From assembly GCA_903832205.1 (NCBI GenBank), contig CAILAH010000038.1, positions 4,456 through 68,455 on the forward strand: a stretch of DNA of 64,000 nucleotides. Reading direction: 5' to 3'. A program made the translations under genes and the position numbers. Origin of the DNA: an uncultured Candidatus Micrarchaeota archaeon. GTDB lineage: Archaea > Micrarchaeota > Micrarchaeia > CAILAH01. Below the pieces are notes generated by a model. It ran no database searches. It saw nothing but the letters and a program-made list of their open reading frames with translations, and was not told the origin of the DNA. Of the stretch, positions 1 to 64,000 are shown piece by piece (positions within the stretch are counted from its first letter, which is position 1; every line of letters starts with the position of its first letter).

Positions 1-254
1 AGGGCGGGGTTGATATGCTGAACGAGACCCAGCTCATTGAGGCCGGACATATGGTGGTTGTTGATGCCAATGGGATAATGACAATCACATCGCTTTCCGA
101 GCAGGACTGGGCATTGCAGGCCGCAGCATTTGATAGCATAATTATCCCTGGCGTCACAGATGATCAGGCGCCCGCAAGCCCCTGCGCCACAACAGCCCTG
201 CTATTATTATCTGGACTATTTCTTTTCGCTTTTGCACATCTGAAAAGAAGATAA
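1..254 (+). CDS. C-terminal fragment of a secreted/surface protein (5' end outside window) ending in a hydrophobic helix plus basic tail (…SPCATTALLLLSGLFLFAFAHLKRR)
   Basis: Open frame runs off the window start. The C-terminal tripartite tail resembles the tails of the Cys-rich family at 2253-3565. Confidence 0.4.
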   Translation, partial: GGVDMLNETQLIEAGHMVVVDANGIMTITSLSEQDWALQAAAFDSIIIPGVTDDQAPASPCATTALLLLSGLFLFAFAHLKRR

Positions 255-1112
255 TCAGAGCCCGCCCAGAAGATATGCAACCATTCCTAATGTGAGGGAA
301 AGCAGTGAGATTTTCTTGGCGGTTTCCTGGTCGTGGGGTGTGCCGAAGAATCGGACGGATGCGTAGAGGAGCCCGATTATGGAGCCGAGCGCGGGAATAA
401 GATAGAGATAGTTGCCCTGGAGCGGGGGCATGCTGAGGAATGGCCAGAGCGCAAGAAGCGATGCGGCAATGGTGAGCAATAGTGCCAGCACAAGGGACGG
501 GTTTTTTCCGATGAGGACGGGGAGCGTCACCGACCCACGCGCTTTCACATCGCCTTCAACGTCCTGTACCGTTTTTTGGATTTCCCTGGCCAGCCCGAAG
601 AGGAACGATGTGGCTACCACCACCATTGTGAGCGCGGAGATGGTGCCGCTCAATGCAACATCCGTGAATATGAATACAATCGCCATTGATGCCGCAATGA
701 TTGCATTGCCCAGGAGCGCCACATCCTTGAGCTTCCAGTCATATAATATGGAGAGGGAAGCAAACAGGAAAGCGATGTTGAGCGCATTAGTGCCCAAAGG
801 GACCGCAACAAGCACGCCCATTAAGAGCAAGGCAATACCGAGCCATTTCGCCTCCCACTCGCTTATCTCCCCCTTTACTATTGGCGTCTTCTTCTTGTTT
901 ATCCTGTCGCTCTCAGCATCAAAGTAATCATTGAGTGCAAATGCGCCCGCGGAAACTAAGAATGGGCAGAGTAAAAGAGAAACAAGTTGGGCATAAGTGA
1001 AAGAGAGGTGAAGAAGCACAATCGCGGTAATGACACCGAGCATTAGTATTACGGAATGCTCAATCCTGGTTAATTGTGCGATTGCTTTCAGGTTCATATG
1101 GATAATACTCAA
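255..1112 (-). CDS. UbiA-family prenyltransferase, 285 aa, polytopic membrane protein; possibly the archaeal DGGGP synthase
   Basis: Asp-rich motif ALNDYFDAESDRINKKKTPIV (NDxxDxxxD) within about 8 predicted TM helices. The DGGGPS call is an inference from the nearby GGGPS, GGR and UppS genes. Confidence 0.7.
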   Translation of the reverse strand: MSIIHMNLKAIAQLTRIEHSVILMLGVITAIVLLHLSFTYAQLVSLLLCPFLVSAGAFALNDYFDAESDRINKKKTPIVKGEISEWEAKWLGIALLLMGVLVAVPLGTNALNIAFLFASLSILYDWKLKDVALLGNAIIAASMAIVFIFTDVALSGTISALTMVVVATSFLFGLAREIQKTVQDVEGDVKARGSVTLPVLIGKNPSLVLALLLTIAASLLALWPFLSMPPLQGNYLYLIPALGSIIGLLYASVRFFGTPHDQETAKKISLLSLTLGMVAYLLGGL

Positions 1113-1128
1113 ATGGAAATATTAAAAA

Positions 1129-2217
1129 CTAGAATTCAAGGATGGACTTCTGCCCTTTCCCTTCCTCAAGATTCTCCACGCGTACCCCAATCCTCCTGAG
1201 CTCGGCGCTCGTGCCCGCGAGCAGCTCCCTATAGAGCGCCTCAACCGCAACATAGATGATCTTTGGGTCGGCAGTGGCGCGGGGAAGCTTGCGCGATTTG
1301 GAGTGTGGCTCCATATTCTCATCCACCGCGTTGATGCCCACAACGGAGCATACCTTCCCCTCCTCACTAAGCTGTGCGGCCACATCTTTTACAAGCGGCT
1401 CAACATTATTCATAATATAGGAGATGTCGCGCGAATCCTCCTTGAGCGTCCTAATCCTGCTGATTTGCTTCCTTTCCAGCTTCTGCTCAACGTTATCATC
1501 GCTCTCGCCGTGGGCTGCAAGCACGAGCCAGGCGCCGAATTTCTTACCGAACGTCTCAATCAGGAGAGCGGGCGAAACCTTCTGCAAATCCGCAACCTTA
1601 TAGACGCCCATCAAATCGAGCGCCTCCGTGGTCTTGGGCCCAATCCCGGGAATCTCAGAGACGGGGAGCGTGCGCAGGAATTTCTCAGAACCCTTCGGAA
1701 GGACTACAGTAAGCCCATCGGGCTTCTTCATCCCGCACGCTATCTTGGAGATAATCTTTGTGGCCCCAACCCCGATTGAGCAGGTGAGCCCCACATCCGC
1801 AAGCACCTCTTTCTTAATTTTCCTAGCCAATTTCTCAGCAAGGGCAAAATCACCCTTGCATCTCTCAGTGACGTCAATGAACGCCTCATCAATGCTGACC
1901 TGCTCGAACTTATCGGCATTCCTTATGAGCACTTCCATCACTTTCATTGAATATTCCTCATAAAGCTCATGCCGAACGGGAAGGAATGCAGAATCAACAC
2001 CTGCCAATCTCTTTTTCGCAAAAGCAATGGGAATGCCTGACTTGACGCCGAACTTGCGCGCAGTATAATTAGAGGTGGCAACCGCACCGCTTGATTCACT
2101 GCGGCCGGAGAACATGCAAACCACAACGGGCTTTCCCCTTAGCGAAGGGTCAAGCAGCTCCTCAACCTGCGCATAGAAGTAGTCCAGGTCCATGAGCATT
2201 ATTACCCGCTGCTGCAT
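1129..2217 (-). CDS. dinB: Y-family DNA polymerase IV (DinB/Dpo4-like)
   Basis: N-terminus MLMDLDYFYAQVEE… and SIDEAFIDVT are classic Y-family palm motifs. The 362 aa length also fits. Confidence 0.85.
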   Translation of the reverse strand: MQQRVIMLMDLDYFYAQVEELLDPSLRGKPVVVCMFSGRSESSGAVATSNYTARKFGVKSGIPIAFAKKRLAGVDSAFLPVRHELYEEYSMKVMEVLIRNADKFEQVSIDEAFIDVTERCKGDFALAEKLARKIKKEVLADVGLTCSIGVGATKIISKIACGMKKPDGLTVVLPKGSEKFLRTLPVSEIPGIGPKTTEALDLMGVYKVADLQKVSPALLIETFGKKFGAWLVLAAHGESDDNVEQKLERKQISRIRTLKEDSRDISYIMNNVEPLVKDVAAQLSEEGKVCSVVGINAVDENMEPHSKSRKLPRATADPKIIYVAVEALYRELLAGTSAELRRIGVRVENLEEGKGQKSILEF

Positions 2218-2252
2218 ACTCTCATATCCTGTTTTTCTTTTATAATACTTAC

Positions 2253-2729
2253 GTGAGAAGTGTTCTTATGAAACTCTGGATGCTTCTTCTTATACTGCTT
2301 GCCACGCCGCTGGCGTTTGCGGATTGTGTAACTACCTACGACTCCTGCACGGCTTCCTGCTGTACTAACGTGGACGGGCAAGTCGATTACTCGAGTGGCA
2401 GCCCTACCTGCTCCGGCTATGGGGCAGTGAGCAAGGACAACTATGACACCTGCATCAGTATGGAATGTGTCTCGCCACTATTGACCTGCGTCGGCAGCTA
2501 CAGCTGCGCTGCAAAGCACTCCTCATGCCAGAACAGCTGCACGGGCGCACCTGGAAGCGGAGTGGGTGACTGCTACGCAACCTGTGATTCAGAGGGCGCG
2601 CAGTGCGCGATTGACGAGATGGACTCAGGCAACAATAACCCGCCAAGCCCATGCTGCAACGGCATAATGCTCGTCGGCGCAATACCATTGCTGTTCCTCC
2701 TTGGATTGCACATAAATAACAAGAGATGA
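2253..2729 (+). CDS. Small Cys-rich secreted protein, family member A (signal peptide; about 18 Cys; C-terminal CC-NG + IPLLF helix + basic tail)
   Basis: Signal peptide MKLWMLLLILLATPLAFA, likely true start M6 at about 2268. Mature part is rich in C/S/T/G/D. C-terminus is …PPSPCCNGIMLVGAIPLLFLLGLHINNKR. Confidence 0.6.
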   Translation: MRSVLMKLWMLLLILLATPLAFADCVTTYDSCTASCCTNVDGQVDYSSGSPTCSGYGAVSKDNYDTCISMECVSPLLTCVGSYSCAAKHSSCQNSCTGAPGSGVGDCYATCDSEGAQCAIDEMDSGNNNPPSPCCNGIMLVGAIPLLFLLGLHINNKR

Positions 2730-3181
2730 TTGGGATGAAGTATGCATTATTTCTAATGCTTCTGGCACCGCTCTGCTTCGCAAGCTGCGGAACCGTATTT
2801 GACCAGTGCCAGTGGGACTGCTGCTCCTCAACGGGCAATACGCCCAGCGGCTCATTCAGCAGCGACACCTACTCCTGCTCTTTTGACACTGACTATATGC
2901 CATATGACTCCTGCGTAAGCACCACCTGCACTCCAAACTATCTGGACTGCAATGGTGCGCCATACAGCTGCAAATCGCAGCAGCAGAGCTGCATACAGAA
3001 ATGCTATGGAAGCAGCGATGAGTACTGCTTTGAGACCTGCGACAACAACGCAATAGACTGCATGGATGCGGGCGGCACGCCCAACCCTCCCAGCCCGGGA
3101 TGCTGCGGCGGGGTTGCGCTCCTTTTGGGCGTCCCGTTCCTGTTCGTTGCGGGCAGGCAATTTACAAAAAAGGTGAACTAA
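2726..3181 (+). CDS. Small Cys-rich secreted protein, family member B
   Basis: Signal peptide MKYALFLMLLAPLCFA. C-terminus is …PPSPGCCGGVALLLGVPFLFVAGRQFTKKVN. Start overlaps the stop of A (tandem, same strand). Confidence 0.6.
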   Translation: MIGMKYALFLMLLAPLCFASCGTVFDQCQWDCCSSTGNTPSGSFSSDTYSCSFDTDYMPYDSCVSTTCTPNYLDCNGAPYSCKSQQQSCIQKCYGSSDEYCFETCDNNAIDCMDAGGTPNPPSPGCCGGVALLLGVPFLFVAGRQFTKKVN

Positions 3182-3565
3182 ATGAAATGGGCTATATTAC
3201 TAATACTGTTGTTGGCTCCGCTGTGCTTTGCGGTGGAATATCCGAACCATTACTGCGGCCAGTATCTGACGTCGTGCGTAAAGCAGTGCTGCCCGAGCGT
3301 CCCCACAGGCAACTGGGACGAGGCACAGCAGGACTGCATCTATGACACCAATACCGTCTCTGATGAGCAGGCAATGCAGATCTGCGGCACCTGCGTGGAC
3401 GAATACGCACAGTGCGATGCGACCTACAACAGCGACGGCTCGCTGAGAGGCGGCTACACGCCGACAACCCCTTCATCCTCAAGCAGCGGCTGCTGCGGCG
3501 GATTAATCGCGCTCATTGCACTGCCCCTATTGTTTATAGCGGGAATGAAGCTTTCAAGGAAATAG
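3182..3565 (+). CDS. Small Cys-rich secreted protein, family member C
   Basis: Signal peptide MKWAILLILLLAPLCFA. C-terminus is …SSSSGCCGGLIALIALPLLFIAGMKLSRK. Abuts B. Confidence 0.6.
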   Translation: MKWAILLILLLAPLCFAVEYPNHYCGQYLTSCVKQCCPSVPTGNWDEAQQDCIYDTNTVSDEQAMQICGTCVDEYAQCDATYNSDGSLRGGYTPTTPSSSSSGCCGGLIALIALPLLFIAGMKLSRK

Positions 3566-3645
3566 GCGCAGGTGCGCACACTTTCTCATTTTTTCTTTAC
3601 CTGCTTAACGATAAAACTAATAAGCCTCAGCGCTGATACATCCAC

Positions 3646-4587
3646 ATGGATGACGCCATCTCCGTAAGGAATGGTTCCAAGACATATCGCAGCGGCAAGG
3701 AGACCGTCATCGCTTTGGATGACATCTCGCTTTCCGTGAAGAAGGGCGAGATATTCGGCCTGCTCGGGCCCAACGGCGCGGGAAAGACATCACTAATCAG
3801 CATACTCGTGGGAATCCTCAATCCGGATTCCGGCTCTGCGGTAATATTCGGGAAGGACTGCGTCGAGGAGACGCAGGCGGTGCAGAGCAGTTTGAATTTA
3901 GTCTCGGGATTTTCAGGCGCAATAGGCTCGCTTTCGGTTGAGGAAGCGCTCACCTATTATGCAATGCTCTATAACGTGAAAGACTCGAAAAAGGTAATCG
4001 CCAGGCTCCTGAAGCAGATGAACCTGTATGAATCGCGCAACTGGACCGCGGAGGACCTTTCATCGGGCATGCGCCAGCGCTATTTCATATGTAGAGGACT
4101 GCTCAACGATCCGAAGCTGCTGGTGCTTGACGAGCCCACCGTAGGATTGGACGTGGAATCTGCAATAGATGTTCGCAAGATAATCAGGGACCTTAGGGCA
4201 AAGGGGCACACAATCCTGCTCACCACGCACAACATGTTCGAGGCGGAGGAGCTCTGCGACCGCATCGCGTTCATCAACCATGGGAAGATTCTTGCGATCG
4301 GAACGCCCGAAGAATTGAAAGGCAAAATCATAAGCCAGCGCACAATCGAGATACACTGCTCGATGGAGAAATGCGTCGCGGAGCAGCTGAAGGGCATGAA
4401 GGGCGTGAAGGCGCAGATAAAATCCCCGCAAATAGTCCACGTGACCGTTGACAGCTACACAAAAACCAAGGACATAATGCGCGCACTCGCCAGCTGCAAC
4501 GGTGAAATTTATTCAGTAAACGAAATGGAGCCGACATTTGAGGAAATCTACCTCAAGTTCATGAACAACAAGGGTGGCAAGAAATGA
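3646..4587 (+). CDS. ABC transporter ATP-binding protein
   Basis: Walker A GLLGPNGAGKTS, signature LSSGMRQR, Walker B LLVLDEPTVGLD, H-loop TTHNM. Confidence 0.9.
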   Translation: MDDAISVRNGSKTYRSGKETVIALDDISLSVKKGEIFGLLGPNGAGKTSLISILVGILNPDSGSAVIFGKDCVEETQAVQSSLNLVSGFSGAIGSLSVEEALTYYAMLYNVKDSKKVIARLLKQMNLYESRNWTAEDLSSGMRQRYFICRGLLNDPKLLVLDEPTVGLDVESAIDVRKIIRDLRAKGHTILLTTHNMFEAEELCDRIAFINHGKILAIGTPEELKGKIISQRTIEIHCSMEKCVAEQLKGMKGVKAQIKSPQIVHVTVDSYTKTKDIMRALASCNGEIYSVNEMEPTFEEIYLKFMNNKGGKK

Positions 4588-4654
4588 GAGGGCTAATGAT
4601 TGGCACATTGCGAAGGGCGACGATTGGTGATGCAAAGCAAGGGGGCGCAATGCA

Positions 4655-5428
4655 ATGAATGGCTCACTATCGCGCATCCTATCGCAGGTGTACCGGGGCG
4701 TAAACATGATGCGCAGGAACACCTTCCGACTTACCGACGTGTTCGTATGGCCCATCCTCTACCTGTTCACGCTCACATTCTTCGTCACCTACCTGGGCTC
4801 AAACCAGTCCTACCTCTATATGATAATATTGGGGATGATGGGCTGGAGGGCAATGTATTTCATCAACCTGGAGATGGTGACCGCGTTCACGGAGGAGTAC
4901 TGGTCAAAATCGCTGGGCTACCTGTTCGCATCGCCCATCTCGCGCATGGAGCTCGCCATCGGCTCCGCAATCAGCGGCCTGCTCAAGGCAATCATCGTGC
5001 TGATAATATATCTTGTGCTTACATACGCAATCTACGGGTTCACCGTGCCCAACTGGGGCATTTTCCTCGTGGGCGTGGCGTTCCTGCTTTTGGCTGGGTT
5101 CACCATGGGGCTTTTCATGCTCGGTGTCGGATATTTCATGAAACAGGAGGCGTTCAACATCTCGTTCATAATCCCCGATATGCTCGCTCTTCTCTCGGGA
5201 GTCTACTTCTCAATAGAGGTGGTTTACCCAAAATGGCTGCTGCCCGTAATACGCCTGCTCCCCACAACGCAGGCGTTCGAGCTGCTAAAGTCATCCGTTG
5301 GTCTTGGTAATCCAGACTATACGCTCCTAATAGTAACTGCAGTGGGCTGGCTCGCTGTTGCATATGCATTCAACGGCTACATGTACAACAAGGCGAAGAA
5401 AGAGGGAAAGCTCGCTCGCCTCGGCTGA
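4655..5428 (+). CDS. ABC-2 type transporter permease (6 TM)
   Basis: Hydrophobic 6-helix profile, about 250 aa, immediately downstream of the ABC ATPase. Start may be the internal Met MMRRNTF. Confidence 0.7.
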   Translation: MNGSLSRILSQVYRGVNMMRRNTFRLTDVFVWPILYLFTLTFFVTYLGSNQSYLYMIILGMMGWRAMYFINLEMVTAFTEEYWSKSLGYLFASPISRMELAIGSAISGLLKAIIVLIIYLVLTYAIYGFTVPNWGIFLVGVAFLLLAGFTMGLFMLGVGYFMKQEAFNISFIIPDMLALLSGVYFSIEVVYPKWLLPVIRLLPTTQAFELLKSSVGLGNPDYTLLIVTAVGWLAVAYAFNGYMYNKAKKEGKLARLG

Positions 5429-5483
5429 TGAGAGAAGCTTATTAAATATTCTTAAGCTGAACATAATTATCAGGTGATATTTA

Positions 5484-5654
5484 ATGGCAAAATTCCCGGA
5501 AGCAGAAGCAACACTCATGAACATTAAGATTTGCAAGAAGTGCAAGTCAAGGAACGCAAAGTCCGCTATCAAGTGCAGGAAGTGCGGCTATAAGTCGCTC
5601 AGGCCACGAAAGAAGGGCAAGTCTGCCAAGGGCGGCGGCGGCGCACCCAAGTAA
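5484..5654 (+). CDS. rpl40e: Ribosomal protein L40e (56 aa; missed by the >=60 aa ORF track)
   Basis: Translation [56 protein letters not shown] shows the L40e pattern: KIC-x2-C-x-x-RN … KCRKCGY. Confidence 0.8.
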
Positions 5655-5810
5655 GGCTAGGCACTAATTTTTAATTACTTTATTTCTATCTTATTCCAGA
5701 CTCCAGGTATTCCAGTTAGTTGGGACATTCGTCTCCGGTTTTTTGCCTTGCGGCAAAAAACTGCCTGGAGTTTGTAAGCGCATATTTGCGCAAGCAAACT
5801 GCGCCCTTAC

Positions 5811-6037
5811 GCAGGGGTGGCGGAGCTCGGTCAAACGCGCGGGACTTAAGTGCCGCTCTTTCGGGTTGCCTAAAGAGCGGCGCCAGAAATGGCACTTAAG
5901 TTATGACCTCTGAAAAGAGGGATGATCTAAGAAATCCCGTGGCCTAGCGCCTACGCAGGTTCAAACGAAGGGCCCCAGCGGGCCCTTCGCAACCCATGCA
6001 ACCATGGATTGCGATTCTGGAAATCCTGCCCCCTGCA
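5811..6037 (+). tRNA. tRNA-Leu(UAA) with two introns; exons 5811-5850, 5934-5965, 6024-6037; intron 1 at the canonical 37/38 position (83 nt); intron 2 in the T-loop at 59/60 (58 nt)
   Basis: Hand-folded. Acceptor GCAGGGG/CCCCTGC plus discriminator A. D-arm GCG…GGTCAAA…CGC. Anticodon stem CGGGA/TCCCG with loop CUUAAG(A). 15-nt variable arm. T-arm GCAGG-TTCAAA|T-CCTGC. Spliced length 86 nt. Confidence 0.7.
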
Positions 6038-6122
6038 CTTTATTTTCTCTCGGAAGCTTGTGCCGTTGAAAACACAAGGTTAATTAATTTTTATCAATTG
6101 AAGCAACTGTGGGTGTGTTATA

Positions 6123-7130
6123 ATGGGACAGAAATCTGATGATTCTAATAATATCGTATTAAACCAGGAAAATGAGGCCGTATCGGGCCCGCTGGCGCGC
6201 AATAAACGAAAGAGGGCGTTTGACAGGTGCAAGGAGCTTGTTGCCGTTGCTGCCATTGTCCTCTCCACTGCCGCGGTCACCGCAGTCACGACAAGATGCG
6301 GTGATTCAACTGAAGGGTCCAATGTTACACAGTCGGATACCGCTAGCACGACTGATATTGGCGAGCAGAAAGATGCTGGTCCAAAGGATACCGGCATTGG
6401 CCCGAAAGATATCGGCAGTGAAGATGCCTTTGATGGCGGCTCGCCCAAGGATGCTCAAACAACTCCTGATGAGGAACAGCCCGATGCTGGCCCAAAGGAT
6501 ACGGGCGCAGAGATGGAAACCCCTGACGGCGGGCAAACAACGGACGGCGGAGATCAAGAGCAAGCGGATGCCTCACAGCCCAATGACACTGGTAATACTA
6601 CAGATGGGCCGCAGCAAACAGATGGCGGCGACCAATTGGAAGATGCAGGCGAAAAAGATGCAGAGACAACAGATGCTAACAAGGAGGACGGTTCCTCACC
6701 TGATGTAATAAGCACGGACGGCGGGGACCTGCTTGAAGATACTGGCGAAGGAGATGCAGGCACAGCAAAAGAATTGTGCGACGAATATCCCGGCATAACA
6801 ATACCCATGTGGGCAAATGTGTCAGTCCCCTGGGACATGTTCGTAAAATACTTCTCAGGAGTAACTGGCTTTTCGGAAAAGATTGACGCGCTGAAAAATT
6901 ATGTGACCGTAATTAACGGTAGTGGGGAGAAAGTTGTCCTTCTTGCGGGGCAATACGATGCGGCACTGCCTTCACAGATGAGAATAATTTCCGCTGATGT
7001 TTTATTCGCAGTGGCAGGTGTTGTCAAGCTGGATGGCACAACCGTGGATGGCCTATGCCTGCAACACATGTGGAGCGCCGCGGAGCTTGATGCGGCATTC
7101 CAGGCAATGATGTCTGGCACGGGGAACTGA
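6123..7130 (+). CDS. Membrane-anchored acidic low-complexity protein with a C-terminal globular domain
   Basis: Basic N-terminus, one TM (LVAVAAIVLSTAAVTAVTT), then a D/E/G/T-rich disordered linker with DAGPKDTG repeats and a roughly 120-aa C-terminal domain. Stop lies 11 nt before the subtilase start, so co-transcription is likely. Confidence 0.45.
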   Translation: MGQKSDDSNNIVLNQENEAVSGPLARNKRKRAFDRCKELVAVAAIVLSTAAVTAVTTRCGDSTEGSNVTQSDTASTTDIGEQKDAGPKDTGIGPKDIGSEDAFDGGSPKDAQTTPDEEQPDAGPKDTGAEMETPDGGQTTDGGDQEQADASQPNDTGNTTDGPQQTDGGDQLEDAGEKDAETTDANKEDGSSPDVISTDGGDLLEDTGEGDAGTAKELCDEYPGITIPMWANVSVPWDMFVKYFSGVTGFSEKIDALKNYVTVINGSGEKVVLLAGQYDAALPSQMRIISADVLFAVAGVVKLDGTTVDGLCLQHMWSAAELDAAFQAMMSGTGN

Positions 7131-7140
7131 GGGTGATGTT

Positions 7141-9990
7141 ATGGGAAACAAGACAATATTCATCGTTATGATTTTGCTCTTTGCGAGCGCGGCTTTGGCG
7201 GCCGCACTCATCACAGTTCCGGCAAAGAACACCACAGTGTCAACCGTAAAGGTTAGCCCCGCCCCGCTCGTTTTCAACTATTCTGACAATGATGCAATAC
7301 CCTCATTGTATCTCAGCCTAGGCCCAACCACGCCGATTGCAAACAAGAATTTCTCGATAGTGGTCACGGCGACGGATGATAAGGGAGTCAGTGCGATAAG
7401 GCTGCTGCTCTCAAACGGATGGCAGAACTTCTCGTGCAGCAACCAACCAACCTGCATGAAGGAATTCTCTACATACGAGCAGAACATGGGCACATACTAT
7501 TACAAGGCAATGGTTATCGATAATGCACAGAAAGCTGCAGTGGGCTCAATCCCGATTGCGCTAACGCAGAAATGCCTGGAGAACTGGATGAAATACGGCA
7601 GCACCTGCCTGAACACCGACAAGCAGTACACTTCCTATTATGAGGCAAACGGCTGCGCAGTAACCACAACGCCCGCAGACAATGGGACTTATGTCTCATG
7701 CGACTACTGCACACCGAGCTGGCAGCCGCTGCAGAATCCGTGCACCATAAACGATTCGGCATTCACCTCCTACTATGATATATACACCTGCTTTGCGCAG
7801 ACAGGGCTTGTATCAGACAATAATGTCCCGGCCAATCAGTCAACATTCTGCGACTACTGCGTCACTGACATAAAGTCAACTTCATTAGCATGCACAGCCA
7901 ACGACACGCAGTACACGCACTTTTATGACACGAAAGATTGTTTCGGCATAACCGGATTGGTTGCAGACAAGGTCCCCGCGGACCAGCCGATGCCCTGCGA
8001 TTACTGCACGCCTGCACTGGTTGGGCACAATTCCACATGCGCAATTACAGACACTTACACTAAATCATACACAGATTCAAACACCTGCTTTTCGATAACA
8101 AACCTTTCTTCTGACAAGGTTCCTGTAAACGAGACTTTGGGCTGCGACTACTGCGCACCTAACTGGCAGCCGCAGTACACATCGTGCGTTAGCGGCAACA
8201 TGACCAAATATTACGTCGATGCGAACAATTGCTTTGCCATAACCAGTTTGCCATCGGACAACAACAAGCCAGCTAACGAGACAACGGGCTGCTCATCGGC
8301 AGGCCATCTTGAGCCATATATTGTTTTGCCGAATCAGTCAATATTGGTATCTGGCACGACCCTTGTGAACCAATCAAGAAATGTCACGGTAAGGACTGGA
8401 GTCAAATGCGTCGGCGGCCCCTGCAGCAATGTGACTGCGGCGCTTGACCCGCAGTTACAGATTGTTCCGAGAAAATTAAGAACATCGGTGATTACTGCCA
8501 AGCCCGTGGTTATCGACCAGCCGGTGATTACAAACCCGCAGGTGATTATCCTCTCGGCCAACCTGATAAAGAACGTCAATGAAACGCCGAGAATGGTCAT
8601 TGTAGAATTCAAGGATGACGATTTCTCGCTGGATGACAAGGTGCAGGGAAAGAAAGTCAAGGACAACCAGGACAGGACAATAAAAACGCTGAACAGCGAC
8701 GGGGAGAATTTCAAGGTAAAGTACAAGTATTCGCTGGTCAATGCAATGGCTGGTGAGATAAACTCAAAGGGATTGGATAAGCTCCTTAAGGACCCATCCG
8801 TTTCAGCGATTTATGAGGACTTCGTAGGCCAGGGCTCGGTAGCGCAGGGAAAGGAATCGCTCGGGCTCGACCATGTGAATAATTTCGTAATTAACGGGAA
8901 GAACCTCACTGGAAAGAACTATTCCATCTGCCTGATTGATTCGGGAGTGAATTACAACCACGAATCACTGGGCGGCGGCGGATACCCAAACGCAAAAGTC
9001 ATTGGCGGCTGGAATTTCGTGCACAATATCAGCGACGTTTATGACCTGAACGGCCACGGCACCAAGATGTCCGGAATACTTGCAGGCAACGGCACGGTAA
9101 GGGGCGTGGCTCCCGATGCGACTTTGGTAGAGGCCGTAGTATTGAACGAAACCAACTGGTATGTCGGCTCAAAGGCATATGCGGCAATGGACTGGTGCTA
9201 TGCAAACAGGGTACAATACAACATTGCGGCAGTCAGCATGAGCTTTGGGGATTCCATAGAAAATAATCTGACAACCTGCCCGTCGTACTTCAATGCCCCG
9301 CTAAGAAACATGAACCTTGCGGGAATGACTTTGGCCGCAGCTTCGGGCAATGAATGGTTTAACCACGGTATTGCCTATCCTTCGTGCTCGCCCTATGTGA
9401 TTGGCGTGGGCTCCATGGATGACGGCAGGTATTTCGGCACAGGCCTCAACGACACGATAACGAACTTCACGAACATCGGCTTTGGAATGAACTTCCTGCT
9501 TGCTCCCGGAAGGGGCATAGGCACCACTGACAGGGATACGGGGACGTCCTCATGCACGGGAACATCCTGCTCAACGCCATTCGTAGCTGCGGGCGGTTTG
9601 CTGATGAACCAATATTTGACACTGAAATACAACAGGACCATTAACAACCCGAAGATGTTCAACCTGCTCAACTCAACAGGAAGGCAGATCCCGATGGAGG
9701 ACAAGGCCAGGTACAACGGGACATTCACGTTGCCCTATTTTGACGAGGCGCTGATGAGGTTTGAGGTTCCGCAGCATAAGGCGATTGTGTCTATGGTAAA
9801 CACATCAAAGCCGTTCTACACATTGCAGCAGAACCCTGCATCCTGCGGCAATATGGCTGAAAACCAGGTTTGTGAAACCCAATGGAACGTCACGGCAACT
9901 GGGATTGTAGGCACCTATGAGTTCTACACGATATACAATTCGGGCAGCTCAGCGGCGAACACGACCAAGTTCAACGTGACCATTATCTAA
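7141..9990 (+). CDS. Subtilisin-like serine protease (peptidase S8), secreted, with five N-terminal tandem 49-aa Cys-containing repeats
   Basis: Signal/TM MGNKTIFIVMILLFASAALAAA. Repeats begin CDYC(T/A)P…SYYD…C F(A/G/S)ITxL…D(N)KVPAN at 7573-8289. Catalytic motifs are D in CLIDSGVNYNHE, H in LNGHGTKMSGI and S in GTSCSTPFVAAG. Many N-x-S/T sequons. Confidence 0.85.
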   Translation: MGNKTIFIVMILLFASAALAAALITVPAKNTTVSTVKVSPAPLVFNYSDNDAIPSLYLSLGPTTPIANKNFSIVVTATDDKGVSAIRLLLSNGWQNFSCSNQPTCMKEFSTYEQNMGTYYYKAMVIDNAQKAAVGSIPIALTQKCLENWMKYGSTCLNTDKQYTSYYEANGCAVTTTPADNGTYVSCDYCTPSWQPLQNPCTINDSAFTSYYDIYTCFAQTGLVSDNNVPANQSTFCDYCVTDIKSTSLACTANDTQYTHFYDTKDCFGITGLVADKVPADQPMPCDYCTPALVGHNSTCAITDTYTKSYTDSNTCFSITNLSSDKVPVNETLGCDYCAPNWQPQYTSCVSGNMTKYYVDANNCFAITSLPSDNNKPANETTGCSSAGHLEPYIVLPNQSILVSGTTLVNQSRNVTVRTGVKCVGGPCSNVTAALDPQLQIVPRKLRTSVITAKPVVIDQPVITNPQVIILSANLIKNVNETPRMVIVEFKDDDFSLDDKVQGKKVKDNQDRTIKTLNSDGENFKVKYKYSLVNAMAGEINSKGLDKLLKDPSVSAIYEDFVGQGSVAQGKESLGLDHVNNFVINGKNLTGKNYSICLIDSGVNYNHESLGGGGYPNAKVIGGWNFVHNISDVYDLNGHGTKMSGILAGNGTVRGVAPDATLVEAVVLNETNWYVGSKAYAAMDWCYANRVQYNIAAVSMSFGDSIENNLTTCPSYFNAPLRNMNLAGMTLAAASGNEWFNHGIAYPSCSPYVIGVGSMDDGRYFGTGLNDTITNFTNIGFGMNFLLAPGRGIGTTDRDTGTSSCTGTSCSTPFVAAGGLLMNQYLTLKYNRTINNPKMFNLLNSTGRQIPMEDKARYNGTFTLPYFDEALMRFEVPQHKAIVSMVNTSKPFYTLQQNPASCGNMAENQVCETQWNVTATGIVGTYEFYTIYNSGSSAANTTKFNVTII

Positions 9991-10052
9991 TCCTTTATTT
10001 TTTTAAAAACCGAAAGCCCCTGCATGAAAAAATGCAGGGAGAATATTCAAAC
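9991..10052. terminator. Bidirectional terminator region between convergent genes: T-run plus hairpin CCCCTGCATG-AAAAAA-TGCAGGG
   Basis: TTATTTTTTT directly after the subtilase stop. Perfect 8-bp inverted repeat at 10017-10039. Confidence 0.4.
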
Positions 10053-10871
10053 CTAGCGTGACAGCGCCTTTAAAGTCACTTCGAATTCCAGCGTCTTGCC
10101 TGCAAGCGGACCGTTTTCGTCCAGCACTACTGTTTCGTTGTCGGCAGAGGCGACCTTCACAAGGCTCACGGCCCCCGAAGTTGGGTCGGCGATATTATAC
10201 GTGCTGCCCGTTACCACATCAAGCCTGATTAGCAGGGTATCGTTGCTTACGCTCACGACTTCCATCGGGAGGCCGGATTGCGTAAACTTCTGGCCAACGT
10301 CCATTGAAAACATCAGGGTAACGGTGTCGTTGGTGAAATTGTATATGGAAAGGCTGCCCACTGCAGCCGGCAGTGCCTCGCCCGCCTTGATTGTAATGTT
10401 GTCCTTTTCCAAATCGCTCCTGGCGACGTCCTGGAAGCGGGATATGTTATAGTAGCGCGGCACGCTGGCCATCTTCGCAGGGTCGGAGAGGCCGTAGCCG
10501 TCTATCGGCGCTACTGAGAAGTTCTTCGACTCGCCCACTTTCATCCCCACAACACCGTTTACAAATCCCGGAATAATACCATGGTTGGTAAGCAGCGCGA
10601 ATGTAAGGGGCTGGTAGCCCGCATTTGCATTGTAAATTCCCGCGCTCATTGCCACATCGGGCAGGGAAGTGTCCAGCACCTGCCCGTCCACGCGGAGGGT
10701 GTAATCCACCGTGACGTTGTCACCGTACTGTGCGGTGAGTGCGGCGGGCTGCGTTGAATTCTGCGTGGAATTTTGCAGCGGAGTTGTTCCCTGGTTGGTG
10801 CATCCAAAAAGGAGGATGCCGAACATCAGGAATGCGGACAACAGCAGGAATTTTTTCATAAAGATATTCAT
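10053..10871 (-). CDS. FKBP-type peptidyl-prolyl cis-trans isomerase, secreted/lipoprotein-like
   Basis: Signal peptide ending LLFGC. FKBP motifs YTLRVDGQVLDTS, IIPGFVNGVVGMKVGESKNFSVAPIDGYG and C-terminal GPLAGKTLEFEVTLKAL. Confidence 0.7.
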   Translation of the reverse strand: MNIFMKKFLLLSAFLMFGILLFGCTNQGTTPLQNSTQNSTQPAALTAQYGDNVTVDYTLRVDGQVLDTSLPDVAMSAGIYNANAGYQPLTFALLTNHGIIPGFVNGVVGMKVGESKNFSVAPIDGYGLSDPAKMASVPRYYNISRFQDVARSDLEKDNITIKAGEALPAAVGSLSIYNFTNDTVTLMFSMDVGQKFTQSGLPMEVVSVSNDTLLIRLDVVTGSTYNIADPTSGAVSLVKVASADNETVVLDENGPLAGKTLEFEVTLKALSR

Positions 10872-10909
10872 CCAGAAATGGTTTTAAAGTTTCTAAAAAT
10901 CTCCCTCAA

Positions 10910-12421
10910 TCAGTCAATCATTATTTCCCTGCCGGTTTTGGTTTCCTTGACATTGATGAGCAGTGCCAGGGCAGCGCCAATGGCCACGATTATGGAAGAA
11001 ATCACGAAGACCTCACGGTAGGAAAGTATGTCCGCGCGCAATATCATGAGAGGGACAACCTGGCTGAGTACGACAGGGTTGAGGCTGTTTATCACGCTAT
11101 TCTGCGCAATTGCCAGCACGTTTGCGTTTATTGCGCCATTAAGTATGGATGCAAATATGGCAATCCCAAATGCGCCGGCGATGTTCCGCGTCAGCGCCAG
11201 CACGGATGAGGCTTCGCCGACCTCGTCATCCGGCACGGTGGATGCGATGATCGAGGTGCGCTGGGACATCGCGAAGCCCATGCTGAACGCCATGACGAAT
11301 ATGGGTATCATAAAATCCAACGCGGTTGCGCGCGCGTCCATCGCAAACGAGAACATGTAAATGCCGATGGCAGCGCCAAAAGTGCTTATTGCAATTACCA
11401 CGCCGGGCCTGACCCTGCCGATGAGCTGCGCGCCAAGCGGTGCGGCAAGCACCATGCCGAATGCCATGGGCATGAAAAGATAGCCAGTTTCAGTTGATGT
11501 GTAGCCGAGGAAAGATTGGACGAATACAGGCAGGATAAACAGGCAGCCCATCATTCCCATGAACACGACGAAATTATTCGCAAGCGTGGCCGTAAATGCG
11601 CTATGGCTGAAGAATTTGAAATCAACCAGCGGCTCAGGATGCTTCGAGTCTATGAGATAGAACAGATAGCCGAATAGGATTACCGCCGTATAGCAGAGCA
11701 GGCTGTAGGGCGATGTCCAGCCCCATTCCAGCCCCTTATCAAGCACGAGGACAAGGCAGGAAAGCGCAACACCAAGCGTAATCGCGCCCCAAATATCAAA
11801 CTTCTCGGTCTTCTTTTCGGATACGGATTCATTGATGAACAGCATTGCCATGGCCATGCCAAGAAGGCCCACGGGGAGATTAATCAGGAACACCGAGCGC
11901 CAGCCGAACGTGTCAACGAGCGGGCCGCCAATCAACGGGCCGAAAACTGCCGCAGCTGCAAAAGATACTGACCAAATGCCAAGCGCTTCCGCACGCTCCT
12001 TTCCGTTCCTGAACGTCATCACGATAATCGCCATGGCGGTGGGATAATCGGCCGAGCTGGCAATGGCCTGTATTATGCGGAAAACAATCATGGATGACAG
12101 GTCCCAAGACAGGCCCGCAAGCACCGAGCCGATAATGAATATGGTGAAACCTGCCATATACACCTTTTTCCGGCCTATTGTATCTCCAAGCTTGCCCCAC
12201 ACCGGCACGAAAACCGCATTCGCCAGTATGTAGGCGGTGGCAATCCAGCCTGCTTCGGAAATCGTAATGGAAAAATCGCCCATTATTTTGGGGAGCGCAA
12301 GATTCACGATGGTCTGGTCAAGGCGCCCCAAAAAAGTCCCGACTATGACGGTGAGCAGCACGAGCCACTTCAGGGTATCAGCTTTGCTCGGCATCTTTAT
12401 CCCGTTGATTTGTAAACCCAC
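10910..12421 (-). CDS. emrB: MFS drug:H+ antiporter (DHA2/EmrB-QacA family, 14 TM)
   Basis: 503 aa, 14 hydrophobic segments. N-terminal motif LGRLDQTIVNLALPKIMGDF typical of EmrB. Confidence 0.8.
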   Translation of the reverse strand: MGLQINGIKMPSKADTLKWLVLLTVIVGTFLGRLDQTIVNLALPKIMGDFSITISEAGWIATAYILANAVFVPVWGKLGDTIGRKKVYMAGFTIFIIGSVLAGLSWDLSSMIVFRIIQAIASSADYPTAMAIIVMTFRNGKERAEALGIWSVSFAAAAVFGPLIGGPLVDTFGWRSVFLINLPVGLLGMAMAMLFINESVSEKKTEKFDIWGAITLGVALSCLVLVLDKGLEWGWTSPYSLLCYTAVILFGYLFYLIDSKHPEPLVDFKFFSHSAFTATLANNFVVFMGMMGCLFILPVFVQSFLGYTSTETGYLFMPMAFGMVLAAPLGAQLIGRVRPGVVIAISTFGAAIGIYMFSFAMDARATALDFMIPIFVMAFSMGFAMSQRTSIIASTVPDDEVGEASSVLALTRNIAGAFGIAIFASILNGAINANVLAIAQNSVINSLNPVVLSQVVPLMILRADILSYREVFVISSIIVAIGAALALLINVKETKTGREIMID

Positions 12422-13116
12422 ATCTTGGCCGACATGCCGTTTTTAATATCGGGATTGCCCAGGCTGTCAAAGTTGGCCCGCACCTCAAATTCCTGTTCCT
12501 GGCGCTTGTCCGATATGCTGAAAACAATATCCTGCGACCTGGGAGTGGTTCCGACTGATTCGACCGTGCCCTCAAATTGCTTTGAGCCGAACGCATCCAC
12601 AGTGAAAACAACGCGCTGCCCCGGCTTGATATCTGCAAGCCCCTTGTCTTCCGCTATCCTGCCGATTACGCGCAGCTCGCGGGGGTCAAACATCTTTACA
12701 AGCACGTCCTGCGGACCGACAATCTGCCCTGGCGTTTTCTTCACGTATGTAATAATGCCATAGCTCTTGGCCTCAACGTAATTGTCGCCGATCTTGACCA
12801 GCTTTTGGCCCGGCGCCACCTCATCGCCCTCATCAACATAGATATTATCAAGTGTCCCGGATGTTTGCGCGCTGAGCGATATGATGGGCGCGCTTATCTC
12901 GGCTTTTTCAAGGTATATCTTCTGCTGCATGTCCTGCAGGTAGAGCATCCCGCCAATCAGCGCTATAATCAGTATAACCACTAGGGCGTCGAGCAGCCGC
13001 ACGTTCTGATTTCCCATCAGGTTCCTTAGCGACCCTATTCCCAAGCCTTTTTTCGGCTCATCATGCTTTTCAAGCGCTGCCTCAATTTTCTCAAGTTTTG
13101 CCCTATGCTCCACCAT
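12397..13116 (-). CDS. emrA: HlyD/EmrA-family membrane fusion protein
   Basis: Single N-terminal TM, coiled-coil, then a biotinyl-lipoyl-like/β-barrel region. Overlaps emrB start, so translationally coupled. Confidence 0.7.
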   Translation of the reverse strand: MVEHRAKLEKIEAALEKHDEPKKGLGIGSLRNLMGNQNVRLLDALVVILIIALIGGMLYLQDMQQKIYLEKAEISAPIISLSAQTSGTLDNIYVDEGDEVAPGQKLVKIGDNYVEAKSYGIITYVKKTPGQIVGPQDVLVKMFDPRELRVIGRIAEDKGLADIKPGQRVVFTVDAFGSKQFEGTVESVGTTPRSQDIVFSISDKRQEQEFEVRANFDSLGNPDIKNGMSAKMWVYKSTG

Positions 13117-13561
13117 ATTTCTCCCTCAGTATCTTTTCCATAATTGCGTTCACATTCTCAAGCGAATTGCAAAGGTAATCCAATTCATAATCGCTAAGCC
13201 CGGAAATGTTTTTGCGGATTGCTTCCCGGACATTGCGCTTCAGCTGCTTTGTGAAGGCCCTGCCTTTCGGCGTTATCTCAATCATAACGACCCTGTGGTC
13301 CTTCTGGCCCTGCATGTGCCTGACCTTGCCTTCACGCATAAGCTTGCCGACGATTGCAGTCATATTCGGCTTTGAGCGCTGCAGCTGATAGCTCAGCTCG
13401 GTCATGGTCCTTGGCTTGCGCATGAGCATCCAAAGCACCCAGTATTGCGGGTGCAGCGGTGGCGGTTTCATCCCCTGGCTGCCCTTGCATCCCATGAGGC
13501 GGAATACCCTTACCAGTGAGATGAGCCCCTCCGCCACACGCTCGTGTTTAGTCTTTTTCAT
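13103..13561 (-). CDS. MarR-family transcriptional regulator
   Basis: 152 aa wHTH protein. MarR-like recognition helix region PRTMTELSYQLQRSKPNMTAIVGKLMREGKV. First gene of the marR-emrA-emrB operon. Confidence 0.7.
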   Translation of the reverse strand: MKKTKHERVAEGLISLVRVFRLMGCKGSQGMKPPPLHPQYWVLWMLMRKPRTMTELSYQLQRSKPNMTAIVGKLMREGKVRHMQGQKDHRVVMIEITPKGRAFTKQLKRNVREAIRKNISGLSDYELDYLCNSLENVNAIMEKILREKYGGA

Positions 13562-13670
13562 AATCCCTTTCCGCGTTTATTAAAAGCAGTAAATATAAAT
13601 AGTTAACTTTTTTAACCATTTTGCGGGTTTGTGGTTTACATCAGTGAAACGGGGCTAAGTGTAGCCAGCA

Positions 13671-13686
13671 CTTTCCCTTTTTATTT
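13671..13686 (+). promoter_or_regulatory. Putative promoter (BRE/TATA-like CTTTCCCTTTTTATTT) 22-37 nt upstream of Cys-rich gene D; an identical 16-mer recurs at 14192-14207 upstream of gene E
   Basis: Exact 16-nt duplication at equivalent distance from both ATGs. Confidence 0.45.
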
Positions 13687-13707
13687 GTTACGAGTGAATC
13701 AACTGTC

Positions 13708-14190
13708 ATGAGAAAAATGCTCCTTCTTACAATGCTATTGTTTCTTGTTTCTCTTATGCCCCTTGTGTTTTCAGCAACAGAGGTCCATACTGCGTGCTTT
13801 GACGATTACGCATCATGCGCATATTCCTGCTGTGAATCGGCTGGAGGCACATTCAATCGGGAGCAGGGGGAATGCGAATGGAATACTCAGGGCAACATTG
13901 GTAAGTATGATGTGTGTGTGAGCAAGGGATGCACACCAACGCTATTAAAATGCACTAATGCAACTGAGGCGATTATGCAGAAGCATGAGGCCTGCCAGGG
14001 CACATGCGCCTCAGCCGATGAAAGCGCGGCAGGCAGCTGCTACAAAGCGTGCGATGATGAAGCACTGAAGGCACAAACAATCGGAGTTATAACCAAGGCA
14101 GGGAACTGCCCCGGTGCGCTTATACTGCTGTCAGCAGTGCCTTTGCTGTTCCTCACCGCGGGCATGCTGTTCGCAAAAATAGATGCCTAA
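13708..14190 (+). CDS. Small Cys-rich secreted protein, family member D
   Basis: Signal peptide MRKMLLLTMLLFLVSLMPLVFSA. C-terminus is …GNCPGALILLSAVPLLFLTAGMLFAKIDA. Confidence 0.6.
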   Translation: MRKMLLLTMLLFLVSLMPLVFSATEVHTACFDDYASCAYSCCESAGGTFNREQGECEWNTQGNIGKYDVCVSKGCTPTLLKCTNATEAIMQKHEACQGTCASADESAAGSCYKACDDEALKAQTIGVITKAGNCPGALILLSAVPLLFLTAGMLFAKIDA

Positions 14191-14227
14191 CCTTTCCCTT
14201 TTTATTTCTTGCCCCCAAATCATAACC

Positions 14228-14704
14228 ATGAGAAAGATACTTTTGCTTATGGCGCTGCTCCTTGCATTCGGGGCGGCATTTGCGCTTGGTGCAGGCTGCT
14301 CGGAGAAGGCATACGTGGCGGCGTGCTCAGGCTGCTCCTTTGATGCGAACGGCAGGATGGACCAGTCCTGCTCAAGTGCGCAGAGGGCAGGAGGGATTGC
14401 ATGCGTAAGCGCTTCCTATCCGATAATGAGCGCCAAGTATTCCGCGGGCCAATGTCCGGGCGTGGATGCGTGCGCATCAGAGCTATCTTCATGCGTCTCT
14501 TCGGTCTCCTCAGGAAATGACAAGGCGAACTGTGAGGAAGGCAGCGCACATACCTGTTATGCGGCTTCAGACTCGTGCATACAGACCGCTGCAAAGAACT
14601 GCGGCGAGTTTGAGGGGCAGACGTGCTCCGGCTCAAGCGGCCTGATCCTTGCGGTTCTCGGGATAGTGGGAATGGCGTCCTACATTAGGAGCAGGAAAAA
14701 CTAA
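14228..14704 (+). CDS. Small Cys-rich secreted protein, family member E (start moved to internal Met at 14228)
   Basis: Signal peptide MRKILLLMALLLAFGAAFALGAGC. C-terminus is …CSGSSGLILAVLGIVGMASYIRSRKN. The TATA-like 16-mer lies 21 nt upstream of this ATG. Confidence 0.55.
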   Translation: MRKILLLMALLLAFGAAFALGAGCSEKAYVAACSGCSFDANGRMDQSCSSAQRAGGIACVSASYPIMSAKYSAGQCPGVDACASELSSCVSSVSSGNDKANCEEGSAHTCYAASDSCIQTAAKNCGEFEGQTCSGSSGLILAVLGIVGMASYIRSRKN

Positions 14705-14706
14705 AT

Positions 14707-15516
14707 TTAGTCAAGGCTCCACGGGAAGAAGAGCGTGGAGTATTTTTCATTTTCTTTAAGCGCCAATGTATATACGTCCTCATGATGCAGGTTGTAGAGC
14801 AGTATTGCCTTTTCCTCTCCGAGCATTTGCAGCCCATTCACCATTACCGGCGCCATTTCTTCCCTGAAATGCCCAATCAAATTGCAGCACCTGATTATGT
14901 CAAACTTGCCCACGTTAAATTCTGCGTTAAGCGCCCTAATATATTCATCCGGGTTCAGCACGTCAAACGGGAAGAACACAACCTCAGCAAAACCCTCCTT
15001 GACGCGCTCAATGCGCTGCTGCCTTATGTCGCCGCCGAATACAATATGGCCGATGCCGTGTTCAGCACAAATGTGCTGCGCAAGCTCAATGGTTGTGACA
15101 CCGATCACCGATGCGCCGCCGATGTAGCCGCCCACGCCCACATCCAATACATTCAAAGGCCACTTGCCATTGAGATGAGAGAGATATTTCGAAATGATGC
15201 GCTCGGTTGCACGCAGCCTGTGAGGCTCAGTATGCGTATTGGTCGCTTTTGAAAGCAGCTGCACAAGCTGCTCCTGCAGTGCAGGGTCTGCGATAATCTG
15301 CTGCAACAGCTGCGAATATTTGCCGTAGGAATATGATGCTGTATCGCCCAGGAGCCCGTTTACCGCCCTATATACTATAGTTGAGGTCAACTGCTCATCG
15401 TGCAGCCCGTTCATTTTCCTGAACTCGTTAATCCGCCTTTCCAGCTTTAGCCCGTAGTGCGAGCCAATAACGCTTTTGAGCGCTTCCCTTTCCATATCTG
15501 TATCTGCATGCATCAT
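14707..15516 (-). CDS. Class I SAM-dependent methyltransferase-like protein
   Basis: Motif I-like LNVLDVGVGGYIGG. Rossmann-fold spacing of acidic residues. 269 aa. Confidence 0.4.
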   Translation of the reverse strand: MMHADTDMEREALKSVIGSHYGLKLERRINEFRKMNGLHDEQLTSTIVYRAVNGLLGDTASYSYGKYSQLLQQIIADPALQEQLVQLLSKATNTHTEPHRLRATERIISKYLSHLNGKWPLNVLDVGVGGYIGGASVIGVTTIELAQHICAEHGIGHIVFGGDIRQQRIERVKEGFAEVVFFPFDVLNPDEYIRALNAEFNVGKFDIIRCCNLIGHFREEMAPVMVNGLQMLGEEKAILLYNLHHEDVYTLALKENEKYSTLFFPWSLD

Positions 15517-15589
15517 ATTGATTGGGCGTTTTCGGATTAAAATAGGTTGCGGTTGAACCTTTTATTAATTACGGGAGAATTGCATTCGT

Positions 15590-16441
15590 ATGTGTCCAGA
15601 GGCCTACGCACAAAAGCGCAAAGAGGATGAAGAGGAGACTGAAGAGAAGAAAGACAAGAAGAGGCGGGCACGGGAGAAGGTGTTTGAGCAGAAGCGCGAA
15701 TACCATTCGCCGGAAGCAAAGATTGAGACTGCTCCTAGGACAGAAACAAAGGCGCCCCAGGAAGAGCGCAGGCCCACCATTGAGGCGTCAATAAAAACGA
15801 CGGTTCAGGAGAAGGACATCGTTATTGATGACAAGGGCACATTGTCAAAGGACTATTCGGCAAAGGACACGCTCAAGTTCCAGAGGACCGACACGTTCGA
15901 GTCGCAGAGAAAGATTGAGGAGGAGACGAAGAGGAAGGAGGATGAGAACAAGCGCACGGCAAAAGAGAGCGTGGGCCAGCAGCTCAAGATGAAATCAAAA
16001 TCGCCTGAAGAGCTGCAGCGTGAGGAGATGAGAAAGCGCGTGCGCGAAGAGGAGAGGCTGGCGGAAGAGCAGAAGCAGTCAAATGAGCGCGAACGGGCGA
16101 AGAAAGACGTTGTAAGAATAGAAAAGAGGAAGCTGCAGAAGGAGGAAGTGCCGAAGGAGAAGATTGTGATTTCGCACAGGGACAGGGTTGAGGAGCAGAA
16201 GAGGGTGGTGCAGGAGCACATTGACAGGCAGAGAAAGGTTGCAGACCAGAGAACGAGGGAAGTCGAGCAGCTCAAGGAGAACCTCAACAAGAAAAAGAGG
16301 AACGTGAACAGGGAGATTGAGATATTGCAGAAGATACTATTGGGCGGCGCGTTCAGGGGCAGGAGAAAGGGTGCGATTGGAAGGTTCGCAAAATCACTTG
16401 ACGAGTTCGTAAAGTCGCTATCGGCCAAGAAACAGAGATAA
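15590..16441 (+). CDS. Highly charged K/E/R-rich coiled-coil protein
   Basis: More than 45% K, E and R; heptad-like periodicity; no hydrophobic core motifs recognised. Confidence 0.35.
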   Translation: MCPEAYAQKRKEDEEETEEKKDKKRRAREKVFEQKREYHSPEAKIETAPRTETKAPQEERRPTIEASIKTTVQEKDIVIDDKGTLSKDYSAKDTLKFQRTDTFESQRKIEEETKRKEDENKRTAKESVGQQLKMKSKSPEELQREEMRKRVREEERLAEEQKQSNERERAKKDVVRIEKRKLQKEEVPKEKIVISHRDRVEEQKRVVQEHIDRQRKVADQRTREVEQLKENLNKKKRNVNREIEILQKILLGGAFRGRRKGAIGRFAKSLDEFVKSLSAKKQR

Positions 16442-16473
16442 TGCCCCAATGGCGTAATCTATTCCTTAACAAA

Positions 16474-18183
16474 TCAGTCCGTCTTGATGAAAATCATCTT
16501 TTCCTTATTGTCAAGTATGAAGTAGCCCATCCTTTCGAACTGCACCACTTCGCCCTTTACGATATTCTTTGCCGCTGATGCCTCGCACATTCCCTTTATC
16601 TCAACCAGGCTCTTGCCATTCTTCTCCTCGCCGTTGAACGGCCTGTCAAGGTACCAGAACGTGCAGGGGACTGCGGTATTCGCATCAACCCACTGCAGTT
16701 TCTTAGAGTCCCTGACCAGCTCCTGGCTGATGTAAACTTTGCACTCGGCGCCCTTTCCCTTATCGAGCTTTACTATGTTAATGTTCCTCAGGTCTTTCAG
16801 GCGCACCAGCTCGAGCTCGTGCAATTCATCCAGGTCCTCGCCGCTAATGTACAATTCATCTCCGAATGGAACCGGCCTGGAGTTCATCTCAAGCGTCGGG
16901 TGCATCCTTATTGCAATCACGCCGCTTCCAATCCCCTCTATCTTGAGCTTCTTCGGCTCCTTCACCGCATAATAGTGCTTGGCAACCGGCTCGTAATGCC
17001 TTCTCGTTTCCGCAAGCAGCTTCTTCAGGTCCGTGTTGACCTCCAATTTACTGAGCCCGAATGAGAGCACGTATTCCTCAATTGCCTGCCTAGGTATGCC
17101 TCTCCTCCTCAACCCTGCAAGCGTGACAAGCCTCGGGTCATCATAACCGGAGAAGAACCCGCTCTCCACATAGGGCTTTATGAGCCTCTTGCTCACAGGA
17201 TAGCCGTCTATTGCAAGGCGCGCGAACTCATGGTAGGAAGGCGCTTTCAGCCCCGCATATTTGAGTATTGTTTCCTGCAGCTCAGCGCGGAGCTCAAACT
17301 CCTTGGAGCGCATCACGTGCGTAACTCCAATGAGCGCATCGCTCACAGAAGTTTCCAAATCATAGGTCGGGTAAACTCGGTATTTCTTCCCGAACTTGTA
17401 ATGCTGCGCATCTAGTATCCTGAAAATCGCAGGGTCGCGCATGGTGGTGTTGAGCGATTTCATATCGCCCTTGAGCCGCACAATCGCCTCGCCCTCTTTC
17501 ATGGTGGTCTTCATCTTCTCCCAGAGCTCGGCATTCTTTTCATTTGGGTTTGAGCGGCAGGCGCATTCCTCGCCCTTCCCCCTCTTCTCCTTTGTCTCTT
17601 CCTGGGAGCAGGTGCACACGTAGGCGTTGCCCTCCCTGACCAGCTTGTCGCCAACTTCAATTATCTTATCAAACATGTCGGAGACGAAATAGACTGCATC
17701 GGGCTTTATCCCGAACCACGCGATATCACTTAGGATTGAATCAACGAACTCCTGCCTGCTCTTCTCCGCATTGGTGTCATCGAACTTAATGTAGAACTTT
17801 CCCTTGTATGTGTCACAAACCTTCTTGTTGATTAGCATTGCCTTTGTATGGCCGATGTGCAGGTATCCGTTGGGCTCTGGCGCAAATCTCGTAACGACCT
17901 GGCCCTCAACCGCGCCCTCAATCTTCCACTCCCTCTTCTCCTCCTTTTTCTCCTCGACCATGCCATAGCTGGCGTACTCTTTCTCAACCTGCTCCTTCTT
18001 CAGGAGGTTCACATCATCGCAGGTGCCCCTGATTTTTTCCAGCAGTGATTTCATATCGGCCTTTGCATCGGGCATCTCCGCAATGGCCTTTCCCACAATG
18101 GCCTTGATATCTGCCTTGCCGTAATCGTGTGCATTCTTTATGGTGATTTTTCTAATGAGCGCATCCAGTTCCATAGGCAACAC
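16474..18183 (-). CDS. gltX: Glutamyl-tRNA synthetase, archaeal type (class I)
   Basis: HIGH motif region FAPEPNGYLHIGHTKA, KMSKS-like LKGDMKS, 569 aa as in archaeal GluRS. Confidence 0.75.
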   Translation of the reverse strand: MLPMELDALIRKITIKNAHDYGKADIKAIVGKAIAEMPDAKADMKSLLEKIRGTCDDVNLLKKEQVEKEYASYGMVEEKKEEKREWKIEGAVEGQVVTRFAPEPNGYLHIGHTKAMLINKKVCDTYKGKFYIKFDDTNAEKSRQEFVDSILSDIAWFGIKPDAVYFVSDMFDKIIEVGDKLVREGNAYVCTCSQEETKEKRGKGEECACRSNPNEKNAELWEKMKTTMKEGEAIVRLKGDMKSLNTTMRDPAIFRILDAQHYKFGKKYRVYPTYDLETSVSDALIGVTHVMRSKEFELRAELQETILKYAGLKAPSYHEFARLAIDGYPVSKRLIKPYVESGFFSGYDDPRLVTLAGLRRRGIPRQAIEEYVLSFGLSKLEVNTDLKKLLAETRRHYEPVAKHYYAVKEPKKLKIEGIGSGVIAIRMHPTLEMNSRPVPFGDELYISGEDLDELHELELVRLKDLRNINIVKLDKGKGAECKVYISQELVRDSKKLQWVDANTAVPCTFWYLDRPFNGEEKNGKSLVEIKGMCEASAAKNIVKGEVVQFERMGYFILDNKEKMIFIKTD

Positions 18184-18219
18184 TTCTTCAATTCATCAGG
18201 CATTTCATTTTTCGTGCAT

Positions 18220-19587
18220 TTAATCCATGCAGAGCCCTTTCTCAGCCCCCTGGCCAATCCAGCCCCGCAATACATTCTCCAATTTCTCATTCTTCCTGAG
18301 CCTGTAGGCGACCTTTACAATAGGTGTTCTTATCTTCAGTAATTCACTTAAATCTGTGGGTGTGGCCGAGATTACCACTGACGGCTTTGCCTTCTCAATT
18401 AACCTGCCCAAATCGGCAATCTGCGACTGTGAATAGCCTACTGCGGGCACAACCTTCACAATATGCTTGTACTTCTCATAGAGCTCCTTGTATACTCCCA
18501 CAGCAAATTTCGCCCCATCCAGAATATTGCATTTCTCGCGTTTCGCAACCAGATATCCAATCCCATAGGGCATCTCGCCGTGCGTTACCGTTGGCCCGTC
18601 ATCAATCACCAGCACTCTCTTCTTGTCCGCTGCAGTGAGATGCCTGTCCATGAACGCATCCATTGATATTTTGATTACTTTCGCATGCGGGTTGCACTCC
18701 TTGGCATTTTTCTCAATAACCTTTGCGCCCTCCTTTGCATGCTCCCACTTGTTCAGCGCAATCACATTGGCCATCCTGAAATTCGTTTCTCCGGGGTGAT
18801 AACCCATCTCATGACCCGCGCGCATCGCATCGGCAACCGTAATCATCAAATCCGGCCTGAAGAACGGGAAATCATTATTTCCCCCGTCCCAAATCACCAC
18901 GTCCGCCTCGCTCTCAGCGCTGCGCAGGATTTTTTCATAATCAATCCCCGCATACACAACAAACCCGTTGCGTATGTGCCTTTCGTAATCCTCCCTCTCC
19001 TCAATGGTGCATTCCTGCCTGTCCAAATCGTGAAGTGATGTATATCTCTGCACCGCCTTCTTTTCCAAATCGCCGTAGGGCATCGGGTGCCTAACTATCG
19101 CAACCCGTTTCCCGTTCTTCCTGAGCCAGAGGCTCAAGTATTCGGTGAGCGGGCTCTTGCCTGCGCCCGTCCTTGTGGCGCACACGGCAACAACTTTCTT
19201 TGTGCTCTTTAGCATTGTTGCGTTTGGCCCCAATAGGAGAAATGATGCGCCCGCAGCCTGCGCCCTTGATGCAAGATGCATCACCGTGTTGTGGTTCAAG
19301 TCGGAATATGCAAGACACACATAGTCAACCTTCTTCTCTGAAACAATCTTCTCAAGGTCCTTCTCGTGGAATATGGGCACGCCGTGCGGGTAGAAACTGC
19401 CGGAGAGCTTGGGCGGATATGCCTTCAGCTCAACTGGGAGCTGCTCTGCAAACGTGAAACCCACAACATCATATTCGGGGTTGTCCCTGAAGACCGTATT
19501 GAAATTGTGAAAATCCCTTCCAGCTGCGCCCAGGATGAGCACGCGCTTTCTTTTCAGCAATGAGCCGAGAATTGGCAAATGTGTCAT
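18220..19587 (-). CDS. P-loop NTPase-domain protein of uncertain function (cyclic-2,3-diphosphoglycerate-synthetase-like?)
   Basis: Walker A VCATRTGAGKSPLT and N-terminal Rossmann-like RVLILGAAGRDFHNF. Start trimmed to Met at 19587 to remove overlap with the divergent gene. Confidence 0.3.
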   Translation of the reverse strand: MTHLPILGSLLKRKRVLILGAAGRDFHNFNTVFRDNPEYDVVGFTFAEQLPVELKAYPPKLSGSFYPHGVPIFHEKDLEKIVSEKKVDYVCLAYSDLNHNTVMHLASRAQAAGASFLLLGPNATMLKSTKKVVAVCATRTGAGKSPLTEYLSLWLRKNGKRVAIVRHPMPYGDLEKKAVQRYTSLHDLDRQECTIEEREDYERHIRNGFVVYAGIDYEKILRSAESEADVVIWDGGNNDFPFFRPDLMITVADAMRAGHEMGYHPGETNFRMANVIALNKWEHAKEGAKVIEKNAKECNPHAKVIKISMDAFMDRHLTAADKKRVLVIDDGPTVTHGEMPYGIGYLVAKREKCNILDGAKFAVGVYKELYEKYKHIVKVVPAVGYSQSQIADLGRLIEKAKPSVVISATPTDLSELLKIRTPIVKVAYRLRKNEKLENVLRGWIGQGAEKGLCMD

Positions 19588-19617
19588 GCTTTTTAATTTT
19601 CCCTGAAAGTTAATAAT

Positions 19618-20874
19618 ATGTATGATTTGACCCGTCCGCTCCAGGATAACTTTTACATGTCTGAAGGCATCATCAGATACTCGCTCATTAAAAGCCATGC
19701 GGTCCCATCTATCTCGCCGTCCGTGCACTATGCGAGCGCAATATTCGAAGGCCTGAGCATAATCGCACTGCGCAAAGGCTCAAAGCTTAAGCTCGGCCTG
19801 TTCCATCCAAACCTGAATTTTGAGAGGATGCGCCACAACCTGCTGGCGCTCGGCTACAACTGGGAATTGTACAGCGATGAGCAGATTATTGAGAGCATAT
19901 TCACAATCTGCGCATTGAACGGCTGGAACAACGTCATTGAATTGGAAGGCGCGAACACGGTGATACAAAGCGATAACGGCGAGTACCAGAGGATTTATGT
20001 CCGCCCGCTCATCTACTCAAATTACAACGGCATTGGAATAACCGAGCCAAGGGATACGGAGCTCATGCTCAACCTTGCGCCAATGGGCGAGTACATCTCA
20101 TCATCTGACCCTGCTGGCGTCACTGCCCTGCTCTACCCGCACCCGCGCAATCTCGCATTCCCGCAAATCAAGGTTTCAAGCAATTACCAACTTTCAATCC
20201 ATGCGAAGACCATGCTCGCAGCCTACAACGGTGTCAATGACCTGAAGTGCCAAGAGGCAATGTTCCAAAACAGCGGGGGAAACCTCACCGAAGGCACGGG
20301 CGAAAACATGGTGATGATAAAGGATAATGAGCTTATCGCGCCGCCGCCAAGCGAAGGCGCACTGCCGGGCATAACCTACCGCATCGCATTCATGATTGCG
20401 CAGGAGCTTGGGCTCAAGACGCGTTTCGGCACGTTCAAGTACGGCGACATTGAATCCGCGGAATCGCTCTTCTTCACTGGAAATGCGGCAGGCATAGTGC
20501 CCATAAAGCGCGTCGTGCGCGTCGATGGGAAATATTCAGTTATTGATTACAAGGATTCAAAAGAGGGTGGCAGGAACAGCATAATGGCCAGGATTAAGTC
20601 GGAATACAACCGCATCCTCACGGGCGACACCGCCTATGGCAACTTTTTCACCTATATGGACGACTGGATTGATGACAGCAAGCTTACCGAGCTGAACAAT
20701 TTGGGCGCGGATTTCAAGAGATTGCTCACCGATGAGAACCGCAGGTATGACGGGACCAACAGCACCGTGCTCTCATTCATGGAAATCACGCCCGCAGTTT
20801 CCGTTTCCCGAAAATACTACGATGACAAGAAATGGATCCTCGAGAAGCTCGGCATTAAGGACTACTTGAAATAA
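19618..20874 (+). CDS. Class IV (fold type IV) PLP aminotransferase, BCAT/ADCL-like, with C-terminal extension
   Basis: ASAIFEGLS N-terminal motif. C-terminal EGTGENMVMIKDNELIAPP…LPGITYRIAFMIAQELG…AESLFFTGNAAGIVPIKRV is typical of IlvE/PabC-family proteins. Confidence 0.65.
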   Translation: MYDLTRPLQDNFYMSEGIIRYSLIKSHAVPSISPSVHYASAIFEGLSIIALRKGSKLKLGLFHPNLNFERMRHNLLALGYNWELYSDEQIIESIFTICALNGWNNVIELEGANTVIQSDNGEYQRIYVRPLIYSNYNGIGITEPRDTELMLNLAPMGEYISSSDPAGVTALLYPHPRNLAFPQIKVSSNYQLSIHAKTMLAAYNGVNDLKCQEAMFQNSGGNLTEGTGENMVMIKDNELIAPPPSEGALPGITYRIAFMIAQELGLKTRFGTFKYGDIESAESLFFTGNAAGIVPIKRVVRVDGKYSVIDYKDSKEGGRNSIMARIKSEYNRILTGDTAYGNFFTYMDDWIDDSKLTELNNLGADFKRLLTDENRRYDGTNSTVLSFMEITPAVSVSRKYYDDKKWILEKLGIKDYLK

Positions 20875-20929
20875 AAAAGGAGTGCGGCTCAACATCACTT
20901 TCGTGATGTCGCCTCATTTTCAAAAAAAA

Positions 20930-21049
20930 TGCGGCTGCCGAGATTTGAACTCGGGTCTCAGGCTTGCCTCGATTTCTTAGTGCAGGTTCCTTGCTGCGCA
21001 AAGAAAGTGCTTGGAAGGCCAGTGTCCTACCAGGCTAGACTACAGCCGC
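20930..21049 (-). tRNA. tRNA-Gly(UCC) with one intron at about 37/38 (47 nt; about 20965-21011)
   Basis: Hand-folded. Exon 1 GCGGCUGUAGUCUAGCCUGGUAGGACACUGGCCUUCCA. Exon 2 AGCCUGAGACCCGAGUUCAAAUCUCGGCAGCCGCA. One A·U mismatch in the anticodon stem. Spliced length 73 nt. Confidence 0.6.
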
Positions 21050-21102
21050 CTGTGATTTGTTTAATCTATAAAGTATTAAAAAATAGAATTAGGGGGTTAG
21101 GT

Positions 21103-21153
21103 GTAGACCACACGAGGGAAGGGGGTCTCCCCCTTCCATCAGTGAATGGGGCT
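21103..21153. repeat. Conserved 52-nt structured element (copy 1) directly abutting the tRNA-Pro 3' end
   Basis: GGGGGTTAGGTGTAGACCACACGAGG-GAAGGGGG-TCT-CCCCCTTC-CATCAGTG. Second copy at 47343-47395 with compensatory hairpin changes. Confidence 0.6.
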
Positions 21154-21285
21154 GCCCAGATTTGAACTGGGGTCTCGAAGTTTTTCATACCAACCCTCTC
21201 GAGAGGGGATTGGGTCTTATGGGAAGGGGACACTTCCCCTACCCATACCCGAACCTCGAAGCATACCAGGCTAGCCCACAGCCCC
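21147..21285 (-). tRNA. tRNA-Pro(CGG) with one 66-nt intron at 37/38 (about 21182-21247)
   Basis: Exon 1 GGGGCUGUGGGCUAGCCUGGUAUGCUUCGAGGUUCGGG. Exon 2 ACUUCGAGACCCCAGUUCAAAUCUGGGCAGCCCCA. Acceptor, T-arm and anticodon stem (with one G·U) all pair. Spliced length 73 nt. Confidence 0.65.
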
Positions 21286-22626
21286 ATATTTCTCCACGTC
21301 TTTGAAGATATCTTTACTTTTAGAAATCATAGTTTTTAAATAGTTTGACCGCCTGGCAATCTCATCATAAATCCTGCTCTCGCCCCAGCCGTTGGCGAAC
21401 GCAATCTCCTCGATGACGCGGGACTTGGCGGGCGTGCGAACGACCGTGTCCTTCTTGGGGTCATACTGGTAGATGTGCCTTATCATAATGGCGCCCTTGT
21501 TCTCAACGAGCTCGCACACCTCAAACACCTTTCTCGTCTCCTGCACCTTGCCGCCGCTGATGAATTTCAGGAATCTCCTCTGCACAATCACCAAATCAAT
21601 GGCGTTAATGTCCGAGGGCATCACGTCATTGTAGCGCAGGCGGGAGACGAGCTCCTTGGCGCTGTGCGCGTGCATGGTCGCGTAGCAGCCGCGCGCCTGT
21701 CCCGCGTTCATGCTCTCTATCATCGCGAGTATCTCCTCCTTTGAGCGCACCTCGCCGATAATCACGCGGTCAGGCCGCATGCGCAGGCTGTCCTCAATCA
21801 AATCCTTCATTTCAATCCCCAGGGGCGGATTGGTCTTCATCTTCACCTGGTGCCTGTGCGGGATAACGATCTCAGGTGTCTCCTCAAGCATTATTACGCG
21901 CTCGCTTGACGGCACAAAAGAAAATAGCGCATTGAGCGTGGTGGTTTTTCCCGCCGCGGTATTGCCGCAGATGATAACGTTCTTGTCATTCTGGAAAACC
22001 GTCCAGAGGAAAGCGAGCAATTCGTAATTATATCCCGTCTTGATGAGCTCGCGCAACGTGAGCGGTGATTTCTTGAATTTTCTTATTGTGAGCTCAAGGT
22101 CAGAAACAGGCTCAATGGTGGCGTGAAGCCGGGAGCCGTCAGGCAGCACCGCATTAAGGCGCGGATTCTGCAAAGTGATGCGCCTCCCAATCGTCCTTGA
22201 CATCTTGTTGATGACATCTATGAGCGCATTCCTGTCGGTGAACATCACGTTCGTGTCCAGCCATCCCTTCTCCCGATGAAAAACGAATATGGGATTGTCA
22301 AGGCCGATGACTGCAATCTCCTCCAGCATGTCATCCTCCAGCAAATAGGTGATGGGCCCGAATGCATAGGTCGCAAGATAGGCGGCATCAGCGAGGTAGC
22401 GCACCTGGTCATCATCGGCCTTTATGCCGTTCTTCCTGAGATTCTGCACCAAAAGCTTGTTGACAACCTGCATGGCGATGGTGCCGTTCTCAATCACTTC
22501 GTCCTTGACGGTATCGCTGAACTCCTTGCACACATCCTCTATTACCTGGAGCTCGTCAGGGCTAAGCTTCTGCACGCGCACCTTGTATTGGCCGCCGTCA
22601 AGGACTCTCCATCCCACCCAGCCCAT
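21271..22626 (-). CDS. Type IV pilus/archaellum assembly ATPase (FlaI/PilB/VirB11 superfamily)
   Basis: Walker A GNTAAGKTTTLNALFSF, Walker B/Asp box VIMLEETPEI, His box region. 451 aa. Confidence 0.75.
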   Translation of the reverse strand: MGWVGWRVLDGGQYKVRVQKLSPDELQVIEDVCKEFSDTVKDEVIENGTIAMQVVNKLLVQNLRKNGIKADDDQVRYLADAAYLATYAFGPITYLLEDDMLEEIAVIGLDNPIFVFHREKGWLDTNVMFTDRNALIDVINKMSRTIGRRITLQNPRLNAVLPDGSRLHATIEPVSDLELTIRKFKKSPLTLRELIKTGYNYELLAFLWTVFQNDKNVIICGNTAAGKTTTLNALFSFVPSSERVIMLEETPEIVIPHRHQVKMKTNPPLGIEMKDLIEDSLRMRPDRVIIGEVRSKEEILAMIESMNAGQARGCYATMHAHSAKELVSRLRYNDVMPSDINAIDLVIVQRRFLKFISGGKVQETRKVFEVCELVENKGAIMIRHIYQYDPKKDTVVRTPAKSRVIEEIAFANGWGESRIYDEIARRSNYLKTMISKSKDIFKDVEKYGAVG

Positions 22627-22701
22627 AGAACAACCTCATCCAACAATCCAGCTTTACTTTGCAGGCAACACATCTTTCCTGCTTTGCCGGCCACACAATT
22701 T

Positions 22702-23454
22702 TTACTTCCCGAACCTTCTTTGCCTGTTTGCGTAATCCGAAAGTATGGCCTCGAAATCCTCCTTTGTGAAATCGGGCCAGTACTTGTCCACGAAAAACAA
22801 TTCGCTGTAAGCGCTCTGTATCGGCAATAGTCCCGAGAGCCGGTACTCGCCTGACGTGCGTATAATCAAATCGGGCGGAGAAATCTCGCCCGTCCAGAGG
22901 CGCTTCATTATTTCTTCCTCATTAACCTCTGAAATCTTGCCGCTCTTGTAATCCTCAGCAATTTTGCGCATGCAGTCAACAAGCTCAAGCTTGCCCCCGT
23001 AATTCAAAAGGAAATTGACGTTGTACTCCTCGTTCTCTGCGGACTGCTGTTCCGCCCTGTGAATATAATCCTGCAGCTGCTTTGGCAGGCCGTCAATCAT
23101 TCCGTAGAATTTTACGCGCACTTTGGGATACTTGCTCTCATTTCCCGCGCTCTTTTCCTTATTTGCCCTCTGCAGTATGTCAATCAGTTTCGTTTCAAAC
23201 AGGCGCATGAGCCCGCGCACCTCATCCTCGGTCCTGCCCCTATTCTCCGTGGAAAATCCCCAGAACGTTGCGTTATGAATGCCCTTTTCCTTGCACCACT
23301 TTAGCACTTCCCCTATGAGCTCAATGCCTGCCTCGTGGCCTTTCAGCACGTCCAGGCTATTCTGCTTTGCCCACCTGCGGTTGCCGTCGGGAATGAACGC
23401 CACGTGATTGGGAACCCGAACCTCGCTGGGGGACGATTTATTCTCAGAAGCCAT
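22702..23454 (-). CDS. uppS: cis-Prenyltransferase (undecaprenyl-diphosphate synthase family)
   Basis: HVAFIPDGNRRWAKQNSL catalytic motif; 250 aa. Confidence 0.85.
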   Translation of the reverse strand: MASENKSSPSEVRVPNHVAFIPDGNRRWAKQNSLDVLKGHEAGIELIGEVLKWCKEKGIHNATFWGFSTENRGRTEDEVRGLMRLFETKLIDILQRANKEKSAGNESKYPKVRVKFYGMIDGLPKQLQDYIHRAEQQSAENEEYNVNFLLNYGGKLELVDCMRKIAEDYKSGKISEVNEEEIMKRLWTGEISPPDLIIRTSGEYRLSGLLPIQSAYSELFFVDKYWPDFTKEDFEAILSDYANRQRRFGK

Positions 23455-23471
23455 GATTGCACCCGATTTCG

Positions 23472-24515
23472 CTAGGGGACGATTGTGCTGATGTAATCCA
23501 TATCACCTTTCTTCTCGATGTATCCGGGGAGGCCTGCCATCCTGCCCGCCCTGATGAACATCCCGATTGCCAAATCGTTCGAGATGTTATACAGGTATCT
23601 TACGCGCGCGTGTTTTTTTAATTCATTGAAATATTTGGCCATGCGCCAATCATACTCATGAACCTTTTGGTTGGCGATGCACTCCGCGGCAATATTGGCA
23701 GAGATGGTGGAGAAATACACTCCGCCGCCGCTTGTGGCTTTTGAATAGCCGCCCGCACCTCCAATTAGTATTACGTTATCCTTTGCGTTCTTGGCGCGGG
23801 GGCCGAGGGGTATGGGGCCGCCGAACCTTCTCAGCGTCCTCTGCACGTTGATTCCCGCGAGCGCAAGGAATTTTTTCATCCGCCCGTTAACCATCTGCCC
23901 GCTCGATATGCCGAACCCGCAAATTCCCTTGCCGTCCTCCAGAGGGACCACCCAGCCGAAGAATCCCGGGAACATCTTCTGCGACAGATAGACGGAGACC
24001 ATATTATCATTGACTATATCCTTGGACTCGATAATCTCCTGGTACCCCATGGCATAGGACTTGATGGGCGCAAACCCCTCAATCCTGGCGACCGTGGAGT
24101 TGGCGCCGTCCGCGCCTATCACCGTTTTTGCCAGATAGTCGCTTTTTGAGGCAATCTTGGATGCGAGCCGTATCTCGGCACCCGCTTTCTCAGCCATGCC
24201 CACATATATATTATCAAGAAGCGCCCTGTCAACGATGTATGCCTGCACATCTTTCTTTCTGATGGTAAATTCCTCACCGTGGGGGCCAAAAACGTGCGAC
24301 CCGTATGCCTTGTTCAGGATAGACCTTTTGTAGGGGAATCCGCTCTCCTCAAGCCCCTTTACCGAGATGATGCCCGTGCAGTGCTGGGGGAGGCCGATTT
24401 GGGGGTCCTCTTCGGTTATTACGACGTCAAGACCCCTCTTTGCAAGCTGATGCCCAGCCACTCCGCCGCTCACTCCAGCTCCGACGATGTGGACATCAGC
24501 TTTCATTCGTATCAC
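23472..24515 (-). CDS. Geranylgeranyl reductase family FAD-dependent oxidoreductase (digeranylgeranylglycerophospholipid reductase-like)
   Basis: N-terminal FAD motif VHIVGAGVSGGVAGHQLAKRGLDVVITE; 347 aa. Confidence 0.75.
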   Translation of the reverse strand: MIRMKADVHIVGAGVSGGVAGHQLAKRGLDVVITEEDPQIGLPQHCTGIISVKGLEESGFPYKRSILNKAYGSHVFGPHGEEFTIRKKDVQAYIVDRALLDNIYVGMAEKAGAEIRLASKIASKSDYLAKTVIGADGANSTVARIEGFAPIKSYAMGYQEIIESKDIVNDNMVSVYLSQKMFPGFFGWVVPLEDGKGICGFGISSGQMVNGRMKKFLALAGINVQRTLRRFGGPIPLGPRAKNAKDNVILIGGAGGYSKATSGGGVYFSTISANIAAECIANQKVHEYDWRMAKYFNELKKHARVRYLYNISNDLAIGMFIRAGRMAGLPGYIEKKGDMDYISTIVP

Positions 24516-24564
24516 TTTGCAATAATTTTACTAATATCAAACCGCGACCATAGTATAGCACACG

Positions 24565-25512
24565 CTACTTTTGCTTGACAGGAAGCCCCAATAGCATATC
24601 ACAGCCGGCAGGCTGCGCTATCTGTCCCGAGCCGACAAGCTTTACGTATCCCAGGAACGGGAGAGTGAACCAGGACTTGCCGAGCACCTGCGATGAGTTT
24701 GCCAGTGAATTGGTGCGTGTAAGGGACGTATCATACGCCTGCACGTCAAACATCGGGTTATTGTCGCCCTTTATCATATAGTACGTCTCGTTATCGACGC
24801 TAATCCTAACTACCGCCCTGTGGATGATGTCGCCAATTGCTGCGAACAGGTCATCCCTCTTGGGCCTGTAAACCACAATATCGCTGGAGCGATTGGTTGC
24901 ATCAATGTACTTGCCCCCAATCGTAACACCTTCAGTGCAAATCGCCTGGCCATCCTGGCCTGCAAGCTTCACATCGCACACTGAACACTTGTACTGGAGC
25001 ACCTGCCCCAGCGCCTCCTGTCCGGTCTTGGGGTCGATTGAGCAGGGCCTCACAAACAGGTTCTCATCAAGGCACTTGCCGCAGATGTAATGCTCCTCGC
25101 CGTTCGCGATGAGCGTGCTGAACTGCTCTTTTGTAAGTGTAACCTCTTGCGTGGAAACTGGCGCGTTCTGCAAAAAGACCACATCGCCCCTCTGCAGCGT
25201 GTTGAGCATGCTGCAGGAGACCACCGCATTGAACGGCGATGATGTCCCGAAAATGATTGATGCCGCAAACAAAACAGCGAGCGCAACTGCAATGGCAACC
25301 ACAATCTCCTTGAGCTCGTGCTTCAGCCCTTTTTCCTTGGCGCTCTGTATGCTTTCCGCAACCACTCCCACCATGAACAGGAGCGCAGCAGAGACCGCGA
25401 GCATATCAATCCTGGTGAGTATGAAAACCACCGCAAGCGCAACCGCGGCGATGTAGAGCCACTTGCCCTTGTTTATCTTCGTGAGAAGTTCCATGTCTTT
25501 TTCATTCGCCAT
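24565..25512 (-). CDS. Signal peptidase I (S26) with Cys-rich C-terminal extension
   Basis: N-terminal TM helices, then VVSCSMLNTLQRGDVVFL matching the LepB SGSMxPTLxxGD catalytic Ser box. C-terminal part has CGKC…CSVCD. Confidence 0.6.
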   Translation of the reverse strand: MANEKDMELLTKINKGKWLYIAAVALAVVFILTRIDMLAVSAALLFMVGVVAESIQSAKEKGLKHELKEIVVAIAVALAVLFAASIIFGTSSPFNAVVSCSMLNTLQRGDVVFLQNAPVSTQEVTLTKEQFSTLIANGEEHYICGKCLDENLFVRPCSIDPKTGQEALGQVLQYKCSVCDVKLAGQDGQAICTEGVTIGGKYIDATNRSSDIVVYRPKRDDLFAAIGDIIHRAVVRISVDNETYYMIKGDNNPMFDVQAYDTSLTRTNSLANSSQVLGKSWFTLPFLGYVKLVGSGQIAQPAGCDMLLGLPVKQK

Positions 25513-25764
25513 TGGTGCACCCTTGGCGCAGGCGCCACATTTCCTGAGGCATCCTGCAATAATATCTGCGGCGCGAACTGGCCCATATCCGAATTCACGG
25601 ACCTGCCCGGCCGCATCGCTGTAGATTAAGCCCGTGTAAGAAATATAATACCTGCCCGCCCTGTGGATTTCCCTCAGCAGCGCATCCCAGCCGCAACTGG
25701 GGGAGCAGATTTGTCCCCGCGAACGGACGGGGCGCCATCAATCCAATAATCCGGACTCATTTCT

Positions 25765-26031
25765 TCATTTGGAGAACGCGTCCTTCATGCCCTCGAATGT
25801 CTCAACTGCCTCCTTGGCAGCCTGCTTGAGCAATTTTCTCGCGTCCCCTTTCTTCGTCTTAAGAACCAGCTTCGGCGGGTCCCTGTTCGGGTGGCCCACA
25901 ACATAGGTGACGAATTCCACGTCCTTATTCTCAATGAGTATGTCCTTTAGCACTGAGGGTATGCTGTACTCCTCGCCAATGAACTGCACTTCTATATGAT
26001 TTTTCTCGTCAACAGTGAAATTCAGCTTCAT
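25765..26031 (-). CDS. rpoL: DNA-directed RNA polymerase subunit L (Rpo11)
   Basis: MKLNFTVDEKNHIEVQFIGEEYSIPSVLKDILIENKDVEFVTYVVGHPNRDPPKLVLKTK matches the Rpo11 fold pattern. Start trimmed to Met19 of the ORF. Confidence 0.7.
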   Translation of the reverse strand: MKLNFTVDEKNHIEVQFIGEEYSIPSVLKDILIENKDVEFVTYVVGHPNRDPPKLVLKTKKGDARKLLKQAAKEAVETFEGMKDAFSK

Positions 26032-26594
26032 ACCATCACCTCTAAATATGAGGACGCGATTTTCCTCGGCTCGCTCTTGTTGCAATTTGAGCAGAACAAT
26101 TTATTATCCTTCCTGAGCACCATGGCCTGCCTGCACGATGAGCAGAACGCCTTTATCACGCCCAGGTCATTTGCCTTCATGGCAACGTCAATCCCGCCGC
26201 GTGCAATTTTCGAAACCTCAACCTTTACGAGGTCGCCCGAGCGCACCGCCTCACTCATGCACTTCATGTACACGCCGTAGGACTTCACGCCCTCAATGCG
26301 CATCATGGCGAAATCATTGGCAAGGTTAACCCTGTTTTTGCCGGTCCTGTCATAATCAAAAAGCGTCATCATGGCATGCGTCTCGCCAACATTGTCAACC
26401 ACCGCGTAGAACTGCTGCCCAACTTTCACGCCCAGGACCGTGCCGAATGATGGCTCTATGCCAAGCGTCCTCTTCTGCTCGTCCACGATTTTGTTGCCGC
26501 ACAGGCCTGCCCTGACCTGGTCGTCTTCCGAGTAGGCGCCGTCACCGGCAGCAAACTCGATTTCGTCCCCGAGCACCTTTCCAGGTGTTTCCAT
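26028..26594 (-). CDS. csl4: Exosome complex RNA-binding subunit Csl4 (S1 domain + C-terminal Zn-ribbon)
   Basis: METPGKVLGDEIEF…, S1-like core, CSSCRQ…CSNC zinc ribbon. The 355-aa ORF was trimmed to 188 aa; the upstream part is Ser-rich low complexity overlapping the divergent gene. Confidence 0.7.
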   Translation of the reverse strand: METPGKVLGDEIEFAAGDGAYSEDDQVRAGLCGNKIVDEQKRTLGIEPSFGTVLGVKVGQQFYAVVDNVGETHAMMTLFDYDRTGKNRVNLANDFAMMRIEGVKSYGVYMKCMSEAVRSGDLVKVEVSKIARGGIDVAMKANDLGVIKAFCSSCRQAMVLRKDNKLFCSNCNKSEPRKIASSYLEVMV

Positions 26595-26646
26595 GGATAG
26601 TTTAACATTATTAGGTTTAAATACTTTCCAAAACAATTTTAGTCCG

Positions 26647-27864
26647 ATGCCAAAAAAAATGCTTGTCCTCTGCATTGACAGGGATGCCGACCTGAAAGAG
26701 AAGGTCGGCATTGCCGGCCCGATAATAGGCAGGGCAAGGAACCTCGATGCGGCAAACAGGATACTGCTTAAGGATCCTGAAGAGGTGGACGGCAACACGA
26801 TTTTCGAGGCGGTAAAACTTTTCGATTCGATGAAGGCGAACGGCGAGGATGTCGAGGTCGCAACGCTCACCGGAGACCAGTCGCGCGGGTACACCGCCGA
26901 CAGGGAGGTCGCGGAGCAGCTCGATAGGGTGCTCACCGAATTCCCCGCGGAGTCGTGCATATTCGTGGGCGACGGCGCGGATGACGAGCAGATTATGCCC
27001 ATCATCAACTCAAGGATGAAAGTGGACAGCGTAAAGCAGGTGTCCATGAAGCAGTCCAAGGAGCTTGAGAGGACATATTTCCTCATACTTGACAAGCTGA
27101 AGGAGCCCTATTTCGCAAGGATGTTCATCGGGCTTCCGGCAATCATTCTTCTCACATTGGTCATCAGCTATTCATTGGGGTTCGAGTGGAAGCCGGTCGC
27201 GGCGCTTGTCGGCCTCTACCTTTTGCTTAAGGGGTTCGGCATTGAGGACAGGCTTGCAAACACGCTTTCACATTTCAAGTTCAGCGCGGAGCAGGTGAGC
27301 ACGATTGCATATTTCATCGCCCTGCCCCTGTTCGCGCTCGCATTATGGCTCTCCATTGATGAGTACATCAAGTGGGCGCCGTCAGTTGACAATCTGAAGG
27401 CTCTTGCATTCGGCGTGCGCTCGCTTGTGATATTCCTGGTGCCGCCGCTGGTGCTCGTCTTCGCTGGAAAATTCTATGACAACGTCAGGGACGGCAACAA
27501 CCTGGGCACGCTGCGCATGCTGTTCTATTGCGTGATGGTGGGCATTACGCTGTTCATAGTGTGGACATTTGCGGGCTGGGTGATTGCGGAGGCATATTTC
27601 AGCGAGCTCGTTAACGCGCTCATAGTAAGCATCATATTCGGCACAATCGCAATGGAAACCGTGCAGTACCTGAAACGCGACTCAATCCACGGCGTTGATC
27701 TGCTCGGCAAGGAAGTCTACTCATCATCGGGCAACTACCTGGGCAGGGTTGTGAGCGTGAGTGACGAGGAGAAGGATTTCGTCTACACAAACCCCTGGAA
27801 GAAAAAGCAGGTGTGCGACTACGACCAGGTCAAGGATATTGATGCGAGGATCAACCTCATATAA
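26647..27864 (+). CDS. Polytopic membrane protein with a cytoplasmic N-terminal domain (DUF373-like?)
   Basis: Soluble N-terminal domain of about 170 aa (MLVLCIDRDADLKEKVGIAGPIIGRARN…), then about 6 TM helices and a C-terminal β-rich tail. Family name not verifiable without an HMM search. Confidence 0.35.
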   Translation: MPKKMLVLCIDRDADLKEKVGIAGPIIGRARNLDAANRILLKDPEEVDGNTIFEAVKLFDSMKANGEDVEVATLTGDQSRGYTADREVAEQLDRVLTEFPAESCIFVGDGADDEQIMPIINSRMKVDSVKQVSMKQSKELERTYFLILDKLKEPYFARMFIGLPAIILLTLVISYSLGFEWKPVAALVGLYLLLKGFGIEDRLANTLSHFKFSAEQVSTIAYFIALPLFALALWLSIDEYIKWAPSVDNLKALAFGVRSLVIFLVPPLVLVFAGKFYDNVRDGNNLGTLRMLFYCVMVGITLFIVWTFAGWVIAEAYFSELVNALIVSIIFGTIAMETVQYLKRDSIHGVDLLGKEVYSSSGNYLGRVVSVSDEEKDFVYTNPWKKKQVCDYDQVKDIDARINLI

Positions 27865-27877
27865 TGGTGAAAGCCAC

Positions 27878-28330
27878 ATGATACCTGAATCACAATACAT
27901 CGAGGCCGCCATTGTTGTGCGCGACATGCGCATGCCGCAGGAGGTTACGCTCACCAAGGCATCGCTCATCAGGTGGCTCGCGCTTGCGCTCGGGCTTATC
28001 AACCCGAACGAGTCCCGCAAATCGCTCATCGATTTGGTTGAGGTTCTGCTCAACCACCAGCTGAAGGGCAGGAAGGGCATGACCGTTGATGAGATGATGG
28101 TGAAGCTCAAGGCCGCGGGCAAGACCTGCGGCGAGAAGACGGTGCGCTACCACCTGCTCCGCATGGAGAAGAAGGGAGTGGTGCGCAGGAAGAACAAGGA
28201 ATACTCATTCCTGATTTCTGATTTGGATGATGCGGGCATCGAGTCCATTGCCGACTCATACGATACGAAATACAGGAGCGCGATGGGCAAGGTCAGGATG
28301 GCGCTTGCAAAGCTAAAAGGGATGTACTAA
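27878..28330 (+). CDS. Winged-helix DNA-binding protein
   Basis: MTVDEMMVKLKAAGKTCGEKTVRYHLLRMEKKGVVRRKNKEYSF is a wHTH signature. Start set at Met 27878 to avoid overlap. Confidence 0.4.
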   Translation: MIPESQYIEAAIVVRDMRMPQEVTLTKASLIRWLALALGLINPNESRKSLIDLVEVLLNHQLKGRKGMTVDEMMVKLKAAGKTCGEKTVRYHLLRMEKKGVVRRKNKEYSFLISDLDDAGIESIADSYDTKYRSAMGKVRMALAKLKGMY

Positions 28331-29265
28331 TGGCCCGCGTTTTCGTTACCGGCGGCACGGGAAAGCTTGGCGCATACGTCATCAAACTCCTCCTTGGCAA
28401 CGGCTATGAGGTTGTTGCGCTGAGCCGGGAGAAAAACATCAAAGGCTGCAGGACAATAAAGGGCAGCATGTCGGATTTTGATTACACGCAGATTAAAGGG
28501 TGCAGGCACGCGATTCACATGGCGGGCACAATCGACATGTCCCTCTCACCGGCGGATATCTACAGGATTAATGTGGAGGGCACAAAGGGCATTGTTGAGC
28601 ACTGCGCACAGGCGGGCATCCCGCACTTTACTTTCATAAGCTCGATTTCCGTTTACGGGAAACGCAACAATAGCGACATAACCGAGAAGACCGCGCTCTC
28701 GCCGGATACGCCCTATGCGAAAAGCAAATTCCAGGGAGAGATGGTGGTGCAGGGATATGCGGGCGATGTGTGCATTTTGAGGCCGTCAATTATTTACGGG
28801 CCGGGGTTTGATACGGGGTTCAGGATGGCATACGAGCGCATAAAGGCAGGAAAAATGTTCCTGTTCGGTGACGGGAACAACCACGTCCCGCTCGTTCACG
28901 CTGCAGATGTGGCGAACGCAATCCAGCTCGCCGTTGCCGAGAACGCAACAGGAATATACAATGTGAACGATGAGGACGAGATGACGCAGAAAGAGCTTTT
29001 GGATTATGTCGCAAAGCTCACAAGCTCGCCTCTCAAATACAAGCAGATCCCAAGGCACTCAATCAGGCCGCTGCTCGCGCTCTACAATTTCTCACGCTCA
29101 TTATCGAAGAAGCCGCCCATCCCAAGTGAATTCGTCGATATGCTCGCAACCGAGCGCATCGTTAAGACGGGCAAGATAAGGAAAGAGCTCGGGTTTCGGA
29201 ATTCCTATCCGGCCAAGATAGGCATTGCTGAGTTCGTAGACTACCTATCAAAAAGGCATTCGTAA
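28330..29265 (+). CDS. NAD-dependent epimerase/dehydratase (extended SDR)
   Basis: MARVFVTGGTGKLGAYVIKLL Rossmann motif; YAKSK active-site motif (Y-x3-K). Confidence 0.8.
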   Translation: MARVFVTGGTGKLGAYVIKLLLGNGYEVVALSREKNIKGCRTIKGSMSDFDYTQIKGCRHAIHMAGTIDMSLSPADIYRINVEGTKGIVEHCAQAGIPHFTFISSISVYGKRNNSDITEKTALSPDTPYAKSKFQGEMVVQGYAGDVCILRPSIIYGPGFDTGFRMAYERIKAGKMFLFGDGNNHVPLVHAADVANAIQLAVAENATGIYNVNDEDEMTQKELLDYVAKLTSSPLKYKQIPRHSIRPLLALYNFSRSLSKKPPIPSEFVDMLATERIVKTGKIRKELGFRNSYPAKIGIAEFVDYLSKRHS

Positions 29266-29301
29266 GGTTTAAATCACGTTATATCTCCTATAATCCCCGC
29301 T

Positions 29302-30528
29302 ATGGCAGAATCCTCAGTTACCATTGTAAATTCCGGCACTGGCCTTACACAGCGCCAGATCAGCCAGGAGATTATATCCAGACTTAAGATGATGGTTAGC
29401 GAGGCAAAGAAGCTGCTCAGGCAGAATAACATACGCGGCGCGGAGAGAAGGGTACACGATGCGCTTAACCTTGACCCGAACAATCCACAGGCCACATCGT
29501 TATTGATTAAGCTTTATTCGGGCACAGGCCGCGCATTCAAGGCCAGGAAGCTGTATGAGAGCGCAATTGAGCGCGGCATCGCATCAGGGCATTCGCCCGT
29601 CCCTATTTATGAGGCGTACCTGCGTGCGAACAAATCCACCCTCGCCCACGAGCTGCATCTGTTTTCAATTGAGAAAGGCGTGGCCCCGGCCGATGCCAAC
29701 TCTGCGCTCATTGCGGCATATTGCAAGTGCGGCCTTGTTGAGGAGGCACGTTCCATATTTGACACTGCATTGCAGGCAAAAGAGGTCAACCACTTCGCAT
29801 TCCTTTCCTTGATTCTGGGCTATAGCAGAAAGGATATGCCCGCCACTGTCATTAAGATATACGGGCTTGCAGAAGCCAATAACATGTGCAATGATGACAT
29901 AAACGATGCGATGATAATCACATTCGCAAAGGTGAACGACGCAGAATCCGCAGTCAGGCTGTTCAGCGGGTCACACAGGGGAATCATCCGCTCCCATGAG
30001 ACATTCGCCTCATTAATGCAGATGTATGCAAGATTGGGTAACGTGCCCAAGGCACGCGAGATATTTGACCTGTCAGTTGAGAAGGGATATGCGGATAACG
30101 TGACTTACGGCATCATGATTGACATCTACTGCACCGGAAAAGATACTGGGAATGTAAAAGGGCTGCAGCAAAAAGCGCTTGGCGCAAACCAGCTTGATAA
30201 GAGGGCCTACGCGTCGCTCATCCACTATTACTGCTCAATCGGCGATATTGATGAGGCGCGCAAGCTCTTTGATGACGGAGCACCGAGAAGGAAGGTTGAC
30301 AGCATGGACTGCACCACGCTTATGCACGTCTACCACGTCAAGTGGGAAATAGTAAATGCAAGGGAAGTGTATGAAATCGCAATCAAGAATGGCTTCTGCG
30401 ACTCCCGCTGCCATGACTATATGTATAATATCTATGAGATGCGGGGAGACCACAAGTCGGCAAAGGAAGTCTATGAGCAGTGGCTCAGGATTATGATAGA
30501 ACGGAGAAATTCCAGGCCCCATCCCTAG
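29302..30528 (+). CDS. PPR/TPR-like helical-repeat protein (about 10 degenerate 35-aa repeats)
   Basis: Repeated units ALIAAYCKCGLVEEARSIFDTA, TFASLMQMYARLGNVPKAREIFDL, YASLIHYYCSIGDIDEARKLFDDG and YGIMIDIYCTGKD are strikingly PPR-like. Confidence 0.6.
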   Translation: MAESSVTIVNSGTGLTQRQISQEIISRLKMMVSEAKKLLRQNNIRGAERRVHDALNLDPNNPQATSLLIKLYSGTGRAFKARKLYESAIERGIASGHSPVPIYEAYLRANKSTLAHELHLFSIEKGVAPADANSALIAAYCKCGLVEEARSIFDTALQAKEVNHFAFLSLILGYSRKDMPATVIKIYGLAEANNMCNDDINDAMIITFAKVNDAESAVRLFSGSHRGIIRSHETFASLMQMYARLGNVPKAREIFDLSVEKGYADNVTYGIMIDIYCTGKDTGNVKGLQQKALGANQLDKRAYASLIHYYCSIGDIDEARKLFDDGAPRRKVDSMDCTTLMHVYHVKWEIVNAREVYEIAIKNGFCDSRCHDYMYNIYEMRGDHKSAKEVYEQWLRIMIERRNSRPHP

Positions 30529-30596
30529 TTTGCAATTGTAACAAAAAGCTATTTTTGATACATACGTATTTATTCCGCGATTTCCTAACTTAATTC

Positions 30597-30782
30597 ATGG
30601 CCGCAAAAGGCATCCTTGGCATGATTGGAAATACGCCGCTTGTGAATGTTAACGGCATTCTTGCAAAGCTTGAGGCATACAATCCAACGGGAAGCGTAAA
30701 GGACAGGATGGCGCATTATATTGTCAAAAAGGCCGCAGAGGAAACAAACAAGGCGTATGAAGTGTGGCTGAAAAACAAGTAG
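30597..30782 (+). pseudogene. N-terminal 61-aa remnant of a PLP-dependent cysteine synthase/CBS-family gene (truncated)
   Basis: MIGNTPLVNVNGI…KLEAYNPTGSVKDRMAHYIV matches the CysK/CysM N-terminus (NPTGSVKDR carries the PLP-lysine region). The frame terminates after 61 codons next to tRNA-Val. Confidence 0.55.
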
Positions 30783-30808
30783 ATTTCCTTTTTCTAAAAG
30801 AAGGACAA

Positions 30809-31081
30809 TGGACCCGCGCGGGATTGAACCGCGGATTTCTCGCGAAAGGGGATCTGCCGCCCCCACACATTTGCGAAAGCAAATGGTGGCGCTTTTTGGC
30901 ATGCGCCAAAACTGCGCTTCAACCCCAGGCTTGGGGCGCAGCCCCAAACCCCTGATTGAAAAGGCAGAAATCTTTCCCCAAACCCAATTTATACCCTGAG
31001 GGGGGATTGGGTCTTATGGGAAGGGGGCACTCCCCCTACCCATATGTGAGGCGAGCGTCTTAACCACTCGACTACGGGTCC
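30809..31081 (-). tRNA. tRNA-Val(CAC) with an unusually long (about 200 nt) intron at 37/38; exons 31081-31045 and 30844-30809
   Basis: Exon 1 GGACCCGUAGUCGAGUGGUUAAGACGCUCGCCUCACA. Exon 2 CGCGAGAAAUCCGCGGUUCAAUCCCGCGCGGGUCCA. Spliced length 73 nt. The intron 5' part is homologous to the tRNA-Pro intron. Confidence 0.6.
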
Positions 31082-31199
31082 AAAGTTGTATTTTTTAGGG
31101 CGGCTTAATATTAAAATAGTTCTACGCTTGAGCATAGCCGTGGCCGTTTCCATAAGGATTAACAATCTGCGCATTGGAAAGAAGGAATTCCTTGAGAGA

Positions 31200-31919
31200 A
31201 TGTCAAGGTTCAGCCTTACTCCTGTGGAGTGGTACGGCCAGGCGTACAAATCAGATGCGGAAAGCCTGGGCAAATCATTGGAATACCAGCTCGGTTATTT
31301 CTACATCCAATCTTTATCATCAATGGTCCCGGTACTCGTGCTCGACCCAAAGCCTGGTGATATGGTCCTGGACATGGCCGCAGCGCCCGGGAGCAAGTCC
31401 ACGCAATGCGCAATGCACATGGAAGACAAGGGCGTAGTTGTTGCCAATGATGTTTCATACATGAGGCTGAAGAGCCTGGCAAGCCACGTTGACCGCCTTG
31501 GCATCACAAGCATTGCAATGACAAATTTTGACGGGCAAAGATTCCCAAGCGTTGCACCGTTCAGCAAAATCCTGCTTGACGCGCCCTGCAGCTCCATGGG
31601 CTCAAGGAAAAACATCCTCCCGCACTCGGAAGGCCGGATAAGAAGCCTCGCAAAGCTGCAGAAGTCACTGCTGCTCAGGGGATTCGACCTGCTTGCGCCC
31701 GCAGGCACGCTGGTATATTCAACCTGCACAACGACAGTGGAGGAGAACGAGCAGGTGATTGAGAACCTGCTTTCAAAGAGGGATAATGCAAAGGTTGAGA
31801 AGCTGCAATTGCCGTTCGCGTTTGAGAAAGGCCTAGGCGGGAACTCGGAAGTAGATTCGGATGTGTGCAGGTTCACGCTTGACGAGTCATTCTTCATTGC
31901 GAAGATAACAAAGAAGTGA
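31200..31919 (+). CDS. NOL1/NOP2/Sun-family RNA (cytosine-C5)-methyltransferase
   Basis: DMAAAPGSKST (SAM motif) and LLDAPCSSMG (catalytic PC motif). Start uncertain: ATG at 31200 or an upstream non-ATG start. Confidence 0.75.
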   Translation: MSRFSLTPVEWYGQAYKSDAESLGKSLEYQLGYFYIQSLSSMVPVLVLDPKPGDMVLDMAAAPGSKSTQCAMHMEDKGVVVANDVSYMRLKSLASHVDRLGITSIAMTNFDGQRFPSVAPFSKILLDAPCSSMGSRKNILPHSEGRIRSLAKLQKSLLLRGFDLLAPAGTLVYSTCTTTVEENEQVIENLLSKRDNAKVEKLQLPFAFEKGLGGNSEVDSDVCRFTLDESFFIAKITKK

Positions 31920-31923
31920 AAAC

Positions 31924-32364
31924 ATGGATGAGGACAAGTTCGCAGTGTATTTGAAGAGCCGTTTCGGCATCATGCTCAGCGAAGAGTTCGGCATTGAGGA
32001 GAAGACGAGCAAGGTATACGTGTATTCAAAGGATTTGGAAAAATTGGGCCTGCGCTGGGTGCATCGGAGAGGCCTTTTGGCAGGCAAGCTGAATACCCTG
32101 TTCGGGATAAAGCCGTCGCTGGATTTCACGCTCGTGTTCGGCCATCTCGCACAGAAGAATTGCGCAGTGATAAGCGATGAGGAAGTCGCGCAGATATTTG
32201 CGGGCGAAGACATGGTGCTGAAGGACTCCTCAACATGCGAGGACGGCCTGGTTATGCTCAAGAACGTCAAAGGCATGGGCGTGGCAGTTGCCTTAAACAA
32301 GGGGGGCACTCTCCAATCGCTGGTTCAGAAGGACAGGCAGATAGCGAAAGAACAGGTTTTTTAA
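31924..32364 (+). CDS. Hypothetical protein (possibly PUA/Nip7-like), co-oriented with the Sun methyltransferase
   Basis: 146 aa. No diagnostic motif recognised. Gene order suggests a ribosome or RNA-modification context. Confidence 0.2.
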   Translation: MDEDKFAVYLKSRFGIMLSEEFGIEEKTSKVYVYSKDLEKLGLRWVHRRGLLAGKLNTLFGIKPSLDFTLVFGHLAQKNCAVISDEEVAQIFAGEDMVLKDSSTCEDGLVMLKNVKGMGVAVALNKGGTLQSLVQKDRQIAKEQVF

Positions 32365-32399
32365 TTATTGTATTATATAAGGACTGCAACGAGGTGCTC

Positions 32400-33179
32400 A
32401 TGATGCGTATTGGAAAGGTTGAACAGTATCTCTTGGATAAGATTGAAAACAAGAAGGCAATACTGTCGATAGTAGTCGACCCGGTTGACTATCCGTCCCC
32501 GGATATTGCAATCAAGACGGGCATTGCCGCCGCGGAAGCGGGAGCCGACATGATCGCCATTGGCGGGTCCATAGGCGCCCAGGGTGAATTGCTCGACATG
32601 GTGACAAAGGAAATCAAGCAGGGCGTTTCGGTACCTGTTATACTATTTCCGGGAAACGTCGGCACAATCACCAGGTACGCGGATGCGATTTATTTCCTCA
32701 CGCTGATTAACTCACGAAACCCCTACTGGCTCGGCCAGGCGCAGATGCTCGGCGCACCGCTTCTCAAGCAGTTCAATATGGAGTCAATCCCGACCGCATA
32801 CATTGTCGTTGAGCCCGGTGGCACGGTCGGCTGGGTCGGTGATGCAAAGCTCATCCCGAGGAACAAGCCGAAGATTGCCGCAGCACTTGCAATGACAGGC
32901 GAATTTGCAGGCAACCACATGATATTCACTGATGCAGGCTCTGCAAGCGAATTGGGCCCGGTCCCGGTTGACATGGTAAGGTATGTGCGAAAGGCGACAT
33001 CGCTTCCCTACATGGTGGCGGGCGGAGTGCGCAAGTTCGAAGAAGCGCACGAAATAATCAAGGCAGGCGCGGATATGATACAGATCGGCACGGCGGTCGA
33101 GAACGTCAGCGACATTAGGTACCGCGTCGAGACATTTTCCAAGACCATGAATGATGCAAAGCGTTTCGTGCAGGCATAG
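32400..33179 (+). CDS. Geranylgeranylglyceryl phosphate synthase (PcrB/GGGPS family)
   Basis: MMRIGKVEQYLLDKIENKKAILSIVVDPVD…AGADMIAIGGS…GGVRKFEEAHEIIKAGADMIQIGTA, a TIM-barrel GGGPS signature. Start trimmed to 32400. Confidence 0.8.
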   Translation: MMRIGKVEQYLLDKIENKKAILSIVVDPVDYPSPDIAIKTGIAAAEAGADMIAIGGSIGAQGELLDMVTKEIKQGVSVPVILFPGNVGTITRYADAIYFLTLINSRNPYWLGQAQMLGAPLLKQFNMESIPTAYIVVEPGGTVGWVGDAKLIPRNKPKIAAALAMTGEFAGNHMIFTDAGSASELGPVPVDMVRYVRKATSLPYMVAGGVRKFEEAHEIIKAGADMIQIGTAVENVSDIRYRVETFSKTMNDAKRFVQA

Positions 33180-33188
33180 GTGCGTTGA

Positions 33189-34415
33189 ATGTATGCGGAG
33201 CTATACGACCTTGTAGTGAAAATCCTGCTGGCGGGCGCGCTCGGCGCGCTCATCGGCATTGAGAGGGAATACTCAAAAAAGCAGCACCTATTTGGCGCAA
33301 GGACATTCCTCCTGGTCTCGCTGTGGGGCATGCTTTCTGTGGAGCTCTCCAAATTTGATTCCTCGCTCACCTACTTTCCGCTCCTATCATTCATGGGCGT
33401 GCTGGTGCTCACATTCTTTTTCTTCAAGATTTCTTCGGATACGCGCAAGGGCGGCCTTACAACATTCGTGCTGTTCCCGCTTGCATTTATGATAGGCATA
33501 ATGGTCGCCTATTCATTCTTCGTTCCGGCAGTGGCCATTGCGGTCATAGTCACTGCGGTGCTCTATGCAAAAAAATATTCGTCCGTTCTCGTGAAAAAGC
33601 TTACCGAGGCGGAGTGGAGCGACATCATAAGGTTTGCGCTCATCCTGTTCGTGCTATACCCGATCTCGCCGGCAATACTCACGCTCTACGGGTTCAATTT
33701 CAACCTGGACATATTCTTCAAGATGATTTATTTCGTTTCGGCAATAAGCCTGGCAGCATTTTTGCTCCAGAGGATTTACCCGAAGCTATCGCTCTCATCA
33801 GTCGGTTTCCTTGGCGGCCTGGTCAACAGCGTCTCAACGGTTTACCTTGTACTCTCAAAGGTGGGCAGGATTGACAAGTCGCTGTTCAGGGTATACAGCG
33901 CATCGCAGATTGCAAGCGCGCTCAGGAACATCTTCTTCATCGCGCTATTCTCAATGGCGCTTTTCCTGCAGGTGTGGCCGTTCTTCCTGGCGGTGATTGC
34001 AGTTCACTTTATCATACAGCTGTTTTCCCCCATACCTAGCATCAACATAGGCATGCTGAAGTTTGACCAGCCGTTCACCATGTCCCGCGCAATCAAGCTT
34101 GCCGTCATCTTCCTGTTCATATCCGCAATGATAGATTTCGTAATCCGCACTTCGGAGTTCGGGCTTTACATCGTGTCATTTGTGGGCGGCCTGTTCAGCA
34201 GCATCGCCACCATTGCGTCAATACTTGCCGGCTCGCAGAACCTGACGCAGCCGCAGGTTATTCTCGCAACGCTCAGCGCATTCCTGGGAGGGGTTGTCGC
34301 CAGCGCGGGCATAGGGTTCCTGTTCGAGCAGAAGGCGATGCGCCTAGAGGTTGCACTCTCGCTTCTTGCCTCAATAATAATCATGGGCATGCTGGCATTT
34401 TTCCTTGTGCATTAG
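33189..34415 (+). CDS. MgtC/SapB-family membrane protein with C-terminal DUF4010-type TM domain
   Basis: N-terminus LLAGALGALIGIEREYSKKQHLFGARTF (MgtC motif). About 10-12 TM helices. 408 aa. Confidence 0.65.
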   Translation: MYAELYDLVVKILLAGALGALIGIEREYSKKQHLFGARTFLLVSLWGMLSVELSKFDSSLTYFPLLSFMGVLVLTFFFFKISSDTRKGGLTTFVLFPLAFMIGIMVAYSFFVPAVAIAVIVTAVLYAKKYSSVLVKKLTEAEWSDIIRFALILFVLYPISPAILTLYGFNFNLDIFFKMIYFVSAISLAAFLLQRIYPKLSLSSVGFLGGLVNSVSTVYLVLSKVGRIDKSLFRVYSASQIASALRNIFFIALFSMALFLQVWPFFLAVIAVHFIIQLFSPIPSINIGMLKFDQPFTMSRAIKLAVIFLFISAMIDFVIRTSEFGLYIVSFVGGLFSSIATIASILAGSQNLTQPQVILATLSAFLGGVVASAGIGFLFEQKAMRLEVALSLLASIIIMGMLAFFLVH

Positions 34416-34467
34416 CTTTCGTGTCTTGCAAAATCTTTTTATTAACTGAACATGTCTAATTTTCCTG

Positions 34468-36051
34468 ATGGATTCCGGCAAGGACGGCAAGAACAAGCGG
34501 CAGGAAGCGATTGACAGGGTTATTGATGAGGTTGTGAAATCAGAGAAGGCCGATGTTGAGAAATACAAGAGGCAATACAGCAAGGAATACGGGTTGGCTA
34601 TCTTCATCAGGAATTCAGAGCTTGTTGGCAGGGCAAGGGAGCGCAATCTCGAGCAGCTCATCCCGTTTTTGCGCAAGAGGCCCATGAGAAGCATTAGCGG
34701 CATTGTGAATCTTGCCATAATGACTGTGAGCGACTGCCCGCACGGCAGGTGCACCTACTGCCCCAAGGGTGATGGGACGCCGAATTCATATACGGGGTTT
34801 GAGCCCGCGACAATGCGCGGCATCCAGAACAAGTATAATGCCTACGACCAGATAATTTCGCGCGTAACACAGCTCACTGAGATTGGGCACCCTACCGATA
34901 AGTGCGAGGTGATTGTGCAGGGCGGCACGTTCCCCGCGCAGGAGCTTTCCTATCAGCAGCAGTTCATTCTCGACATGTACAACGCACTAAACGGAATTAA
35001 ATCAGCAACAATCCAGGAAGCCATAACAAAAAACGAGAGCGCCCCGCACAGGTGCATCGGATTGACAATTGAGACAAGGCCCGACTGGTGCTTTGAGAAG
35101 CATGTTGACGGAATGCTCGCGTTTGGAGCAACGCGTGTTGAGATTGGCGTACAGACGCTTAAGCGCGATGTTCTTGAAAAGACAAAAAGGGGGCATACGC
35201 TTGAGGACGTATGGAAATCAACACAGATAGCGAGGGATTCGCTGCTCAAGGTATGCTATCACATGATGCCCGGGCTCTATGCATCGCCGAAAGAGGACGT
35301 GGACATGTTCAGGCAGCTTTTTGAGGATGCGCACTATAAGCCGGACATGCTTAAGATCTATCCGTTCCTCGTGATGAAAGGCACGGAGATTTACAAGGAA
35401 TGGGAGGACGGGAAAATCAAGCCCTACACAAGCGAGGAAGCTGCCGATGTAATCGCGGATGCCTACAGGCACATCCCCTATTACGCCAGGGTTATGCGCG
35501 TCCAAAGGGATATTCCGGCATACCTTATTGATGACGGCGTAAAGAAGAGCAACCTGCGCGAGGCAGTTGAGATACGGCTTAGGAAAAACAAGATGCCGAT
35601 TGAAGAGATGCGCTACAGGGAAGTGGGCCATAACGTGTTGAAGGGCAAAGCGAAAATGGAGGACTTAAATCCCGAACTGCTGGTGCGCAAGTATGATGCG
35701 TCCGAAGGCGAGGAATATTTCATCAGCTTTGAGGATAAGAAAACCAATCTGCTTTTTGGATTCCTGCGCCTGCGCAATCCGGCACATCCGCATCGCAAGG
35801 AGATAACCAGTAAATCCGCAGGCATAAGGGAGCTTCATGTTTACGGCGAGCAATTGCCCCTCAGCAAGCGCAGCGACACCTCACCGCAGCATACTGGTCT
35901 CGGTAAAAGCCTGATGGACGAGGCGGAGAGGATTGCAAAAGAGGAATTCGACTCCAACAAGATCCTTGTAATTAGCGGAGTTGGTGTGAGGAATTACTAC
36001 AGAAAACTGGGATACGAATTGGACGGGCCATATATGTCAAAATTAATCTAA
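34468..36051 (+). CDS. elp3: Elp3-like radical-SAM/GNAT tRNA uridine-34 acetyltransferase
   Basis: Radical-SAM cluster CPHGRCTYCP and a C-terminal GNAT domain (LHVYGEQLPL…HTGLGKSLMDEAERIA). 527 aa. Confidence 0.8.
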   Translation: MDSGKDGKNKRQEAIDRVIDEVVKSEKADVEKYKRQYSKEYGLAIFIRNSELVGRARERNLEQLIPFLRKRPMRSISGIVNLAIMTVSDCPHGRCTYCPKGDGTPNSYTGFEPATMRGIQNKYNAYDQIISRVTQLTEIGHPTDKCEVIVQGGTFPAQELSYQQQFILDMYNALNGIKSATIQEAITKNESAPHRCIGLTIETRPDWCFEKHVDGMLAFGATRVEIGVQTLKRDVLEKTKRGHTLEDVWKSTQIARDSLLKVCYHMMPGLYASPKEDVDMFRQLFEDAHYKPDMLKIYPFLVMKGTEIYKEWEDGKIKPYTSEEAADVIADAYRHIPYYARVMRVQRDIPAYLIDDGVKKSNLREAVEIRLRKNKMPIEEMRYREVGHNVLKGKAKMEDLNPELLVRKYDASEGEEYFISFEDKKTNLLFGFLRLRNPAHPHRKEITSKSAGIRELHVYGEQLPLSKRSDTSPQHTGLGKSLMDEAERIAKEEFDSNKILVISGVGVRNYYRKLGYELDGPYMSKLI

Positions 36052-37742
36052 TGGCCCAATCGATGTTTTTTTGCTTGTAAACATTCAATAGCAGCTGTTT
36101 TAAGCCCCACAACCTTTTCACATGTTATTAGTATTTTGTTAATTGCCGCTATGAGCCCCTCAACGTCCTGATTGACATCATGCCTAAAGGATATTCTAAT
36201 ATCGAGACTAACTGGCATTCCAATAGATTCATTGTATTCCCAAGTGTCCCTAAGTTCAGGTGGAACTGATAGGCCTAATGAGTTATCAAACATGTCGTAC
36301 GCCCTCGCAATCTCGTCACACCAGTCCAAATTCTTAATGTCCGTTACATGATATTCCGTCTTATTAAATCTTATAAAAAAATTCTTTGGCAATGGCGAGG
36401 GCAGCGCCAAATATCCTGAAAGGTAACGATTCGGATTAAGCAATAACTTTTGAAAATACAATTTTACATTATCTGTTGTGCTAATAGGTTTTATGTAAAA
36501 TTCAATACCGTTATTCAATCTGATCGCAGCCTTACTGCACGCATCAAGTGACCGGCGATTCCTTTTTTCAATATGTGTGAGTATGGGTTCCATAACTCCA
36601 TTAATTATTCTATTTCTCATTTCAAGCAGCACTTCATTCCTTCTATCAATTGATATTGATTCGAGGTCCTCAAGTGCCTTGTAAAGTGAATACAACTCAG
36701 GCAATGATACTCTATATTTCGGTTTCCAAATTCTATGTGAATTATTTGGTGCAAGGGCAGTTTTGTTGCTGAATTCACCTAATATCTGTGGGTGTGATGT
36801 TAATGGAAGAAATTTTTGTGTAGTGCCCAAGACCTCATCACTTACATATGATATCCCTATGGTTGGCTCTGCGCCAAGTGTCTTAGATGAAGACATAATG
36901 CATATGTCTCCAAGTAATGGCGCATCAAAATCAATTGAGCTAAAGGTATGTGAACAGTCAACAAGCTTTATTCTAGTGCTATCATACCCTATTTTAGCAC
37001 CTAATGCATCCTCATTTATTTCTCCAGTAGTCCGATGACAGTGTTCATAAACATCAATAAATGCAGCATTTTTTGCTTCAGCTTTGCCGATTGATATTAT
37101 TGGTTCTCCAGTAGTTTTCTCCAATGGAAAGTCTGCAGTGGAGTATATAAATATCAGCGCCATATCGGACAAACGAATGCCTCCGAAAATGCGACGATCC
37201 TTTTCATTAATGGAAGACAAATTTTTTGGATTTATGCGAGTGAGTACAATACTATTACGTTTACACATTTGAGCAATGCTATTTCCAATAAGCAATGCTG
37301 ATTCACATGAATTTATTCCATAATTTTGCCGTGTGAGATTTTTGTCTCTATGTTTTCCTTTAATCAAATCCTGCCAAAAATCAATATCACTTAAAGTGGG
37401 GTATAAATCATTGCCTTGATGGGTGATTATGAGCCCGTTTTTTTTATTTTTCTCAAGCAGTGCAAGAATGTGCGGAAACGCCGCGGCCGTGGCAGATGAG
37501 GAGAGCGAGACGTTTTTCGGGTCACAATGAATCCTTTTTGCAATCTTTTCGCGGACTGCCTCGGACATCTCAATTACAAGTCTCGCAAGTTTCCTGTGCC
37601 TGCCGTCGCGCTCAAACCTCATTATCTCTTCGTTCATCAGCTTTGCGCATTTGTGGTACCTATCGGTTGCACGTACGCCAGCTGCCCAGTCAAAATACAT
37701 ATTCTCTCTTATGGCATACTTGCCATCGCCTTTCATCATCAA
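36048..37742 (-). CDS. PLP-dependent class-V-aminotransferase/cysteine-desulfurase-like N-terminal domain fused to a large uncharacterised C-terminal region; lies in a low-GC island
   Basis: SSSKTLGAEP resembles the SufS/NifS PLP-lysine box S(G/S)HKxxGP. The ORF is visibly AT-rich (about 38-40% GC against about 52% in flanks). Confidence 0.4.
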   Translation of the reverse strand: MMMKGDGKYAIRENMYFDWAAGVRATDRYHKCAKLMNEEIMRFERDGRHRKLARLVIEMSEAVREKIAKRIHCDPKNVSLSSSATAAAFPHILALLEKNKKNGLIITHQGNDLYPTLSDIDFWQDLIKGKHRDKNLTRQNYGINSCESALLIGNSIAQMCKRNSIVLTRINPKNLSSINEKDRRIFGGIRLSDMALIFIYSTADFPLEKTTGEPIISIGKAEAKNAAFIDVYEHCHRTTGEINEDALGAKIGYDSTRIKLVDCSHTFSSIDFDAPLLGDICIMSSSKTLGAEPTIGISYVSDEVLGTTQKFLPLTSHPQILGEFSNKTALAPNNSHRIWKPKYRVSLPELYSLYKALEDLESISIDRRNEVLLEMRNRIINGVMEPILTHIEKRNRRSLDACSKAAIRLNNGIEFYIKPISTTDNVKLYFQKLLLNPNRYLSGYLALPSPLPKNFFIRFNKTEYHVTDIKNLDWCDEIARAYDMFDNSLGLSVPPELRDTWEYNESIGMPVSLDIRISFRHDVNQDVEGLIAAINKILITCEKVVGLKTAAIECLQAKKHRLGH

Positions 37743-37798
37743 TGCAATTGGCGAAATTCCAGTTTTTAAACGTTATGAAAAGGGAATAAACGAAAAAA

Positions 37799-39709
37799 TC
37801 AGAGCATCTTAAGTAGCGCCTTCTTTTTTGCGGAATCGTGGAGCGCATACTCGAGCACTTCCTTGAACGTCTTAACGGGAAGTATGTGCACTTTCTTGAG
37901 CATCTCCTTGCTGAGCACCACATCGTCCTTGTTGCTGTAGGGTATGATGACCGTGCCCATGCCGGTCTCGATTGCCGCCTCGACCTTTGAGCTCACCCCG
38001 CCGACGGGAAGAACCTCCCCGCGCACGCTCAATGAGCCGGTCATTGCGATGTCCTGCCTGATTGGTATATCCTCAAGCGCGGAGAACACCGCGGTGGCAA
38101 TGCTTATGCTCGCGCTGTCGCCCTCCACGCCCTCATATGTCTGGAGGAACTGTATGTGAATGTCCTTGTTCGCCACATCGGAGCCGAGATGCTTCTTGAT
38201 GATTGCCGAGACGTTCTCAACCGCCTCCTTTGCAATCTCACCGAGCTTTCCTGTCGCTATTATGCGGTTCTCCTGCTTTGAGCTGGCAGGCGTAATCTGC
38301 GCCTCAATGGGCAGCACAATGCCTGCGCTGCCGTCGCCAATCACCGCAAGCCCGTTGACCTTTCCCACCGCAACGCCCTTGTTCGCAAACACATCGTAAT
38401 CCTTTTTGAAATCGATTATCTTTGATGCAAGCTGCTGCTCAAGCGGCGCTGCGAGAAGCCTTGCCTCCTGTATGTGCCTGGCCTCGACCAGCTTTGCCTT
38501 CTGCTCAACGGCAATATCACCGGCAGCGCGGATGAGCCCGCCCAGGTCGCGCATCTTCAATGTGAGCTTGCCCTTCCTGCCGGCCATCCTCTTTGCCGAT
38601 ATGATTATTTCCTCGACCGCATCATTTGTGAAATGCGGTATCTTGCCGTCCTTCACAACTTCCTGCGCTATGAACTGCACGAACTTTTTCCTGTTCTCCG
38701 GGGTGTCATCAATGGTGTCCTCCATGTACACCTCGTATCCGTACCCCTTTATCCTTGAGCGGAGCGCGGGATGCATCTTGGAAACATCCTGCAGGTTGCC
38801 CGCTGCAACAAGCAAAAAGTCACAGGGGACCGGGTCGGTGCGCACGAGCGCGCCCGAGCTTGTTTCGCTCTGTCCCGTAATCGGGAATTTCTTGTTTTGC
38901 ATTGCGGAGAGCAGGTCCTGCTGCGATTTTCCGCCGAGCAGCGCCATCTCATCGATGAACAAAACGCCCTTATTGGCCCTGTGTATCGCGCCAGCCTCCA
39001 CGCGAAGGTGCGCTGGAGTGCCGAGGCCGCCGCTCTGCAGCGGGTCGTGCTTCACGTCGCCGAACAGCGCGCCTGCCTTTGAGCCGGTCGCCTCATTGAA
39101 CGGCGCAGTCTCCCTTAGGCTGTTGTCAACGATAAGCTTGGGCTCAGCAGATGCGAACATGGGGCCCATGCGCTTGCTAATCTGCGATACGAAAAGCCAC
39201 GCTGCTATTATGATGAATGCGCCGAGCGTACCTGCCGCAATGAGATTGGTCGAGCCCGGGGCCGCATACTGGTAAACTAACCCGGCAACCACGGATATTG
39301 CTAATATTATGGCGAATATCTTGAGGAGCGAGAACGTGCCGCCTTCGGGCACCATCCCCATTTTCCTCTGCTCATCGATAATGCGCCTTCCCTTCCCAGG
39401 CATCTTTTTCTTAAGCTCCTCTTTTGAATCGTAAGTCCTTACTACCCTTACCTTTGGGTTGTTCTCATCGATCTTGTTCGGGTAGATGAGCACGTCCTCC
39501 AAATCCTCGGCGGGCATAATCTCGCACATCGCCTGCGCGAGCATGCTCTTGCCCGTGCCCGGAAGGCCCACAAGCAGCACGTGCCTCTTCTGGCGCCCGG
39601 CTTTCTTGATAATCTCAACGGCCTTGTCCTGCCCTATGACCTGCTCTATGAGCTTCTTGGGGACCTCAATCTCACTGGTATCTTTTTCCGTGTATTTCAA
39701 TGGGCTCAC
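37799..39709 (-). CDS. lonB: Archaeal membrane-bound Lon protease (LonB)
   Basis: Walker [13 protein letters not shown], two TM helices inserted in the AAA+ module, protease Ser box [13 protein letters not shown], catalytic Lys downstream. Confidence 0.9.
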
Positions 39710-39769
39710 CGCGAGTCAATTCAAGAACCGATTGTTTTTATATTCCAGCAGTGGGGAACCGCGTAATAG

Positions 39770-39777
39770 GTTTAAAA
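39770..39777 (+). promoter_or_regulatory. TATA-like box (TTTAAAAA) upstream of tfb
   Basis: AT-rich octamer 19-32 nt upstream of the two candidate ATGs (39796 and 39802). Confidence 0.3.
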
Positions 39778-39795
39778 ACTTTACGATTATTGTTT

Positions 39796-40770
39796 ATGCA
39801 TATGCCCAAGAAAAGCAAGGCTCCAAAAAAGAGCGTAGAAAAGGCGCAGCCTAAACTAAAAAGCCCGCAGGGATCGGTCGTATGCCCCAACTGCGGAAGC
39901 AGGCGTGTCGTGAGAGATTACGAGCGCGCTGAACAGGTTTGTGCTGACTGCGGCCTCGTTCTTGCGGAGTATCTTATTGATATGGGTGCCGAGTGGAGGG
40001 CCTACGACTCAACTGAGCTGAAGAGCAAGGCGCGCGGTGGCGCACCGCTCAAGTACATAAGGCCTGACAAGGGGCTTACTACCGAGATTGACCTCTACAA
40101 CAGGGACATCCGCGGGCTTAAAATATCCGGCAAGAAGGTGGCGCAAATATCACGAATGAGAAAATGGCACAAGAGGTCTGCCGTATCGACCTCCATCGAA
40201 AGGAACCTTATGATCGCGCTCAACGAGCTTGACAGGATTGCGTCCTATCTGGCCCTTTCCAAAGATGTGAGGGAGGACGCGGCACTGCTCTACAGGCAGG
40301 TGGCCGTGAAAGGCCTCGTCCGCGGCAGGCTCATCGAGAACGTGGTAAGCGCGGTGCTCTATGCGACCTGCAGGAAGCACCAGATACCCAGGACGCTTGA
40401 CGAGATTGCGCAGGTGTCCGGCGTTGACAGGAAGGAAATCGGCAGGACGTTCCGGTTCATCCTGCACGAGATGGACATCAAGATACCGCTCGGCGGCCCG
40501 GAGCAGCTCATCCCGCGTGTCGCAACAAGGCTGAAGCTGGGCGACAAGACGGTCGGGAAAATCAATGAGCTGTTCGAAAAGGCGATGAAAAAGGATCTGG
40601 TGATGGGACGGGGCCCCCAGGGAATTGTTGCGGCAATAGTCTACATATCATGCGAATTGTCAGGCGAAAAGAGGACGCAGAAGGACATTGCCGAAGCGCT
40701 CGGTGTTACCGAAGTCACGATCAGGAACAGGTACAAGGAAATCGCAAAGGAACTCAACGTGGACGTTTAA
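39796..40770 (+). CDS. tfb: Transcription initiation factor IIB (TFB)
   Basis: N-terminal Zn ribbon CPNCGS…CADCG, B-reader, and two cyclin-fold repeats with a C-terminal HTH (VTEVTIRNRYKEI). Confidence 0.9.
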   Translation: MHMPKKSKAPKKSVEKAQPKLKSPQGSVVCPNCGSRRVVRDYERAEQVCADCGLVLAEYLIDMGAEWRAYDSTELKSKARGGAPLKYIRPDKGLTTEIDLYNRDIRGLKISGKKVAQISRMRKWHKRSAVSTSIERNLMIALNELDRIASYLALSKDVREDAALLYRQVAVKGLVRGRLIENVVSAVLYATCRKHQIPRTLDEIAQVSGVDRKEIGRTFRFILHEMDIKIPLGGPEQLIPRVATRLKLGDKTVGKINELFEKAMKKDLVMGRGPQGIVAAIVYISCELSGEKRTQKDIAEALGVTEVTIRNRYKEIAKELNVDV

Positions 40771-40848
40771 GCACAAAGTCTTGCTAATTCTCTATTCAAT
40801 CCCATTCATCCTCAGTTATCTTTTTCGCGAATTCTTTTCGTTCCTACT

Positions 40849-41916
40849 CTACTCTTCAAGTATCTCTTTCACGCTTGCGTTTGTCCTGATTATCCAGTTC
40901 TTGTAGGAAGTTGAGACTGCCTTGAATCCCATGCTGTGCAGCCTGTCAAGCGCGTCAATTGTTTTTGGAATGGTCTTGCCCTTGAATAATGTGTGCAGCT
41001 CAAAACAGAACCCGTCAAAATTCTCGTCCTTGAGCGTGTTCAGCAGCTTGAGCTCCTCTTTCATATTTTTGTACTGCCTCTTCTCAATTTCTGCAATCAT
41101 TTTTTCTAAAAATTCAGAATCCTGCAGCAGGCCGGACCAGAATGGCCCTGTAACAATCATCCTGCTTGTGCACAGTTCGCAAGTGCTCCCATCGCCCGGC
41201 TTGATGTATTTCCTATGCTTGCATTTCTCGCAGTATGCCATGAACTTTATTTCCGCCAGGCTCTTGTCGCACAGCACGGCGCTCTTGGTTACAGCGAAGA
41301 ATACCTTCAGGTAATGCCTGTGCGATATGGATAGTATGGGCGTCACCGCAAGGTTCTTCTCAGCAAAAATGGATTGTATCCGTGCAATGAGTATTCTCAA
41401 TGCGCTCTCGTGCACAATCTCATTATGGAATGGGACGGAGCCGTACATCCTTTTGCACGCCTTCGCCTCAGCACCGCACAGCACTGCCGTATCGGTTGCA
41501 GTCACGGAAAAATGCCCCGATTTTCTCCAGGAGAATGACTCCGCAAGCGATGCGAAATAGGGCGCGGGAGTGCCGAACGGGTCAATCTCCACAAAATCAT
41601 ATTTCTTTTCCATGAGCACCCTGCGGATGTCATCGTTGATTACTGTGATGCCTTTCGCATTGTTCAGCCCAATGTTACTTTCAATGATTGCGCAGGCGCG
41701 CTTGCTCAAATCAACCGCATCAACGCTCTCAACGCAATCATTCTCCAGTATTGCCCTGAGCGCCTTTATTCCAGTTGCTGAATGGCCGTCGCAAAATTCC
41801 TTTACGCCCAGTACGCCTACCGCGGCGCTGAGCAAATCCCTGTTGAGTTCCATCTTTGGATTGTAGAATACGCCATCAGCACTTGCGATGCGCACGCTTC
41901 CTTCTGTAATCATCAT
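40849..41916 (-). CDS. trm1: tRNA (guanine26-N2)-dimethyltransferase Trm1
   Basis: Hallmark YNPKMELNRDL near the N-terminus; C-terminal Cys cluster CEKCKH…CELC. ORF trimmed from 460 to 355 aa. Confidence 0.8.
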   Translation of the reverse strand: MMITEGSVRIASADGVFYNPKMELNRDLLSAAVGVLGVKEFCDGHSATGIKALRAILENDCVESVDAVDLSKRACAIIESNIGLNNAKGITVINDDIRRVLMEKKYDFVEIDPFGTPAPYFASLAESFSWRKSGHFSVTATDTAVLCGAEAKACKRMYGSVPFHNEIVHESALRILIARIQSIFAEKNLAVTPILSISHRHYLKVFFAVTKSAVLCDKSLAEIKFMAYCEKCKHRKYIKPGDGSTCELCTSRMIVTGPFWSGLLQDSEFLEKMIAEIEKRQYKNMKEELKLLNTLKDENFDGFCFELHTLFKGKTIPKTIDALDRLHSMGFKAVSTSYKNWIIRTNASVKEILEE

Positions 41917-41977
41917 TTTGAGTTCAGATGGCACAAAGTTTAAAAGATAGTTTACGCAATTAAATACGGTTATCTTA

Positions 41978-43894
41978 ATGGCTGGCAAGGGCACCGAACC
42001 TGATGAAGAAGAATCGGAATTCAAGTCGCTCGAGTTGTTTCCGGAAGGTGGGCGCAAGCCCGGCATTATGCCTAAGAAAAAGCCAAAGGAAGAAGTAAGG
42101 CCTGAAAAAATTGTTGCTAAAAAAGCCCGTAAAGAATATCCTGAGAAAGAGCGTGTTCTTGTTTTGCCGCAACCATCCCGTGAAGGGGAAATCGAATTCA
42201 ATCCCGCTTCCGTGCCAGCCTCATCGAGCAAGAGGTATTACGATGTGTGGTTTTACGTGGACCGCACCACACCTGAGGACTGGAAGAATTTTTTCAAGAA
42301 GCTCTCGGATTTTCACACGTATGTTACGCTGTACATTACCATTAAGGGCCGCGAGGTCCATTATATTATAGAAAGCAACCGGTTCCTTGAGAATGGGAAT
42401 GCGGTTTTCCATCCCTTTAGGGTGAAGCAGACCGATGCGCCCTCAATCCCGCATGCGGGTTTTCCCGGCGTGCGCATCCTGAACCACAAGGAAGTCTTTG
42501 AGTTCGAATCGCAGGAGAACGTGAGAAAGAACCGAGCCGCAAGATTAATTGTTGTGCGTGCTTTGGTCAAGTCCCCCCTGGACCGCAATGTTGCATGGGG
42601 AAAGGTTGTCTATTCAAACGGGCAGTCCGATGCCCTGTTTATTAGTGATGTGCACAAGTTTCTGTCTTTTGACATGCACAAGATGCTTGACAAGCAGTTC
42701 GAGAAGGTAAAGACTGAGCTCAGGCACTCAGACATACGCTTCCCAACCCAGCAAAAAAGCGGCGTGTTCTTCAGGAAGGAGGACATCGAGTTCGGAATTG
42801 AGGATTTCGATTTTTACAGGCACGGGCTGCTCGTGGGCCAGACAGGCTCGGGAAAGAGCAAGCTTCTCGAGCTTTACCTGCGCGGCCTCATTAATTGCGG
42901 CTACACAAAAGAGTACTCCGTGATTTTTCTTGATCCACATTTCAACATCTACAACAGCAATAAGTATGCGGGAAGCAAGCAGGTTGATTTCAGGAAAGAG
43001 GCAGTCGAGCTTTTCGCAAACGTGGGTGAGCCGCCCGCAGCGACCGAACTCACGCAGATACTATTCTCCTCATTCCTAGACCTGGATAATAATCCGCAGA
43101 TGTCACGGCTGCTTAAGCATTCATTATTCCTGCTGTTCTCCATACGGAAGATGAGCTTTGAGAATCTGAACCTTCTCTTGACAGACACGATGGCGCGCAA
43201 GGAATTCCTGAAGCATTGCGACAACCCGGTTATCAAGAAATTCTTTGATACGGAATTCCTCGAGTTCCAGACACAGAAGTACGAATCTACGATACTGCCC
43301 ATCGTCAATCTCATTAACGAGTACTCGCTTCTCAGCGCCAGCATAAATGAGGCGGACCAGCACAGGCTCGTGAGCCTCATCAACAAGCACAATGTAATTT
43401 TCCTTTCCCCGAACCCGTCGGAGCTCGGGAGGAACATGGTCAAGCTTATAGGCGGTGCGCTGGTGCAGCAGATATTCATGCTCATGCAGAGCGGCATGGT
43501 AAAGAAGAAGGTGATACTCGTGATTGACGAGTTCTCGCTTGTCCAAAACCCGGCCTTTGCGCAGATACTTGCAGAGGCGAGAAAGTTCGGGCTTACGATT
43601 ATCATGTCCCAGCAGTATCTGGGCCAGGTGGACCTGGAGCTTCTCCAGTCTATGCAGGCCAATGTCTCGAACCTTTTTTGCTTCAAGCTGAACCGCGCAG
43701 ATGCGGAAGTGGTCAAGCGCATGATGACGCTTGAGATAAGCGCGGTCTTTGAGAGCGGCAAGCAGTTTGCCGAGATTGAGGAGAAGAAGATTGAGCTCCT
43801 TACGGAGAGCAATCCCCGCGAGTGCATATTCCGCGTGGTGCAGGATGGCAATTACATGCGGCCCATGAAGGCCGGCACGGTGGATATCGATTAG
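41978..43894 (+). CDS. FtsK/HerA-superfamily P-loop ATPase (DUF87-like) with basic/acidic disordered N-terminus
   Basis: Walker A LLVGQTGSGKSKL; Walker B VILVIDEFSLV; downstream LTIIMSQQ (sensor/arginine-finger region). 638 aa. Confidence 0.55.
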   Translation: MAGKGTEPDEEESEFKSLELFPEGGRKPGIMPKKKPKEEVRPEKIVAKKARKEYPEKERVLVLPQPSREGEIEFNPASVPASSSKRYYDVWFYVDRTTPEDWKNFFKKLSDFHTYVTLYITIKGREVHYIIESNRFLENGNAVFHPFRVKQTDAPSIPHAGFPGVRILNHKEVFEFESQENVRKNRAARLIVVRALVKSPLDRNVAWGKVVYSNGQSDALFISDVHKFLSFDMHKMLDKQFEKVKTELRHSDIRFPTQQKSGVFFRKEDIEFGIEDFDFYRHGLLVGQTGSGKSKLLELYLRGLINCGYTKEYSVIFLDPHFNIYNSNKYAGSKQVDFRKEAVELFANVGEPPAATELTQILFSSFLDLDNNPQMSRLLKHSLFLLFSIRKMSFENLNLLLTDTMARKEFLKHCDNPVIKKFFDTEFLEFQTQKYESTILPIVNLINEYSLLSASINEADQHRLVSLINKHNVIFLSPNPSELGRNMVKLIGGALVQQIFMLMQSGMVKKKVILVIDEFSLVQNPAFAQILAEARKFGLTIIMSQQYLGQVDLELLQSMQANVSNLFCFKLNRADAEVVKRMMTLEISAVFESGKQFAEIEEKKIELLTESNPRECIFRVVQDGNYMRPMKAGTVDID

Positions 43895-43897
43895 GGT

Positions 43898-44620
43898 GTG
43901 ATGCTTATGGATGAGAATGAGACTTTCAGGGCGGTGTGCAAGGAGATATTCGGCCAGGATATTGGCCTCTCCCTAGAGGAGGGAGAAAAGGTGTTTGCAC
44001 AGGGGATACTCCTTCCTCCAAAGAGAAAAACCATTAGCGGTGAGACCGTTTACACCAATTATGATGCTGGTAAGTACGTGGATTTCAAGAATATCGAGAT
44101 GTCCATAAGGGAGGACACGCTTATGCGGAAGACCGCTGAGATAAAATCCCTGGAAGACCTGGAGCGCTTCTACCGCCAGGTTGATACGTTCCTTGCCAAC
44201 AAGACTATCAATAGCAAAGACTGCAGGATGTCGGACAGCGTGCTGGGAAGCATGAACGTTTATCACTCGCTGCAGGTGCGCTCATGCAAGTTCGTTGGAT
44301 TCTCACAGGAGCTTCAGGGATGCGAATATACCTACGGCTCGAAGTCAATGGCCGATTCCTCATTCTGCATCCGCTGCCAGGACAGCAAGCTGGTCAACAA
44401 CTGCTTTGAGGTCAGCTGGAGCGGGAAATGCTCGAACTGCCTATACTGCCACGACTGCTTTGATTTGAGAGACTGCATGTTCTGCTTTCATATTGTGTCA
44501 AAGCAGTACTGCATTGCTAACAGGCAGTACACGAAAGAGGAGTATTTCAGGATAAAAAAGAAGGTCGTGGCGCACCTTCTCAAGAACAAGTTCAAGATGA
44601 ATTTCTTCCCAGTGCTTTAA
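43898..44620 (+). CDS. Cys-rich protein (13 Cys in the C-terminal 100 aa) translationally coupled to the upstream ATPase
   Basis: Start lies 4 nt after the ATPase stop. C-terminal half has repeated CxxC/CxC units (FCIRCQDS…CSNCLYCHDCFDLRDCMFCFH). Confidence 0.45.
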   Translation: MMLMDENETFRAVCKEIFGQDIGLSLEEGEKVFAQGILLPPKRKTISGETVYTNYDAGKYVDFKNIEMSIREDTLMRKTAEIKSLEDLERFYRQVDTFLANKTINSKDCRMSDSVLGSMNVYHSLQVRSCKFVGFSQELQGCEYTYGSKSMADSSFCIRCQDSKLVNNCFEVSWSGKCSNCLYCHDCFDLRDCMFCFHIVSKQYCIANRQYTKEEYFRIKKKVVAHLLKNKFKMNFFPVL

Positions 44621-44708
44621 TGCCAATGCATACGCGGCTTTTCGTTCATTACACTAACGGTAACGCGCCTCTTTTAAGAATATAATGGTATGCTGCGATA
44701 CATAATCA

Positions 44709-45635
44709 ATGCAGTTTAAGGACGTGGCGCGAGTGGAGATAGCCGACGGTAGAACCATATGCCTAGATTTCAATGGGGACCTGTCATACATCTCGCACGC
44801 ACACTCCGACCACGTGGTGGGAAAGAAGAGAAATGAGGTTGTGGCTTCCGACCCGACAATCCATCTCTCAGGCATCTCGTACAATTCAAAACTGGTGCAC
44901 GACCATCTCAAGCTGCATCCCGCGGGGCACATGCTCGGGGCAACACAGGTTGAGATAAAGAGAGATGGCGGCAATTTCGTTTACACGGGAGACTTCAGCC
45001 TTGCGGACGGGTTCACCTACAAAGGTGCTAATATAGTAGAGGCGGATGAGCTGCTCATTGAATCCACCTATGGCTCGCCAGATTATCATTTCCCCAAGAA
45101 AGACGACCTGGCGCAAATCCTGAAGAAGGAGGTGCAGAGCAGGCTCCAGTACGGGAATCTCATATTCGCAGTTTATGCAACGGGCAAATCCCAGGAGCTC
45201 ATAAAAATACTGAACGAGCACTGCGGCATCACGCCGGTTGTGAGCCCCGATGTCGCAAAGGTGAGCGAGATTTACACGAAGCACGGGCAGAATCTCTCAT
45301 TCATCAATTCGCATTCCGATGAGGCAACTGAAGCGTTCAAGGGCAATTTCGTCGGCATAATACCGAAATCGCAGTTCAGGCCCGAGCTGAGGATGAGATT
45401 GACGCAGCATTACCACAGGCCCTGCTATTTCGGCTCATTGAGCGGGTGGAACGCGAAATTCCCGAGCGATGTGTACGACATCGCGCTGCCAATGAGCGAC
45501 CATGCGGACTTCAACGACCTGGTGGAGTATGTTGACCACAGCGACCCGAAGAAGGTATACGTGTTCGGCGCGTTCGCCGAGGGCCTCTCAAACGTTTTAA
45601 AGTTGCGCGGATATCAATCTTACGCAGTTGGATAA
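44709..45635 (+). CDS. Metallo-β-lactamase-fold hydrolase (possible β-CASP/RNA- or DNA-processing nuclease)
   Basis: HxHxDH motif ISHAHSDH near the N-terminus. Downstream His/Asp ligands (DHLKLHPAGHMLG, ESTYG). 308 aa. Confidence 0.5.
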   Translation: MQFKDVARVEIADGRTICLDFNGDLSYISHAHSDHVVGKKRNEVVASDPTIHLSGISYNSKLVHDHLKLHPAGHMLGATQVEIKRDGGNFVYTGDFSLADGFTYKGANIVEADELLIESTYGSPDYHFPKKDDLAQILKKEVQSRLQYGNLIFAVYATGKSQELIKILNEHCGITPVVSPDVAKVSEIYTKHGQNLSFINSHSDEATEAFKGNFVGIIPKSQFRPELRMRLTQHYHRPCYFGSLSGWNAKFPSDVYDIALPMSDHADFNDLVEYVDHSDPKKVYVFGAFAEGLSNVLKLRGYQSYAVG

Positions 45636-45647
45636 TGGTGTAAAAAT

Positions 45648-47036
45648 ATGGCGGCCAAGCATTTCTCCAAGGAAGTCTGGAACAGGATGCGCACACAGAT
45701 ACTCAAGGAGGTAAGGCCGTCGCCCGAATCGCACGCGGAGGTGCGCAAGGTCGCGGATGAGCTTGTTGAGAAACTGAACAAAATTTCCCCAACTGAAATT
45801 GACGTGATGCTTACCGGCTCTTTTGCCAAGGACACCTACGTCCGCTCGGATGTTGATTTTGACATATTCATTTTATTCCCCGAGAAATTCACACTCTACG
45901 ATTTGCAGACCATGACGTTTGAGTGGGCCAAGAAGTTCCTTGAGAACTGGGAGGTCGCCTATGCGCAGCATCCCTATCTCCGTGGCTATTACAAGGGGCA
46001 TCATGTTGATGTGGTTCCCAGCTATAGGATAAGGGAGGGCGAGCCCGTCAGGATTAAGAGTGCGGTGGACAGGACGCAGCTGCACACAAAGTACGTCCTC
46101 TCGGTAATCACGGATGCGCAGAGGGATGACGTGCGCATACTCAAGAAGTTCATGAAGCGGTTGGGAATTTACGGCGCGGAGATAAGGACAGGAGGATTTT
46201 CAGGCTACCTCTGCGAATTGCTCATAATAAAGTACGGCTCGTTCTACGATCTCATAATGGCTGCGCGCAACTGGAAGTTCCCGGTTGCGGTTGATGTGAC
46301 GGGCGGCAGGAGCGAGCGGCTTCTGCACGCGCTGTTCAAGGAGGACACATTCGTGATCACGGACCCGGTTGACAAGAAGAGAAACGTCGCATCGCCTGTA
46401 AGTTCTGATTCATTGTCAAAATTCGTCGCTGCGGCGCACGTGTTTTTCCTGAACCCGAACGCGGCAATGTTTTTCACTGAGATTGAATTGCTCGGCATGA
46501 AAGAGATACGCAAGCAGGTTGCCGAGCGCGGCACATCGTTCGTGCTGTTCGAATTCCCAAAGCCCAAGAAGGCGGATGACATTTTGTGGGGCGAGATTCG
46601 CAAGACGCTTGGCTGCATTGAATGTTCTTTTGACAAGGAGGAATTCAACTGCACGCACCAGACCGCAGAGGTGCACGAGGGCAAGTGCTACATGCTTTTC
46701 GAGCTTGTGCACGATACCCTTCCCGCAGTGACGCTGCAGGCAGGGCCCTACGTGCGCATGGGGCCGCATCTTGAGAAATTCATCCAGGAGGAAATGAACA
46801 ACGTTGATTTGTTCGTGAAGGACGAGCGCATGTGGGCAGTTAGAAAGAGAAAATACAGCAGCGTGCTCCAGCTTGTTGAGGACATACGGAAGAACCCGCT
46901 CTGCCATGGTGTGAGCAAGGGCATAATGAAGGAGATTTCAACGGCGAACATCTACACGAGTGATGATTCTATTTTTGAGGACAGCCGGAAGGTGTACACG
47001 ATGCATCTCAACAGGAAATTCTTCCTGGGGCTTTGA
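45648..47036 (+). CDS. cca: CCA-adding enzyme (class I archaeal tRNA nucleotidyltransferase)
   Basis: GSFAKDTYVRSDVDFDIFILF (Pol-β nucleotidyltransferase motif) and GGFSGYLCELLII head-domain motif. 462 aa. Confidence 0.85.
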   Translation: MAAKHFSKEVWNRMRTQILKEVRPSPESHAEVRKVADELVEKLNKISPTEIDVMLTGSFAKDTYVRSDVDFDIFILFPEKFTLYDLQTMTFEWAKKFLENWEVAYAQHPYLRGYYKGHHVDVVPSYRIREGEPVRIKSAVDRTQLHTKYVLSVITDAQRDDVRILKKFMKRLGIYGAEIRTGGFSGYLCELLIIKYGSFYDLIMAARNWKFPVAVDVTGGRSERLLHALFKEDTFVITDPVDKKRNVASPVSSDSLSKFVAAAHVFFLNPNAAMFFTEIELLGMKEIRKQVAERGTSFVLFEFPKPKKADDILWGEIRKTLGCIECSFDKEEFNCTHQTAEVHEGKCYMLFELVHDTLPAVTLQAGPYVRMGPHLEKFIQEEMNNVDLFVKDERMWAVRKRKYSSVLQLVEDIRKNPLCHGVSKGIMKEISTANIYTSDDSIFEDSRKVYTMHLNRKFFLGL

Positions 47037-47065
47037 TTTGCTTTTAAATTTTCTCGTTTCAAAAA

Positions 47066-47284
47066 ATCCTCGTAGGGGCCAGTTGCTTAGTCCGGTGGAG
47101 CGCCCGACTGATATCGGTCAAAGTGACCGGTTTAGCCCATTCTTTATGGGATGGAAATCGGGAGGCCGGGAGTTCAAACAGCTTTTCTTTTGCGAAAGAA
47201 ACGTGCGTTTTCCTTGAGGGAAAACAACGCGTCATTCGCGTAAGCGAATGAACGACCTGGGAAAAGAAAAGCCTTGAAAATCTC
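47066..47284 (+). tRNA. tRNA-Ile(GAU) with two introns; exons 47066-47103, 47147-47168, 47271-47284; intron 1 at 37/38 (43 nt); intron 2 in the T-loop at 59/60 (102 nt)
   Basis: Acceptor GGGCCAG/CUGGCCC plus A. D-arm GCUU…GAGC. Anticodon stem CCCGA/UCGGG with loop CUGAUA(A). T-arm GGGAG-UUCAAA|U-CUCCC. Spliced length 74 nt. Confidence 0.65.
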
Positions 47285-47342
47285 CCCTGGCCCATTATGG
47301 GACTTTCTCGAAAGAGAAACGTGCTACACTCTTCTCGCGTGA

Positions 47343-47395
47343 GGGGGTAGGTGTAGACCACACGAGGGAGGGGGAACCTTCCCCCTCCATCAGTG
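47343..47395. repeat. Conserved 52-nt structured element (copy 2), followed by an 11-nt direct repeat of the tRNA-Ile 3' end (CCCTGGCCCAT at 47275-47285 and 47396-47406)
   Basis: GGGGGTAGGTGTAGACCACACGAGG-GAGGGGGAA-CC-TTCCCCCTC-CATCAGTG. The hairpin arms differ from copy 1 by compensatory substitutions. Confidence 0.6.
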
Positions 47396-47410
47396 CCCTG
47401 GCCCATACCC

Positions 47411-47420
47411 TATTATAAAT
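47411..47420 (+). promoter_or_regulatory. TATA box (TATTATAAAT) upstream of secF
   Basis: 24-33 nt upstream of ATG 47444. Confidence 0.4.
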
Positions 47421-47443
47421 ATTCGCGGATAGAAAGTGGTTCA

Positions 47444-48586
47444 ATGGAGCTTCCAAATATATACAAAGGCGATTATCTCAAGCTTGCAGCGCTTCCAGTC
47501 CTTCTTGCCCTCATTTCCATATTCTTCATATTCCAGGTCCAGCCTGGCCTCGAGTTCAAGGGCGGCGCGCAAATCACGCTTGAGATGAAGAATGCGATGA
47601 CCGAGGCGCAGGTGAAAACAGCGGTTGTAAACGCGGGATTTTCAGATGCTAGCATAAGGACATACGATTTGGGCGGCTCGCACATCACGGAGATTGAGAT
47701 TGCAAACAGCGACGATGTGGTGAAGCTTGAGTCCGTGTATAAGGATTTCCTTGACACCTATGACAAGTATTCGAAGAAACAGTACGAGATTCTCGTTTTG
47801 AAGGGCTCCAATGCAAGCACGACGGTGCAGGAGAATGATGCGGCCCAGATGAGGCAGCACCTGCTTGACTTGCGCGTGCAGATTATACAGTACGCAAGCG
47901 CAATCGAGGGCAGGCCCGTGGTGCTGTCAACCGATGTGGACGCGCTCAAGCCCGAGGTGCAGTCGCTGTTCATGGGTGCCACGTTCGCCTACAGGGACAA
48001 GATCATCTCAAAGATTTCGCACGAGATTCCCTATAACAGCTTCTCATTCAAGCTCGTCAACCCGTCATTGAGCGAGGTTTTCGTGGGCAAGATATGGGGC
48101 GTGGTTCTCGCAGCCGCAGTGCTATGCGCACTCGCGGTCCTCATCATGTTCAGGGATTTCATTCCGTCAGTTGCGGTGCTTGCTGGAGCCACGTTCGATG
48201 TGATTTTCGCGCTTGGCTTCATGGGCCTTATGGGCATACCGCTCACGCTCGCGGCAGTCGCATCCCTGCTGATGCTGGTGGGATTCTCGCTGGACACGGA
48301 CATTTTGCTAACGGTAAGAATTCTCAAGAGAGGCTTGCGCGACCCGCGCAACAGCGCATACGAGGCGATGAAGACCGGAGCGACAATGAGCTTCACCGCC
48401 ATGCTCGCATTCGGCGCATTGTTCGCTGTGGGCCAGCTTACAAACATCGCAATTTACCAGGACATCTCAAGCATTGTCCTTGCAGGGCTAGTGGGCGACC
48501 TCATAGGCACGTGGATGCTTAATGCGGTCATGATGATCCATCATGTTGAAAAAGGTGTTAATCGTGCAGGAATTGTTGTCAGATAA
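47444..48586 (+). CDS. secF: Protein-export membrane protein SecF (RND-like, 6 TM with large extracytoplasmic loop)
   Basis: TM1, then QPGLEFKGGAQITLEM (SecD/F motif), then a C-terminal 5-TM bundle. SecF versus SecD assigned by size and order. Confidence 0.6.
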   Translation: MELPNIYKGDYLKLAALPVLLALISIFFIFQVQPGLEFKGGAQITLEMKNAMTEAQVKTAVVNAGFSDASIRTYDLGGSHITEIEIANSDDVVKLESVYKDFLDTYDKYSKKQYEILVLKGSNASTTVQENDAAQMRQHLLDLRVQIIQYASAIEGRPVVLSTDVDALKPEVQSLFMGATFAYRDKIISKISHEIPYNSFSFKLVNPSLSEVFVGKIWGVVLAAAVLCALAVLIMFRDFIPSVAVLAGATFDVIFALGFMGLMGIPLTLAAVASLLMLVGFSLDTDILLTVRILKRGLRDPRNSAYEAMKTGATMSFTAMLAFGALFAVGQLTNIAIYQDISSIVLAGLVGDLIGTWMLNAVMMIHHVEKGVNRAGIVVR

Positions 48587-50120
48587 GCGTGTGCTTTTCC
48601 TCATTGGGCTGGTTCTGCTTTCGCTAGCAGTCATATTCGTGAAGGGCATTAACTACGGGATTGAGTTCGAAGGCGGCGTAAGGATTCCGATTACGTTTGA
48701 CAGGGACCTTACACCCACGCAGATGGATGAAGTTGTGGAGATACTTAAGACCAGGATTTCCAAGTTCGGGCTTTCGCAGGTTATCGTGCGCCCGCTGCCT
48801 CCGCGTGAGGTGCAGGTTGAATTGGCGAAGGGCGACGAGTCGTCAATAAAGCAGATAGAAAAAATACTTCAGACCCAGGGCAGCTTTGAGTCCGTAATCA
48901 ACAACAAGATTGCAATGACGGGCGAGGACATACTTCCCGGAAGCATTGGCGAGGGCAGGCTGAGCGCCATATCAAAGACCGCCTACAAGTGGGAAGTGGA
49001 TTTCGCAATCACAGAGACGGGCGCAAACAAGTTCGCGGCGGTTGCATTGGGCCAGGCCAACAAGCCGGTCTACATGTTCCTTGACAGGCCGCAGACGGCG
49101 CTCGTGCTTCTTGAGCCGAGGCATTTCCCGAAAGCGCTCGATGCGGCATCAGTACTGACATCCATATCCGAGCTCAATAACATACAGGGCAGCGACCTCA
49201 AGATCGTGGTCATTGACGACTGGGCAATCAAGAAGGCGATTGTTGAGAACGAGATGGCCTTAAACCCGAACAGGACAATTATCTATTCGCAGAATGCATC
49301 GTTCGCAAAGGATGTGGAGCAGCTTGTAACGCAGATGAATGTTACGTCGCGCCCGCTCACCGATGCGGACATGGAATTCGAGATTGTGCCCAATGACAAG
49401 CTCGGCGACTATACAATTAACAGGTGGAAGGCAATAGGCCTGCTCTCGGCACCCATCCTTTCAGAGGGCCTTGCCAAGGGCACGCCGTCCAGGCTCGTGA
49501 GCGTGAGCGGCAGTGCGAATGACATACAGACCGCAAGCGACAACTCAAAGGAGATACGCAGCATATTGAGCGGCGGCAGGCTGCCGGTGAACGCAATCAT
49601 CGGCTCGACCATCAGCATCCCGGCGCCTCTCGGAAAGCAGTTCCTTGACATGAGCCTTGTGGGCGCTGCGCTCGCATTCGTGTTTATCGTAGTGTTCGTA
49701 TCGTTGAGGTACAGGGAGCCCAGGCTCTTCCTCCCGGTGGTTGTAATCTCATTCGCAGAAATCCTAATCCTGGTCGCCATAATAGGCGGTTTCGGGACGA
49801 TTGATTTCGCAGCCATGGCGGGAATCATTGCGGCCATGGGAGTCAGCCTTGATGCGCAGATCATCATTACGGATGAGGTGTTCAAGAAAGGCGAGGCGCG
49901 CATTTCAAAGGAGGAGCTCAACGAGCGCGTGAAGAACGCGTTCTACATCATCACCAGGAACGTGGCCATTGCGGTGATTGCAATGCTTCCATTGTTCTTC
50001 TCGGGCGTGGTGGAGATTGTGGGCTTCGCAACGTCAACAATACTTGGCGCGGTGCTCGGCCTCCTGATATCAAGGCCCGCCTATGCGGCAATAATCGAAT
50101 CTTTGGAGATGAAGGATTAG
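48543..50120 (+). CDS. secD: Protein-export membrane protein SecD
   Basis: TM1, then GIEFEGGVRIPITF, then a large periplasmic-type domain and C-terminal TM bundle. 525 aa. 44-nt overlap with secF. Confidence 0.65.
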   Translation: MLKKVLIVQELLSDKRVLFLIGLVLLSLAVIFVKGINYGIEFEGGVRIPITFDRDLTPTQMDEVVEILKTRISKFGLSQVIVRPLPPREVQVELAKGDESSIKQIEKILQTQGSFESVINNKIAMTGEDILPGSIGEGRLSAISKTAYKWEVDFAITETGANKFAAVALGQANKPVYMFLDRPQTALVLLEPRHFPKALDAASVLTSISELNNIQGSDLKIVVIDDWAIKKAIVENEMALNPNRTIIYSQNASFAKDVEQLVTQMNVTSRPLTDADMEFEIVPNDKLGDYTINRWKAIGLLSAPILSEGLAKGTPSRLVSVSGSANDIQTASDNSKEIRSILSGGRLPVNAIIGSTISIPAPLGKQFLDMSLVGAALAFVFIVVFVSLRYREPRLFLPVVVISFAEILILVAIIGGFGTIDFAAMAGIIAAMGVSLDAQIIITDEVFKKGEARISKEELNERVKNAFYIITRNVAIAVIAMLPLFFSGVVEIVGFATSTILGAVLGLLISRPAYAAIIESLEMKD

Positions 50121-50134
50121 CACTTCTTTAGGGA

Positions 50135-50173
50135 GTTGCAACCTTTGGTTGCAAATTGTGTGCAAAGCACACA
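50135..50173. terminator. Two adjacent perfect hairpins (TTGCAACC-TTTGG-TTGCAA and TTGTGTGC-AAA-GCACACAA) just after the secD stop
   Basis: Inverted repeats seen directly; located between secD and the r-protein operon promoter. Confidence 0.35.
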
Positions 50174-50250
50174 ACTGCCTAAAGACCTGCACTAGAAATA
50201 TAACCTTTCTTTTTTCCGTCAGCGAAATTCAGGCGCCAGGGCAAAAGCCT

Positions 50251-50260
50251 TTTAAATATT
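50251..50260 (+). promoter_or_regulatory. TATA-like box (TTTAAATATT) upstream of the r-protein operon
   Basis: About 45-53 nt upstream of the L3 start. Confidence 0.3.
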
Positions 50261-50303
50261 ACTTATTTGAATAAACCTACTATTCAGAGAAAGAGTGATA
50301 ATT

Positions 50304-51266
50304 ATGCCTAAGCCTCATTCGTCTAGAAAGGGGTCCCTTGCGTTCAGGCCGCGCATGAGGGCTAACACAACTAACTGTAGGATTAAAAATTGGCCCGTGT
50401 TTACCAAGCCGTGCCTGCTGGGATTTGCAGGATATAAGGCGGGCATGCTGCATTTCATTTACAACGAGGACCTGGTGGCTTCGCCCAACAAGGGAAAGGA
50501 AGTCGCCATGGCAGGGACCATTATTGAAGTTCCCCCCATGCTCGTTTATGGCATTCGTGTTTTGAAAAAGACTGTTTACGGCTGCAAGATTTTAGGCGAT
50601 TATTTTGTCAAGGATGAGGCCATCCTGAAAAAGGCGGGCATCCGCAACCAAAAGCCCGTTGAAGACCTGGAGAGGGTGAAAGGCGAGGCGTACGAAGTAA
50701 GGGTTCTTGCACTCACAAACGCCGCTGCAACGCAGATGGGAAAGAAAGTTACCGAGCAGGTTGAGCTTGGCGTCGGCGGCGAGAACATAGGGGCGCAGAT
50801 TGAATACGCGAAAGGGCTTCTCGGCAAGGAAATCAACGCCGATGATGTGTTCGCCAAGGGCGACTATGTAGACGTAATCGGGGTCACGAAGGGTAAGGGA
50901 TGGCAGGGAGTCATTAAGAGGTTCGGTATTGCCCTCCAGAGGCCCAAGGCGACAAACAAGAGGAGGCATTTGGGTAACCTCGGCGCCTGGACCCCTTCAA
51001 TCGTTCAGTACACCATTGCACAGGCGGGGCAGATGGGCTATCACAAGAGGACAATCCTCAACAACATTGTTGTGGACATAGGCCCCGGTGAAAAGCTCAG
51101 CCAGAGCGGCGGGCTGCTCCACTACGGCAATGTCAAGAACAAGTTCATACTCGTGAAGGGTTCCATACCCGGCACTAAGAAGCGCCTCATAAAATTGAGG
51201 AGGGCGCTTAGGAAACCGTTGGCCAAGAGGGAGCTCAAGGTCACGTTCCTATCAAAGGCGATTTGA
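50304..51266 (+). CDS. rpl3: Ribosomal protein uL3
   Basis: MPKPHSSRKGSLAFRPRMRA… archaeal L3 N-terminus; 320 aa. Confidence 0.9.
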   Translation: MPKPHSSRKGSLAFRPRMRANTTNCRIKNWPVFTKPCLLGFAGYKAGMLHFIYNEDLVASPNKGKEVAMAGTIIEVPPMLVYGIRVLKKTVYGCKILGDYFVKDEAILKKAGIRNQKPVEDLERVKGEAYEVRVLALTNAAATQMGKKVTEQVELGVGGENIGAQIEYAKGLLGKEINADDVFAKGDYVDVIGVTKGKGWQGVIKRFGIALQRPKATNKRRHLGNLGAWTPSIVQYTIAQAGQMGYHKRTILNNIVVDIGPGEKLSQSGGLLHYGNVKNKFILVKGSIPGTKKRLIKLRRALRKPLAKRELKVTFLSKAI

Positions 51267-52066
51267 TGAAGTTCCAAGTATTATCAGTTACTGGCGAGAA
51301 AACGGAGGACATAAACGCTCCGCCAGCATTTGCAGAGAAAATCCGCAAGGACCTTATCATACGTGCGGTGCGCTCCGAGCAGTCCAAGACGTTCCAGCCA
51401 AAGTCGCCACTCAAGGTTGCGGGCATGCAGACCAGTGCGGAATACGTAGGGGTAAAGGACGCCTACCGAACCATGAAGAACCGCGGTACCCAGAGGCTGC
51501 CGCACGAAAAGCTGCCCAAGGGAAAATATGGCAGGGTCAGGATGCTGCCGTTCGCGGTCACGGGAAGGAGGGCGCACCCGCCGAAGGTTGAAACAATTCT
51601 CATTGAGAAGATTAACAACAAGGAGTACAGGAAAGCGCTCCACTCCGCAATTGCGGCATGTGCCGATGCGGGCGTCGTAAAGGTGAGGACCGGTGCGGAA
51701 TACAAGGTCCCCTATATCATAGTCGACGACATCGAATCAATCAAGAAGACCAAGGATGTGATAACGCTGCTTGAGGCGCTTGGCATCATAGAGGATGTTG
51801 TGAAGTCAGAGAGGAGCAGAAAAAGGATCTCCGGGCTTCGCAGGCATAGGCTGTCGCGCGCATACAAGGTGCGCAAGTCCGTACTTTTTGTCGTCGCAAA
51901 AGACTGCTCATTGCTCCGCAGCGCCGCCAGCATTTCCGGCGCAAAGGCTGTGAAGGTTATGAATCTTAAGGTAAGCGATCTCGCTCCCGGCGGCCTGCCA
52001 GGCAGGCTCGTAGTGTGGAGCAAAAGCGCAGTGGAAAAGTTGGGTGAATTGAATGCCAATAATTAG
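51263..52066 (+). CDS. rpl4: Ribosomal protein uL4
   Basis: Position after L3; L4/L1e family features (…GRVRMLPFAVTGRRAHPPK…). Confidence 0.85.
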   Translation: MMKFQVLSVTGEKTEDINAPPAFAEKIRKDLIIRAVRSEQSKTFQPKSPLKVAGMQTSAEYVGVKDAYRTMKNRGTQRLPHEKLPKGKYGRVRMLPFAVTGRRAHPPKVETILIEKINNKEYRKALHSAIAACADAGVVKVRTGAEYKVPYIIVDDIESIKKTKDVITLLEALGIIEDVVKSERSRKRISGLRRHRLSRAYKVRKSVLFVVAKDCSLLRSAASISGAKAVKVMNLKVSDLAPGGLPGRLVVWSKSAVEKLGELNANN

Positions 52067-52304
52067 GGTTGTAAACTCAGAAAAGTCGAGCATGCTGCTC
52101 GAGAGGAACAATAAGCTTACGCTCATAATTGACTCCAGGACCGATAGGGCCACGCTTATCGAGGAGCTGAAGGCCATTTACGGGCTCAAGGTGCTTAAGG
52201 TCAACGTGCTCCACACGTCAAAGGGCGAGAAAAAGGCAATGGTGACGCTTGACAAGTCGCACACTCCGGATGAGATTGCGACCAAGTTCGGGCTCGTGGT
52301 TTAG
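52053..52304 (+). CDS. rpl23: Ribosomal protein uL23
   Basis: 83 aa; operon position between L4 and L2; ATLIEELKAIYGLKVLKVNVL motif. Confidence 0.85.
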   Translation: MPIIRVVNSEKSSMLLERNNKLTLIIDSRTDRATLIEELKAIYGLKVLKVNVLHTSKGEKKAMVTLDKSHTPDEIATKFGLVV

Positions 52305-52314
52305 GGTGGATTGA

Positions 52315-53079
52315 ATGGGAAAACGCTTAATGACACAAACGAGGGGTAAGGGAACGCCAAAGTACAGTGCGCCCTCACACCGCTATAAGTACACGATCAA
52401 ATTCAGGCAATTCGATGCAACGGAGCGCGAGAGCAAGCTGATCGGTGAGGTCGTGGGATTCGTAAGGGACCCAATTCACTCGGCAGTGCTCATGAAGCTC
52501 CTGTTTGACAACGGGGAATCACAAGTCTACTTTGCGCCCGAGGGCATAAAGGTGGGCGACAGGATAGAGGAGGGCCTCGCGGCATCACTGATGCTCGGCA
52601 GCGTGCTCCCGCTCGGAAAGATTCCGGAAGGGTCGCCGATATTCAACATCGAGCTCAGGCCGGGCGACGGCGGAAAGTTCGTGCGCACTTCAGGTGGCAT
52701 CGCCTACATCCGCGCAAAGGAGGAGGAGGGCGTTCACGTGCGCATGCCGTCAAGAAGGACAATCATACTCAGCAATGACTGCAGGGCGCAGCTTGGCAGC
52801 CTCTCAATGGGCGGCAGGCTCGAGCTCCCGCTCATGAAAGCAGGCAGCGCCCATTACAAGAAGCACGCTACCAACAGGCACTGGCCGCTGGTACGTGGTG
52901 TGCATCAGAACCCAGTTGACCATCCGTTCGGCGGCAAGCAGCATCACCCTGGAAAGGGTACTGCGACGTCGAGGAACGCACCGCCCGGAAGGAAGGTTGG
53001 GCATCTCGCTGCACGCACCACAGGAAGGAGGTCTTCACTTAAGATGCAGCTGAAACTCAAGAAAAAGAACAAAAGGTGA
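52315..53079 (+). CDS. rpl2: Ribosomal protein uL2
   Basis: …HQNPVDHPFGGKQHHPGKGTATSRNAPPGRKVG… is a highly conserved L2 C-terminus. Confidence 0.92.
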   Translation: MGKRLMTQTRGKGTPKYSAPSHRYKYTIKFRQFDATERESKLIGEVVGFVRDPIHSAVLMKLLFDNGESQVYFAPEGIKVGDRIEEGLAASLMLGSVLPLGKIPEGSPIFNIELRPGDGGKFVRTSGGIAYIRAKEEEGVHVRMPSRRTIILSNDCRAQLGSLSMGGRLELPLMKAGSAHYKKHATNRHWPLVRGVHQNPVDHPFGGKQHHPGKGTATSRNAPPGRKVGHLAARTTGRRSSLKMQLKLKKKNKR

Positions 53080-53085
53080 TGCTGA

Positions 53086-53484
53086 ATGGCAAAAGTAATC
53101 GTTTATGGAATGGAAGTTGAAAAGTTTGCTGCGGTTTCCGCTGAAGACTACATTAACAAGTATGCGAATTCGCGGTCGCGCAGGGCATATCTGCATGTAT
53201 CCGGGAATCCTTCATACAAGAAGCTGATGTTGCGCATCAGGAAAGTTCGCGAGTCAAAGAGCGCAAAGGTCATTAAGACGCATGTGCGCGAGGCGGTCAT
53301 ACTCCCCGAGTGGATAGGCATGAAGTTCGGAGTCCACAATGGCAAGGAGTTCTTTAATGTGGAAATACTGCCGCCAATGGTGGGCCACAGGCTTGGCGAG
53401 TTCGCACACACAACGAAGCGCGTGGAGCACCACGGGCCGGGTGTCGGTGCAACCAGGGGAAGTAAGTTCGTCCCGTTGAAGTAG
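53086..53484 (+). CDS. rps19: Ribosomal protein uS19
   Basis: …GMKFGVHNGKEFFNVEILPPMVGHRLGEFAHTTK… S19 core. Confidence 0.9.
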   Translation: MAKVIVYGMEVEKFAAVSAEDYINKYANSRSRRAYLHVSGNPSYKKLMLRIRKVRESKSAKVIKTHVREAVILPEWIGMKFGVHNGKEFFNVEILPPMVGHRLGEFAHTTKRVEHHGPGVGATRGSKFVPLK

Positions 53485-53494
53485 GGTGATGTGA

Positions 53495-54124
53495 ATGCAG
53501 ATGTCATATTCATTCCAGAAAAAGGGCGACAACTTTGCCTTTGCGCAGCAGTATAATCTTGACGCGTCATACAAGGACCTCACGGAAGTGTGCAAATCCA
53601 TAAAGAAGCTCTCCACCGCGAAGGCGATGGCGCTTCTTGCAAAGGCCGAGACCAAGGAGATGCCAATCCTTTACACGTCGCACAACAAGCACCTGGGGCA
53701 CAGGCGCGAGCTTGGCGGCAAGAGGGGAAGGTACCCGGTCAAGGCGGTGAAAGCTGTCAAGAAAGTGCTCATAAATGCGATTAACAACGCCAAGGTGCTG
53801 CAGCTTAATGAGAACTCTCTCACGGTTGCGCACGCGGCCGCAAACAAGCAGAGCATTTATCCGAGGCTCGCGCCCAAGGGCAGGAGGATGCACATGAATT
53901 ATGAGACGGCGCGCATCGAGATTGTCGTCCGCGGAACGGCAAAGAAGCTGGCGGAGATAACTCCAGCAAAGCCAAAGGCGGAGGCTGCAGGGGCTCCAAA
54001 GGCGGCAGAGGCAAAGCCGGTGGAAAAGAAGGAAATCTCAGAGGCAAAGGCCGAAGAAAAGCCCAAGACTGAGAAGCCCAGGAAAGATGCCACTGCAAAG
54101 CTCACTAAATCAAAGAAGGAATAA
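53495..54124 (+). CDS. rpl22: Ribosomal protein uL22 with K/A/E/P-rich C-terminal extension
   Basis: L22 core (KDLTEVCKSIKKLSTAKAMALL…) followed by a roughly 70-aa low-complexity tail (AKPKAEAAGAPKAAEAKPVEKKE…). Confidence 0.85.
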   Translation: MQMSYSFQKKGDNFAFAQQYNLDASYKDLTEVCKSIKKLSTAKAMALLAKAETKEMPILYTSHNKHLGHRRELGGKRGRYPVKAVKAVKKVLINAINNAKVLQLNENSLTVAHAAANKQSIYPRLAPKGRRMHMNYETARIEIVVRGTAKKLAEITPAKPKAEAAGAPKAAEAKPVEKKEISEAKAEEKPKTEKPRKDATAKLTKSKKE

Positions 54125-54132
54125 AAGGTGTA

Positions 54133-54954
54133 ATGATGGCTGTAGAGAGAAAATTTATTGAGGATTCGATTCTGAGATTCAGGATTGCAGAGTTCATGAA
54201 GAAGCAGCTGGAGCGCGCGGGTTTCTCGAACCTGAGCATCCAGAAGACGCCGCTCCTCACGCTCATCAACGCGGAGGTTACGAACCCGGGCAGGGTCATC
54301 GGGCGCAAGGGAAAGACCATTAACGAGATTACAGATAAGCTGAGGACCGAGTTCCACCTTGAGAACCCAAAGATTAACATTTCCGTAGTCAACAAGCCGG
54401 ACCTGGAGCCGCAGGTGGTTGCCAGGAGGCTCGTAAAGCTGATTGAGATGGGAAAGAACCCGCGCAGGATGATGCACTCAATGGTCAAATCAATCATGGA
54501 AGCGGGCGCGGTCGGCTGTGAAATCAGGGTCAGCGGAAAGCTGGTCGCAAAGGGAGGCCGTGCAAAGTCATTCCGTGCAATCGCAGGCTATCTGCCCAAG
54601 GCGGGTGAGCCCGCAAGATGGGTGAAGAAGGCGCTGCTTACCGCATATCCGAAGCCCGGTGCAATTGGCATACAGGTCAGGATAGCACCGCCGGATGTCA
54701 AGTTCCCGGACAAGCATTCCGATGAGATTGAGCTCCCGAGCGTGATTCGCGCGACGGAAAAGTTCATTGACAGGGATGCGGTTGCTGCACAGGTGGCACT
54801 TGCAGCGCCTGTTGCGCTTGAAGCGCCACTGGCACAGGCTATTGCGCTCGAAGCGCCTGACGTTGAAGAGGCGCAGGCACCAGTCGTAGGGCAGAAAGAG
54901 GCGCCCAAGCCCAGGAAGGAGAAAAAGGCGCCGAAGAAAAAAGAGGGTGAATAA
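54133..54954 (+). CDS. rps3: Ribosomal protein uS3 with A/E/P/K-rich C-terminal extension
   Basis: KH domain (LINAEVTNPGRVIGRKGKTINEI) and the S3 C-terminal domain, followed by a roughly 60-aa repetitive tail (ALAAPVALEAPLAQAIALEAP…). Confidence 0.9.
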   Translation: MMAVERKFIEDSILRFRIAEFMKKQLERAGFSNLSIQKTPLLTLINAEVTNPGRVIGRKGKTINEITDKLRTEFHLENPKINISVVNKPDLEPQVVARRLVKLIEMGKNPRRMMHSMVKSIMEAGAVGCEIRVSGKLVAKGGRAKSFRAIAGYLPKAGEPARWVKKALLTAYPKPGAIGIQVRIAPPDVKFPDKHSDEIELPSVIRATEKFIDRDAVAAQVALAAPVALEAPLAQAIALEAPDVEEAQAPVVGQKEAPKPRKEKKAPKKKEGE

Positions 54955-54956
54955 TC

Positions 54957-55160
54957 ATGGCAGTCCTTCGCATTAAGGAAATAAGGGATATGGACGACAA
55001 GACTCTGAAGGAGAAAGTGTACCAGCTGCAGGCGGAGCTTGTGAAGGAGAATTCCACATCCCGCAGGAGCGGAAAGAATATAAATACAGGGCGCATAAAT
55101 GAATTGAGGAAAGCCATTGCGAGGCTTTTGACAGTTTTGAAAGAACGGGGTGCAAGTTAA
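54957..55160 (+). CDS. rpl29: Ribosomal protein uL29
   Basis: LRIKEIRDMDDKTLKEKVYQLQAELVKE L29 coiled-coil signature. Confidence 0.85.
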   Translation: MAVLRIKEIRDMDDKTLKEKVYQLQAELVKENSTSRRSGKNINTGRINELRKAIARLLTVLKERGAS

Positions 55161-55162
55161 AG

Positions 55163-55468
55163 ATGGCTGGTATATGTCCGAAATGCGGTTTGCCAATGGA
55201 TATCTGCGTTTGCGATACCCTAGAGAAAGAAATTCCCCATCAAATTAAGATTTACGTTGATAAGAAGCGTTTCGGAAAGCTTGTCACTATTGTTGAGGGC
55301 CTTGACGCCAAGGAGCTTGACAAGATTGCCAAGGACCTGAAGCATATGCTGTCAACCGGCGGGACATCCAAGAACGGCATTATCCTTTTGCAGGGCAACC
55401 ACAAGGAGCACGTCAAGACCGCTTTGCTCAAGCTTGGCTTCAAGGAAGAGCACATCTCGATGAGATAA
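55163..55468 (+). CDS. sui1: Translation initiation factor aSUI1/eIF1
   Basis: N-terminal CPKCGLPMDICVC Zn-knuckle, then IKIYVDKKRFGKLVTIVEGL SUI1 fold. Confidence 0.85.
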   Translation: MAGICPKCGLPMDICVCDTLEKEIPHQIKIYVDKKRFGKLVTIVEGLDAKELDKIAKDLKHMLSTGGTSKNGIILLQGNHKEHVKTALLKLGFKEEHISMR

Positions 55469-55503
55469 ATTTTTGATTAGTGCTTAATTTTGGGTGCTGA
55501 TTC

Positions 55504-55785
55504 ATGATTACGAAAAAGAACCTAATTGTCCACGAGCTTATCGGGCTTAAGATTAAGGTTGCATCAAGCGATTCAAAGCCCTATGTCGGGATTGAGGGCG
55601 TTGTCTTGGATGAGTCCCTGAACACGTTCGTTATAGAGTGCAAGGACGGGAAAACGAAGAGGGTGCCCAAGGGCAATTGCGTTTTTGAGTTCATACTCCC
55701 AACTGGCGAAAAAGTTAAAGTGAAGGGCGAAGAGCTCGTCAATCTCCCAGAAAACAGATTGAAGCGCGGAATACATAAGATCTAA
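55504..55785 (+). CDS. rnp1: RNase P protein component 1 (Rpp29/Pop4)
   Basis: LIGLKIKVASSDSKPYVGIEGVVLDESLNTFVIE matches the Rpp29 Sm-like barrel; conserved operon position after SUI1. Confidence 0.8.
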   Translation: MITKKNLIVHELIGLKIKVASSDSKPYVGIEGVVLDESLNTFVIECKDGKTKRVPKGNCVFEFILPTGEKVKVKGEELVNLPENRLKRGIHKI

Positions 55786-55789
55786 TGCC

Positions 55790-56203
55790 TTATTTTGGTT
55801 TGAACTTTTTACTTACCTCTTTCAAGCTCGCGCCAACTATAACTTTCCAGTAAAATATCGCTACCAAGATCGCAATTACAAACACTATAATGGCCATGTA
55901 TATTTGGCTATAAATCAAAAGCACAGAAGTTGCGATTAGGCAAGCACATATAACTATCCTGATAATAAAGCGAGTAAGACCAGATTTGAAATTGTTTGAT
56001 ACTGCCTTCCATATAACACCTAATAAAAGTATTAAGTACAGCGGCAATGTAATCCAGCCAATTAACGGTGCAAACGGAGAAAGATCCATGATATATTCAT
56101 CGCCGCATGTATTTTTATTTGTGTATTTAGTCGTTTCCAGAAAAGTCGCTAATCTTTTTAGGCCATTTTCTAACAGTAGTTTCCCCATCAAGCAATATCT
56201 CAA
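55790..56203 (-). CDS. Small membrane protein (3-4 TM), hypothetical
   Basis: Hydrophobic helices; no motif. Confidence 0.3.
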   Translation of the reverse strand: MRYCLMGKLLLENGLKRLATFLETTKYTNKNTCGDEYIMDLSPFAPLIGWITLPLYLILLLGVIWKAVSNNFKSGLTRFIIRIVICACLIATSVLLIYSQIYMAIIVFVIAILVAIFYWKVIVGASLKEVSKKFKPK

Positions 56204-58814
56204 GCGTTATGAAGTCATCATCCCAGCTTACTTTTACGGTTGGCTTAATGTTCTCCGTTCTCACGGGCCTTATCCCCAGTTTTGGATAGCTGTCGTTCAA
56301 GTGGAATTTTCCGTCCCAGCATGGCTGTGCAAGAAGATGTATGTATGACCTGCAGGGTATCACTATGTCAGCATCGGGCTCCCAGTATCTCCAAAGCTCC
56401 CTGTTGCCGTACTCGTTCGGCGGCCTCACCGATTTTGGAATTCCCGTTTGCCTGTCAATATCCTTAGGGTGTACGAGCCCCGGCTTTCCTGGAGGCACAA
56501 TGACATTTCTCTCAATTCCAGAGAGGTCATCTAGCGGATGGTCAATAAGCACGTTGTGGTTCTTAATCACGCTGTCAAAAAACTCAACGAAATTCGAGCC
56601 CTGCATGCTGGCAGACATCTGCGTGTCATACGCCAGCTCCGCATCATCAAGAACTTTCCAGTATTCCGATATGCTGAGCATCCCAAGACCAAGGCGCTCA
56701 GCAAGCCTTTTTGCCTCAACATATCTTATCCTGTTTATCCTTCTCTCATTATCTTGGCTCAGCTCCATGCCGATGCCAGAAGCAGCTTTCTGGGAATCTT
56801 TTGTTGTTTTCAGGAAATCCCTTCCCACCCACTGATTTATTGACGGCGCGTAGAAATACTGATTGAATGCGGAAACCACTGCCTCAATGACCGGTGCGGT
56901 TTTTTTGCGTGAAAGCTGCATACCGTTCCCCCAGAACTCGATGTAATCCGGCCCGTGCCTAATCTGGCTGTCGGGGAACTCAAACCTAATAATGCCCTCA
57001 AGCACTTTCGTTGCTGCACTGATAAATTCTGCGGATGCCGTTTTATTGAAGAATAGGTACACGCACTCCCTGTTGACCGTCTCGTTATCATCGTTATAAT
57101 CAGTAACCTTCAGCAGCGTAAGCGGCAGGTTCTTTTTCCTGTTGTTAATCTGTGCAAATATCTTGATATCCCCGAGAAGGGTGCTCTTGCATACCTTGCC
57201 ATCGCGTGTAAATGCATCCTTTAGCTTCGCGACGGCAAAGCCAAATCCCCAGTCTTCCTTGTAATCGCGTTTGAAAAGGAACTCTGAGTCATCCGTATTT
57301 AACAGGCTTAACATGAGGCTCTGGTATAATTCATCATCATGTGCCACGCCCGCATCCGCCTTCAAGCGGTCCATTATTGCCAAATCAACCGTGGTCATTT
57401 TGTGCTGCACGCGGTTCTCCGTGTCCATTAGCGTGGCGCCGTAAATTATCCTTGCGGTCTCCCGCGGGATGGGAATCCCCATGCCCAGGCATTTTCTTGT
57501 TACAAGCGCGGCACAGGAGCCGGTCATCTCAAGCGTCTTTGGGATGTCCCTGTTTTTCGCAATCTCGGAAACGATGTGGTGGTCAATAATCTGTATGAAA
57601 TATCTCTGCACTTCGGGCTCGACGTTCTGGTCCACTGAAATCCATCTTGCAAGGCCTGAGTTTTTTGCCCTTTCATAGTATGGGTCTTCCGTAATCACGA
57701 TTAAATCGGTAATAGGACCCAGCAGCTGCCTCACCTCATCCGGTATGCGCCAGCTCTGAACTACCGGAATGTACACTGTGCTGGGATCGCGCAGGCTGTT
57801 CCGCCATGCTTCAATAAGAGAAGAGACAATGGTATCCGTATCAGGATTCTTATGCCCCATGACGAAGACGATATCTTTGCCTTTAGAAAGCGCATCCATT
57901 AGGCTATATCTTGAGCCTGAAACAAATTTCACAAAATCATCATGCGAAGTTTCCTGTGGTTTGCACAACACCCTGCTCGCGGAAGATGTGTCATAGGCAA
58001 ATGACATTTCGCCCAGGACGTCGAAGAACTTCTCACGGAGCTTGCACACCTCGCTGTCGTTGCCTGTGAAGAGATATCCGTGCTTAGTAATAAATCCGAT
58101 AATTCGCGGGTCTTTTGTGGCAGTAAGGCTTCTTGCCTCCTCAAGAATGGCTGCATCAATCACCTGGCTTAGCGGTGATGCGCGCGCTTCACGCATCATC
58201 AGGAGCGGCTGCTGTGAATCCACAGGAATCCCCAGGTCGAGCGAGGGCATGCCGACCGAAGTGACATATCCCCTTATGGGCGCACATGCACCAAGTTTTG
58301 TCACGCTGAGGTCGGGCGACCAGTATTTCCATGATGCGCTGTGCCTGCCGCGGTCACTATCCGCACTGATGGGCTCGCCGGTTTCATAATTAATGTTGCC
58401 TTCAGGATTGAACCAACCCGGCCTTCCATATGGGAAGCTGTTTTTTAAAATCCTGCCGGAGTACTTATACTTACTGACTATTTCAGGGTTGTCAATGTAG
58501 CCTTCAGGAACATAGACCCTGTTCAGCCATTCAGTATACCTATCCGAAACGAGTTGGGCGACCATCTCCCCGTCGTTTGCCTCATTCGCATCCCTGAACA
58601 CTTTCCAGAATTCAATTGGGCTAAGAATTGCAGAGCCCAGCGCACCGATAAGCATCTTAGCATTATCAAAATCAATATTGTTTATTCTTCCCTCGTCATC
58701 CCATGCTAATTTCATCTTCTGCTTGTCCGCCGCTTCCTTAATCCTGGAGTTGATGCTCAGCGGCTTTCTCGCAACGTAAAGCCCGGTGCTCTTGCTGAAG
58801 AAGAAGTCACCCAT
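56127..58814 (-). CDS. Large (about 900 aa) DHH/DHHA1-family phosphoesterase with homologous N- and C-terminal extra domains
   Basis: DHH motifs VFVMGHKNPDTDTIVSSL and IIDHH. N-terminal and C-terminal regions both contain W(K/R)YW(S/E)PD… segments. Start trimmed to Met28 to limit overlap with ndk. Confidence 0.55.
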   Translation of the reverse strand: MGDFFFSKSTGLYVARKPLSINSRIKEAADKQKMKLAWDDEGRINNIDFDNAKMLIGALGSAILSPIEFWKVFRDANEANDGEMVAQLVSDRYTEWLNRVYVPEGYIDNPEIVSKYKYSGRILKNSFPYGRPGWFNPEGNINYETGEPISADSDRGRHSASWKYWSPDLSVTKLGACAPIRGYVTSVGMPSLDLGIPVDSQQPLLMMREARASPLSQVIDAAILEEARSLTATKDPRIIGFITKHGYLFTGNDSEVCKLREKFFDVLGEMSFAYDTSSASRVLCKPQETSHDDFVKFVSGSRYSLMDALSKGKDIVFVMGHKNPDTDTIVSSLIEAWRNSLRDPSTVYIPVVQSWRIPDEVRQLLGPITDLIVITEDPYYERAKNSGLARWISVDQNVEPEVQRYFIQIIDHHIVSEIAKNRDIPKTLEMTGSCAALVTRKCLGMGIPIPRETARIIYGATLMDTENRVQHKMTTVDLAIMDRLKADAGVAHDDELYQSLMLSLLNTDDSEFLFKRDYKEDWGFGFAVAKLKDAFTRDGKVCKSTLLGDIKIFAQINNRKKNLPLTLLKVTDYNDDNETVNRECVYLFFNKTASAEFISAATKVLEGIIRFEFPDSQIRHGPDYIEFWGNGMQLSRKKTAPVIEAVVSAFNQYFYAPSINQWVGRDFLKTTKDSQKAASGIGMELSQDNERRINRIRYVEAKRLAERLGLGMLSISEYWKVLDDAELAYDTQMSASMQGSNFVEFFDSVIKNHNVLIDHPLDDLSGIERNVIVPPGKPGLVHPKDIDRQTGIPKSVRPPNEYGNRELWRYWEPDADIVIPCRSYIHLLAQPCWDGKFHLNDSYPKLGIRPVRTENIKPTVKVSWDDDFITLEILLDGETTVRKWPKKISDFSGND

Positions 58815-59268
58815 GCATATCACTCCCGAAGAATGCAGCAATGTCCCTTGCAGCTTCCCCTTTGCTGTCCGCCGCGTGGAACACGTTGAGCGCAATCTTT
58901 CCTTCCTTGATTAATCTGTTATAGTCCTGGTCTTTTGCATAATCGCCGCGGATGGTGCCAGGCGGTGAATCCGCCGCATTGGATGCGCCCCTAATTTCTA
59001 GAAGCATTCTTAGTGCATCCTCGCCGCCCACAATTAAAGCCATTGACTGATTATTGGTCAGGTAATTTCTCATCAGTGGGTAGAGATGCGGGACTTTGCC
59101 TTTAACGTGACCGTAGAGCAATTCAAACTGCAATTCATTCATGACAAAAATACGCTTCTCCTCTACTAAGAGGCCTTTTGCGGCAATCCTCCTCAATATT
59201 TCTGTTGCCAGCTTTCTCTGCAGGCCTTCCGGTTTAATGAGCCCAAATGTCTGCAAACTCGTTCCCAT
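58807..59268 (-). CDS. ndk: Nucleoside diphosphate kinase (divergent)
   Basis: …FGLIKPEG…, NVFHAADS (active-site His region, canonical NxxHGSDS). 153 aa. Confidence 0.65.
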   Translation of the reverse strand: MGTSLQTFGLIKPEGLQRKLATEILRRIAAKGLLVEEKRIFVMNELQFELLYGHVKGKVPHLYPLMRNYLTNNQSMALIVGGEDALRMLLEIRGASNAADSPPGTIRGDYAKDQDYNRLIKEGKIALNVFHAADSKGEAARDIAAFFGSDMHG

Positions 59269-59336
59269 AATGGCTTACCCTTTTAATCGGGAAATGTAGG
59301 TATTTGAACCTTTCGATTGGCACTTTTTCCGGCATT

Positions 59337-60185
59337 TCACAGGCTATCGTAATACTTCTTCGCCTTTAGCGCATCTACTTCAATGTTTGGGCTCTCGCAT
59401 ATGGCGATTCCCTCAATCTTGTAATCCTTCCACGCCTTTACCATGTCGCGCCAGAGGAATAGCGGCTTGCCCCTGGGGCTCTTCTCATCAAAAATAAGAT
59501 GGTTCCTCTCGCCCTTGTCGCTGTATTCTATGCCTGCAAAATGTATGTGCATATTCTGGAGCCCCTCTTTTCCCAATCCCTTCTCAATCTTGCCCAGCAA
59601 TTCGCAGAATGCATCATAGCCATTCTTCGTCCCGTTGTGCAGCGCAACATAATGCGCAAAATCCACGCAGGGCAAGACGCCCTCAAGCTCAGCGCACATA
59701 TTCACAAGGTCATCAATATCGGCGAATTGGGAGGCCCTGCCCATCAGTTCAGGCCTAAGAAAAACGTCATCATATCCCTTGTTCACCAATTCCTTTCTCA
59801 GAATCTTGTACTGCTCTTTCACCCGTTCAAAAACTTCGCGAGTATCCATCTTCAAGTAATACGCTGAGTGTATCACAACGGACCTTGCTCCCGCAAAATG
59901 CGCCATTCTGGCACTACTAATTATCCTCTTATGGCTGGCCTCAAGCGTTACCCTATCGGGGCTGTTAAGATTGATGAAATAGGGCGCGTGCGCGCTCAGT
60001 GCGACCTTCTCCTTTTTTGCGAGCGTGCCAATCGCCTCGGCATCCTTTTCATGCTTAATGTAGACCTGCCTAACGAACTCAAGCTCCATCGCATCAAGCC
60101 CGAGCTTCCTTACCTGCAAAATTCCTGCCAGCGTATCGCGTGTTTCAGTTGAAAGCGGCACACCTGCCGTCCCTATGCGAAGCAT
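59337..60185 (-). CDS. nfo: Endonuclease IV-like AP endonuclease (xylose-isomerase TIM barrel)
   Basis: …LSAHAPYFINLNSPD… (EndoIV HAPYLINLAS motif), VVIHSAYY, DFAHY metal-ligand motifs. Confidence 0.65.
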   Translation of the reverse strand: MLRIGTAGVPLSTETRDTLAGILQVRKLGLDAMELEFVRQVYIKHEKDAEAIGTLAKKEKVALSAHAPYFINLNSPDRVTLEASHKRIISSARMAHFAGARSVVIHSAYYLKMDTREVFERVKEQYKILRKELVNKGYDDVFLRPELMGRASQFADIDDLVNMCAELEGVLPCVDFAHYVALHNGTKNGYDAFCELLGKIEKGLGKEGLQNMHIHFAGIEYSDKGERNHLIFDEKSPRGKPLFLWRDMVKAWKDYKIEGIAICESPNIEVDALKAKKYYDSL

Positions 60186-60246
60186 AATCCCACGTCATAT
60201 ACTTCCATCACAAACTATATATATAATCCTGGGCTAATTTTATCTT

Positions 60247-60771
60247 ATGAAGATTTATACTCGAACCGGTGATTCCGGTGAAACTTCCATATTCGGTGGT
60301 GCGCGCGTGCGCAAGAACACGCCGCTCATTGCCGCCTATGGCACGCTTGATGAGCTGAGCTCTTACCTTGGCATGTGCAGGACGCACTGCGAGGATAATA
60401 AGGAGTTCCACGATTTGCTCAAAGAGGTGCAGCACGATTTGTACATGATTGGCAGCCATCTCGCGGGCGCAGAGGACTGCATTCCCGAGGCCCGCATAAC
60501 CGCGCTTGAAAACGCCATAGACAAGTATGAGGCGCAGCTTCCGGAGCTGCACGCATTCATTCTTCCATGCGGCACAAGGCTTTCAACACATCTGCACGTT
60601 GGGCGCTCGGTATGCAGGCGCGCAGAAAGGAAGGTTGCGACCATATTTGAGAATGAGGGCTCGTTCCACACGGAGCTCAAGTACCTCAACAGGCTCTCCG
60701 ACCTCCTGTTCATACTGGCAAGATACTCAAACAAAATTGCCGAGAGAAAAGAGGAGCACGCGACACGCTGA
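60247..60771 (+). CDS. ATP:cob(I)alamin adenosyltransferase, PduO/MMAB type
   Basis: MKIYTRTGDSGETSIFGG… hallmark N-terminus; 174 aa. Confidence 0.85.
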   Translation: MKIYTRTGDSGETSIFGGARVRKNTPLIAAYGTLDELSSYLGMCRTHCEDNKEFHDLLKEVQHDLYMIGSHLAGAEDCIPEARITALENAIDKYEAQLPELHAFILPCGTRLSTHLHVGRSVCRRAERKVATIFENEGSFHTELKYLNRLSDLLFILARYSNKIAERKEEHATR

Positions 60772-60797
60772 TTTTTATTCTTTCTCCTTTTACCTTA

Positions 60798-61592
60798 TTG
60801 CAGATGGACTACTTAACGGCAATCGTTCTTGGCATTATTCAGGGCATATTCGAGTGGATACCAGTAAGTTCTGAAGGAATGGTGACGCTTGCTGGCAAAT
60901 TCTTTTTCGGGATGCAATACCAGGATGCGCTCGCAATGGCCATCTGGCTGCACACTGGAACGCTTATAGCCGCATTGATTTACTTCAGAAATGACCTAAT
61001 TGATATCGTGAAGAGCATTTACACAAAGGATGCGAATAGGGACCTCCTTGTATTCCTCGTCATAACAACGATTGCATCTGCAGTCACCGCTTTGCCGCTC
61101 ATTATGCTCGCTTTCACAAAGGAGGCAGCGCTTGTTCCCGAGTATGCGTTCACAATTCTTATCGGATTATTCCTAATAGTGATCGCATTCCTGCAGAAGG
61201 GCCAGAAAGAGGGCAAGGAGCAGAGGCCCACGCCGTTGAATGCGCTCATTGCCGGCCTGGTGCAGGGCATTTCCGTGCTTCCAGGATTGAGCCGCTCCGG
61301 CCTCACTCTTGCAACGCTAATGGCGGAGAAATACCACATCGCATCCGCACTGCGCCTTAGCTTTCTCATGGCCATTCCAGTAACTTTTGGAGTGCAATTT
61401 GTGCTCCCGCTCGTTAAGAATGATTTTGCAGTTACTGCGCCGATGCTTGCAGGCACGGCTGTTGCTGCAGTTGTCGGGCTTATCACAATTAGCTGGCTTC
61501 TTGATATTGTGAGAAGGACGAACTTCCACAAGGCAACGCTTATTCTCGGAATTATTATCGTCATTGCAGGCATTCTCTACGCACTGGTATAA
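60798..61592 (+). CDS. uppP: Undecaprenyl-diphosphatase (BacA/UppP)
   Basis: IVLGIIQGIFEWIPVSSEGM and GLSRSG motifs; 8 TM; 264 aa. Confidence 0.85.
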   Translation: MQMDYLTAIVLGIIQGIFEWIPVSSEGMVTLAGKFFFGMQYQDALAMAIWLHTGTLIAALIYFRNDLIDIVKSIYTKDANRDLLVFLVITTIASAVTALPLIMLAFTKEAALVPEYAFTILIGLFLIVIAFLQKGQKEGKEQRPTPLNALIAGLVQGISVLPGLSRSGLTLATLMAEKYHIASALRLSFLMAIPVTFGVQFVLPLVKNDFAVTAPMLAGTAVAAVVGLITISWLLDIVRRTNFHKATLILGIIIVIAGILYALV

Positions 61593-61640
61593 TCGAAACG
61601 TTTTTATTCGGGCTAAAAGAGAGATTACCTGAGAATTAAC

Positions 61641-62654
61641 ATGTCACAGGTATATTTGCCCACAAGGAAGATTGTTCTAGTGTCGGGTTTTGAGGAGACG
61701 CTTACCGACAGGTCGTCACGGACCGCCTACTGCGCACTGCGCGCATATAAGACGCTGCTGGAGGAAAACCGTGTGAGTGGCACGGGTTTTATTAAGTCCA
61801 AGCTCGACATGGAAAAGTTCTGCGGCGAAAAGATGGCCGATGCATCATTTGTCAGGGCATTCATCCAGCTCTCGCGCATAGCGCTTGATGTCAGCGATTA
61901 CGTGCCACTTTGCATGACCATTGATTACGGGATGTCAATCGTTGCGGAATACCTGAAGGACACGAAAAATCCCTCTCATGTTGAGTTTTTCACAAGGAAA
62001 TTGCGCGAGGTTAGGCAGAAGCATTCACAGGCAGACCATCTTGGCGGCAATTACTACATGTATGAGGAAATGCTTTTTGACTCTTCAAGATGGCTCACCC
62101 TTTCAGAGCCTTACCTGAATATTATCGGCCAGCTGAGGCAGCTTAGGGAGCTTTATGTTGTGGATTCGGTAAGGCATGGGCACAGGAATGCCTATGAATT
62201 GTATTTTCTTAACGAGGAGAAGAAGGGCAGTGACTACAGGGCATTCAATTATGCGAAATCACTTGCCGCCAAGTCAATCCTAAAGCCAAGCGATGTAGGC
62301 GAGGCAAAATTATCCCGGCCTGCTGATGCCATGCAGATGCTTTTCATAAAGGAGCATCTGATTTATTGCTCGGATTTCGGCTGCGCAACAGATGAGCCTG
62401 CTGAATTGCTAAGAAGGCTTGCGCAGATTGCTGCAGCAGAAAAAGTTGTCCCCGAGCAGGTGTGGCTCCTTTCAAGCGGGTTCATTGACCGCAAGGGCCT
62501 ATTGCGCGCTGCGGGATTCACAAACCAGTTTTTCATTACATGTGATACTACAAATGCGTTCCTAAAGGACGCAACAAACAAAGGAATGATTTTGGTACAA
62601 CGGGGCGGCCTTGCAGAAAGGATAGATTACGAAGCAAAGCGCATGAAATTTTAG
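61641..62654 (+). CDS. Hypothetical cytoplasmic protein
   Basis: 337 aa; no motif recognised. Confidence 0.3.
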   Translation: MSQVYLPTRKIVLVSGFEETLTDRSSRTAYCALRAYKTLLEENRVSGTGFIKSKLDMEKFCGEKMADASFVRAFIQLSRIALDVSDYVPLCMTIDYGMSIVAEYLKDTKNPSHVEFFTRKLREVRQKHSQADHLGGNYYMYEEMLFDSSRWLTLSEPYLNIIGQLRQLRELYVVDSVRHGHRNAYELYFLNEEKKGSDYRAFNYAKSLAAKSILKPSDVGEAKLSRPADAMQMLFIKEHLIYCSDFGCATDEPAELLRRLAQIAAAEKVVPEQVWLLSSGFIDRKGLLRAAGFTNQFFITCDTTNAFLKDATNKGMILVQRGGLAERIDYEAKRMKF

Positions 62655-62681
62655 TTAGGGTTCTTTAGTGATTCAAAGAAT

Positions 62682-63797
62682 TTAGTTGGGATTTTTCAAT
62701 GATTCGAATTTTGAGTATTGCAGCCCGTAGGAGTTCCATACATTCTCTTCAAAGAGGTAGAGGTCGTCATCCGTAACCAAAATGTAAATTGGCAAATCAT
62801 ATCCCTGCGTATTCAGGTAAAGCTTGTCTGTTCCGTCCCCTGGATTGTAAACGTGCCCCATCACAAGCCCGCTCTGCGGCTCAACGGCAATCGAGCCGTT
62901 CAATTTTTCCAATACGGTGTCTCCGGGAGCTGTCTTGTTTGTGAACGCGAGAATGCAGTGGCCCTGAGCACCCATATCATAGCAAATCACCGTTGTATCA
63001 AGGTCGCCCTTCCTTCCTATCTTCACGTCGCGCGAGTTTGAATAGAAGTAGATGTTGCTTCCGTCTTCATAAATCTTGTAGTCCTCAGAGCCGCCATCCT
63101 CATATGCGCGAATCAGCTTGTTGTCGGATTTGCTGTTGATGTACGCCTTCATGAACAGGGACCAGTCCTCGCAGTCCCCGCCCTTCTCCGTAATGAAATC
63201 CTTAACAGGCTTTATCTGGTCGCCGTAATCCTGTATGTAATGGAAGTCCTCCTTCATGTTGAGCACGATTGGGATGCAAGGTATCTTAATGTCCGGGCCG
63301 CAGTACTCATCAAGCGGGTCCTCAATCTTGCTCACCTGCACGGGCTGCATAACTGCATTATCCCGAATCCACTGCCATTTTCCCATTAGCGTGGTCTCGA
63401 ACGCGTCAAGCTGGTTGCTTAGTGCAGTGGAGTAGTTCTCTAGGTTGACGTACTTGTCCTTCAGGTCAATGTACTTGGACTTGAACTGCGTAAAGTTGCC
63501 TTCTAGCGTGTTCACGGATTTGTTAAGTCCTGTAAGCTGCGATTGCTGCGAGCCGAGCTGCACTCCATATTCATCATGCTCTTTCTTGAGCTGGTCATAA
63601 TCCGAAAGATGCGTGTTGATTATTGTGCCGATGCTCGATACGGTTATCTTAAGCGCGTCAATGTCTTTTTGCGATTTGTTCAGTTTGTTTCCCAAGTCGA
63701 ATATCATAAATAGTGAAACTGCCAGAATAAGAACTAAAAATACATTCGCGGCAACCAAGCCGTAAATCAGCAGCCTATCCTGGGAAATCGCCATCAT
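62682..63797 (-). CDS. N-terminally membrane-anchored protein with coiled-coil and a C-terminal domain that may be transglutaminase-like
   Basis: TM LLIYGLVAANVFLVLILAVSLFMIF, then a coiled coil (…LKKEHDEYGVQLGSQQSQLTGLNKSVNTLEGNFTQFKSKYIDLKDKYVNLENY), then GGDCEDWSLFMKAY (possible catalytic Cys) followed by a His (QGHCILAF). Confidence 0.3.
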   Translation of the reverse strand: MMAISQDRLLIYGLVAANVFLVLILAVSLFMIFDLGNKLNKSQKDIDALKITVSSIGTIINTHLSDYDQLKKEHDEYGVQLGSQQSQLTGLNKSVNTLEGNFTQFKSKYIDLKDKYVNLENYSTALSNQLDAFETTLMGKWQWIRDNAVMQPVQVSKIEDPLDEYCGPDIKIPCIPIVLNMKEDFHYIQDYGDQIKPVKDFITEKGGDCEDWSLFMKAYINSKSDNKLIRAYEDGGSEDYKIYEDGSNIYFYSNSRDVKIGRKGDLDTTVICYDMGAQGHCILAFTNKTAPGDTVLEKLNGSIAVEPQSGLVMGHVYNPGDGTDKLYLNTQGYDLPIYILVTDDDLYLFEENVWNSYGLQYSKFESLKNPN

Positions 63798-64000
63798 TAC
63801 ACCTAATTTACTTGGGGCATTCGCCTTTGGTGAACCTCACTTCGGGCGCGCTCTCAAGATAAAGCGTCTTTGTCTCCTCATCGTATATGACGCGTGAGGA
63901 AACGTTCTGCTTTTTTACTGAGTCATAATAGTGTGCCTCAAGCGTCTTTGAGTCAATTCTTGTCCAGCTTCCGGCAACCTGCACGAGCGGGTTATCAAGC

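Follow-up and report, generated by a model that had tools for sequence, protein, structure and literature searches.

A putative Cys-type C-terminal sorting tail on a family of small Cys-rich secreted proteins from Micrarchaeota

A 64-kb stretch of DNA from an uncultured Candidatus Micrarchaeota archaeon, referred to here as the window, encodes four proteins (A–D) and a more distant relative (E) that belong to a previously undescribed family of small, Cys-rich, secreted proteins found so far in Micrarchaeota only. By its residue pattern, the tail at the C-terminus of these proteins looks like a further variation on the Cys-type C-terminal sorting signals already known. On balance, we lean toward a model in which the family comprises Sec-exported four-helix proteins that carry a Cys-type sorting tail and become lipid-anchored after its cleavage, with a PrsW-family protease as the best candidate for the processing enzyme.

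An earlier reading made from the sequence alone (the sequence-only reading) had placed three abutting, paralogous genes at positions 2253–3565. The ORF list of the window bears this out: three ORFs abut one another on the plus strand in this region, the stop codon of A overlaps the start codon of B (ATGA), and C starts directly after the stop codon of B, as read from the sequence. Gene callers report an identical 153-aa protein A on 6 contigs. Owing to this length and to the TATA-like sequence TTTATAAT located ~25 nt upstream, the most likely start codon of A is ATG 2268 rather than GTG 2253. The TATA-like box likely serves as the promoter of an A-B-C operon, and archaeal promoter architecture suggests that the transcript is likely leaderless or near-leaderless. 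Each of the three proteins begins with a signal-peptide-like segment that ends in AFA or CFA, in agreement with the cleavable signal peptides proposed earlier. The early Cys motifs DSCTASCC, DQCQWDCC, and TSCVKQCC are present as claimed, and the quoted C-terminal tails match the sequence exactly. The stated content of 14–18 cysteines per protein is correct for A (16) and B (17), whereas C (11) and D (13) fall short of it. Coordinates of these and other features are collected in Table 1.

Table 1. Genes, tails, and other elements of the window discussed in the text
Feature	Coordinates	Strand	Details
FecR-domain protein gene, 3' end	1..254	+	336-aa protein; gene layout on another contig, PF04773
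FecR-domain protein tail	183-251		SP-C-ATT-ALLLLSGLFLFAFA-HLKRR
TATA-like box	2236..2245	+	TTTTATAATA; ~25 nt upstream of ATG 2268; read directly from sequence
Gene A	2268..2729	+	153 aa; GTG 2253 as possible alternative start; ectodomain 14 Cys
Gene A signal peptide			MKLWMLLLILLATPLAFA
Gene A tail	2652-2726		CC-NG-IMLVGAIPLLFLLGL-HINNKR
Gene B	2726..3181	+	151 aa; ectodomain 14 Cys
Gene B tail	3101-3178		CC-GG-VALLLGVPFLFVAG-RQFTKKVN
Gene C	3182..3565	+	127 aa; ectodomain 8 Cys; short C-type subfamily, without middle helices
Gene C tail	3491-3562		CC-GG-LIALIALPLLFIAG-MKLSRK
Upstream element of gene D	13672..13686	+	TTTCCCTTTTTATTT; 21 nt upstream of D ATG; read directly from sequence
Gene D	13708..14190	+	160 aa; full-length family member
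Gene D tail	14107-14187		N-C-PG-ALILLSAVPLLFLTAGMLFA-KIDA; single Cys (NCPG)
Gene E	14228..14704	+	158 aa; ectodomain 12 Cys
Gene E tail	14624-14701		C-SGSSG-LILAVLGIVGMASYI-RSRKN; without P[LF]LF
Archaeal signal peptidase I	24565..25512	-	context, outside the array

Blastp aligns A with B (E 2.9e-24) and A with D (E 3.6e-19), and a family profile scores A, B, C, and D at 116.7, 111.8, 70.8, and 121.2 bits, respectively. By these scores the four proteins rank as clear paralogs, which upholds the relationship proposed for A, B, and C. The sequence-only reading had counted two more members at 13708–14704; D takes its place as a clear paralog, whereas E, with its CSGSSG motif and no P[LF]LF, scores as a distant relative only. 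E aligns with the family over the C-terminal half (hhalign probability 94%), and an ortholog that is 57% identical to E, with a tail that reads ECPGSSSG..., is found in a Micrarchaeia MAG. The 15-mer that lies upstream of D recurs in identical form at 14190–14204, upstream of E. A third claim, that a fragment at 1–254 carries the same tail, did not survive: the fragment is the end of a FecR-domain protein whose tail combines a Cys, a helix, and basic residues without the CC-G motif and whose match to the tail profile amounts to only 3.7 bits. The tail of a transglutaminase, like that of the FecR protein, has only a Cys in common with the family.

A profile search of 1.84 billion (1.84e9) representative proteins returned 38 matches at E<=1e-3 (~35 further clusters), so the family is not restricted to this genome. 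All members that bear organism names belong to Micrarchaeota or Micrarchaeia. The family was recovered by exhaustive profile search only: in a word-indexed homology search, protein A retrieved itself alone and a 35-sequence family alignment retrieved 7 proteins. Related loci found through a three-sequence alignment came from two genomes. Several diverged copies are present per genome, five of them in the window, and the carrier proteins of the family are 93–161 aa in length. Scans of the window proteins against Pfam and NCBIfam yielded no family match and a PDB/fold comparison found no relative, results that agree with the earlier description of an uncharacterised surface-protein family. AlphaFold2 modeled A as a confident four-helix bundle (pLDDT 83.7 overall, ~95 in the core) followed by a disordered linker and a terminal helix. 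The ectodomain is confidently predicted to adopt a new, disulfide-rich helical fold. Ectodomain cysteines are even in number in A, B, C, D, and E (14, 14, 8, 12, and 12), which would make the tail cysteines spare extras; for A, B, C, and D, this predicts 7, 7, 4, and 6 disulfides, respectively. Our guess is that these molecules are surface-coat or host-contact proteins of episymbionts.

The tripartite tail that had been described for A, B, and C is conserved across the family. Members end in an S/G/T/P-rich linker of variable length, the motif CC-G-[P/S/G/A], ~15 uncharged residues, and K/R. The last Cys is invariant (38/38) and in every one of these tails directly abuts the uncharged segment with no spacer; CC is present in 33/38, a G follows the last Cys in 28/38, and C-G-P is found in 10/38. 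Past the Cys, the median length of the uncharged span is 15 residues (14–18 in most tails); in most relatives it covers 14–16 residues with the G-[PSG] motif included, and the window tails, at 16–22 residues, exceed those of relatives. K/R residues fall within the last 2–8 positions and form a weak basic end of one to three, often one or two, K/R. Of the motif CC-GG...P[LF]LF named earlier, CC-G-x applies family-wide, whereas P[LF]LF is confined to a subgroup and absent from most relatives. Across the lineage, this CC tail is also attached to unrelated ectodomains, namely those of a VWA-domain protein (L042; PF13519, 58.9 bits), a 65-aa protein that has no domain besides the tail (L016), and different Cys-rich proteins (L018 and L019). 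Within the window, a true CC-G tail is found on family members only.

Four Cys-type sorting signals (MYXO-, JDVT-, Synerg-, and CGP-CTERM) were described in 2023 by Haft, and all four use CPBP enzymes (10.1101/2023.06.07.544157). One Cys-type signal is now experimentally supported (PMC11980579). The sequence-only reading had called the tail arrangement unrecognised; this has to be revised, inasmuch as an invariant Cys, a short helix, and a basic end are the makings of the Cys-type signals (10.1101/2023.06.07.544157). With its invariant Cys motif, the lack of a spacer, and a basic C-terminal end, the family tail falls by its sequence within this class.

Among curated models, CGP-CTERM (TIGR04288; cut-off 21 bits) matches the tails best, and all scores lie under its cut-off. 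Scanned whole, the window proteins matched none of the CTERM models; when the window tails were scanned alone, D only matched CGP_CTERM, at 13.1 bits, under the cut-off of 21. The best score among full-length relatives was 17.0 bits, again under the cut-off, and 4/34 isolated tails matched (best E 1.7e-4). The window tails lack the invariant CGP and read CC-NG, CC-GG, CC-GG, C-PG, and C-SG. In line with the earlier statement that the motif is not PGF, PEF, or VPXXXP, neither the window proteins nor the window tails matched the PGF-, PEF-, or VPXXXP-CTERM models at threshold; the set of 34 tails gave one PGF_CTERM match (E 0.02) and one VPxxxP match (E 0.052), both sub-threshold. The PEP and GlyGly models gave no at-threshold match to the tails, the Synergist_CTERM model matched 1/34 (E 2.3), and the MYXO-CTERM model had no detectable match among the 34. 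No tail, then, reaches any curated cut-off.

For a Cys-type tail, the enzyme to be expected is a glutamic intramembrane protease related to Rce1, CPBP, or PrsW. The sequence-only reading had instead looked toward a paralog of archaeosortase, exosortase, or rhombosortase that recognizes a novel motif. We regard this version as very unlikely. The tripartite architecture that suggested it is common to all such systems, and the one further hint is the tail of the FecR protein, which scores 15.9 bits against IPTL-CTERM, under the cut-off. The defining residue of the family tail is a Cys, the hallmark of the CPBP-processed class, the PGF, PEF, PEP, VPXXXP, and GlyGly models found no match at threshold, and no archaeosortase or rhomboid gene was seen in the window or in the gene tables of ~70 related loci.

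The tail could also be a plain type-I stop-transfer anchor that is never removed, in which case the CC pair might form an intermolecular disulfide, bind metal at the membrane surface, or close into a vicinal disulfide. The hydrophobic segments of the window proteins are long enough to span a membrane, plain C-terminal anchors occur in the same lineage, and the FecR and transglutaminase tails, which share only a Cys with the family, fit such a view, as do the sub-cut-off model scores and the absence from the window of an encoded enzyme. A stable helix, however, would call for a longer uncharged span than most relatives have, and theirs falls below the ~23 residues of non-Cys C-terminal anchors from the same lineage. 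Moreover, CC-G-x is kept across 30%-identical proteins behind variable disordered linkers, the same tail recurs on the VWA and 65-aa proteins, and CC-tail genes show genomic linkage to an intramembrane protease. We therefore consider a permanent anchor a doubtful reading, one that nonetheless deserves to be taken seriously.

The protease in question is a Micrarchaeota-specific PrsW-family protein of ~500 aa with an Ig-like ectodomain and a PrsW/APH-1-like membrane core. It carries the PrsW domain (PF13367) with its catalytic motifs. The clade comprises ~90 clusters that are 44–63% identical over their full length, beyond which scores drop sharply, and its named matches come from Micrarchaeota and close relatives. 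All members of the clade retain EExxK and the catalytic His/Asn, and the H and HxxxN motifs are intact. In 9/32 independent lineages, the PrsW gene has a CC-tail gene no more than 2 kb away; ~146 kb of sequence further out holds 2 CC-tail genes (binomial P = 0.0034 for linkage). One of the neighboring CC-tail proteins is a VWA-domain protein. Relatives of the C-type adjoin PrsW genes in other Micrarchaeota, and most PrsW-adjacent CC-tail genes are orthologs of this one subfamily, so part of the linkage may reflect inherited synteny instead of independent events. In the window and in loci L003 and L013, no PrsW gene is near the family genes. Gene and domain scans found no sorting or processing enzyme, CPBP and PrsW included, encoded in the 64-kb window, as the sequence-only reading had stated. 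Contigs with the PrsW gene P0048 (samples ERZ1426812 and ERZ1426824) belong to the same ENA sample series as the window genes, which ties the two together at the level of the sample series; 1.5 kb upstream of this PrsW gene lies a gene for a 135-aa protein. Our search of the literature on PrsW and archaeal sorting signals found no sorting role for any PrsW, and a search on Micrarchaeota or DPANN together with archaeosortase, CAAX, or Cys-rich surface proteins found nothing relevant.

A CPBP/Rce1-like enzyme could act on the Cys-type signal in place of PrsW, as would be the case if the family represented a diverged CGP-CTERM system with an MrtA-like archaeomyxosortase. CGP-CTERM is the best-matching model, the C-G-P tails resemble it, every described Cys signal relies on CPBP (10.1101/2023.06.07.544157), and a complete Micrarchaeia genome contains a PF02517 (CPBP) gene 8 kb from its PrsW gene. 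None of the myxosortase models comes close to recognizing that CPBP (Mrt_core, 26 bits with a cut-off of 100; MmRce1, 50 with a cut-off of 425), and, as the one CPBP examined, it has no match to NF040590 (MrtA). In the loci examined, no CPBP gene adjoins a CC-tail gene, whereas PrsW genes do. These comparisons render a CPBP enzyme improbable.

With PrsW as the favored candidate, a four-step pathway can be proposed. The protein would be exported by Sec and its N-terminal signal peptide cut by signal peptidase I; the C-terminal helix would then hold the protein transiently in the membrane, its basic end facing inward. A lipid might next be joined to the juxtamembrane Cys on the outer membrane face, as the CAAX/Rce1 and MYXO-CTERM systems suggest by analogy. 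Finally, a glutamic-type intramembrane protease, for which the candidate is the Micrarchaeota-specific PrsW-family enzyme encoded outside the window, would take off the helix to leave a lipid-anchored surface protein. Both the cleavage and the lipidation of the tail are inferred from such parallels. For the first step, the archaeal signal peptidase I of the window likely removes the signal peptides of A–E; its sequence contains SxSMxxTLxxGD and GDNN motifs, and it scores 42.8 bits (E 4.7e-11) against TIGR02228, short of the curated cut-off of 51.85.

A UbiA gene (255–1112) lies two genes upstream of A, with a Dpo4 gene in between, and UbiA adjoins a family gene in the relative L003. We considered it as a Cys prenyltransferase and rejected a functional link, because its scores mark it as a housekeeping enzyme of the DGGGP-synthase type and none but close relatives show the adjacency.

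Micrarchaeota, like other DPANN archaea, live attached to host cells, and to our knowledge almost nothing is known of how their surface proteins are built or anchored. Should the CC-G-x tail prove to be a signal for sorting and lipidation, it would provide a simple sequence tag with which to list the surface proteome of the phylum and would extend Cys-type signals to a second archaeal lineage. Elsewhere, the PrsW family is known from the regulated cleavage of an anti-sigma factor; should the linked PrsW be the processing enzyme, the family would gain its first housekeeping role in sorting. It is tempting to speculate, as a tentative extension, that Micrarchaeota possess a sorting system of their own in which PrsW, not CPBP, acts as the "sortase" that removes the CC-G-x signal from lipid-modified proteins, and that the small four-helix proteins are major lipid-anchored surface molecules that may mediate host contact. 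Lipobox lipoproteins and the lipidation enzyme AliA have been reported in DPANN (PMC12462473).

Among known systems, the closest in design is CGP-CTERM (TIGR04288) with the archaeomyxosortase MrtA (NF040590) of Thermococcales (10.1101/2023.06.07.544157). Like the family tail, it is archaeal and consists of an invariant Cys, then Gly and often Pro, abutting a short helix with a basic C-terminus; a Ser/Thr/Gly-rich region lies upstream, and the tails of family relatives are ~18–21 aa long. In contrast, the family motif is usually CC-G-[P/S/G/A] and not an invariant CGP, and the window tails are longer (23–27 aa), with a mid-helix P[LF]L and a weak, K-rich basic cluster. The described Cys signals have Arg-rich clusters, whereas the family often has one or two K/R. 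The family is found in DPANN Micrarchaeota, not in Thermococcales, on carriers of 93–161 aa as opposed to a mean of 583 aa, and its linked protease is of the PrsW type, not the MrtA subfamily of CPBP.

MYXO-CTERM is likewise tripartite and frequently has a second Cys (GCGC there, CC in the family). Its myxosortase, MrtX, is a glutamic-type intramembrane protease whose cleavage of MYXO-CTERM depends on the Cys, as found in an E. coli co-expression assay (PMC11980579); lipidation is presumed in both MYXO-CTERM and the family. MYXO-CTERM differs in that it is bacterial (Myxococcota), is longer, employs a CPBP protease, and relies on the type II secretion system to sort its substrates to the outer membrane. 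Synerg-CTERM with MrtS shares with the window tails and those of some relatives a short Cys signal and a conserved Pro in a Leu-rich helix (P[LF]L), and differs from the family in its bacterial lineage. In Haloferax, PGF-CTERM and ArtA arrive at the fate proposed for the family, C-terminal lipid-linked anchoring after removal of the terminal helix; the family has no PGF motif or at-threshold match, and the enzyme class is different. PrsW of Bacillus is the site-1 protease of the anti-sigma factor RsiW (NF033739, PF13367). The candidate enzyme shares with it the PrsW domain and intact EExxK, H, and HxxxN motifs, scores 42–53 bits against NF033739 (cut-off 225), and differs from it in having an additional helix at the N-terminus and a beta-sandwich ectodomain.

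Three closely packed ORFs on the + strand encode small Cys-rich proteins that we designate A, B, and C. The stop codon of A overlaps the start codon of B, and the ATG of C lies immediately 3' of the B TAA. A reading from sequence alone had described this array largely correctly but began A at GTG 2253; gene calls in public assemblies start at ATG 2268, giving 153 aa, and a TATA-like TTTTATAATA lies ~25 nt 5' of that codon, so we place A accordingly. The N-termini of A, B, and C resemble signal peptides (MK... and a hydrophobic stretch ending in AFA or CFA), and both the early C-x3-CC motif and the C-terminal tails agree with those quoted in the sequence-only reading. The tail comprises a linker rich in S, G, T, and P, the motif CC-G-x, a short hydrophobic helix, and K/R. 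The 14–18 Cys per protein given in that reading are right for A (16) and for B (17) and wrong for C (11); D, a further copy, also falls outside this range (13). Between signal peptide and tail the Cys number is even, at 14, 14, 8, 12, and 12 for A–E, and the tail Cys are extras beyond these sets. Pairwise comparisons establish paralogy of A and B (E 2.9e-24), A and D (3.6e-19), and B and D (4.4e-16). C shows weak pairwise similarity, yet reaches 70.8 bits with the family profile.

Other sequences that had been credited with the same tail fared unevenly. D belongs fully to the family, although its tail has one Cys (N-C-PG). E is related only distantly (hhalign probability 94% over its C-terminal half). 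The fragment at the window's edge is the end of a 336-aa FecR-domain protein whose tail has nothing in common with the family tail beyond a Cys, a helix, and basic residues, and reaches 3.7 bits with the tail profile. Identical copies of the 15-mer TTTCCCTTTTTATTT lie 21–24 nt 5' of the D and E ATGs; this pair is a duplicated TATA-type promoter and implies separate leaderless transcripts.

Coordinates of features in the window and in related loci (L-numbers)
Feature	Sequence	Coordinates	Strand
FecR-domain gene, 3' end	window	1-254	
UbiA	window	255-1112	-
DinB/Dpo4-type polymerase	window	1129-2217	-
A	window	2268-2729	+
A stop/B start (ATGA)	window	2726-2729	+
C, ATG	window	3182	+
Subtilase	window	7141-9990	+
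FKBP-type isomerase	window	10053-10871	-
TTTCCCTTTTTATTT, copy 1	window	13672-13686	+
D	window	13708-14190	+
TTTCCCTTTTTATTT, copy 2	window	14190-14204	+
E	window	starts ATG 14228	+
tRNA match	window	20930-21049	-
PPR protein	window	29302-30528	+
Low-GC island	window	36001-38000	
564-aa ORF	window	36048-37742	-
Thioredoxin-fold protein	L003	12083-13495	-
DUF2207 protein	L010	1206-3017	+
DUF2207 protein	L018	11554-13368	-

Neither Pfam nor NCBIfam gave a match to any of the five proteins A–E, with E≤10 as the limit. An exhaustive profile search with A–D against 1.84 billion representative proteins recovered 38 proteins at E≤1e-3, 10 of these at E≤1e-10. Apart from a few fragments and one doubtful match, members share a common architecture: 93–161 aa with a signal peptide, conserved Cys in the pattern C-x6-C-x3-CC-x4-GG and then at successive C-x3-C and C-x6-C intervals, a linker of low complexity (S 19%, G 18%, A 10%, P 8%, T 8%), and CC-G-x leading through a short uncharged segment to K/R. 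An AlphaFold2 model built on a 35-sequence alignment was confident (pLDDT 83.7 overall, ~95 for residues 20–120) and consists of four helices with a small hairpin, a disordered linker (120–131), and a terminal helix. Members of a C-type subfamily are shorter, without the middle helices, and include gene C and proteins P0024, P0025, P0026, P0028, P0032, and P0038. This subfamily is old, and the A-B-C array is thus not a recent duplication.

The window is archaeal. It carries L40e, SecD/F, LonB, geranylgeranyl reductase, archaeal signal peptidase I, and a DGGGP-synthase-like UbiA, together with a ribosomal protein operon at 50–55 kb. Relatives of gene A come from MAGs named Candidatus Micrarchaeota or Micrarchaeia, and several ENA metagenome contigs carry proteins identical to those of the window. 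In diverged relatives, UbiA (L003) or a DinB/Dpo4-type polymerase (L007) still adjoins the family gene, which suggests that the locus is old and positionally stable. In the Micrarchaeia relative L003, two genes at 2–3 kb from the family member encode a glutaredoxin and a 393-aa membrane protein that weakly matches a thioredoxin fold (TIGR00411); together they could handle disulfides for these Cys-rich exported proteins. Elsewhere, the window encodes a 949-aa secreted subtilase (Peptidase_S8 and I9 inhibitor domain) that has a signal at its N-terminus and lacks a C-terminal anchor. Its FKBP-type peptidyl-prolyl isomerase (PF00254) begins with MKKFLLLSAFLMFGILLFGC, a lipobox-like N-terminus, so that classical N-terminal lipoproteins are probably made as well. 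A 408-aa protein matches PPR strongly (PF01535 82.6 bits, PPR_2, PPR_1) as well as TPR, and is unusual in a Micrarchaeota-like genome because PPR proteins are mainly eukaryotic. An island of 40% GC (~51% in the rest of the window), which may be foreign DNA, coincides with an ORF of 564 aa for which Pfam gives no match. An Rfam tRNA match spanning 120 nt (54.5 bits; none by ARAGORN) is probably an intron-containing archaeal tRNA.

The last tail Cys is invariant among the 38 members; CC occurs in 33 and a G directly follows the Cys in 28 (GP 10, GS 9, GG 5). The median length of the uncharged span after this Cys is 15 residues, with 14–18 in members outside the window's lineage and a longer 16–22 in the window copies; C-terminal anchors of the same lineage that lack Cys (for example, those of a NosD-like protein in L016 and a TSP3-like protein in L010/L014) have ~23 hydrophobic residues. 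The main rival explanation, that the tail is a plain, unprocessed membrane anchor, is reasonably likely, especially for the longer window tails. The P[LF]LF that had been taken for a shared motif is a subgroup feature, since the mid-helix Pro is limited to the window copies, their closest relative P0005 (PLRF), and looser P-L forms in a few others (P0010, P0015, L018, L028, L030, L042). Within the window, a true CC-G tail is found on family members only. In related genomes it also follows unrelated ectodomains: a VWA-domain protein in L042 (PF13519, 58.9 bits; tail GGFCCPLFALLPLALVAGVGAKYAA), a 65-aa protein in L016 whose mature part is 19 acidic, Tyr-rich residues plus GCCCGP...KKE, a different Cys-rich protein in L018 (tail ACCGSLIFILAPLALGVFKR), and a 265-aa Cys-rich protein in L019 (tail GCSS...). 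Weaker cases, with a single Cys before the helix, are the window's FecR protein and, in L013, a protein with a transglutaminase core.

As the sequence-only reading had stated, the window lacks a processing enzyme; no CPBP, PrsW, archaeosortase, or rhomboid gene is present. The L010 locus carries an ortholog of gene C, next to it a DUF2207 gene, and then a gene for a 512-aa protease of the PrsW family, whose members NCBIfam describes as glutamic-type intramembrane proteases, the mechanistic class of myxosortases. Searches with this protease returned ~90 clusters at 44–63% identity over the full length before a sharp fall to E 1e-8. Apart from three truncated sequences, these are 476–533 aa long; named members belong to Candidatus Micrarchaeota, Micrarchaeia, Bilamarchaeum, or ainarchaeum, and EExxK, His411, and H448/H451/N452 are invariant. 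PrsW-centred loci were taken without regard to the family (L014, L016, L018, and 51 metagenome loci), and clustering of PrsW at 85% identity gave 32 independent Micrarchaeota-clade loci. A gene with signal peptide and CC tail lies ≤2 kb from PrsW in 9 of the 32, and in 5 of the 13 with ≥3 kb of the ±2 kb neighbourhood visible; further out, ~146 kb of flanking sequence holds only two such genes (binomial P 0.0034). Distance and orientation vary: some CC-tail genes lie immediately downstream of PrsW, and others are upstream and divergent, at distances of 95 bp to 2 kb. Because six of the nine neighbours are C-type, inherited synteny may explain part of this signal; PrsW identities of 36–55% between linked loci speak against its explaining all of it.

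Several further features of these loci were observed. The DUF2207 membrane protein adjoins PrsW in two distant genomes (L010 and L018) and carries CC-LP or IC-LP directly ahead of the first of its internal transmembrane helices, an arrangement similar to the tail of P0032 (ECCLPISIL...). The PrsW clade itself has, where its last helix begins, an invariant Y-C-C and then x-L-I-P-L-F-D-Y-G-G (residues 469–481 of the PrsW protein P0048); the resemblance to the window's CC...P[LF]LF tails could reflect substrate mimicry, self-processing, or coincidence. Contigs with P0048 come from ENA samples ERZ1426812 and ERZ1426824, a series shared with the window's genes, which does not imply a shared genome. 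In a complete Micrarchaeia genome, a generic CPBP gene, whose product scores far below all myxosortase models, lies 8 kb from the PrsW gene.

By sequence and modelling, the family combines a predicted export signal, a disulfide-capable helical ectodomain, a disordered linker, a conserved juxtamembrane Cys, and a short helix with a basic end. By analogy with known signals, a lipid would be added to the tail Cys at the outer leaflet and a glutamic intramembrane protease would cut off the helix; gene linkage is what points to the PrsW clade as the candidate for this protease. Lipobox lipoproteins and AliA have been reported in DPANN (PMC12462473).

The original observation was largely correct, and its interpretation, that a new family of surface proteins bears a signal for sorting or lipidation, stands in spirit. 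The architecture is not unrecognised, however: MYXO-, JDVT-, Synerg-, and CGP-CTERM are defined by the same build, a short invariant-Cys motif abutting a hydrophobic helix and then basic residues (10.1101/2023.06.07.544157). Nor is the proposed enzyme class (archaeosortase, exosortase, or rhombosortase) the likely one, as an in silico study by Haft linked Cys-containing signals to glutamic intramembrane proteases resembling CPBP/Rce1 (10.1101/2023.06.07.544157), and Cys-dependent cleavage was shown by experiment for MYXO-CTERM and MrtX (PMC11980579). The tails indeed lack a match at threshold to PGF, PEF, or VPXXXP models, and to PEP- and GlyGly-type models. CGP-CTERM is the NCBIfam model they match most often (4 of 34, best E 1.7e-4); its 21-bit cut-off was reached by no window protein and no full-length relative (D tail 13.1 bits, P0030 17.0 bits). 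The Cys-type tail architecture was known already, and what is new is the lineage, the motif variant, the carrier family, and possibly the protease family for tail processing. The tails would work like a CGP-CTERM or MYXO-CTERM signal, yet they stand outside every curated model.

Follow-up and report, generated by a model that had tools for sequence, protein, structure and literature searches.

The 52-nt unit that occurs twice in the 64-kb stretch of DNA analysed here (the window) is probably the conserved 5′ module of a family of short (~55-100 nt), non-coding and non-autonomous mobile elements, or mini-introns, of thermophilic Micrarchaeia, and its copies in the window would be ectopic insertions. 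Judging from the comparison of orthologous sites, both of these copies appear to be recent insertions next to tRNA 3′ ends. Among several options, an earlier note on this DNA had proposed a miniature non-autonomous mobile element, which is supported by the filled and empty sites and by the short, non-coding units described below. It had also noticed a likeness to an intron hairpin, and the family has indeed turned out to be primarily an intron module.

On the minus strand, the two window copies show the same architecture, in which the invariant blocks CACTGATGG and CCTCGTGTGGTCTACACC enclose a covarying GC-rich stem. The core that they share, the 19-mer AGGTGTAGACCACACGAGG, is found exactly twice in the 64-kb window, where 0 occurrences would be expected; the conserved blocks previously described in both copies are real. 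Copy 1 is a 54-nt insertion at 21091-21144 of the minus strand (start 21091/21092; 78.2 bits with the covariance model); although the copy itself had been recognised correctly, it lies ~9-10 nt further left than the 21103-21153 first assigned to it. It starts 2 nt past the discriminator base of tRNA-Pro and lies between the 3′ end of this gene and a T-run, in the same orientation as the tRNA. Its minus-strand sequence, CACTGATGG-(GGAAGGGGG AGA CCCCCTTCC)-CTCGTGTGGTCTACACCTAACCCCCT, is that of a short family member without 3′ hairpins. Copy 2 is a complete 100-nt unit at 47296-47395 of the minus strand, inverse to tRNA-Ile (78.1 bits). Its conserved 5′ module corresponds to 47395-47343 in minus-strand reading, precisely where the earlier note had placed it, and is followed by a second hairpin, closed by CTACAC/GTGTAG, and a third one (TTTCTC/GAGAAA); the distance from the end of tRNA-Ile to the module is 48 nt rather than the 58 nt originally given.

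Copy 2 is bounded by an exact 11-nt repeat, CCCTGGCCCAT. The right copy of this repeat, at 47396-47406 of the plus strand, had been located correctly and is followed by ACCCTATTATAAAT, in the SecF promoter region, while the left copy has to be moved from 47275-47285 to 47285-47295 of the plus strand, where it covers positions 64-73 of tRNA-Ile plus 1 nt. The 11-mer is not a frequent word, which would have deprived the repeat of its meaning, as it has exactly these two occurrences in the window against 0.06 expected. Additionally, the plus strand of both copies has the reading GGTGTAG...CATCAGTG, from which it follows that copy 1 is co-oriented with tRNA-Pro (read as CACTGATGG...) and copy 2 is inverted with respect to tRNA-Ile; this opposite orientation relative to the neighbouring tRNA is absent from the earlier note. 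Both copies are located outside the mature tRNAs and, thus, do not interrupt a conserved tRNA or rRNA gene as an intron does, so that they are relatives of introns and not introns themselves.

The tRNA genes that surround these copies are easily overlooked. ARAGORN reports 0 tRNA genes in the window because those present are split by introns, and Rfam recovers only tRNA-Gly at its gathering threshold; manual parsing combined with Rfam identified at least four (Pro, Gly, Val and Ile), each with one or two introns. tRNA-Pro(CGG) occupies 21147-21285 of the minus strand (exons 21285-21248 and 21181-21147; manual parse, partial Rfam tRNA match and orthologues in loci L017-L019) and contains a 66-nt intron at position 37/38 (21247-21182, minus strand) that belongs to a second shared intron family, designated family B. 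A T6 run at 21078-21083 of the minus strand is likely to be the terminator of its transcription unit, and the next gene downstream on this strand is tRNA-Gly(UCC) (20930-21049), which has a 49-nt intron at 37/38 and is matched by Rfam RF00005 with 54.5 bits. tRNA-Ile(GAU) is found at 47076-47294 of the plus strand (exons 47076-47113, 47157-47178 and 47281-47294; manual parse, partial Rfam match and orthologues in L011-L014), with plus-strand introns at 47114-47156 (37/38) and 47179-47280 (T-loop, 59/60).

Some other characteristics of these genes and their surroundings were observed. The fourth tRNA gene, tRNA-Val(CAC), is intron-split and lies at 30960-31080 of the minus strand; its intron (AUGGGUAGGGGGAGUGCCCCCUUCCCAUAAGACCCAAUCCCC...) is nearly identical to that of tRNA-Pro(CGG) at 21182-21247, and it is from this near-identity that family B is recognised as a second intron family common to unrelated tRNAs. 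Units related to family B are also found as tandems, both in L013/L014 (T-loop intron of tRNA-Ile(GAU), ~13140-13310) and in L002. The T-loop of tRNA-Pro (21147-21181) is uninterrupted in the window, whereas all three orthologues (L017, L018 and L019) have a 59/60 intron there, which makes this intron a presence/absence polymorphism among genomes with 81-85% protein identity. At 21271-21285, a secretion-ATPase ORF shares its 3′ end, including the TAG stop, with the first 15 nt of tRNA-Pro, which is encoded on the same strand. An ORF for a PPR/TPR-like helical-repeat protein of 408 aa (29302-30528, plus strand; Pfam PPR, E = 8e-24), a type of protein that is unusual in archaea, lies ~0.5 kb away from tRNA-Val. 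Finally, two sub-threshold box C/D-like Rfam matches with a UGAUGA box were obtained just upstream of tRNA-Pro (21307-21373, minus strand, 21.7 bits) and of tRNA-Ile (46959-47032, plus strand, 17.2 bits); both are within the 3′ ends of the preceding ORFs and are probably due to chance.

Evidence of insertion comes from orthologous loci that lack the element in three to four related Micrarchaeia genomes. The genes on either side of the copies were used to locate syntenic loci in these relatives, whose proteins are 80-85% identical. Three lineages, represented by L011, L012 and L013/L014, have an empty site at tRNA-Ile(GAU), where the 3′ end of the tRNA passes directly into the region upstream of SecF. 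The junction reads ...CCCCTGGCCCAT followed by ACCTATTATAAAT in L013/L014, ...CCCAT followed by TATTCAGC in L012 and ...CCCAT followed by TGCTTTATTC in L011, while the filled site of the window reads ...CCCCTGGCCCAT, then 100 nt, then CCCTGGCCCAT and ACCCTATTATAAAT. Comparison of these empty sites with the filled one identifies copy 2 as a 100-nt insertion accompanied by an 11-bp target duplication and, consequently, supports the proposal that it is an insertion with a duplicated tRNA-Ile 3′ end. For tRNA-Pro, the cleanest case is the empty trailer of L019, in which the tRNA leads straight into the T-run (...GGGCAGCCCCAT followed by ACTTCTGTTTTTTAATACTTTAT); relative to it, the window has 54 extra nt between tRNA-Pro and the same T-run, without any duplication. 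In L017 and L018, the site of copy 1 carries unrelated insertions. Downstream of tRNA-Ile(UAU), the site is filled in L001 and empty in L002.

Besides the two window copies, those of L001 (tRNA-Ile(UAU)), L005 (tRNA-Asn) and L010 are found at tRNA 3′ flanks. Three copies, namely copy 2 of the window, L001 and L005, are inverted with respect to the tRNA and bear direct repeats flush with their CAC end. The repeat has 11 nt in copy 2, 21 nt in L001, where it extends 11 nt past the tRNA into the locus-specific flank, and 13 exact nt (~20 with 2 mismatches) in L005. For junctions placed at random in the window, the probability of a flush repeat is 1.3e-4 for a length of at least 11 nt and below 2.5e-5 for a length of at least 13 nt. 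By contrast, no flush repeat was detected at the sense-oriented copies (five loci, copy 1 included), and L008 has an offset near-repeat (GCAGCCATCAC versus GCAGCATCAC). The length of the duplications is therefore variable (0, 11, 21 and ~20 nt), and they are seen only at inverted copies.

The tRNA-Asn 3′ flank of L005, from a metagenome-assembled genome (MAG) of DRTY-6, deserves a separate description. Between 4300 and 4720, the tRNA-Asn 3′ end (ATCCTGTCTCGGGCG, with variants) occurs as an array of nested duplicates. Three kinds of sequence separate them: a recurrent 40-nt unit (TTGCCCTCCACAACTCTCGCAAATTCTACGCATTTGCTCG), the element itself, and an insert of 34 nt that has 32-nt repeats on its flanks. 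This locus resembles a hotspot of recurrent insertion and duplication events.

Altogether, the family comprises 10 full copies at 9 independent loci of 5 genomes or metagenomes, all of them from Micrarchaeia and all at tRNA or rRNA genes. A scan of prokaryotes for the exact core, with one genome per species, gave 6 further copies, all from Candidatus Micrarchaeia (a sulfidic-cave MAG and the hot-spring MAG DRTY-6 bin 182), and a two-block scan of metagenomes added the true loci L008 and L010; as these public scans used exact core patterns, diverged relatives would escape them. Three other matches of the metagenome scan were discarded as chance matches, since they do not have the hairpin. The covariance model was run on ~250 kb, made up of the window and 15 loci of related genomes, and found no full copy beyond the ten; together with nhmmer it detected no diverged full copies and only hairpin-only resemblances. 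The scan of viral contigs and the BLAST searches of phages and plasmids returned no match to the element, and Rfam contained no family for it at either the gathering or a permissive (E<=10) threshold. The earlier note had suggested a wider search to see whether every copy is next to a tRNA 3′ end; all ten copies are at tRNA or rRNA genes, but the location at tRNA 3′ flanks is true of only some of them, as others are within introns of tRNA and 23S rRNA genes.

In its own sense, the module consists of CACUGAUGG, a GC stem that varies in sequence but is always paired, and CCUCGUGUGGUCUACACC, usually followed by 1-2 variable hairpins. Although 26 nt are invariant across the 5 genomes, the sequence of the GC-rich stem differs between copies, and the paired substitutions previously noticed in the two window copies hold for the family: in an alignment of 9 copies from 5 genomes or metagenomes, which was fitted to the covariance model and is thus biased towards the structure, 99.2% of the cells are paired and 5 pairs have changed on both sides, while the six outermost pairs do not vary and are thus uninformative about covariation. 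The covariation score was reached by 0 of 500 shuffles, and sliding the partner columns destroys the signal. The four independent cases in which the complete unit could be delimited measure 100, 93, 90 and 95 nt, a constancy that fits a discrete element and speaks against remnants of random deletion. The units lack terminal inverted repeats, their 3′ ends are not conserved, and no copy is positionally conserved between genomes.

Further variation was seen within the family. Some copies have inserts of 50-60 nt with extra small hairpins in the apical stem (L002, 2173-2300; L004, 1029-1131; L010, 6546-6660), and the module also occurs as head-to-tail tandems and partial duplicates. Additionally, the series CCUCGUG-UG-GUCU-A has an apparent resemblance to the 5′ region of tRNAs (acceptor strand, positions 8-9 and D-stem).

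The relationship of the family to introns is seen in DRTY-6, in which the module is located, in the sense of the host gene, directly at the 5′ edge of the intervening sequence of three genes: tRNA-Leu(UAA) (L003, ...CUUAAG↓G-CACUGAUGG), tRNA-Arg(GCG) (L004, two tandem copies) and tRNA-Ile(UAU), where it is in the T-loop intron, also in tandem (L002, ...UUCAAA↓G-CACUGAUGG). In a fourth case, L008, the module abuts the 23S rRNA sequence GGCUUAGAAGCAGCCAU. The archaeal LSU model, which matches with 803 bits, places a 97-nt insertion here, and the exons restore the consensus GAAGCaGCcAuCCucUAAgg; the intervening sequence, of ~95 nt, belongs to the GTPase-associated centre. Exons that restore the mature sequence surround the intervening sequence in L002, L003, L004 and L008, and in all these tRNA and 23S rRNA sequences the 5′ end of the module is 0-1 nt from the 5′ splice site. 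Moreover, similar introns in distinct tRNA genes are considered transposed when they are >70% similar, and the introns of tRNA-Leu, tRNA-Arg and tRNA-Ile share the 26-nt identity.

Splicing of the intervening sequences that carry the element would be expected from this gene structure. Splice motifs of canonical geometry, drawn by hand, have helices h CAGGA/UCCUG and H CUUA/UAAG with bulges AG↓G and AA↓A in L003, and h GGGAG/CUCCC and H UUCA/UGAA with bulges AA↓G and AA↓U in L002. In both, the CAC of the module is 1 nt past the 5′ cut, at the usual start of the outer helix h′. For L004 and L008, drawing by hand gave no clean motif of the canonical bulge-helix-bulge type, and minimum free energy folds of the whole precursors gave no reliable splice motif and did not recover the canonical h-B-H-B arrangement. 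The missing motif in L004 and L008 does not settle the matter, since relaxed motifs and 59/60 introns are also cleaved by the epsilon-2 endonuclease of this lineage (PMC3239211).

A mobilising enzyme was sought around the copies. No integrase, transposase or reverse transcriptase was identified among 20 ORFs of the window, including stretches without a counterpart in the annotated loci of relatives, nor among 10 ORFs adjoining copies in other loci, nor in an extra ORF of DRTY-6 beside tRNA-Ile. Similarly, 6 copy-bearing loci in other genomes have no integrase beside the element, as judged from scanned ORFs in 4 of them and from synteny in the other 2; TnpA and TnpB were not detected in the loci examined, and the search yielded no autonomous copy. 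Several of the ORFs tested have no assignable function, and the genes adjacent to the copies are housekeeping ones, such as those for the CCA-adding enzyme, SecF/SecD, an archaeal secretion ATPase, an aminotransferase, Sua5 and glutamine synthetase, among others. The extra ORF of the DRTY-6 genomes encodes ~490 aa with only a faint ankyrin match (L013, 11450-12913; L014, 11450-12943); it is situated between the gene for the CCA-adding enzyme and tRNA-Ile(GAU) and is absent from the window, L011 and L012.

These results bear on other explanations of the 52-nt unit. The earlier note had compared the geometry of copy 2 with attL/attR sites, and it could be supposed that a tyrosine or serine integrase joined an attP derived from a tRNA segment with the tRNA gene, that the module is a recombinase-binding arm next to attR, and that the rest was deleted later. 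The repeats of copy 2, L001 and L005 do span the region from the T-arm to the tRNA 3′ end, like many integrase att sites, the nested tRNA-Asn duplications of L005 would suit a repeatedly used attB, and an integration model for intron gain has already been proposed (PMC3293823). Such a scar is nevertheless an unlikely origin. The 8 loci that were checked have no integrase beside them, nor do the tested ORFs of the window include a recombinase; units of a constant 90-100 nt in four independent cases are not what random deletion would leave; and a single module is combined with repeats from different targets (Ile and Asn), which vary in length (11, 21 and ~20 nt). Furthermore, the repeat of L001 reaches 11 nt into locus-specific flank, as a target duplication would and a pre-existing attP would not, the five sense-oriented loci are without flush repeats, and collections of viruses and plasmids contain no match. 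The family therefore does not match integrase-mediated integrative elements. An IS200/IS605 derivative of the PATE or REP type, depending on its hairpin and on single-stranded DNA and mobilised by an HUH (Y1) transposase encoded elsewhere in the genome, seems very improbable, although the element is small and non-autonomous and its variable, paired stem between conserved flanks recalls the subterminal hairpins bound by such transposases. Insertion of this kind makes no target duplication, yet three copies have duplications of 11-21 nt; a conserved target of 4-5 nt is missing in front of the CAC end, the units are not conserved at their 3′ ends, and neither TnpA nor TnpB was found in the loci examined. 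The class of MITEs was also rejected, as the units resemble them only in small size and lack of coding capacity, having no terminal inverted repeats and duplications of 0, 11, 21 or ~20 nt.

It could also be considered that the element is a structured RNA with a host function, either a small RNA or a processing or stability signal that RNase Z or the splicing endonuclease would cut out of tRNA and rRNA precursors, and that its spread is secondary. Box C/D guides freed from the archaeal tRNA-Trp intron would be a parallel. In fact, the perfect conservation of 26 nt in 5 genomes could alternatively reflect a host function, the stem covaries, the 5′ end of the sense copies coincides with an RNase Z or endonuclease cut site, and an invariant U-G pair, together with G-U pairs in L008 and L003, suits an RNA strand in host sense. 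Even so, a host RNA has a low probability, since the orthologous sites are empty in relatives with 80-85% protein identity, positional conservation is lacking and three copies are antisense to the host tRNA. Nor does it resemble a known class: Rfam gives no match even at E<=10, and inspection of the sequence reveals a C-box-like CUGAUGG but no D box (CUGA), no tandem G-A pairs and no k-turn geometry, so that box C/D sRNAs and k-turns were discarded, as were H/ACA and hammerhead readings, whose defining boxes or geometry are missing on inspection. The more specific option that the unit is a processing structure of the tRNA 3′ trailer, also raised in the earlier note, does not hold, because the orthologous trailers of close relatives lack the unit and because it is found in either orientation and within introns as well. 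The lack of positional conservation between genomes fits a selfish element better than an RNA with a host function.

The simplest account of these observations would be a non-autonomous mobile family that normally resides in endonuclease-spliced introns. A sense copy within a tRNA gene (at 37/38 or at 59/60 in the T-loop) or within a 23S rRNA gene would form part of an archaeal intron of the bulge-helix-bulge type. Its long hairpin would start 0-1 nt after the 5′ cleavage site, the normal place of the outer helix h′ of the splicing motif, and this position suggests that it can be removed by the broad-specificity epsilon-2 splicing endonuclease of the host; the hairpin may have a role in defining the splice site. 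Such a copy would be tolerated because it is spliced out, while copies outside the mature RNA may be tolerated in either orientation. Copy 1 would have entered the trailer of tRNA-Pro ahead of the terminator and, being upstream of the T-run, should be co-transcribed as a 3′ trailer and presumably removed by RNase Z. Copy 2 would have entered the last 11 bp of tRNA-Ile in reverse, duplicating them and leaving an intact gene upstream. A copy that lands in the last bases of a tRNA would survive only if the duplicated target keeps the gene intact, which could explain why long duplications are found just at inverted copies.

Regarding the mechanism of movement, insertions in reverse orientation with duplicated target DNA point to a step of insertion at the DNA level and are hard to reconcile with RNA-level reverse splicing alone. 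Insertion may occur in either orientation at staggered breaks, by means of a trans-acting enzyme or of a DNA copy of the excised intron, and the invariant flanks may be the part recognised by the mobilising or the splicing machinery. The fact that the units start exactly at what would be the first nucleotide of the excised intron, while their 3′ ends vary, agrees both with an origin from a DNA copy of the excised intron and with the action of a nuclease recognising the end of the hairpin. Several observations count against the mobile mini-intron: the search gave neither a mobilising enzyme nor an autonomous copy, the duplications have variable lengths that no classical transposase produces and accompany only inverted copies, the units have neither terminal inverted repeats nor conserved 3′ ends, L004 and L008 yielded no clean splice motif, and the 26 invariant nt may reflect a host function. 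The sample from which it was deduced consists of 10 copies.

Several known systems share some of these features. In Thermoproteales, similar introns in unrelated tRNA genes have been taken as evidence of intron transposition, as summarised in a 2014 review (Fujishima et al. 2010, Mol Biol Evol 27:2233; via PMC4090602), and the same review considers the mechanism of archaeal intron transposition unknown and presumes it to act at the DNA level. As in that group, introns would have been gained late, by transposition, in a lineage with a broad-specificity splicing endonuclease. However, the present family belongs to another phylum (Micrarchaeia, DPANN), has an invariant 5′ module with a covarying stem as its defining feature, and is also found in a 23S rRNA intervening sequence and at extragenic tRNA 3′ ends, in both orientations. 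Filled and empty orthologous sites and flush duplications of 11-21 nt are available here, while the review (PMC4090602) reports no such features for Thermoproteales; the family thus extends the tRNA intron transposition known from that group, to which it adds these two kinds of evidence. ARMAN-2/Ca. Micrarchaeum, of the same lineage, has many non-canonical introns, including some at 59/60, and its epsilon-2 endonuclease cleaves relaxed motifs (PMC3239211, PMC3488258). The elements described here share the 37/38 and 59/60 positions and the relaxed motifs cut by epsilon-2 with these introns, and this relaxed cleavage explains the tolerance of such insertions. The parts of these papers that were consulted mention neither a repeated conserved intron module nor extragenic copies, and our literature search found no account of the module, of its occurrence in introns of both tRNA and 23S rRNA genes or of copies outside genes that are accompanied by target duplications.

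Integrative elements of archaea and eukaryotic introners provide further comparisons. Elements of the SSV and pNOB8 types, which target archaeal tRNA genes, are kilobases long and encode a recombinase. Like them, the insert in the window is flanked by a duplicated 3′ segment of a tRNA, and unlike them, the units have 55-100 nt, no recombinase was found and the repeats derive from the target and vary in length. A link between integration and intron gain has been suggested in Caldiarchaeum, where the integration of a recombinase-bearing element was proposed as a route of intron gain (PMC3293823). As regards eukaryotes, the comparison is one of analogy. Introners of algae and fungi are reported to be non-autonomous DNA elements that create introns, since the splicing machinery of the host removes them, and that leave target duplications (Huff et al., Nature 2016; Gozashti et al., PNAS 2022); they are removed by the spliceosome and have terminal inverted repeats and short duplications of fixed length. 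The present family would likewise combine a non-autonomous element, an intron removed by host splicing and target duplications, but with a protein endonuclease instead of the spliceosome, no terminal inverted repeats and duplications of variable length.

At a practical level, standard tRNA finders miss all of the at least four tRNA genes of the window, and the elements inflate the apparently intergenic space around them. More generally, the family bears on how archaeal tRNA introns reach new genes and new positions, and it offers material for studying this process: an invariant module with a covarying stem, sites in tRNA introns, rRNA introns and extragenic DNA, both orientations, bounded filled and empty alleles, and flush duplications. 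We tentatively suggest that it may be the first tractable archaeal introner, that is, a non-autonomous DNA element giving rise, in tRNA and rRNA genes, to introns that are spliced by an endonuclease; its hairpin would mark the 5′ splice site and serve as a handle for a mobilisation machinery that inserts it either way at staggered breaks. If this were true, the mechanism of archaeal intron transposition would become directly testable.

Follow-up and report, generated by a model that had tools for sequence, protein, structure and literature searches.

The DNA analysed here, a 64-kb stretch referred to below as the window, is an ordinary chromosomal region with genes for ribosomal proteins, TFB, Lon, a CCA-adding enzyme and GluRS. 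Its minus strand carries two interrupted tRNA genes, tRNA-Pro(CGG) and tRNA-Val(CAC), whose introns share their 5' portion (Table 1). The best homologues of the neighbouring GluRS and RsmB-like genes all belong to Candidatus Micrarchaeia/Micrarchaeota MAGs, and on this homology evidence the host is a DPANN Micrarchaeia archaeon outside the Thermoproteales; the Thermoproteales setting evoked in an earlier note on this DNA does not hold. Pfam scans of approximately 40 ORFs of the window detected no reverse transcriptase, transposase, integrase, EndA or RtcB. This group of archaea is known for its numerous disrupted tRNA genes, which make up 56% in Micrarchaeum (ARMAN-2; PMC3239211), and the epsilon2 endonuclease of ARMAN-2 has a broad specificity (PMC3239211, PMC5829648).

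Table 1. Coordinates of the tRNA-Pro(CGG) and tRNA-Val(CAC) genes and of their intron features in the window.
Feature	Coordinates	Strand	Details
tRNA-Pro(CGG)	21147..21285	-	5' exon 21248-21285, intron 21182-21247 (66 nt, position 37/38), 3' exon 21147-21181
Hairpin H1 of the Pro intron (intron nt 1-30)	21218..21247	-	RNAfold -18.5 kcal/mol; starts directly after G37
Hairpin H2 of the Pro intron	21190..21213	-	CCAAUCCCCUC UCGA GAGGG UUGG; predicted fold
Central helix H 3' strand and 3' bulge of the Pro intron	21181..21187	-	UGAA at 21184-21187, AA|A38 at 21181-21183; fold
Shared block, Pro copy	21201..21247	-	pattern search and repeat search
tRNA-Val(CAC)	30809..31081	-	5' exon 31045-31081, intervening sequence 30845-31044 (200 nt, 37/38), 3' exon 30809-30844
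Hairpin H1 of the Val intron	31015..31044	-	identical to Pro H1 except A13-U18 to G13-C18
Predicted Pro-like intron in Val, 71 nt	30974..31044	-	H1, H2 (30980-31014), tail GGGGAA; fold after inner-intron removal
Predicted inner intron D3, 129 nt	30845..30973	-	multibranched, closed by GGGG/CCCU (4 bp); fold
Shared block, Val copy	30998..31044	-	pattern search and repeat search

In-silico splicing was followed by ARAGORN analysis of the joined exons, and removal of minus 21182-21247 and of minus 30845-31044 each gave a clean 73-nt cloverleaf, of tRNA-Pro(CGG) and tRNA-Val(CAC) respectively, in agreement with the identities given in the earlier note. Neither gene was detected by ARAGORN in default mode or by Rfam; the intron-mode calls, Phe-AAA and a His-GUG with a 23-nt extra arm, were replaced by Pro-CGG and Val-CAC after splicing. 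Standard tRNA finders overlook three of the four tRNA genes of the window, so that the tRNA complements of DPANN genomes of this kind are probably under-called. The ORF of a T2SSE-family ATPase (21271-22626, minus strand) overlaps the 5' end of tRNA-Pro by 15 nt (21271-21285), and in relatives the two genes stand about 20-40 nt apart. Adjoining tRNA-Val is a gene for a PPR/TPR protein of 408 aa (window 29302-30528, plus strand; PF01535 at E=8e-24, PF13041 and PF12854). PPR proteins bind RNA and are rare in archaea. The corresponding slot in relatives holds HIT or ankyrin proteins, and a 580-aa TPR/PPR-like protein is encoded near RsmB at loci L046 and L047. At L048 (2709-2966, plus strand; GCA_975320825), tRNA-Val is inverted relative to RsmB compared with all other genomes examined.

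A 43-mer taken from the start of the Pro intron on the minus strand (TATGGGTAGGGGAAGTGTCCCCTTCCCATAAGACCCAATCCCC, in RNA sense) matched 21205-21247 with no mismatch and 31002-31044 with two, against an expectation of 0.00 chance matches from 100 dinucleotide-preserving shuffles. Extended to 47 nt (21201-21247 and 30998-31044), the pair is 94% identical and is the longest and top-ranked direct repeat of the whole window; the shuffles and this rank rule out chance similarity. The recurrence claimed in the earlier note is thus confirmed, with block coordinates that were a few bases off, while the interval 21182-21247 that it had given is exactly the Pro intron. In both genes the alignable similarity opens precisely at intron nt 1, directly after nt 37, and the exons are unrelated and give no alignment. 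This rules out duplication of a paralogous tRNA gene as the source of the block, in line with the earlier note, which placed the similarity in the introns. Past approximately 45 nt the similarity breaks off sharply, the rest of the second hairpin (H2) and the tail having diverged, so that the description of the introns as near-identical applies to their first 43-47 nt at the 5' side and not to the remainder.

The search was then widened beyond the two introns. No copy of the first hairpin (H1) module was found outside introns in the 64-kb window, and an HMM of the module run over 476 kb of sequence matched the Pro and Val introns only. A viral origin of the module was rejected, a scan of viral contigs for the hairpin having given no match. 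A degenerate hairpin pattern yielded 34 matches in genome contigs, essentially all of them bacterial chance matches and none in Micrarchaeia relatives, and an initial metagenome scan for exact matches gave none.

The Pro H1 consists of an outer stem (TATGGG/CCCATA), a 1x1 U/U mismatch, an inner stem (AGGGGA/UCCCCU) and an AGUG loop. The 5' arm of H2, ACCCAAUCCCC, is still common to the Pro and Val introns, and the remaining part of H2 has diverged. The copies differ at two sites of the intron, nt 13 (A/G) and nt 18 (T/C). These are predicted partners in H1, and the changes convert an A13-U18 pair in Pro into a G13-C18 pair in Val with pairing kept. The probability that two random substitutions strike both sides of one pair and leave it paired is 0.006. 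The compensatory change described in the earlier note is therefore real at the level of the predicted hairpin.

Drawn as a bulge-helix-bulge (BHB) motif, for which the rule is two 3-nt bulges around a 4-bp helix (3-4-3) with flanking helices, the Pro junction takes a relaxed form in which the h' helix comes from a local hairpin. The intron segment UGAA pairs with nt 32-35 of the anticodon loop, UUCG, giving a 4-bp H helix with one G-U pair, and the bulges at the predicted splice sites are G36 G37|U and A A|A38. The fold constrained to this motif has an energy of -30.5 kcal/mol, compared with -35.5 kcal/mol for the minimum free energy (MFE) structure. H1 begins at intron nt 1-2, and would thus supply the intron-side helix (h') of the 5' splice-site bulge.

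Comparison with relatives places H1 under much clearer constraint than the single compensated Pro/Val pair. Eleven sequence variants were found, all of one fold: a 1x1 mismatch separates the outer stem (6-7 bp) from the inner stem (5-7 bp), which is capped by a loop of 3-5 nt. All 134 of 134 pairs are Watson-Crick, with zero G-U, and compensatory double changes occur at at least 8 pair positions. These changes were counted from individual folds rather than a covariance model, because MAFFT alignments of the hairpins were structurally poor. H1 is a constrained hairpin, and the structural constraint suggested in the earlier note gains most of its support from these variants. In tRNA introns H1 is invariably in sense orientation and invariably abuts nt 37, which points to RNA-level selection or to movement defined by the splice site. 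Endonuclease recognition, which the earlier note had offered as an example, is a reasonable reading of the position of H1, although a need of the splicing endonuclease for the hairpin is something we infer. Rfam searches of the introns returned no family match at the gathering threshold or at E<=5, and no C (RUGAUGA) or D (CUGA) box was visible in H1 or H2; H/ACA boxes were likewise not seen.

The Val intervening sequence has a more elaborate fold. Uncut, it forms none of the four pairs of the canonical central helix; an internal GGGG is the pairing partner of its 3' end, CCCU-UU|C38, and after this GGGG come an AAA bulge and another helix. The 129-nt segment D3 is flanked by this AAA bulge and by the UU|C38 bulge, a second BHB-like motif that includes the predicted 3' splice site. 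With D3 removed, the unconstrained MFE structure (-39.8 kcal/mol) consists of the anticodon stem, a 3-bp H helix (CUC/GGG), 3-nt bulges, H1 and H2. The 71-nt remainder has the same layout as the Pro intron, and the BHB-like fold appears only once the 129 nt are removed. Of the two junctions that the earlier note had proposed to draw, that of Pro can be drawn directly in relaxed form with a 4-bp H, and that of uncut Val has no base pair of the canonical H. From these folds the Val intron reads as a Pro-like 71-nt intron with a second, 129-nt intron stacked at the same site, and in our model the two would be removed in ordered steps by nested splicing. The Val orthologues at L043 and L045 also have the D3-type arrangement, the latter showing the strict form of the motif (AGGG/CCCT, AAA and a 10-bp inner helix). 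The Val introns of L046, L047 and L058 are without D3 and end in TGAG-AA, a perfect partner of CUCA. At L043 (2830-2960, minus strand), the 3' arm of the Val H1 is interrupted by a hairpin-forming insertion of about 50 nt (GTGCATTTTCCCTTCGGGAAAATGACGC...), a further case of a module nested within a module.

Syntenic loci of relatives were collected through their GluRS and RsmB homologues. In every relative examined (5-6), the orthologous Pro and Val genes have a 37/38 intron that opens with an H1-type hairpin, and gain at a previously uninterrupted site was not seen, the orthologous genes all being already interrupted there. The exons are 92-100% conserved, those of tRNA-Pro included, while the introns are hypervariable: across the window and the relatives the Pro intron measures 66, 116, 137, 149, 202, 225, 268 or 307 nt. 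Tandem arrays of 79 nt x 3.4, 44 nt x 4.6 and 62 nt x 2.5 were found. L035 and L036 encode an identical GluRS protein and have Pro introns of 149 and 307 nt; the two genes (L035 6705-6975, L036 6505-6933) differ solely in the number of 79-nt tandem units, two versus about four, with copies 99% identical. This difference may represent a very recent expansion or contraction, and may also reflect assembly collapse of the repeats. Similarly, L046 and L047 encode an identical RsmB protein and carry different Val introns.

Within the window the Pro and Val introns are 95% identical over the first approximately 43 nt, whereas each is 77-86% identical to its orthologues. A second such pair comes from metagenome 3300005573, where the Pro (L038) and Val (L047) introns, on separate contigs taken as one genome, are 100% identical over 39 nt in a variant other than that of the window. 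In both pairs the identity ends abruptly past approximately 40-47 nt. Three other populations, Ga0272448, Ga0315298 and GCA_038891275, bear different H1 variants in their Pro and Val introns, and exchange between the two genes would accordingly be episodic. Because all relatives carry family members in both genes, both introns are older than the event behind the 95% identity of the window copies.

A hairpin scan of metagenomes recovered the module directly after nt 37 in relatives' tRNA-Thr(CGU), tRNA-Thr(UGU) and tRNA-Glu(CUC), in addition to Pro and Val. The end of each intron follows the anticodon loop of its host: where nt 32-35 are UUCG (Pro) the tail is UGAA, CGGA or AGAA, and CUCA (Val), CUUG (Thr) and CUCU (Glu) are matched by UGAG, AAAG and AGAG respectively. 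After each tail come two nucleotides and then N38, forming the bulge. This covariation of tail and host loop supports the BHB model and the view that one intron family colonised several non-cognate tRNAs. The mobility proposed in the earlier note is borne out to the extent that the same module opens Pro, Val, two Thr and Glu introns after nt 37, and not as a recent transposition into the Val gene.

Related hairpin modules occur elsewhere in these genomes. An intergenic array lies between two divergent promoters at L063 (6177-6340, reverse-complement coordinates) and L065 (5219-5775), combining TATGGG-type modules in forward orientation with AGAAGGG-type and GAAGGGCCCCCAGCGCGGCCC modules in inverted orientation; neither a tRNA nor an Rfam family is detectable in it. 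Its length is approximately 180 nt in one of the samples, compared with approximately 550 nt in the other, and at L063 a TGTCGAAC direct repeat brackets it. In the Val intron of L048, a two-hairpin module is inverted relative to the Pro copy of L040 (38 nt, 92%), with which it shares a contig. A second family of modules, CACTGATGG-hairpin-CCTCGTGTGGTCTACACC (also written CACUGAUGG-hairpin-CCUCGUGUGGUCUACACC), was found in three contexts: in sense orientation in the 3' trailer of tRNA-Pro (21093-21146, minus strand), antisense in the 3' trailer of tRNA-Ile (47343-47395), and at the 5' end of a tRNA-Leu(UAA) intron in the relative L035 (19301-19340). The window copies are 94% identical over 32 nt, and the hairpin core differs through compensatory changes.

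The tRNA-Ile(GAU) gene of the window (47076-47294, plus strand), just downstream of the gene for the CCA-adding enzyme (45648-47036), escaped ARAGORN, whether introns were allowed or not, as well as Rfam at the gathering threshold. Its exons (47076-47113, 47157-47178 and 47281-47294) are separated by introns of 43 nt (37/38) and 102 nt (T-loop) and join into a clean 74-nt cloverleaf. A reading of 47060-47405 as a 340-nt minus-strand RNA was rejected, the interval being this plus-strand gene with its two introns and trailer module. The last 10 nt of the tRNA, CCCTGGCCCA (47285-47294), are repeated approximately 100 nt downstream (47396-47405, plus strand) and bracket the trailer module; the repeat could be a target-site-like duplication from insertion at the 3' end, or could mark a third intron whose borders are ambiguous.

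The 47-nt intron of tRNA-Gly(UCC) (window 20930-21049, minus strand) bears a further module, GCACTTTCTTT...GGAACCTGCACTAAGAAA, which recurs in relatives in both the 37/38 intron and the T-loop intron of the same gene (L038 7016-7380; L039 6942-7195). It forms a tandem array of 44 nt x 4.6 at L040, and is present in two copies at L036 versus one at L035. L066 (7016-7230), from a relative that is further removed (55% GluRS identity), holds the 3' half of a tRNA-Pro, which is interrupted by a T-loop intron and follows a repeat-rich leader; no matching 5' half occurs in the 21.7-kb locus, and this tRNA-Pro may be split (trans-spliced).

The gene structures, the homology of the introns, the covariation of their structure, the identity pattern and the fact that both introns are ancestral are all observed. 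On this footing we consider that the window copies probably became alike through recent short-tract exchange, by gene conversion or recombination, between Pro and Val introns already in residence, and not through a fresh gain. An identity of 95% within the genome compared with 77-86% between orthologues argues for exchange of this kind. The shared block would be the first structural module of BHB-type 37/38 introns, comprising H1 and the start of H2, in which H1 supplies the h' helix and the intron's 3' tail pairs with host nt 32-35 to give the central 4-bp helix. The module would belong to a fast-changing family of hairpin modules that is spread across this lineage and is present, in relatives, in the 37/38 introns of no fewer than five tRNA genes (Pro, Val, two Thr and Glu). 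Its members are amplified in tandem within introns, vary in copy number between near-identical strains and would swap between introns. The transfer that made the window copies alike, which we infer to have acted at the DNA level, would have been recent, over a short tract and within the genome's own lineage, and the single difference accumulated since may be a compensated one because the hairpin must stay paired.

Other routes to the same arrangement were weighed. An entire intron could have been transposed recently between Pro and Val, into an intron-less or differently interrupted target, by reverse splicing and reverse transcription, for example, or by a DNA-level event, with its 3' tail later adapted to the new loop. 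The occurrence of the module at an identical junction, after nt 37, in five tRNA species would fit such a history, as would the H1-H2-tail layout that the first 71 nt of Val share with the entire Pro intron, and similar groups of introns in non-cognate tRNAs are described for Thermoproteales (Fujishima 2010, in the accounts given by PMC4090602 and PMC4033280). We nevertheless regard whole-intron transposition as unlikely here, since relatives already hold family members in both genes, the identity is limited to the 5' 43-47 nt with H2 and tail diverged, and approximately 40 ORFs scanned in the window include no reverse transcriptase, transposase or integrase. The modules could also be MITE-like or palindromic-minisatellite DNA repeats that insert, or recombine, at any site, the hairpin being kept as a DNA palindrome rather than as an RNA structure; they would then persist in tRNA introns and trailers only because such positions are harmless. 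Several of the observations above would suit repeats of this type, namely the L063/L065 arrays outside any tRNA, with their inverted copies and flanking TGTCGAAC repeats, the inversion of the L048 Val module relative to the L040 Pro copy, the opposite orientations of the second module family in the Pro and Ile trailers, and the variation of tandem copy number between strains; the zero G-U among 134 H1 pairs is likewise expected if both DNA strands must pair. However, intronic H1 is always in sense and always abuts nt 37, there are no non-intronic copies in the 64-kb window and none in viral contigs, and no transposase lies nearby, which leaves freely inserting DNA repeats a rather improbable account.

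Excised archaeal introns circularise and may carry guide RNAs, an example being the C/D-box guide of euryarchaeal tRNA-Trp introns. The hairpin could on this precedent be part of a functional RNA borne by the intron, such as a protein-binding element, a guide RNA or a stabiliser of the circular intron, and its structure is indeed strongly conserved while its sequence changes. Such a role appears very improbable, because no C/D or H/ACA boxes were seen, Rfam gave no match even at E<=5, and copy number and neighbouring modules vary so wildly between strains that a dedicated function is hard to accommodate. A broader proposal, which we put forward tentatively and which is itself rather doubtful, is that Micrarchaeia tRNA introns host self-propagating hairpin modules of 30-80 nt, non-autonomous elements previously undescribed. 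Such modules would spread among 37/38 sites, amplify in tandem and stack as nested BHB introns removed in order, and would be tolerated because a broad-specificity host splicing endonuclease excises them. They might move through the splicing machinery, by reverse cleavage and ligation and then a copying step into DNA, or through a hairpin-specific DNA mechanism.

Our preferred reading, exchange between resident introns, can be set beside known systems. The groups of similar introns in non-cognate tRNAs of Thermoproteales (Fujishima 2010, Mol Biol Evol 27:2233) resemble the present case, as they are portrayed in PMC4090602 and PMC4033280, in having near-identical introns bounded by the splice sites in tRNAs with different anticodons and unrelated exons, within an intron-rich archaeal lineage. 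Against the same portrayal, the present host belongs to the DPANN Micrarchaeia, no gain at an empty site is observed, all family members seen here are at 37/38, and the window copies share the 5' module alone rather than whole introns. The introns here are, moreover, 66-307 nt long, built of tandem hairpin modules and different between near-identical strains, and copies of Micrarchaeia modules occur also in trailers and in one intergenic array, further departures from the Thermoproteales groups as those two sources present them.

Candidatus Micrarchaeum acidiphilum ARMAN-2 (Fujishima et al. 2011, PMC3239211; Hirata et al. 2012, PMC3488258) belongs to the same phylum-level group and likewise has numerous interrupted tRNA genes, relaxed BHB motifs, T-loop introns in tRNA-Pro and an unusually weak D-stem in tRNA-Pro(CGG). 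The ARMAN-2 introns taken as substrates in that work, in contrast, are short (13 and 25 nt), and no shared, modular or repeat-expanded introns are reported there. In the tRNA-Thr of Caldiarchaeum subterraneum (Sugahara et al. 2012, PMC3293823), intron content also differs within a natural population and DNA-level recombination has been invoked; the element concerned there is 1.8 kb long and includes a recombinase and a tRNA fragment, whereas here no recombinase is present and the variation consists of copy number and the exchange of 40-80-nt hairpin modules. Compared with the canonical hBHBh' intron (Marck and Grosjean 2003; Thompson and Daniels), the Pro intron has the 37/38 position, the 4-bp helix between nt 32-35 and the intron, and the two 3-nt bulges. 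It differs from the canonical form in that h' is predicted to be a hairpin formed locally beside the 5' splice site, inside a multi-helix junction, not the paired intron ends, and the Val intron would in addition need a second, internal BHB motif. Our literature search found descriptions of disrupted tRNAs in ARMAN-2, and none of long, modular, tandem-repeat, strain-variable or stacked BHB introns in DPANN.

For the gain and spread of archaeal tRNA introns, Thermoproteales provide the only large-scale case on record. The Micrarchaeia locus and its relatives provide a second, independent lineage in which the process is apparently ongoing, as evidenced by exchange of modules between non-cognate tRNAs, strain-level changes in copy number, tandem amplification and tails re-adapted to the host loops. 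The mechanism thereby becomes approachable through population metagenomics and in vitro splicing assays.

Follow-up and report, generated by a model that had tools for sequence, protein, structure and literature searches.

Organization of the locus

The window, by which we mean the whole 64,000-nucleotide stretch of DNA that was analysed, contains on its forward strand (29302–30528) a coding sequence for a PPR-like helical-repeat protein of 408 amino acids, which starts with ATG and ends with the stop codon TAG at 30526–30528. The position and length originally given for this open reading frame agree exactly with the ORF list. The N-terminal non-repeat part of the protein (residues 1–27; 29302–29382, forward strand) is of low confidence or disordered over residues 1–14, and a hydrophobic signal-like segment was not seen when residues 1–27 were inspected by eye. 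It is followed by unit 1 (residues 28–61; 29383–29484, forward strand), a TPR-like capping repeat with the end ALNLDPNN, and then by units 2–11 (residues 62–401; 29485–30504, forward strand), which are ten PPR-like helix-turn-helix repeats of 34 residues apiece. The C-terminal tail beyond unit 11 consists of 7 residues.

The gene is preceded by the TATA-like hexamer TTTAAA (29268–29273, forward strand), located 34 nt 5' of the ATG. Reading of the sequence makes this hexamer a candidate promoter of archaeal type, from which a transcript with a short leader or none would start; a hexamer of this kind is found between −40 and −24 in just 4 of the 42 ORFs of the window. An oligo-T run at 30552–30556 (forward strand), 24 nt past the stop codon, is a possible archaeal terminator. 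Further downstream and on the reverse strand, a gene for tRNA-Val(CAC) with an intron of approximately 200 nt is present at 30810–31081. ARAGORN and Rfam did not detect a tRNA-Val(CAC) at 30810–31081, but splicing in silico yields a valid tRNA-Val, and both of its exon halves are conserved in four related loci (L016, L018, L019 and L021). This tRNA gene forms the downstream border of the variable slot in which the PPR-like gene resides. A truncated 61-aa PALP gene fragment adjoins the PPR-like gene.

The composition of the gene is native to its genome. Its GC content is 0.504 as compared to 0.516 ± 0.029 in the other genes of the window, its GC3 is 0.619 as compared to 0.646 ± 0.068, and by codon-usage distance it ranks ninth among the 42 window genes. 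An identical 408-aa protein is also encoded by an independent contig in ENA. Repeats of at least 14 nt, direct or inverted, were not found around the slot, and PADLOC and PHROGs gave no match for the PPR-like protein; with no att-like repeats and no such matches, an integrated mobile element or a defence island is unsupported. Contamination or a recent foreign origin was considered as well and is ruled out by the native composition and the synteny described below.

Host and conservation of the gene order

Genes for GGGP synthase, geranylgeranyl reductase, DUF373, an archaeal GluRS, LonB, Elp3 and SecDF are present in the window. These archaeal markers, together with the DPANN/Micrarchaeota relatives of Elp3, confirm the archaeal host that had been proposed. 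Ca. Micrarchaeota, including Ca. Gugararchaeum, are the nearest named relatives by Elp3 (50–51% identity), and other relatives reach 70–94% identity. Judged from similarity of Elp3 alone, the phylum of the host would be Micrarchaeota; the host would be a small archaeon of the symbiotic DPANN type.

In the loci L016 and L018, where Elp3 is 73% and 70% identical to that of the window, the order DUF373, wHTH, epimerase, slot, tRNA, RsmB/F methyltransferase, PUA, PcrB and Elp3 is conserved. The slot is occupied by a HIT-family gene in L016 and by an ankyrin-repeat gene in L018, and tblastn searches of these two loci did not find a PPR-like sequence. In L021 (Elp3 identity of 78%), an ankyrin-repeat gene lies directly upstream of the tRNA and the methyltransferase, and a long-form PPR-like gene is located between PUA and PcrB. 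The ankyrin-repeat genes of these relatives hint that the slot gathers accessory genes with interaction modules.

The neighbourhood is rich in tRNA-processing functions, namely Elp3, Trm1, the CCA-adding enzyme and the m5C-type methyltransferase, and a functional tie of the PPR-like protein to this context had been suggested. This suggestion is not supported, since the gene order is conserved in L016, L018 and L021 without the gene in the slot. Because the neighbourhood is conserved with or without the PPR-like gene, it is uninformative on the function of this gene.

An ortholog (P0016) is present in the same position and orientation in L019, which comes from a JGI metagenome, and shares 64–65% identity with our protein. 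The neighbouring methyltransferase and PUA genes of L019 are 94% and 85% identical, respectively, to those of the window. Between the window and L019, dN/dS is 0.19 for the PPR-like gene, 0.075 for the methyltransferase gene and 0.16 for the PUA gene. The PPR-like gene is thus a real gene under purifying selection, which evolves fast and is confined to a narrow subclade, in a variable slot.

Period and architecture of the repeats

Autocorrelation of the protein sequence with BLOSUM62 gave z-scores of 10.0, 10.7 and 8.8 for lags of 34, 68 and 102 residues, respectively, and none of the 2000 shuffles matched the observed values. Residues 28–401, when written in rows of 34, fall into eleven units with zero indels. 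The original prediction of about ten tandem units of 35 aa is therefore correct in regard to the tandem repeats but not in regard to their length, which is 34 aa; the z-score at lag 35 is −1.3. The consensus that had been claimed is kept at L/M-I (columns 7–8), Y11, K/R13, G15, A20, R/K21 and F/Y24, and the consensus of units 2–11 reads ..A..sLI..Ycr.GD...ARELYe.Aie.GiaD.

The PPR repeat unit is defined as a degenerate unit of 35 residues (PMC4029402, PMC1892557). By length alone, our units depart from this definition and have the 34 residues of a TPR. In the HMMER alignment to the designer protein dPPR, the loop between repeats is short by one residue, at the site of Pro34 of the PPR. Unit 1 is overlapped by the Pfam models TPR_19 (residues 38–90) and TPR_16 (residues 34–92).

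Assignment to the PPR family

Scored over the whole protein, the Pfam PPR models PF01535, PF13041 and PF12854 reach 82.6 bits (cut-off 25), 64.3 bits (cut-off 30) and 58.8 bits (cut-off 23.8), respectively, and the NCBIfam PPR model TIGR00756 reaches 74.4 bits (cut-off 20). The best of the TPR models is TPR_19 with 50.9 bits, chiefly over the N-terminal cap, and both TPR_19 and TPR_14 also exceed their cut-offs. The PPR identity first proposed is thus upheld, as Pfam PPR, PPR_2 and PPR_1 as well as TIGR00756 lie above their cut-offs and above every TPR model. A generic TPR/Sel1 protein lacking PPR support, which was the outcome named in advance as contrary to this identity, is not what the models describe. 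When units were scored singly, PPR was the top family in units 2, 4, 7, 8 and 9 (15.5, 26.9, 23.3, 12.4 and 26.9 bits, respectively), while units 1, 3, 5, 6 and 10 gave no score of their own, being too degenerate.

A sequence search of the PDB returned PPR proteins as its best 19 matches, including the designer dPPR (3.8e-33) and maize PPR10 (2e-19). In profile comparison with hhalign, the unit profile of our protein scored 43.9 against eukaryotic 35-aa PPRs and 22.6 against TPRs; the scores of 49.9 against bacterial 34-aa PPRs and 44.6 against the archaeal relatives are biased upward, as both of these 34-aa unit sets were collected with a PSSM seeded with our protein.

Units 2–11 also depart from the TPR signature. 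Column 8, which is Gly or Ala in the TPR, carries a bulky Ile, Met or Tyr in all ten PPR-like units, and P32 of the TPR signature occurs in unit 1 only and is absent from units 2–11. A20 and A/S27 are found in our units and are also common to the 34-aa PPR class described below. Traits of the protein that resemble the TPR are the unit length of 34 residues, the type of its cap and the presence of Ala or Ser at column 27. The PPR label as such is not new, since automated annotation would already call the protein PPR-containing.

Predicted structure

An AlphaFold2 model built from an alignment of six sequences has a mean pLDDT of 85.7 and contains 22 helices arranged in 11 pairs, one per unit. 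Between residues 164 and 368, the A helices start at intervals of exactly 34 residues, and pLDDT is below 50 over residues 1–14. In a Foldseek search with this model, ranks 1–22 are PPR structures (E-values from 2.6e-11 to 7e-7), and the TPR solenoids Ski3, OGT and APC/C follow below them from approximately 1e-6. The predicted model is thus an alpha-solenoid of helix-turn-helix units for which PPR proteins are the nearest solved structures. TM-scores between the model and the PPR structures are just 0.43–0.53, and given these modest values the geometry of the superhelix may differ from that of the PPR structures.

Relatives and the class with a 34-residue unit

In an exhaustive HMMER search against 1.84 billion representatives, 4046 matches had E ≤ 1e-3, and P0016, a fragment of 96 aa with 64% identity to residues 313–408 of our protein, is the sole near relative among them. 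Pattern scans with the protein against GTDB genomes and JGI metagenomes did not find relatives. Among the best 149 HMMER matches, a period of 31 aa, which is of the plant PLS type, is seen in 74, the P-type period of 35 aa in 56 and a period of 34 aa in 16. The last of these form a distinct class, which includes ranks 1 and 2, namely P0012 from a Burkholderiaceae MAG and P0013 from a Polyangia MAG (as named by the source only). None of the 130 matches of the 35-aa and 31-aa classes has a strict 34-residue period.

Members of the 34-aa class share the consensus xVTYNALLDAYGKAGDLxxAEEVFxxAxAAGLA[DN], keep a spacing of 34 in almost all successive pairs of units and score 142–453 bits with the Pfam PPR model; an origin was assigned for 7 of the 16 proteins. 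Our protein fits this consensus at columns 7, 8, 11, 13, 15, 20, 24, 27, 31, 33 and 34, and the T3-Y4-N5 motif of the class is weak in it. We also considered an extra catalytic domain at the C-terminus of P0012, which is unsupported by Pfam at E ≤ 1e-6.

The shorter members P0080, P0109, P0028 and P0156 have a TPR-like N-terminal cap at the same offset as in our protein. P0080 (MFH1221513.1) is annotated as Ca. Micrarchaeota and its gene neighbours encode exosome Rrp4/41/42, L37ae, SRP54 and eIF-6. The neighbours of P0109 are A-type ATPase, L15e and diphthamide synthase genes, those of P0156 are DUF424 and NFACT, and those of P0028 are an aCPSF1-like beta-CASP gene and proteasome genes. The long-form protein of L021 (L021b; 1955–3697 of that locus, 580 aa) aligns over approximately 500 residues with P0080, P0028 and P0109, including their C-terminal extension, and scores 55 bits with TPR_19 as compared to 42 bits with PPR. 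Such scores suggest that the archaeal family with a TPR cap and PPR-like units straddles the boundary between TPR and PPR.

Residues of the RNA code and the probable ligand

In the plant PPR code, the residues at position 5 and at the last position of a repeat specify the base, such that S/N reads A and T/D reads G. Position 5 in units 2–11 of our protein is S, V, S, L, D, A, G, A, T and D. Ser, Thr or Asn is thus present at this position in 3 of the 10 units (p = 0.21), whereas 8 of the 10 units end in Asp, Asn or Ser (p = 4e-5), an enrichment which could be mere N-capping of the helix. Canonical code pairs occur in two of the ten units only, unit 4 (S/N) and unit 10 (T/D). The RNA target that was to be read from the PPR code was attempted on these residues, and none is predictable because position 5 is degenerate. 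The bacterial members of the 34-aa class retain the base-specifying residues, with Asn, Ser or Thr at position 5 and Asp or Asn at the last position. Lys or Arg occupies PPR position 13 in 6 of the 11 units of our protein, and its pI is 8.6.

From these observations, we infer a cytoplasmic alpha-solenoid in which one TPR-like cap unit is followed by ten PPR-like units of 34 residues. By analogy to PPR proteins, an extended single-stranded RNA would lie along the inner face of the solenoid, which the A helices form, and the degenerate position 5 would make recognition of this RNA non-canonical or of low specificity. The PPR-like class with a 34-aa period occurs in bacterial MAGs and in several archaea of DPANN/Micrarchaeota type. 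Our protein is one of its divergent members, and the gene is a lineage-specific accessory of the host, inherited vertically in a narrow subclade and evolving fast under purifying selection in a variable slot. Taken as a whole, we lean towards this explanation, a divergent 34-aa PPR-like solenoid encoded by an accessory gene and most likely binding ssRNA. Binding of ssRNA by a PPR-type solenoid is, by this analogy, the most likely role, and a protein scaffold is its chief rival.

As a scaffold in the manner of TPR proteins, the solenoid would mediate protein-protein interactions, and its PPR-like sequence would come from the shared ancestry of both repeats and not from RNA binding; it may then be an accessory factor for contact of the symbiont with its host or with other components of the cell. 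The 34-residue unit, the TPR-like unit 1, the scores of TPR_19 and TPR_14 above their cut-offs and the small side chain found in column 27 are consistent with such a role, as are the degenerate position 5, the ankyrin-repeat proteins, classic protein-binding repeats, that fill the slot in L018 and L021, and the archaeal relative L021b with a TPR score above that for PPR. However, PPR ranks over TPR in every sequence and fold ranking, column 8 is Ile, Met or Tyr and not Gly or Ala in the ten PPR-like units, Pro32 is confined to unit 1, and the residues of the RNA code are retained in the sister bacterial class. We regard the scaffold as a serious but less likely alternative.

Origin of the gene

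The original prediction had offered two sources for an archaeal PPR protein, transfer from a eukaryote or an independent family of RNA-binding repeats. The second of these comes closest to the data; RNA binding, which was part of the same proposal, would be a property ascribed to the protein by analogy. In the broadest form of this idea, the 34-aa repeats of bacteria and DPANN would be native prokaryotic RNA-binding solenoids intermediate between TPR and the eukaryotic PPR, the PPR fold and RNA reading would predate eukaryotes, and our protein would serve in the RNA metabolism of the archaeon. We consider so far-reaching a proposal unlikely. As to an intermediate position, the repeats combine the length, the cap and the Ala27 of the TPR with a PPR core and residues of the PPR code.

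Acquisition of a plant or protist PPR gene by the archaeon through horizontal transfer would agree with the overwhelmingly eukaryotic distribution of PPR proteins, which prokaryotes typically lack (PMC4029402). The word-indexed homology search also gave only plant PLS/DYW proteins, at approximately 22% identity. We judge these plant matches to be misleading, because a P-L-S triplet (35 + 36 + 31 = 102 residues) has an average of approximately 34 residues per repeat and so fits the lag-102 peak of our protein; the prokaryotic class came to light only with the exhaustive HMMER search. Identity to eukaryotic proteins does not exceed approximately 31%, the strict 34-residue period is absent from all matches of the 35-aa and 31-aa classes, composition of the gene is fully native, and relatives of the same architecture are found in several archaeal lineages. 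The best matches and the proteins that share this architecture are prokaryotic with a 34-aa period, which speaks against the transfer. The sequence comparisons thus indicate that the protein is not a recent plant import, as its nearest relatives are prokaryotic and its unit has 34 and not 35 residues. An ancient transfer from a eukaryote may have occurred, and a eukaryotic source on the whole appears very improbable to us.

An artefact of assembly or binning, or a decaying and non-functional ORF, might be suspected from the location in a variable slot beside the PALP fragment and from the faster divergence as compared to the neighbours (65% identity against 94% and 85%), but this reading is largely refuted and scarcely credible in view of the syntenic archaeal genes on both flanks, the identical protein on the independent ENA contig, the positional ortholog in the JGI metagenome with dN/dS of 0.19, the frame that is intact over eleven indel-free units and the confident structure model.

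Implications

In organelles, PPR proteins act as the chief programmable readers of RNA. In the literature they are viewed as essentially eukaryotic and as having a unit of 35 residues, and a prokaryotic 34-aa class that includes archaea with tiny genomes would bear on this view. Among the papers covered by our literature search, none linked the term pentatricopeptide with DPANN, and nothing relevant was listed for Asgard, Micrarchaeota or Lokiarchaeota. The coherent 34-aa class, its occurrence in archaea and the architecture with a TPR cap appear to be undescribed. In regard to the origins of PPR proteins, the class could mark an intermediate on the way from TPR to PPR or a prokaryotic origin. 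It would also bear on how far an RNA-reading solenoid tolerates a shorter inter-repeat loop, which is relevant for designer PPRs. In practical terms, the gene encodes a real accessory protein that evolves fast; its position in a tRNA-rich neighbourhood is a coincidence, and the plant code predicts no target for the protein.

Comparison with known systems

P-class PPR proteins, such as maize PPR10 (4M57/4M59) and the designer dPPR (5I9D/5I9F), resemble our protein in their tandem helix-turn-helix units, in the HMMs that recognize them and in the signature T-Y/F-x-x-L-I...Y/C-K-x-G...A...F...G, and they are its best matches in the PDB by both sequence and fold. Our protein in turn would form a solenoid of their right-handed type, as predicted, with 11 units. 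In contrast to them, it has a unit of 34 aa in which the loop residue aligned with Pro34 is absent, carries mostly Ala, Gly, Val, Leu or Asp and not Asn, Ser or Thr at position 5, begins with a TPR-type cap and comes from an archaeal host without organelles.

TPR proteins share with our protein the 34-residue helix-turn-helix, the 'LDPNN' at the end of unit 1 and the small residues at columns 20 and 27. They differ in having Gly or Ala at column 8, where our units have a bulky hydrophobic residue, and in Pro32, which is absent from units 2–11.

PPR proteins of bacteria numbered, as of 2010, a dozen from Ralstonia and Rhodobacter and two in Legionella longbeachae (PMC2824747); proteins with PPR domains are described from Ralstonia solanacearum, Rhodobacter sphaeroides and L. 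longbeachae (Llo1404 and Llo2643) (PMC2824747). Compared by description only, they are like our protein in scoring as PPR and in being rare exceptions in prokaryotic genomes, and unlike it in being bacterial and in usually being discussed as eukaryote-like or as effectors.

The archaeal proteins P0080, P0109, P0028, P0156 and L021b are just 18–27% identical to our protein and lack conserved synteny with one another. P0080, P0109, P0028 and L021b continue at the C-terminus with approximately 150–200 helical residues that share a motif of the 'RILCG.VF' type, an extension which is lacking in both P0156 and our protein. All five are nevertheless like our protein in having a cap followed by PPR-like units of approximately 34 aa in archaeal contexts, and for four of them the best-scoring Pfam family is PPR.

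An intron-bearing tRNA-Val gene and its variable neighbourhood

The gene for tRNA-Val(CAC), recovered by in-silico splicing at window positions 30810-31081 on the minus strand, contains an intron, about 200 nt long, that is inserted after the anticodon loop. Neither ARAGORN nor Rfam detected the gene at this position. Orthologues are present in the loci of related genomes L016 (6970-7428, minus strand) and L018 (6364-6621, plus strand), and also in L019 and L021; in L018 the orientation of the gene is flipped compared to the adjoining genes. The exon halves are 91-100% conserved across four related genomes while the spacing between them varies from 104 to 391 nt, and the introns share a mere 45-67% sequence identity between genomes. 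A strong structure is predicted for the intron of the window, with an MFE of -105.9 kcal/mol (z of about -11 against mononucleotide shuffles). A second tRNA, matched by Rfam with 54.5 bits at 20930-21049 on the minus strand, was likewise not detected by ARAGORN, and its match spans 120 nt, which implies an intron.

The position beside tRNA-Val is a small hot spot for accessory repeat genes, some of them 'eukaryote-like'. It is filled by the PPR-like gene in the window, by ankyrin-repeat proteins in two relatives (L018 5439-6224, minus strand, and L021 3-419, plus strand) and by a HIT/DcpS-like protein in a third (L016 5909-6859, minus strand). Between the PPR-like gene and tRNA-Val lies an ORF of 61 amino acids (30597-30782, plus strand), which comprises the N-terminal part alone of a PLP-dependent (PALP, cysteine-synthase-like) enzyme. 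This ORF is not conserved at the orthologous locus of L019 and looks like a gene remnant.

A low-GC ORF between Elp3 and LonB

An ORF of 563 amino acids (36048-37739, minus strand) separates Elp3 from LonB in the window; in the relatives L017 and L018, Elp3 is followed directly by LonB. The GC content around this ORF drops markedly, to 0.40 as compared to about 0.51 window-wide. Searches of Pfam, NCBIfam and PHROGs gave no match to it, and its PADLOC matches are marginal only. The ORF is likely a foreign insertion.

PPR-like proteins outside the window

The long-form archaeal PPR-like proteins (L021 1955-3697, P0080, P0109 and P0028) have in common a helical C-terminal extension of about 150-200 residues, inside which a conserved 'RILCG.VF'-like motif is located. 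Apart from TPR-type matches, Pfam assigned no specific family to this extension. About 1150 further C-terminal residues of another protein, P0012, were without a Pfam match at E <= 1e-6. P0012 is one of nine large metagenomic PPR proteins of 546-1826 amino acids (with P0013, P0025, P0033, P0035, P0051, P0056, P0062 and P0092), two of which carry bacterial MAG labels (Burkholderiaceae and Polyangia). These proteins contain up to about 25 near-identical 34-residue PPR units each, and their code residues are canonical, with N/S/T at position 5 and D/N at the last position.
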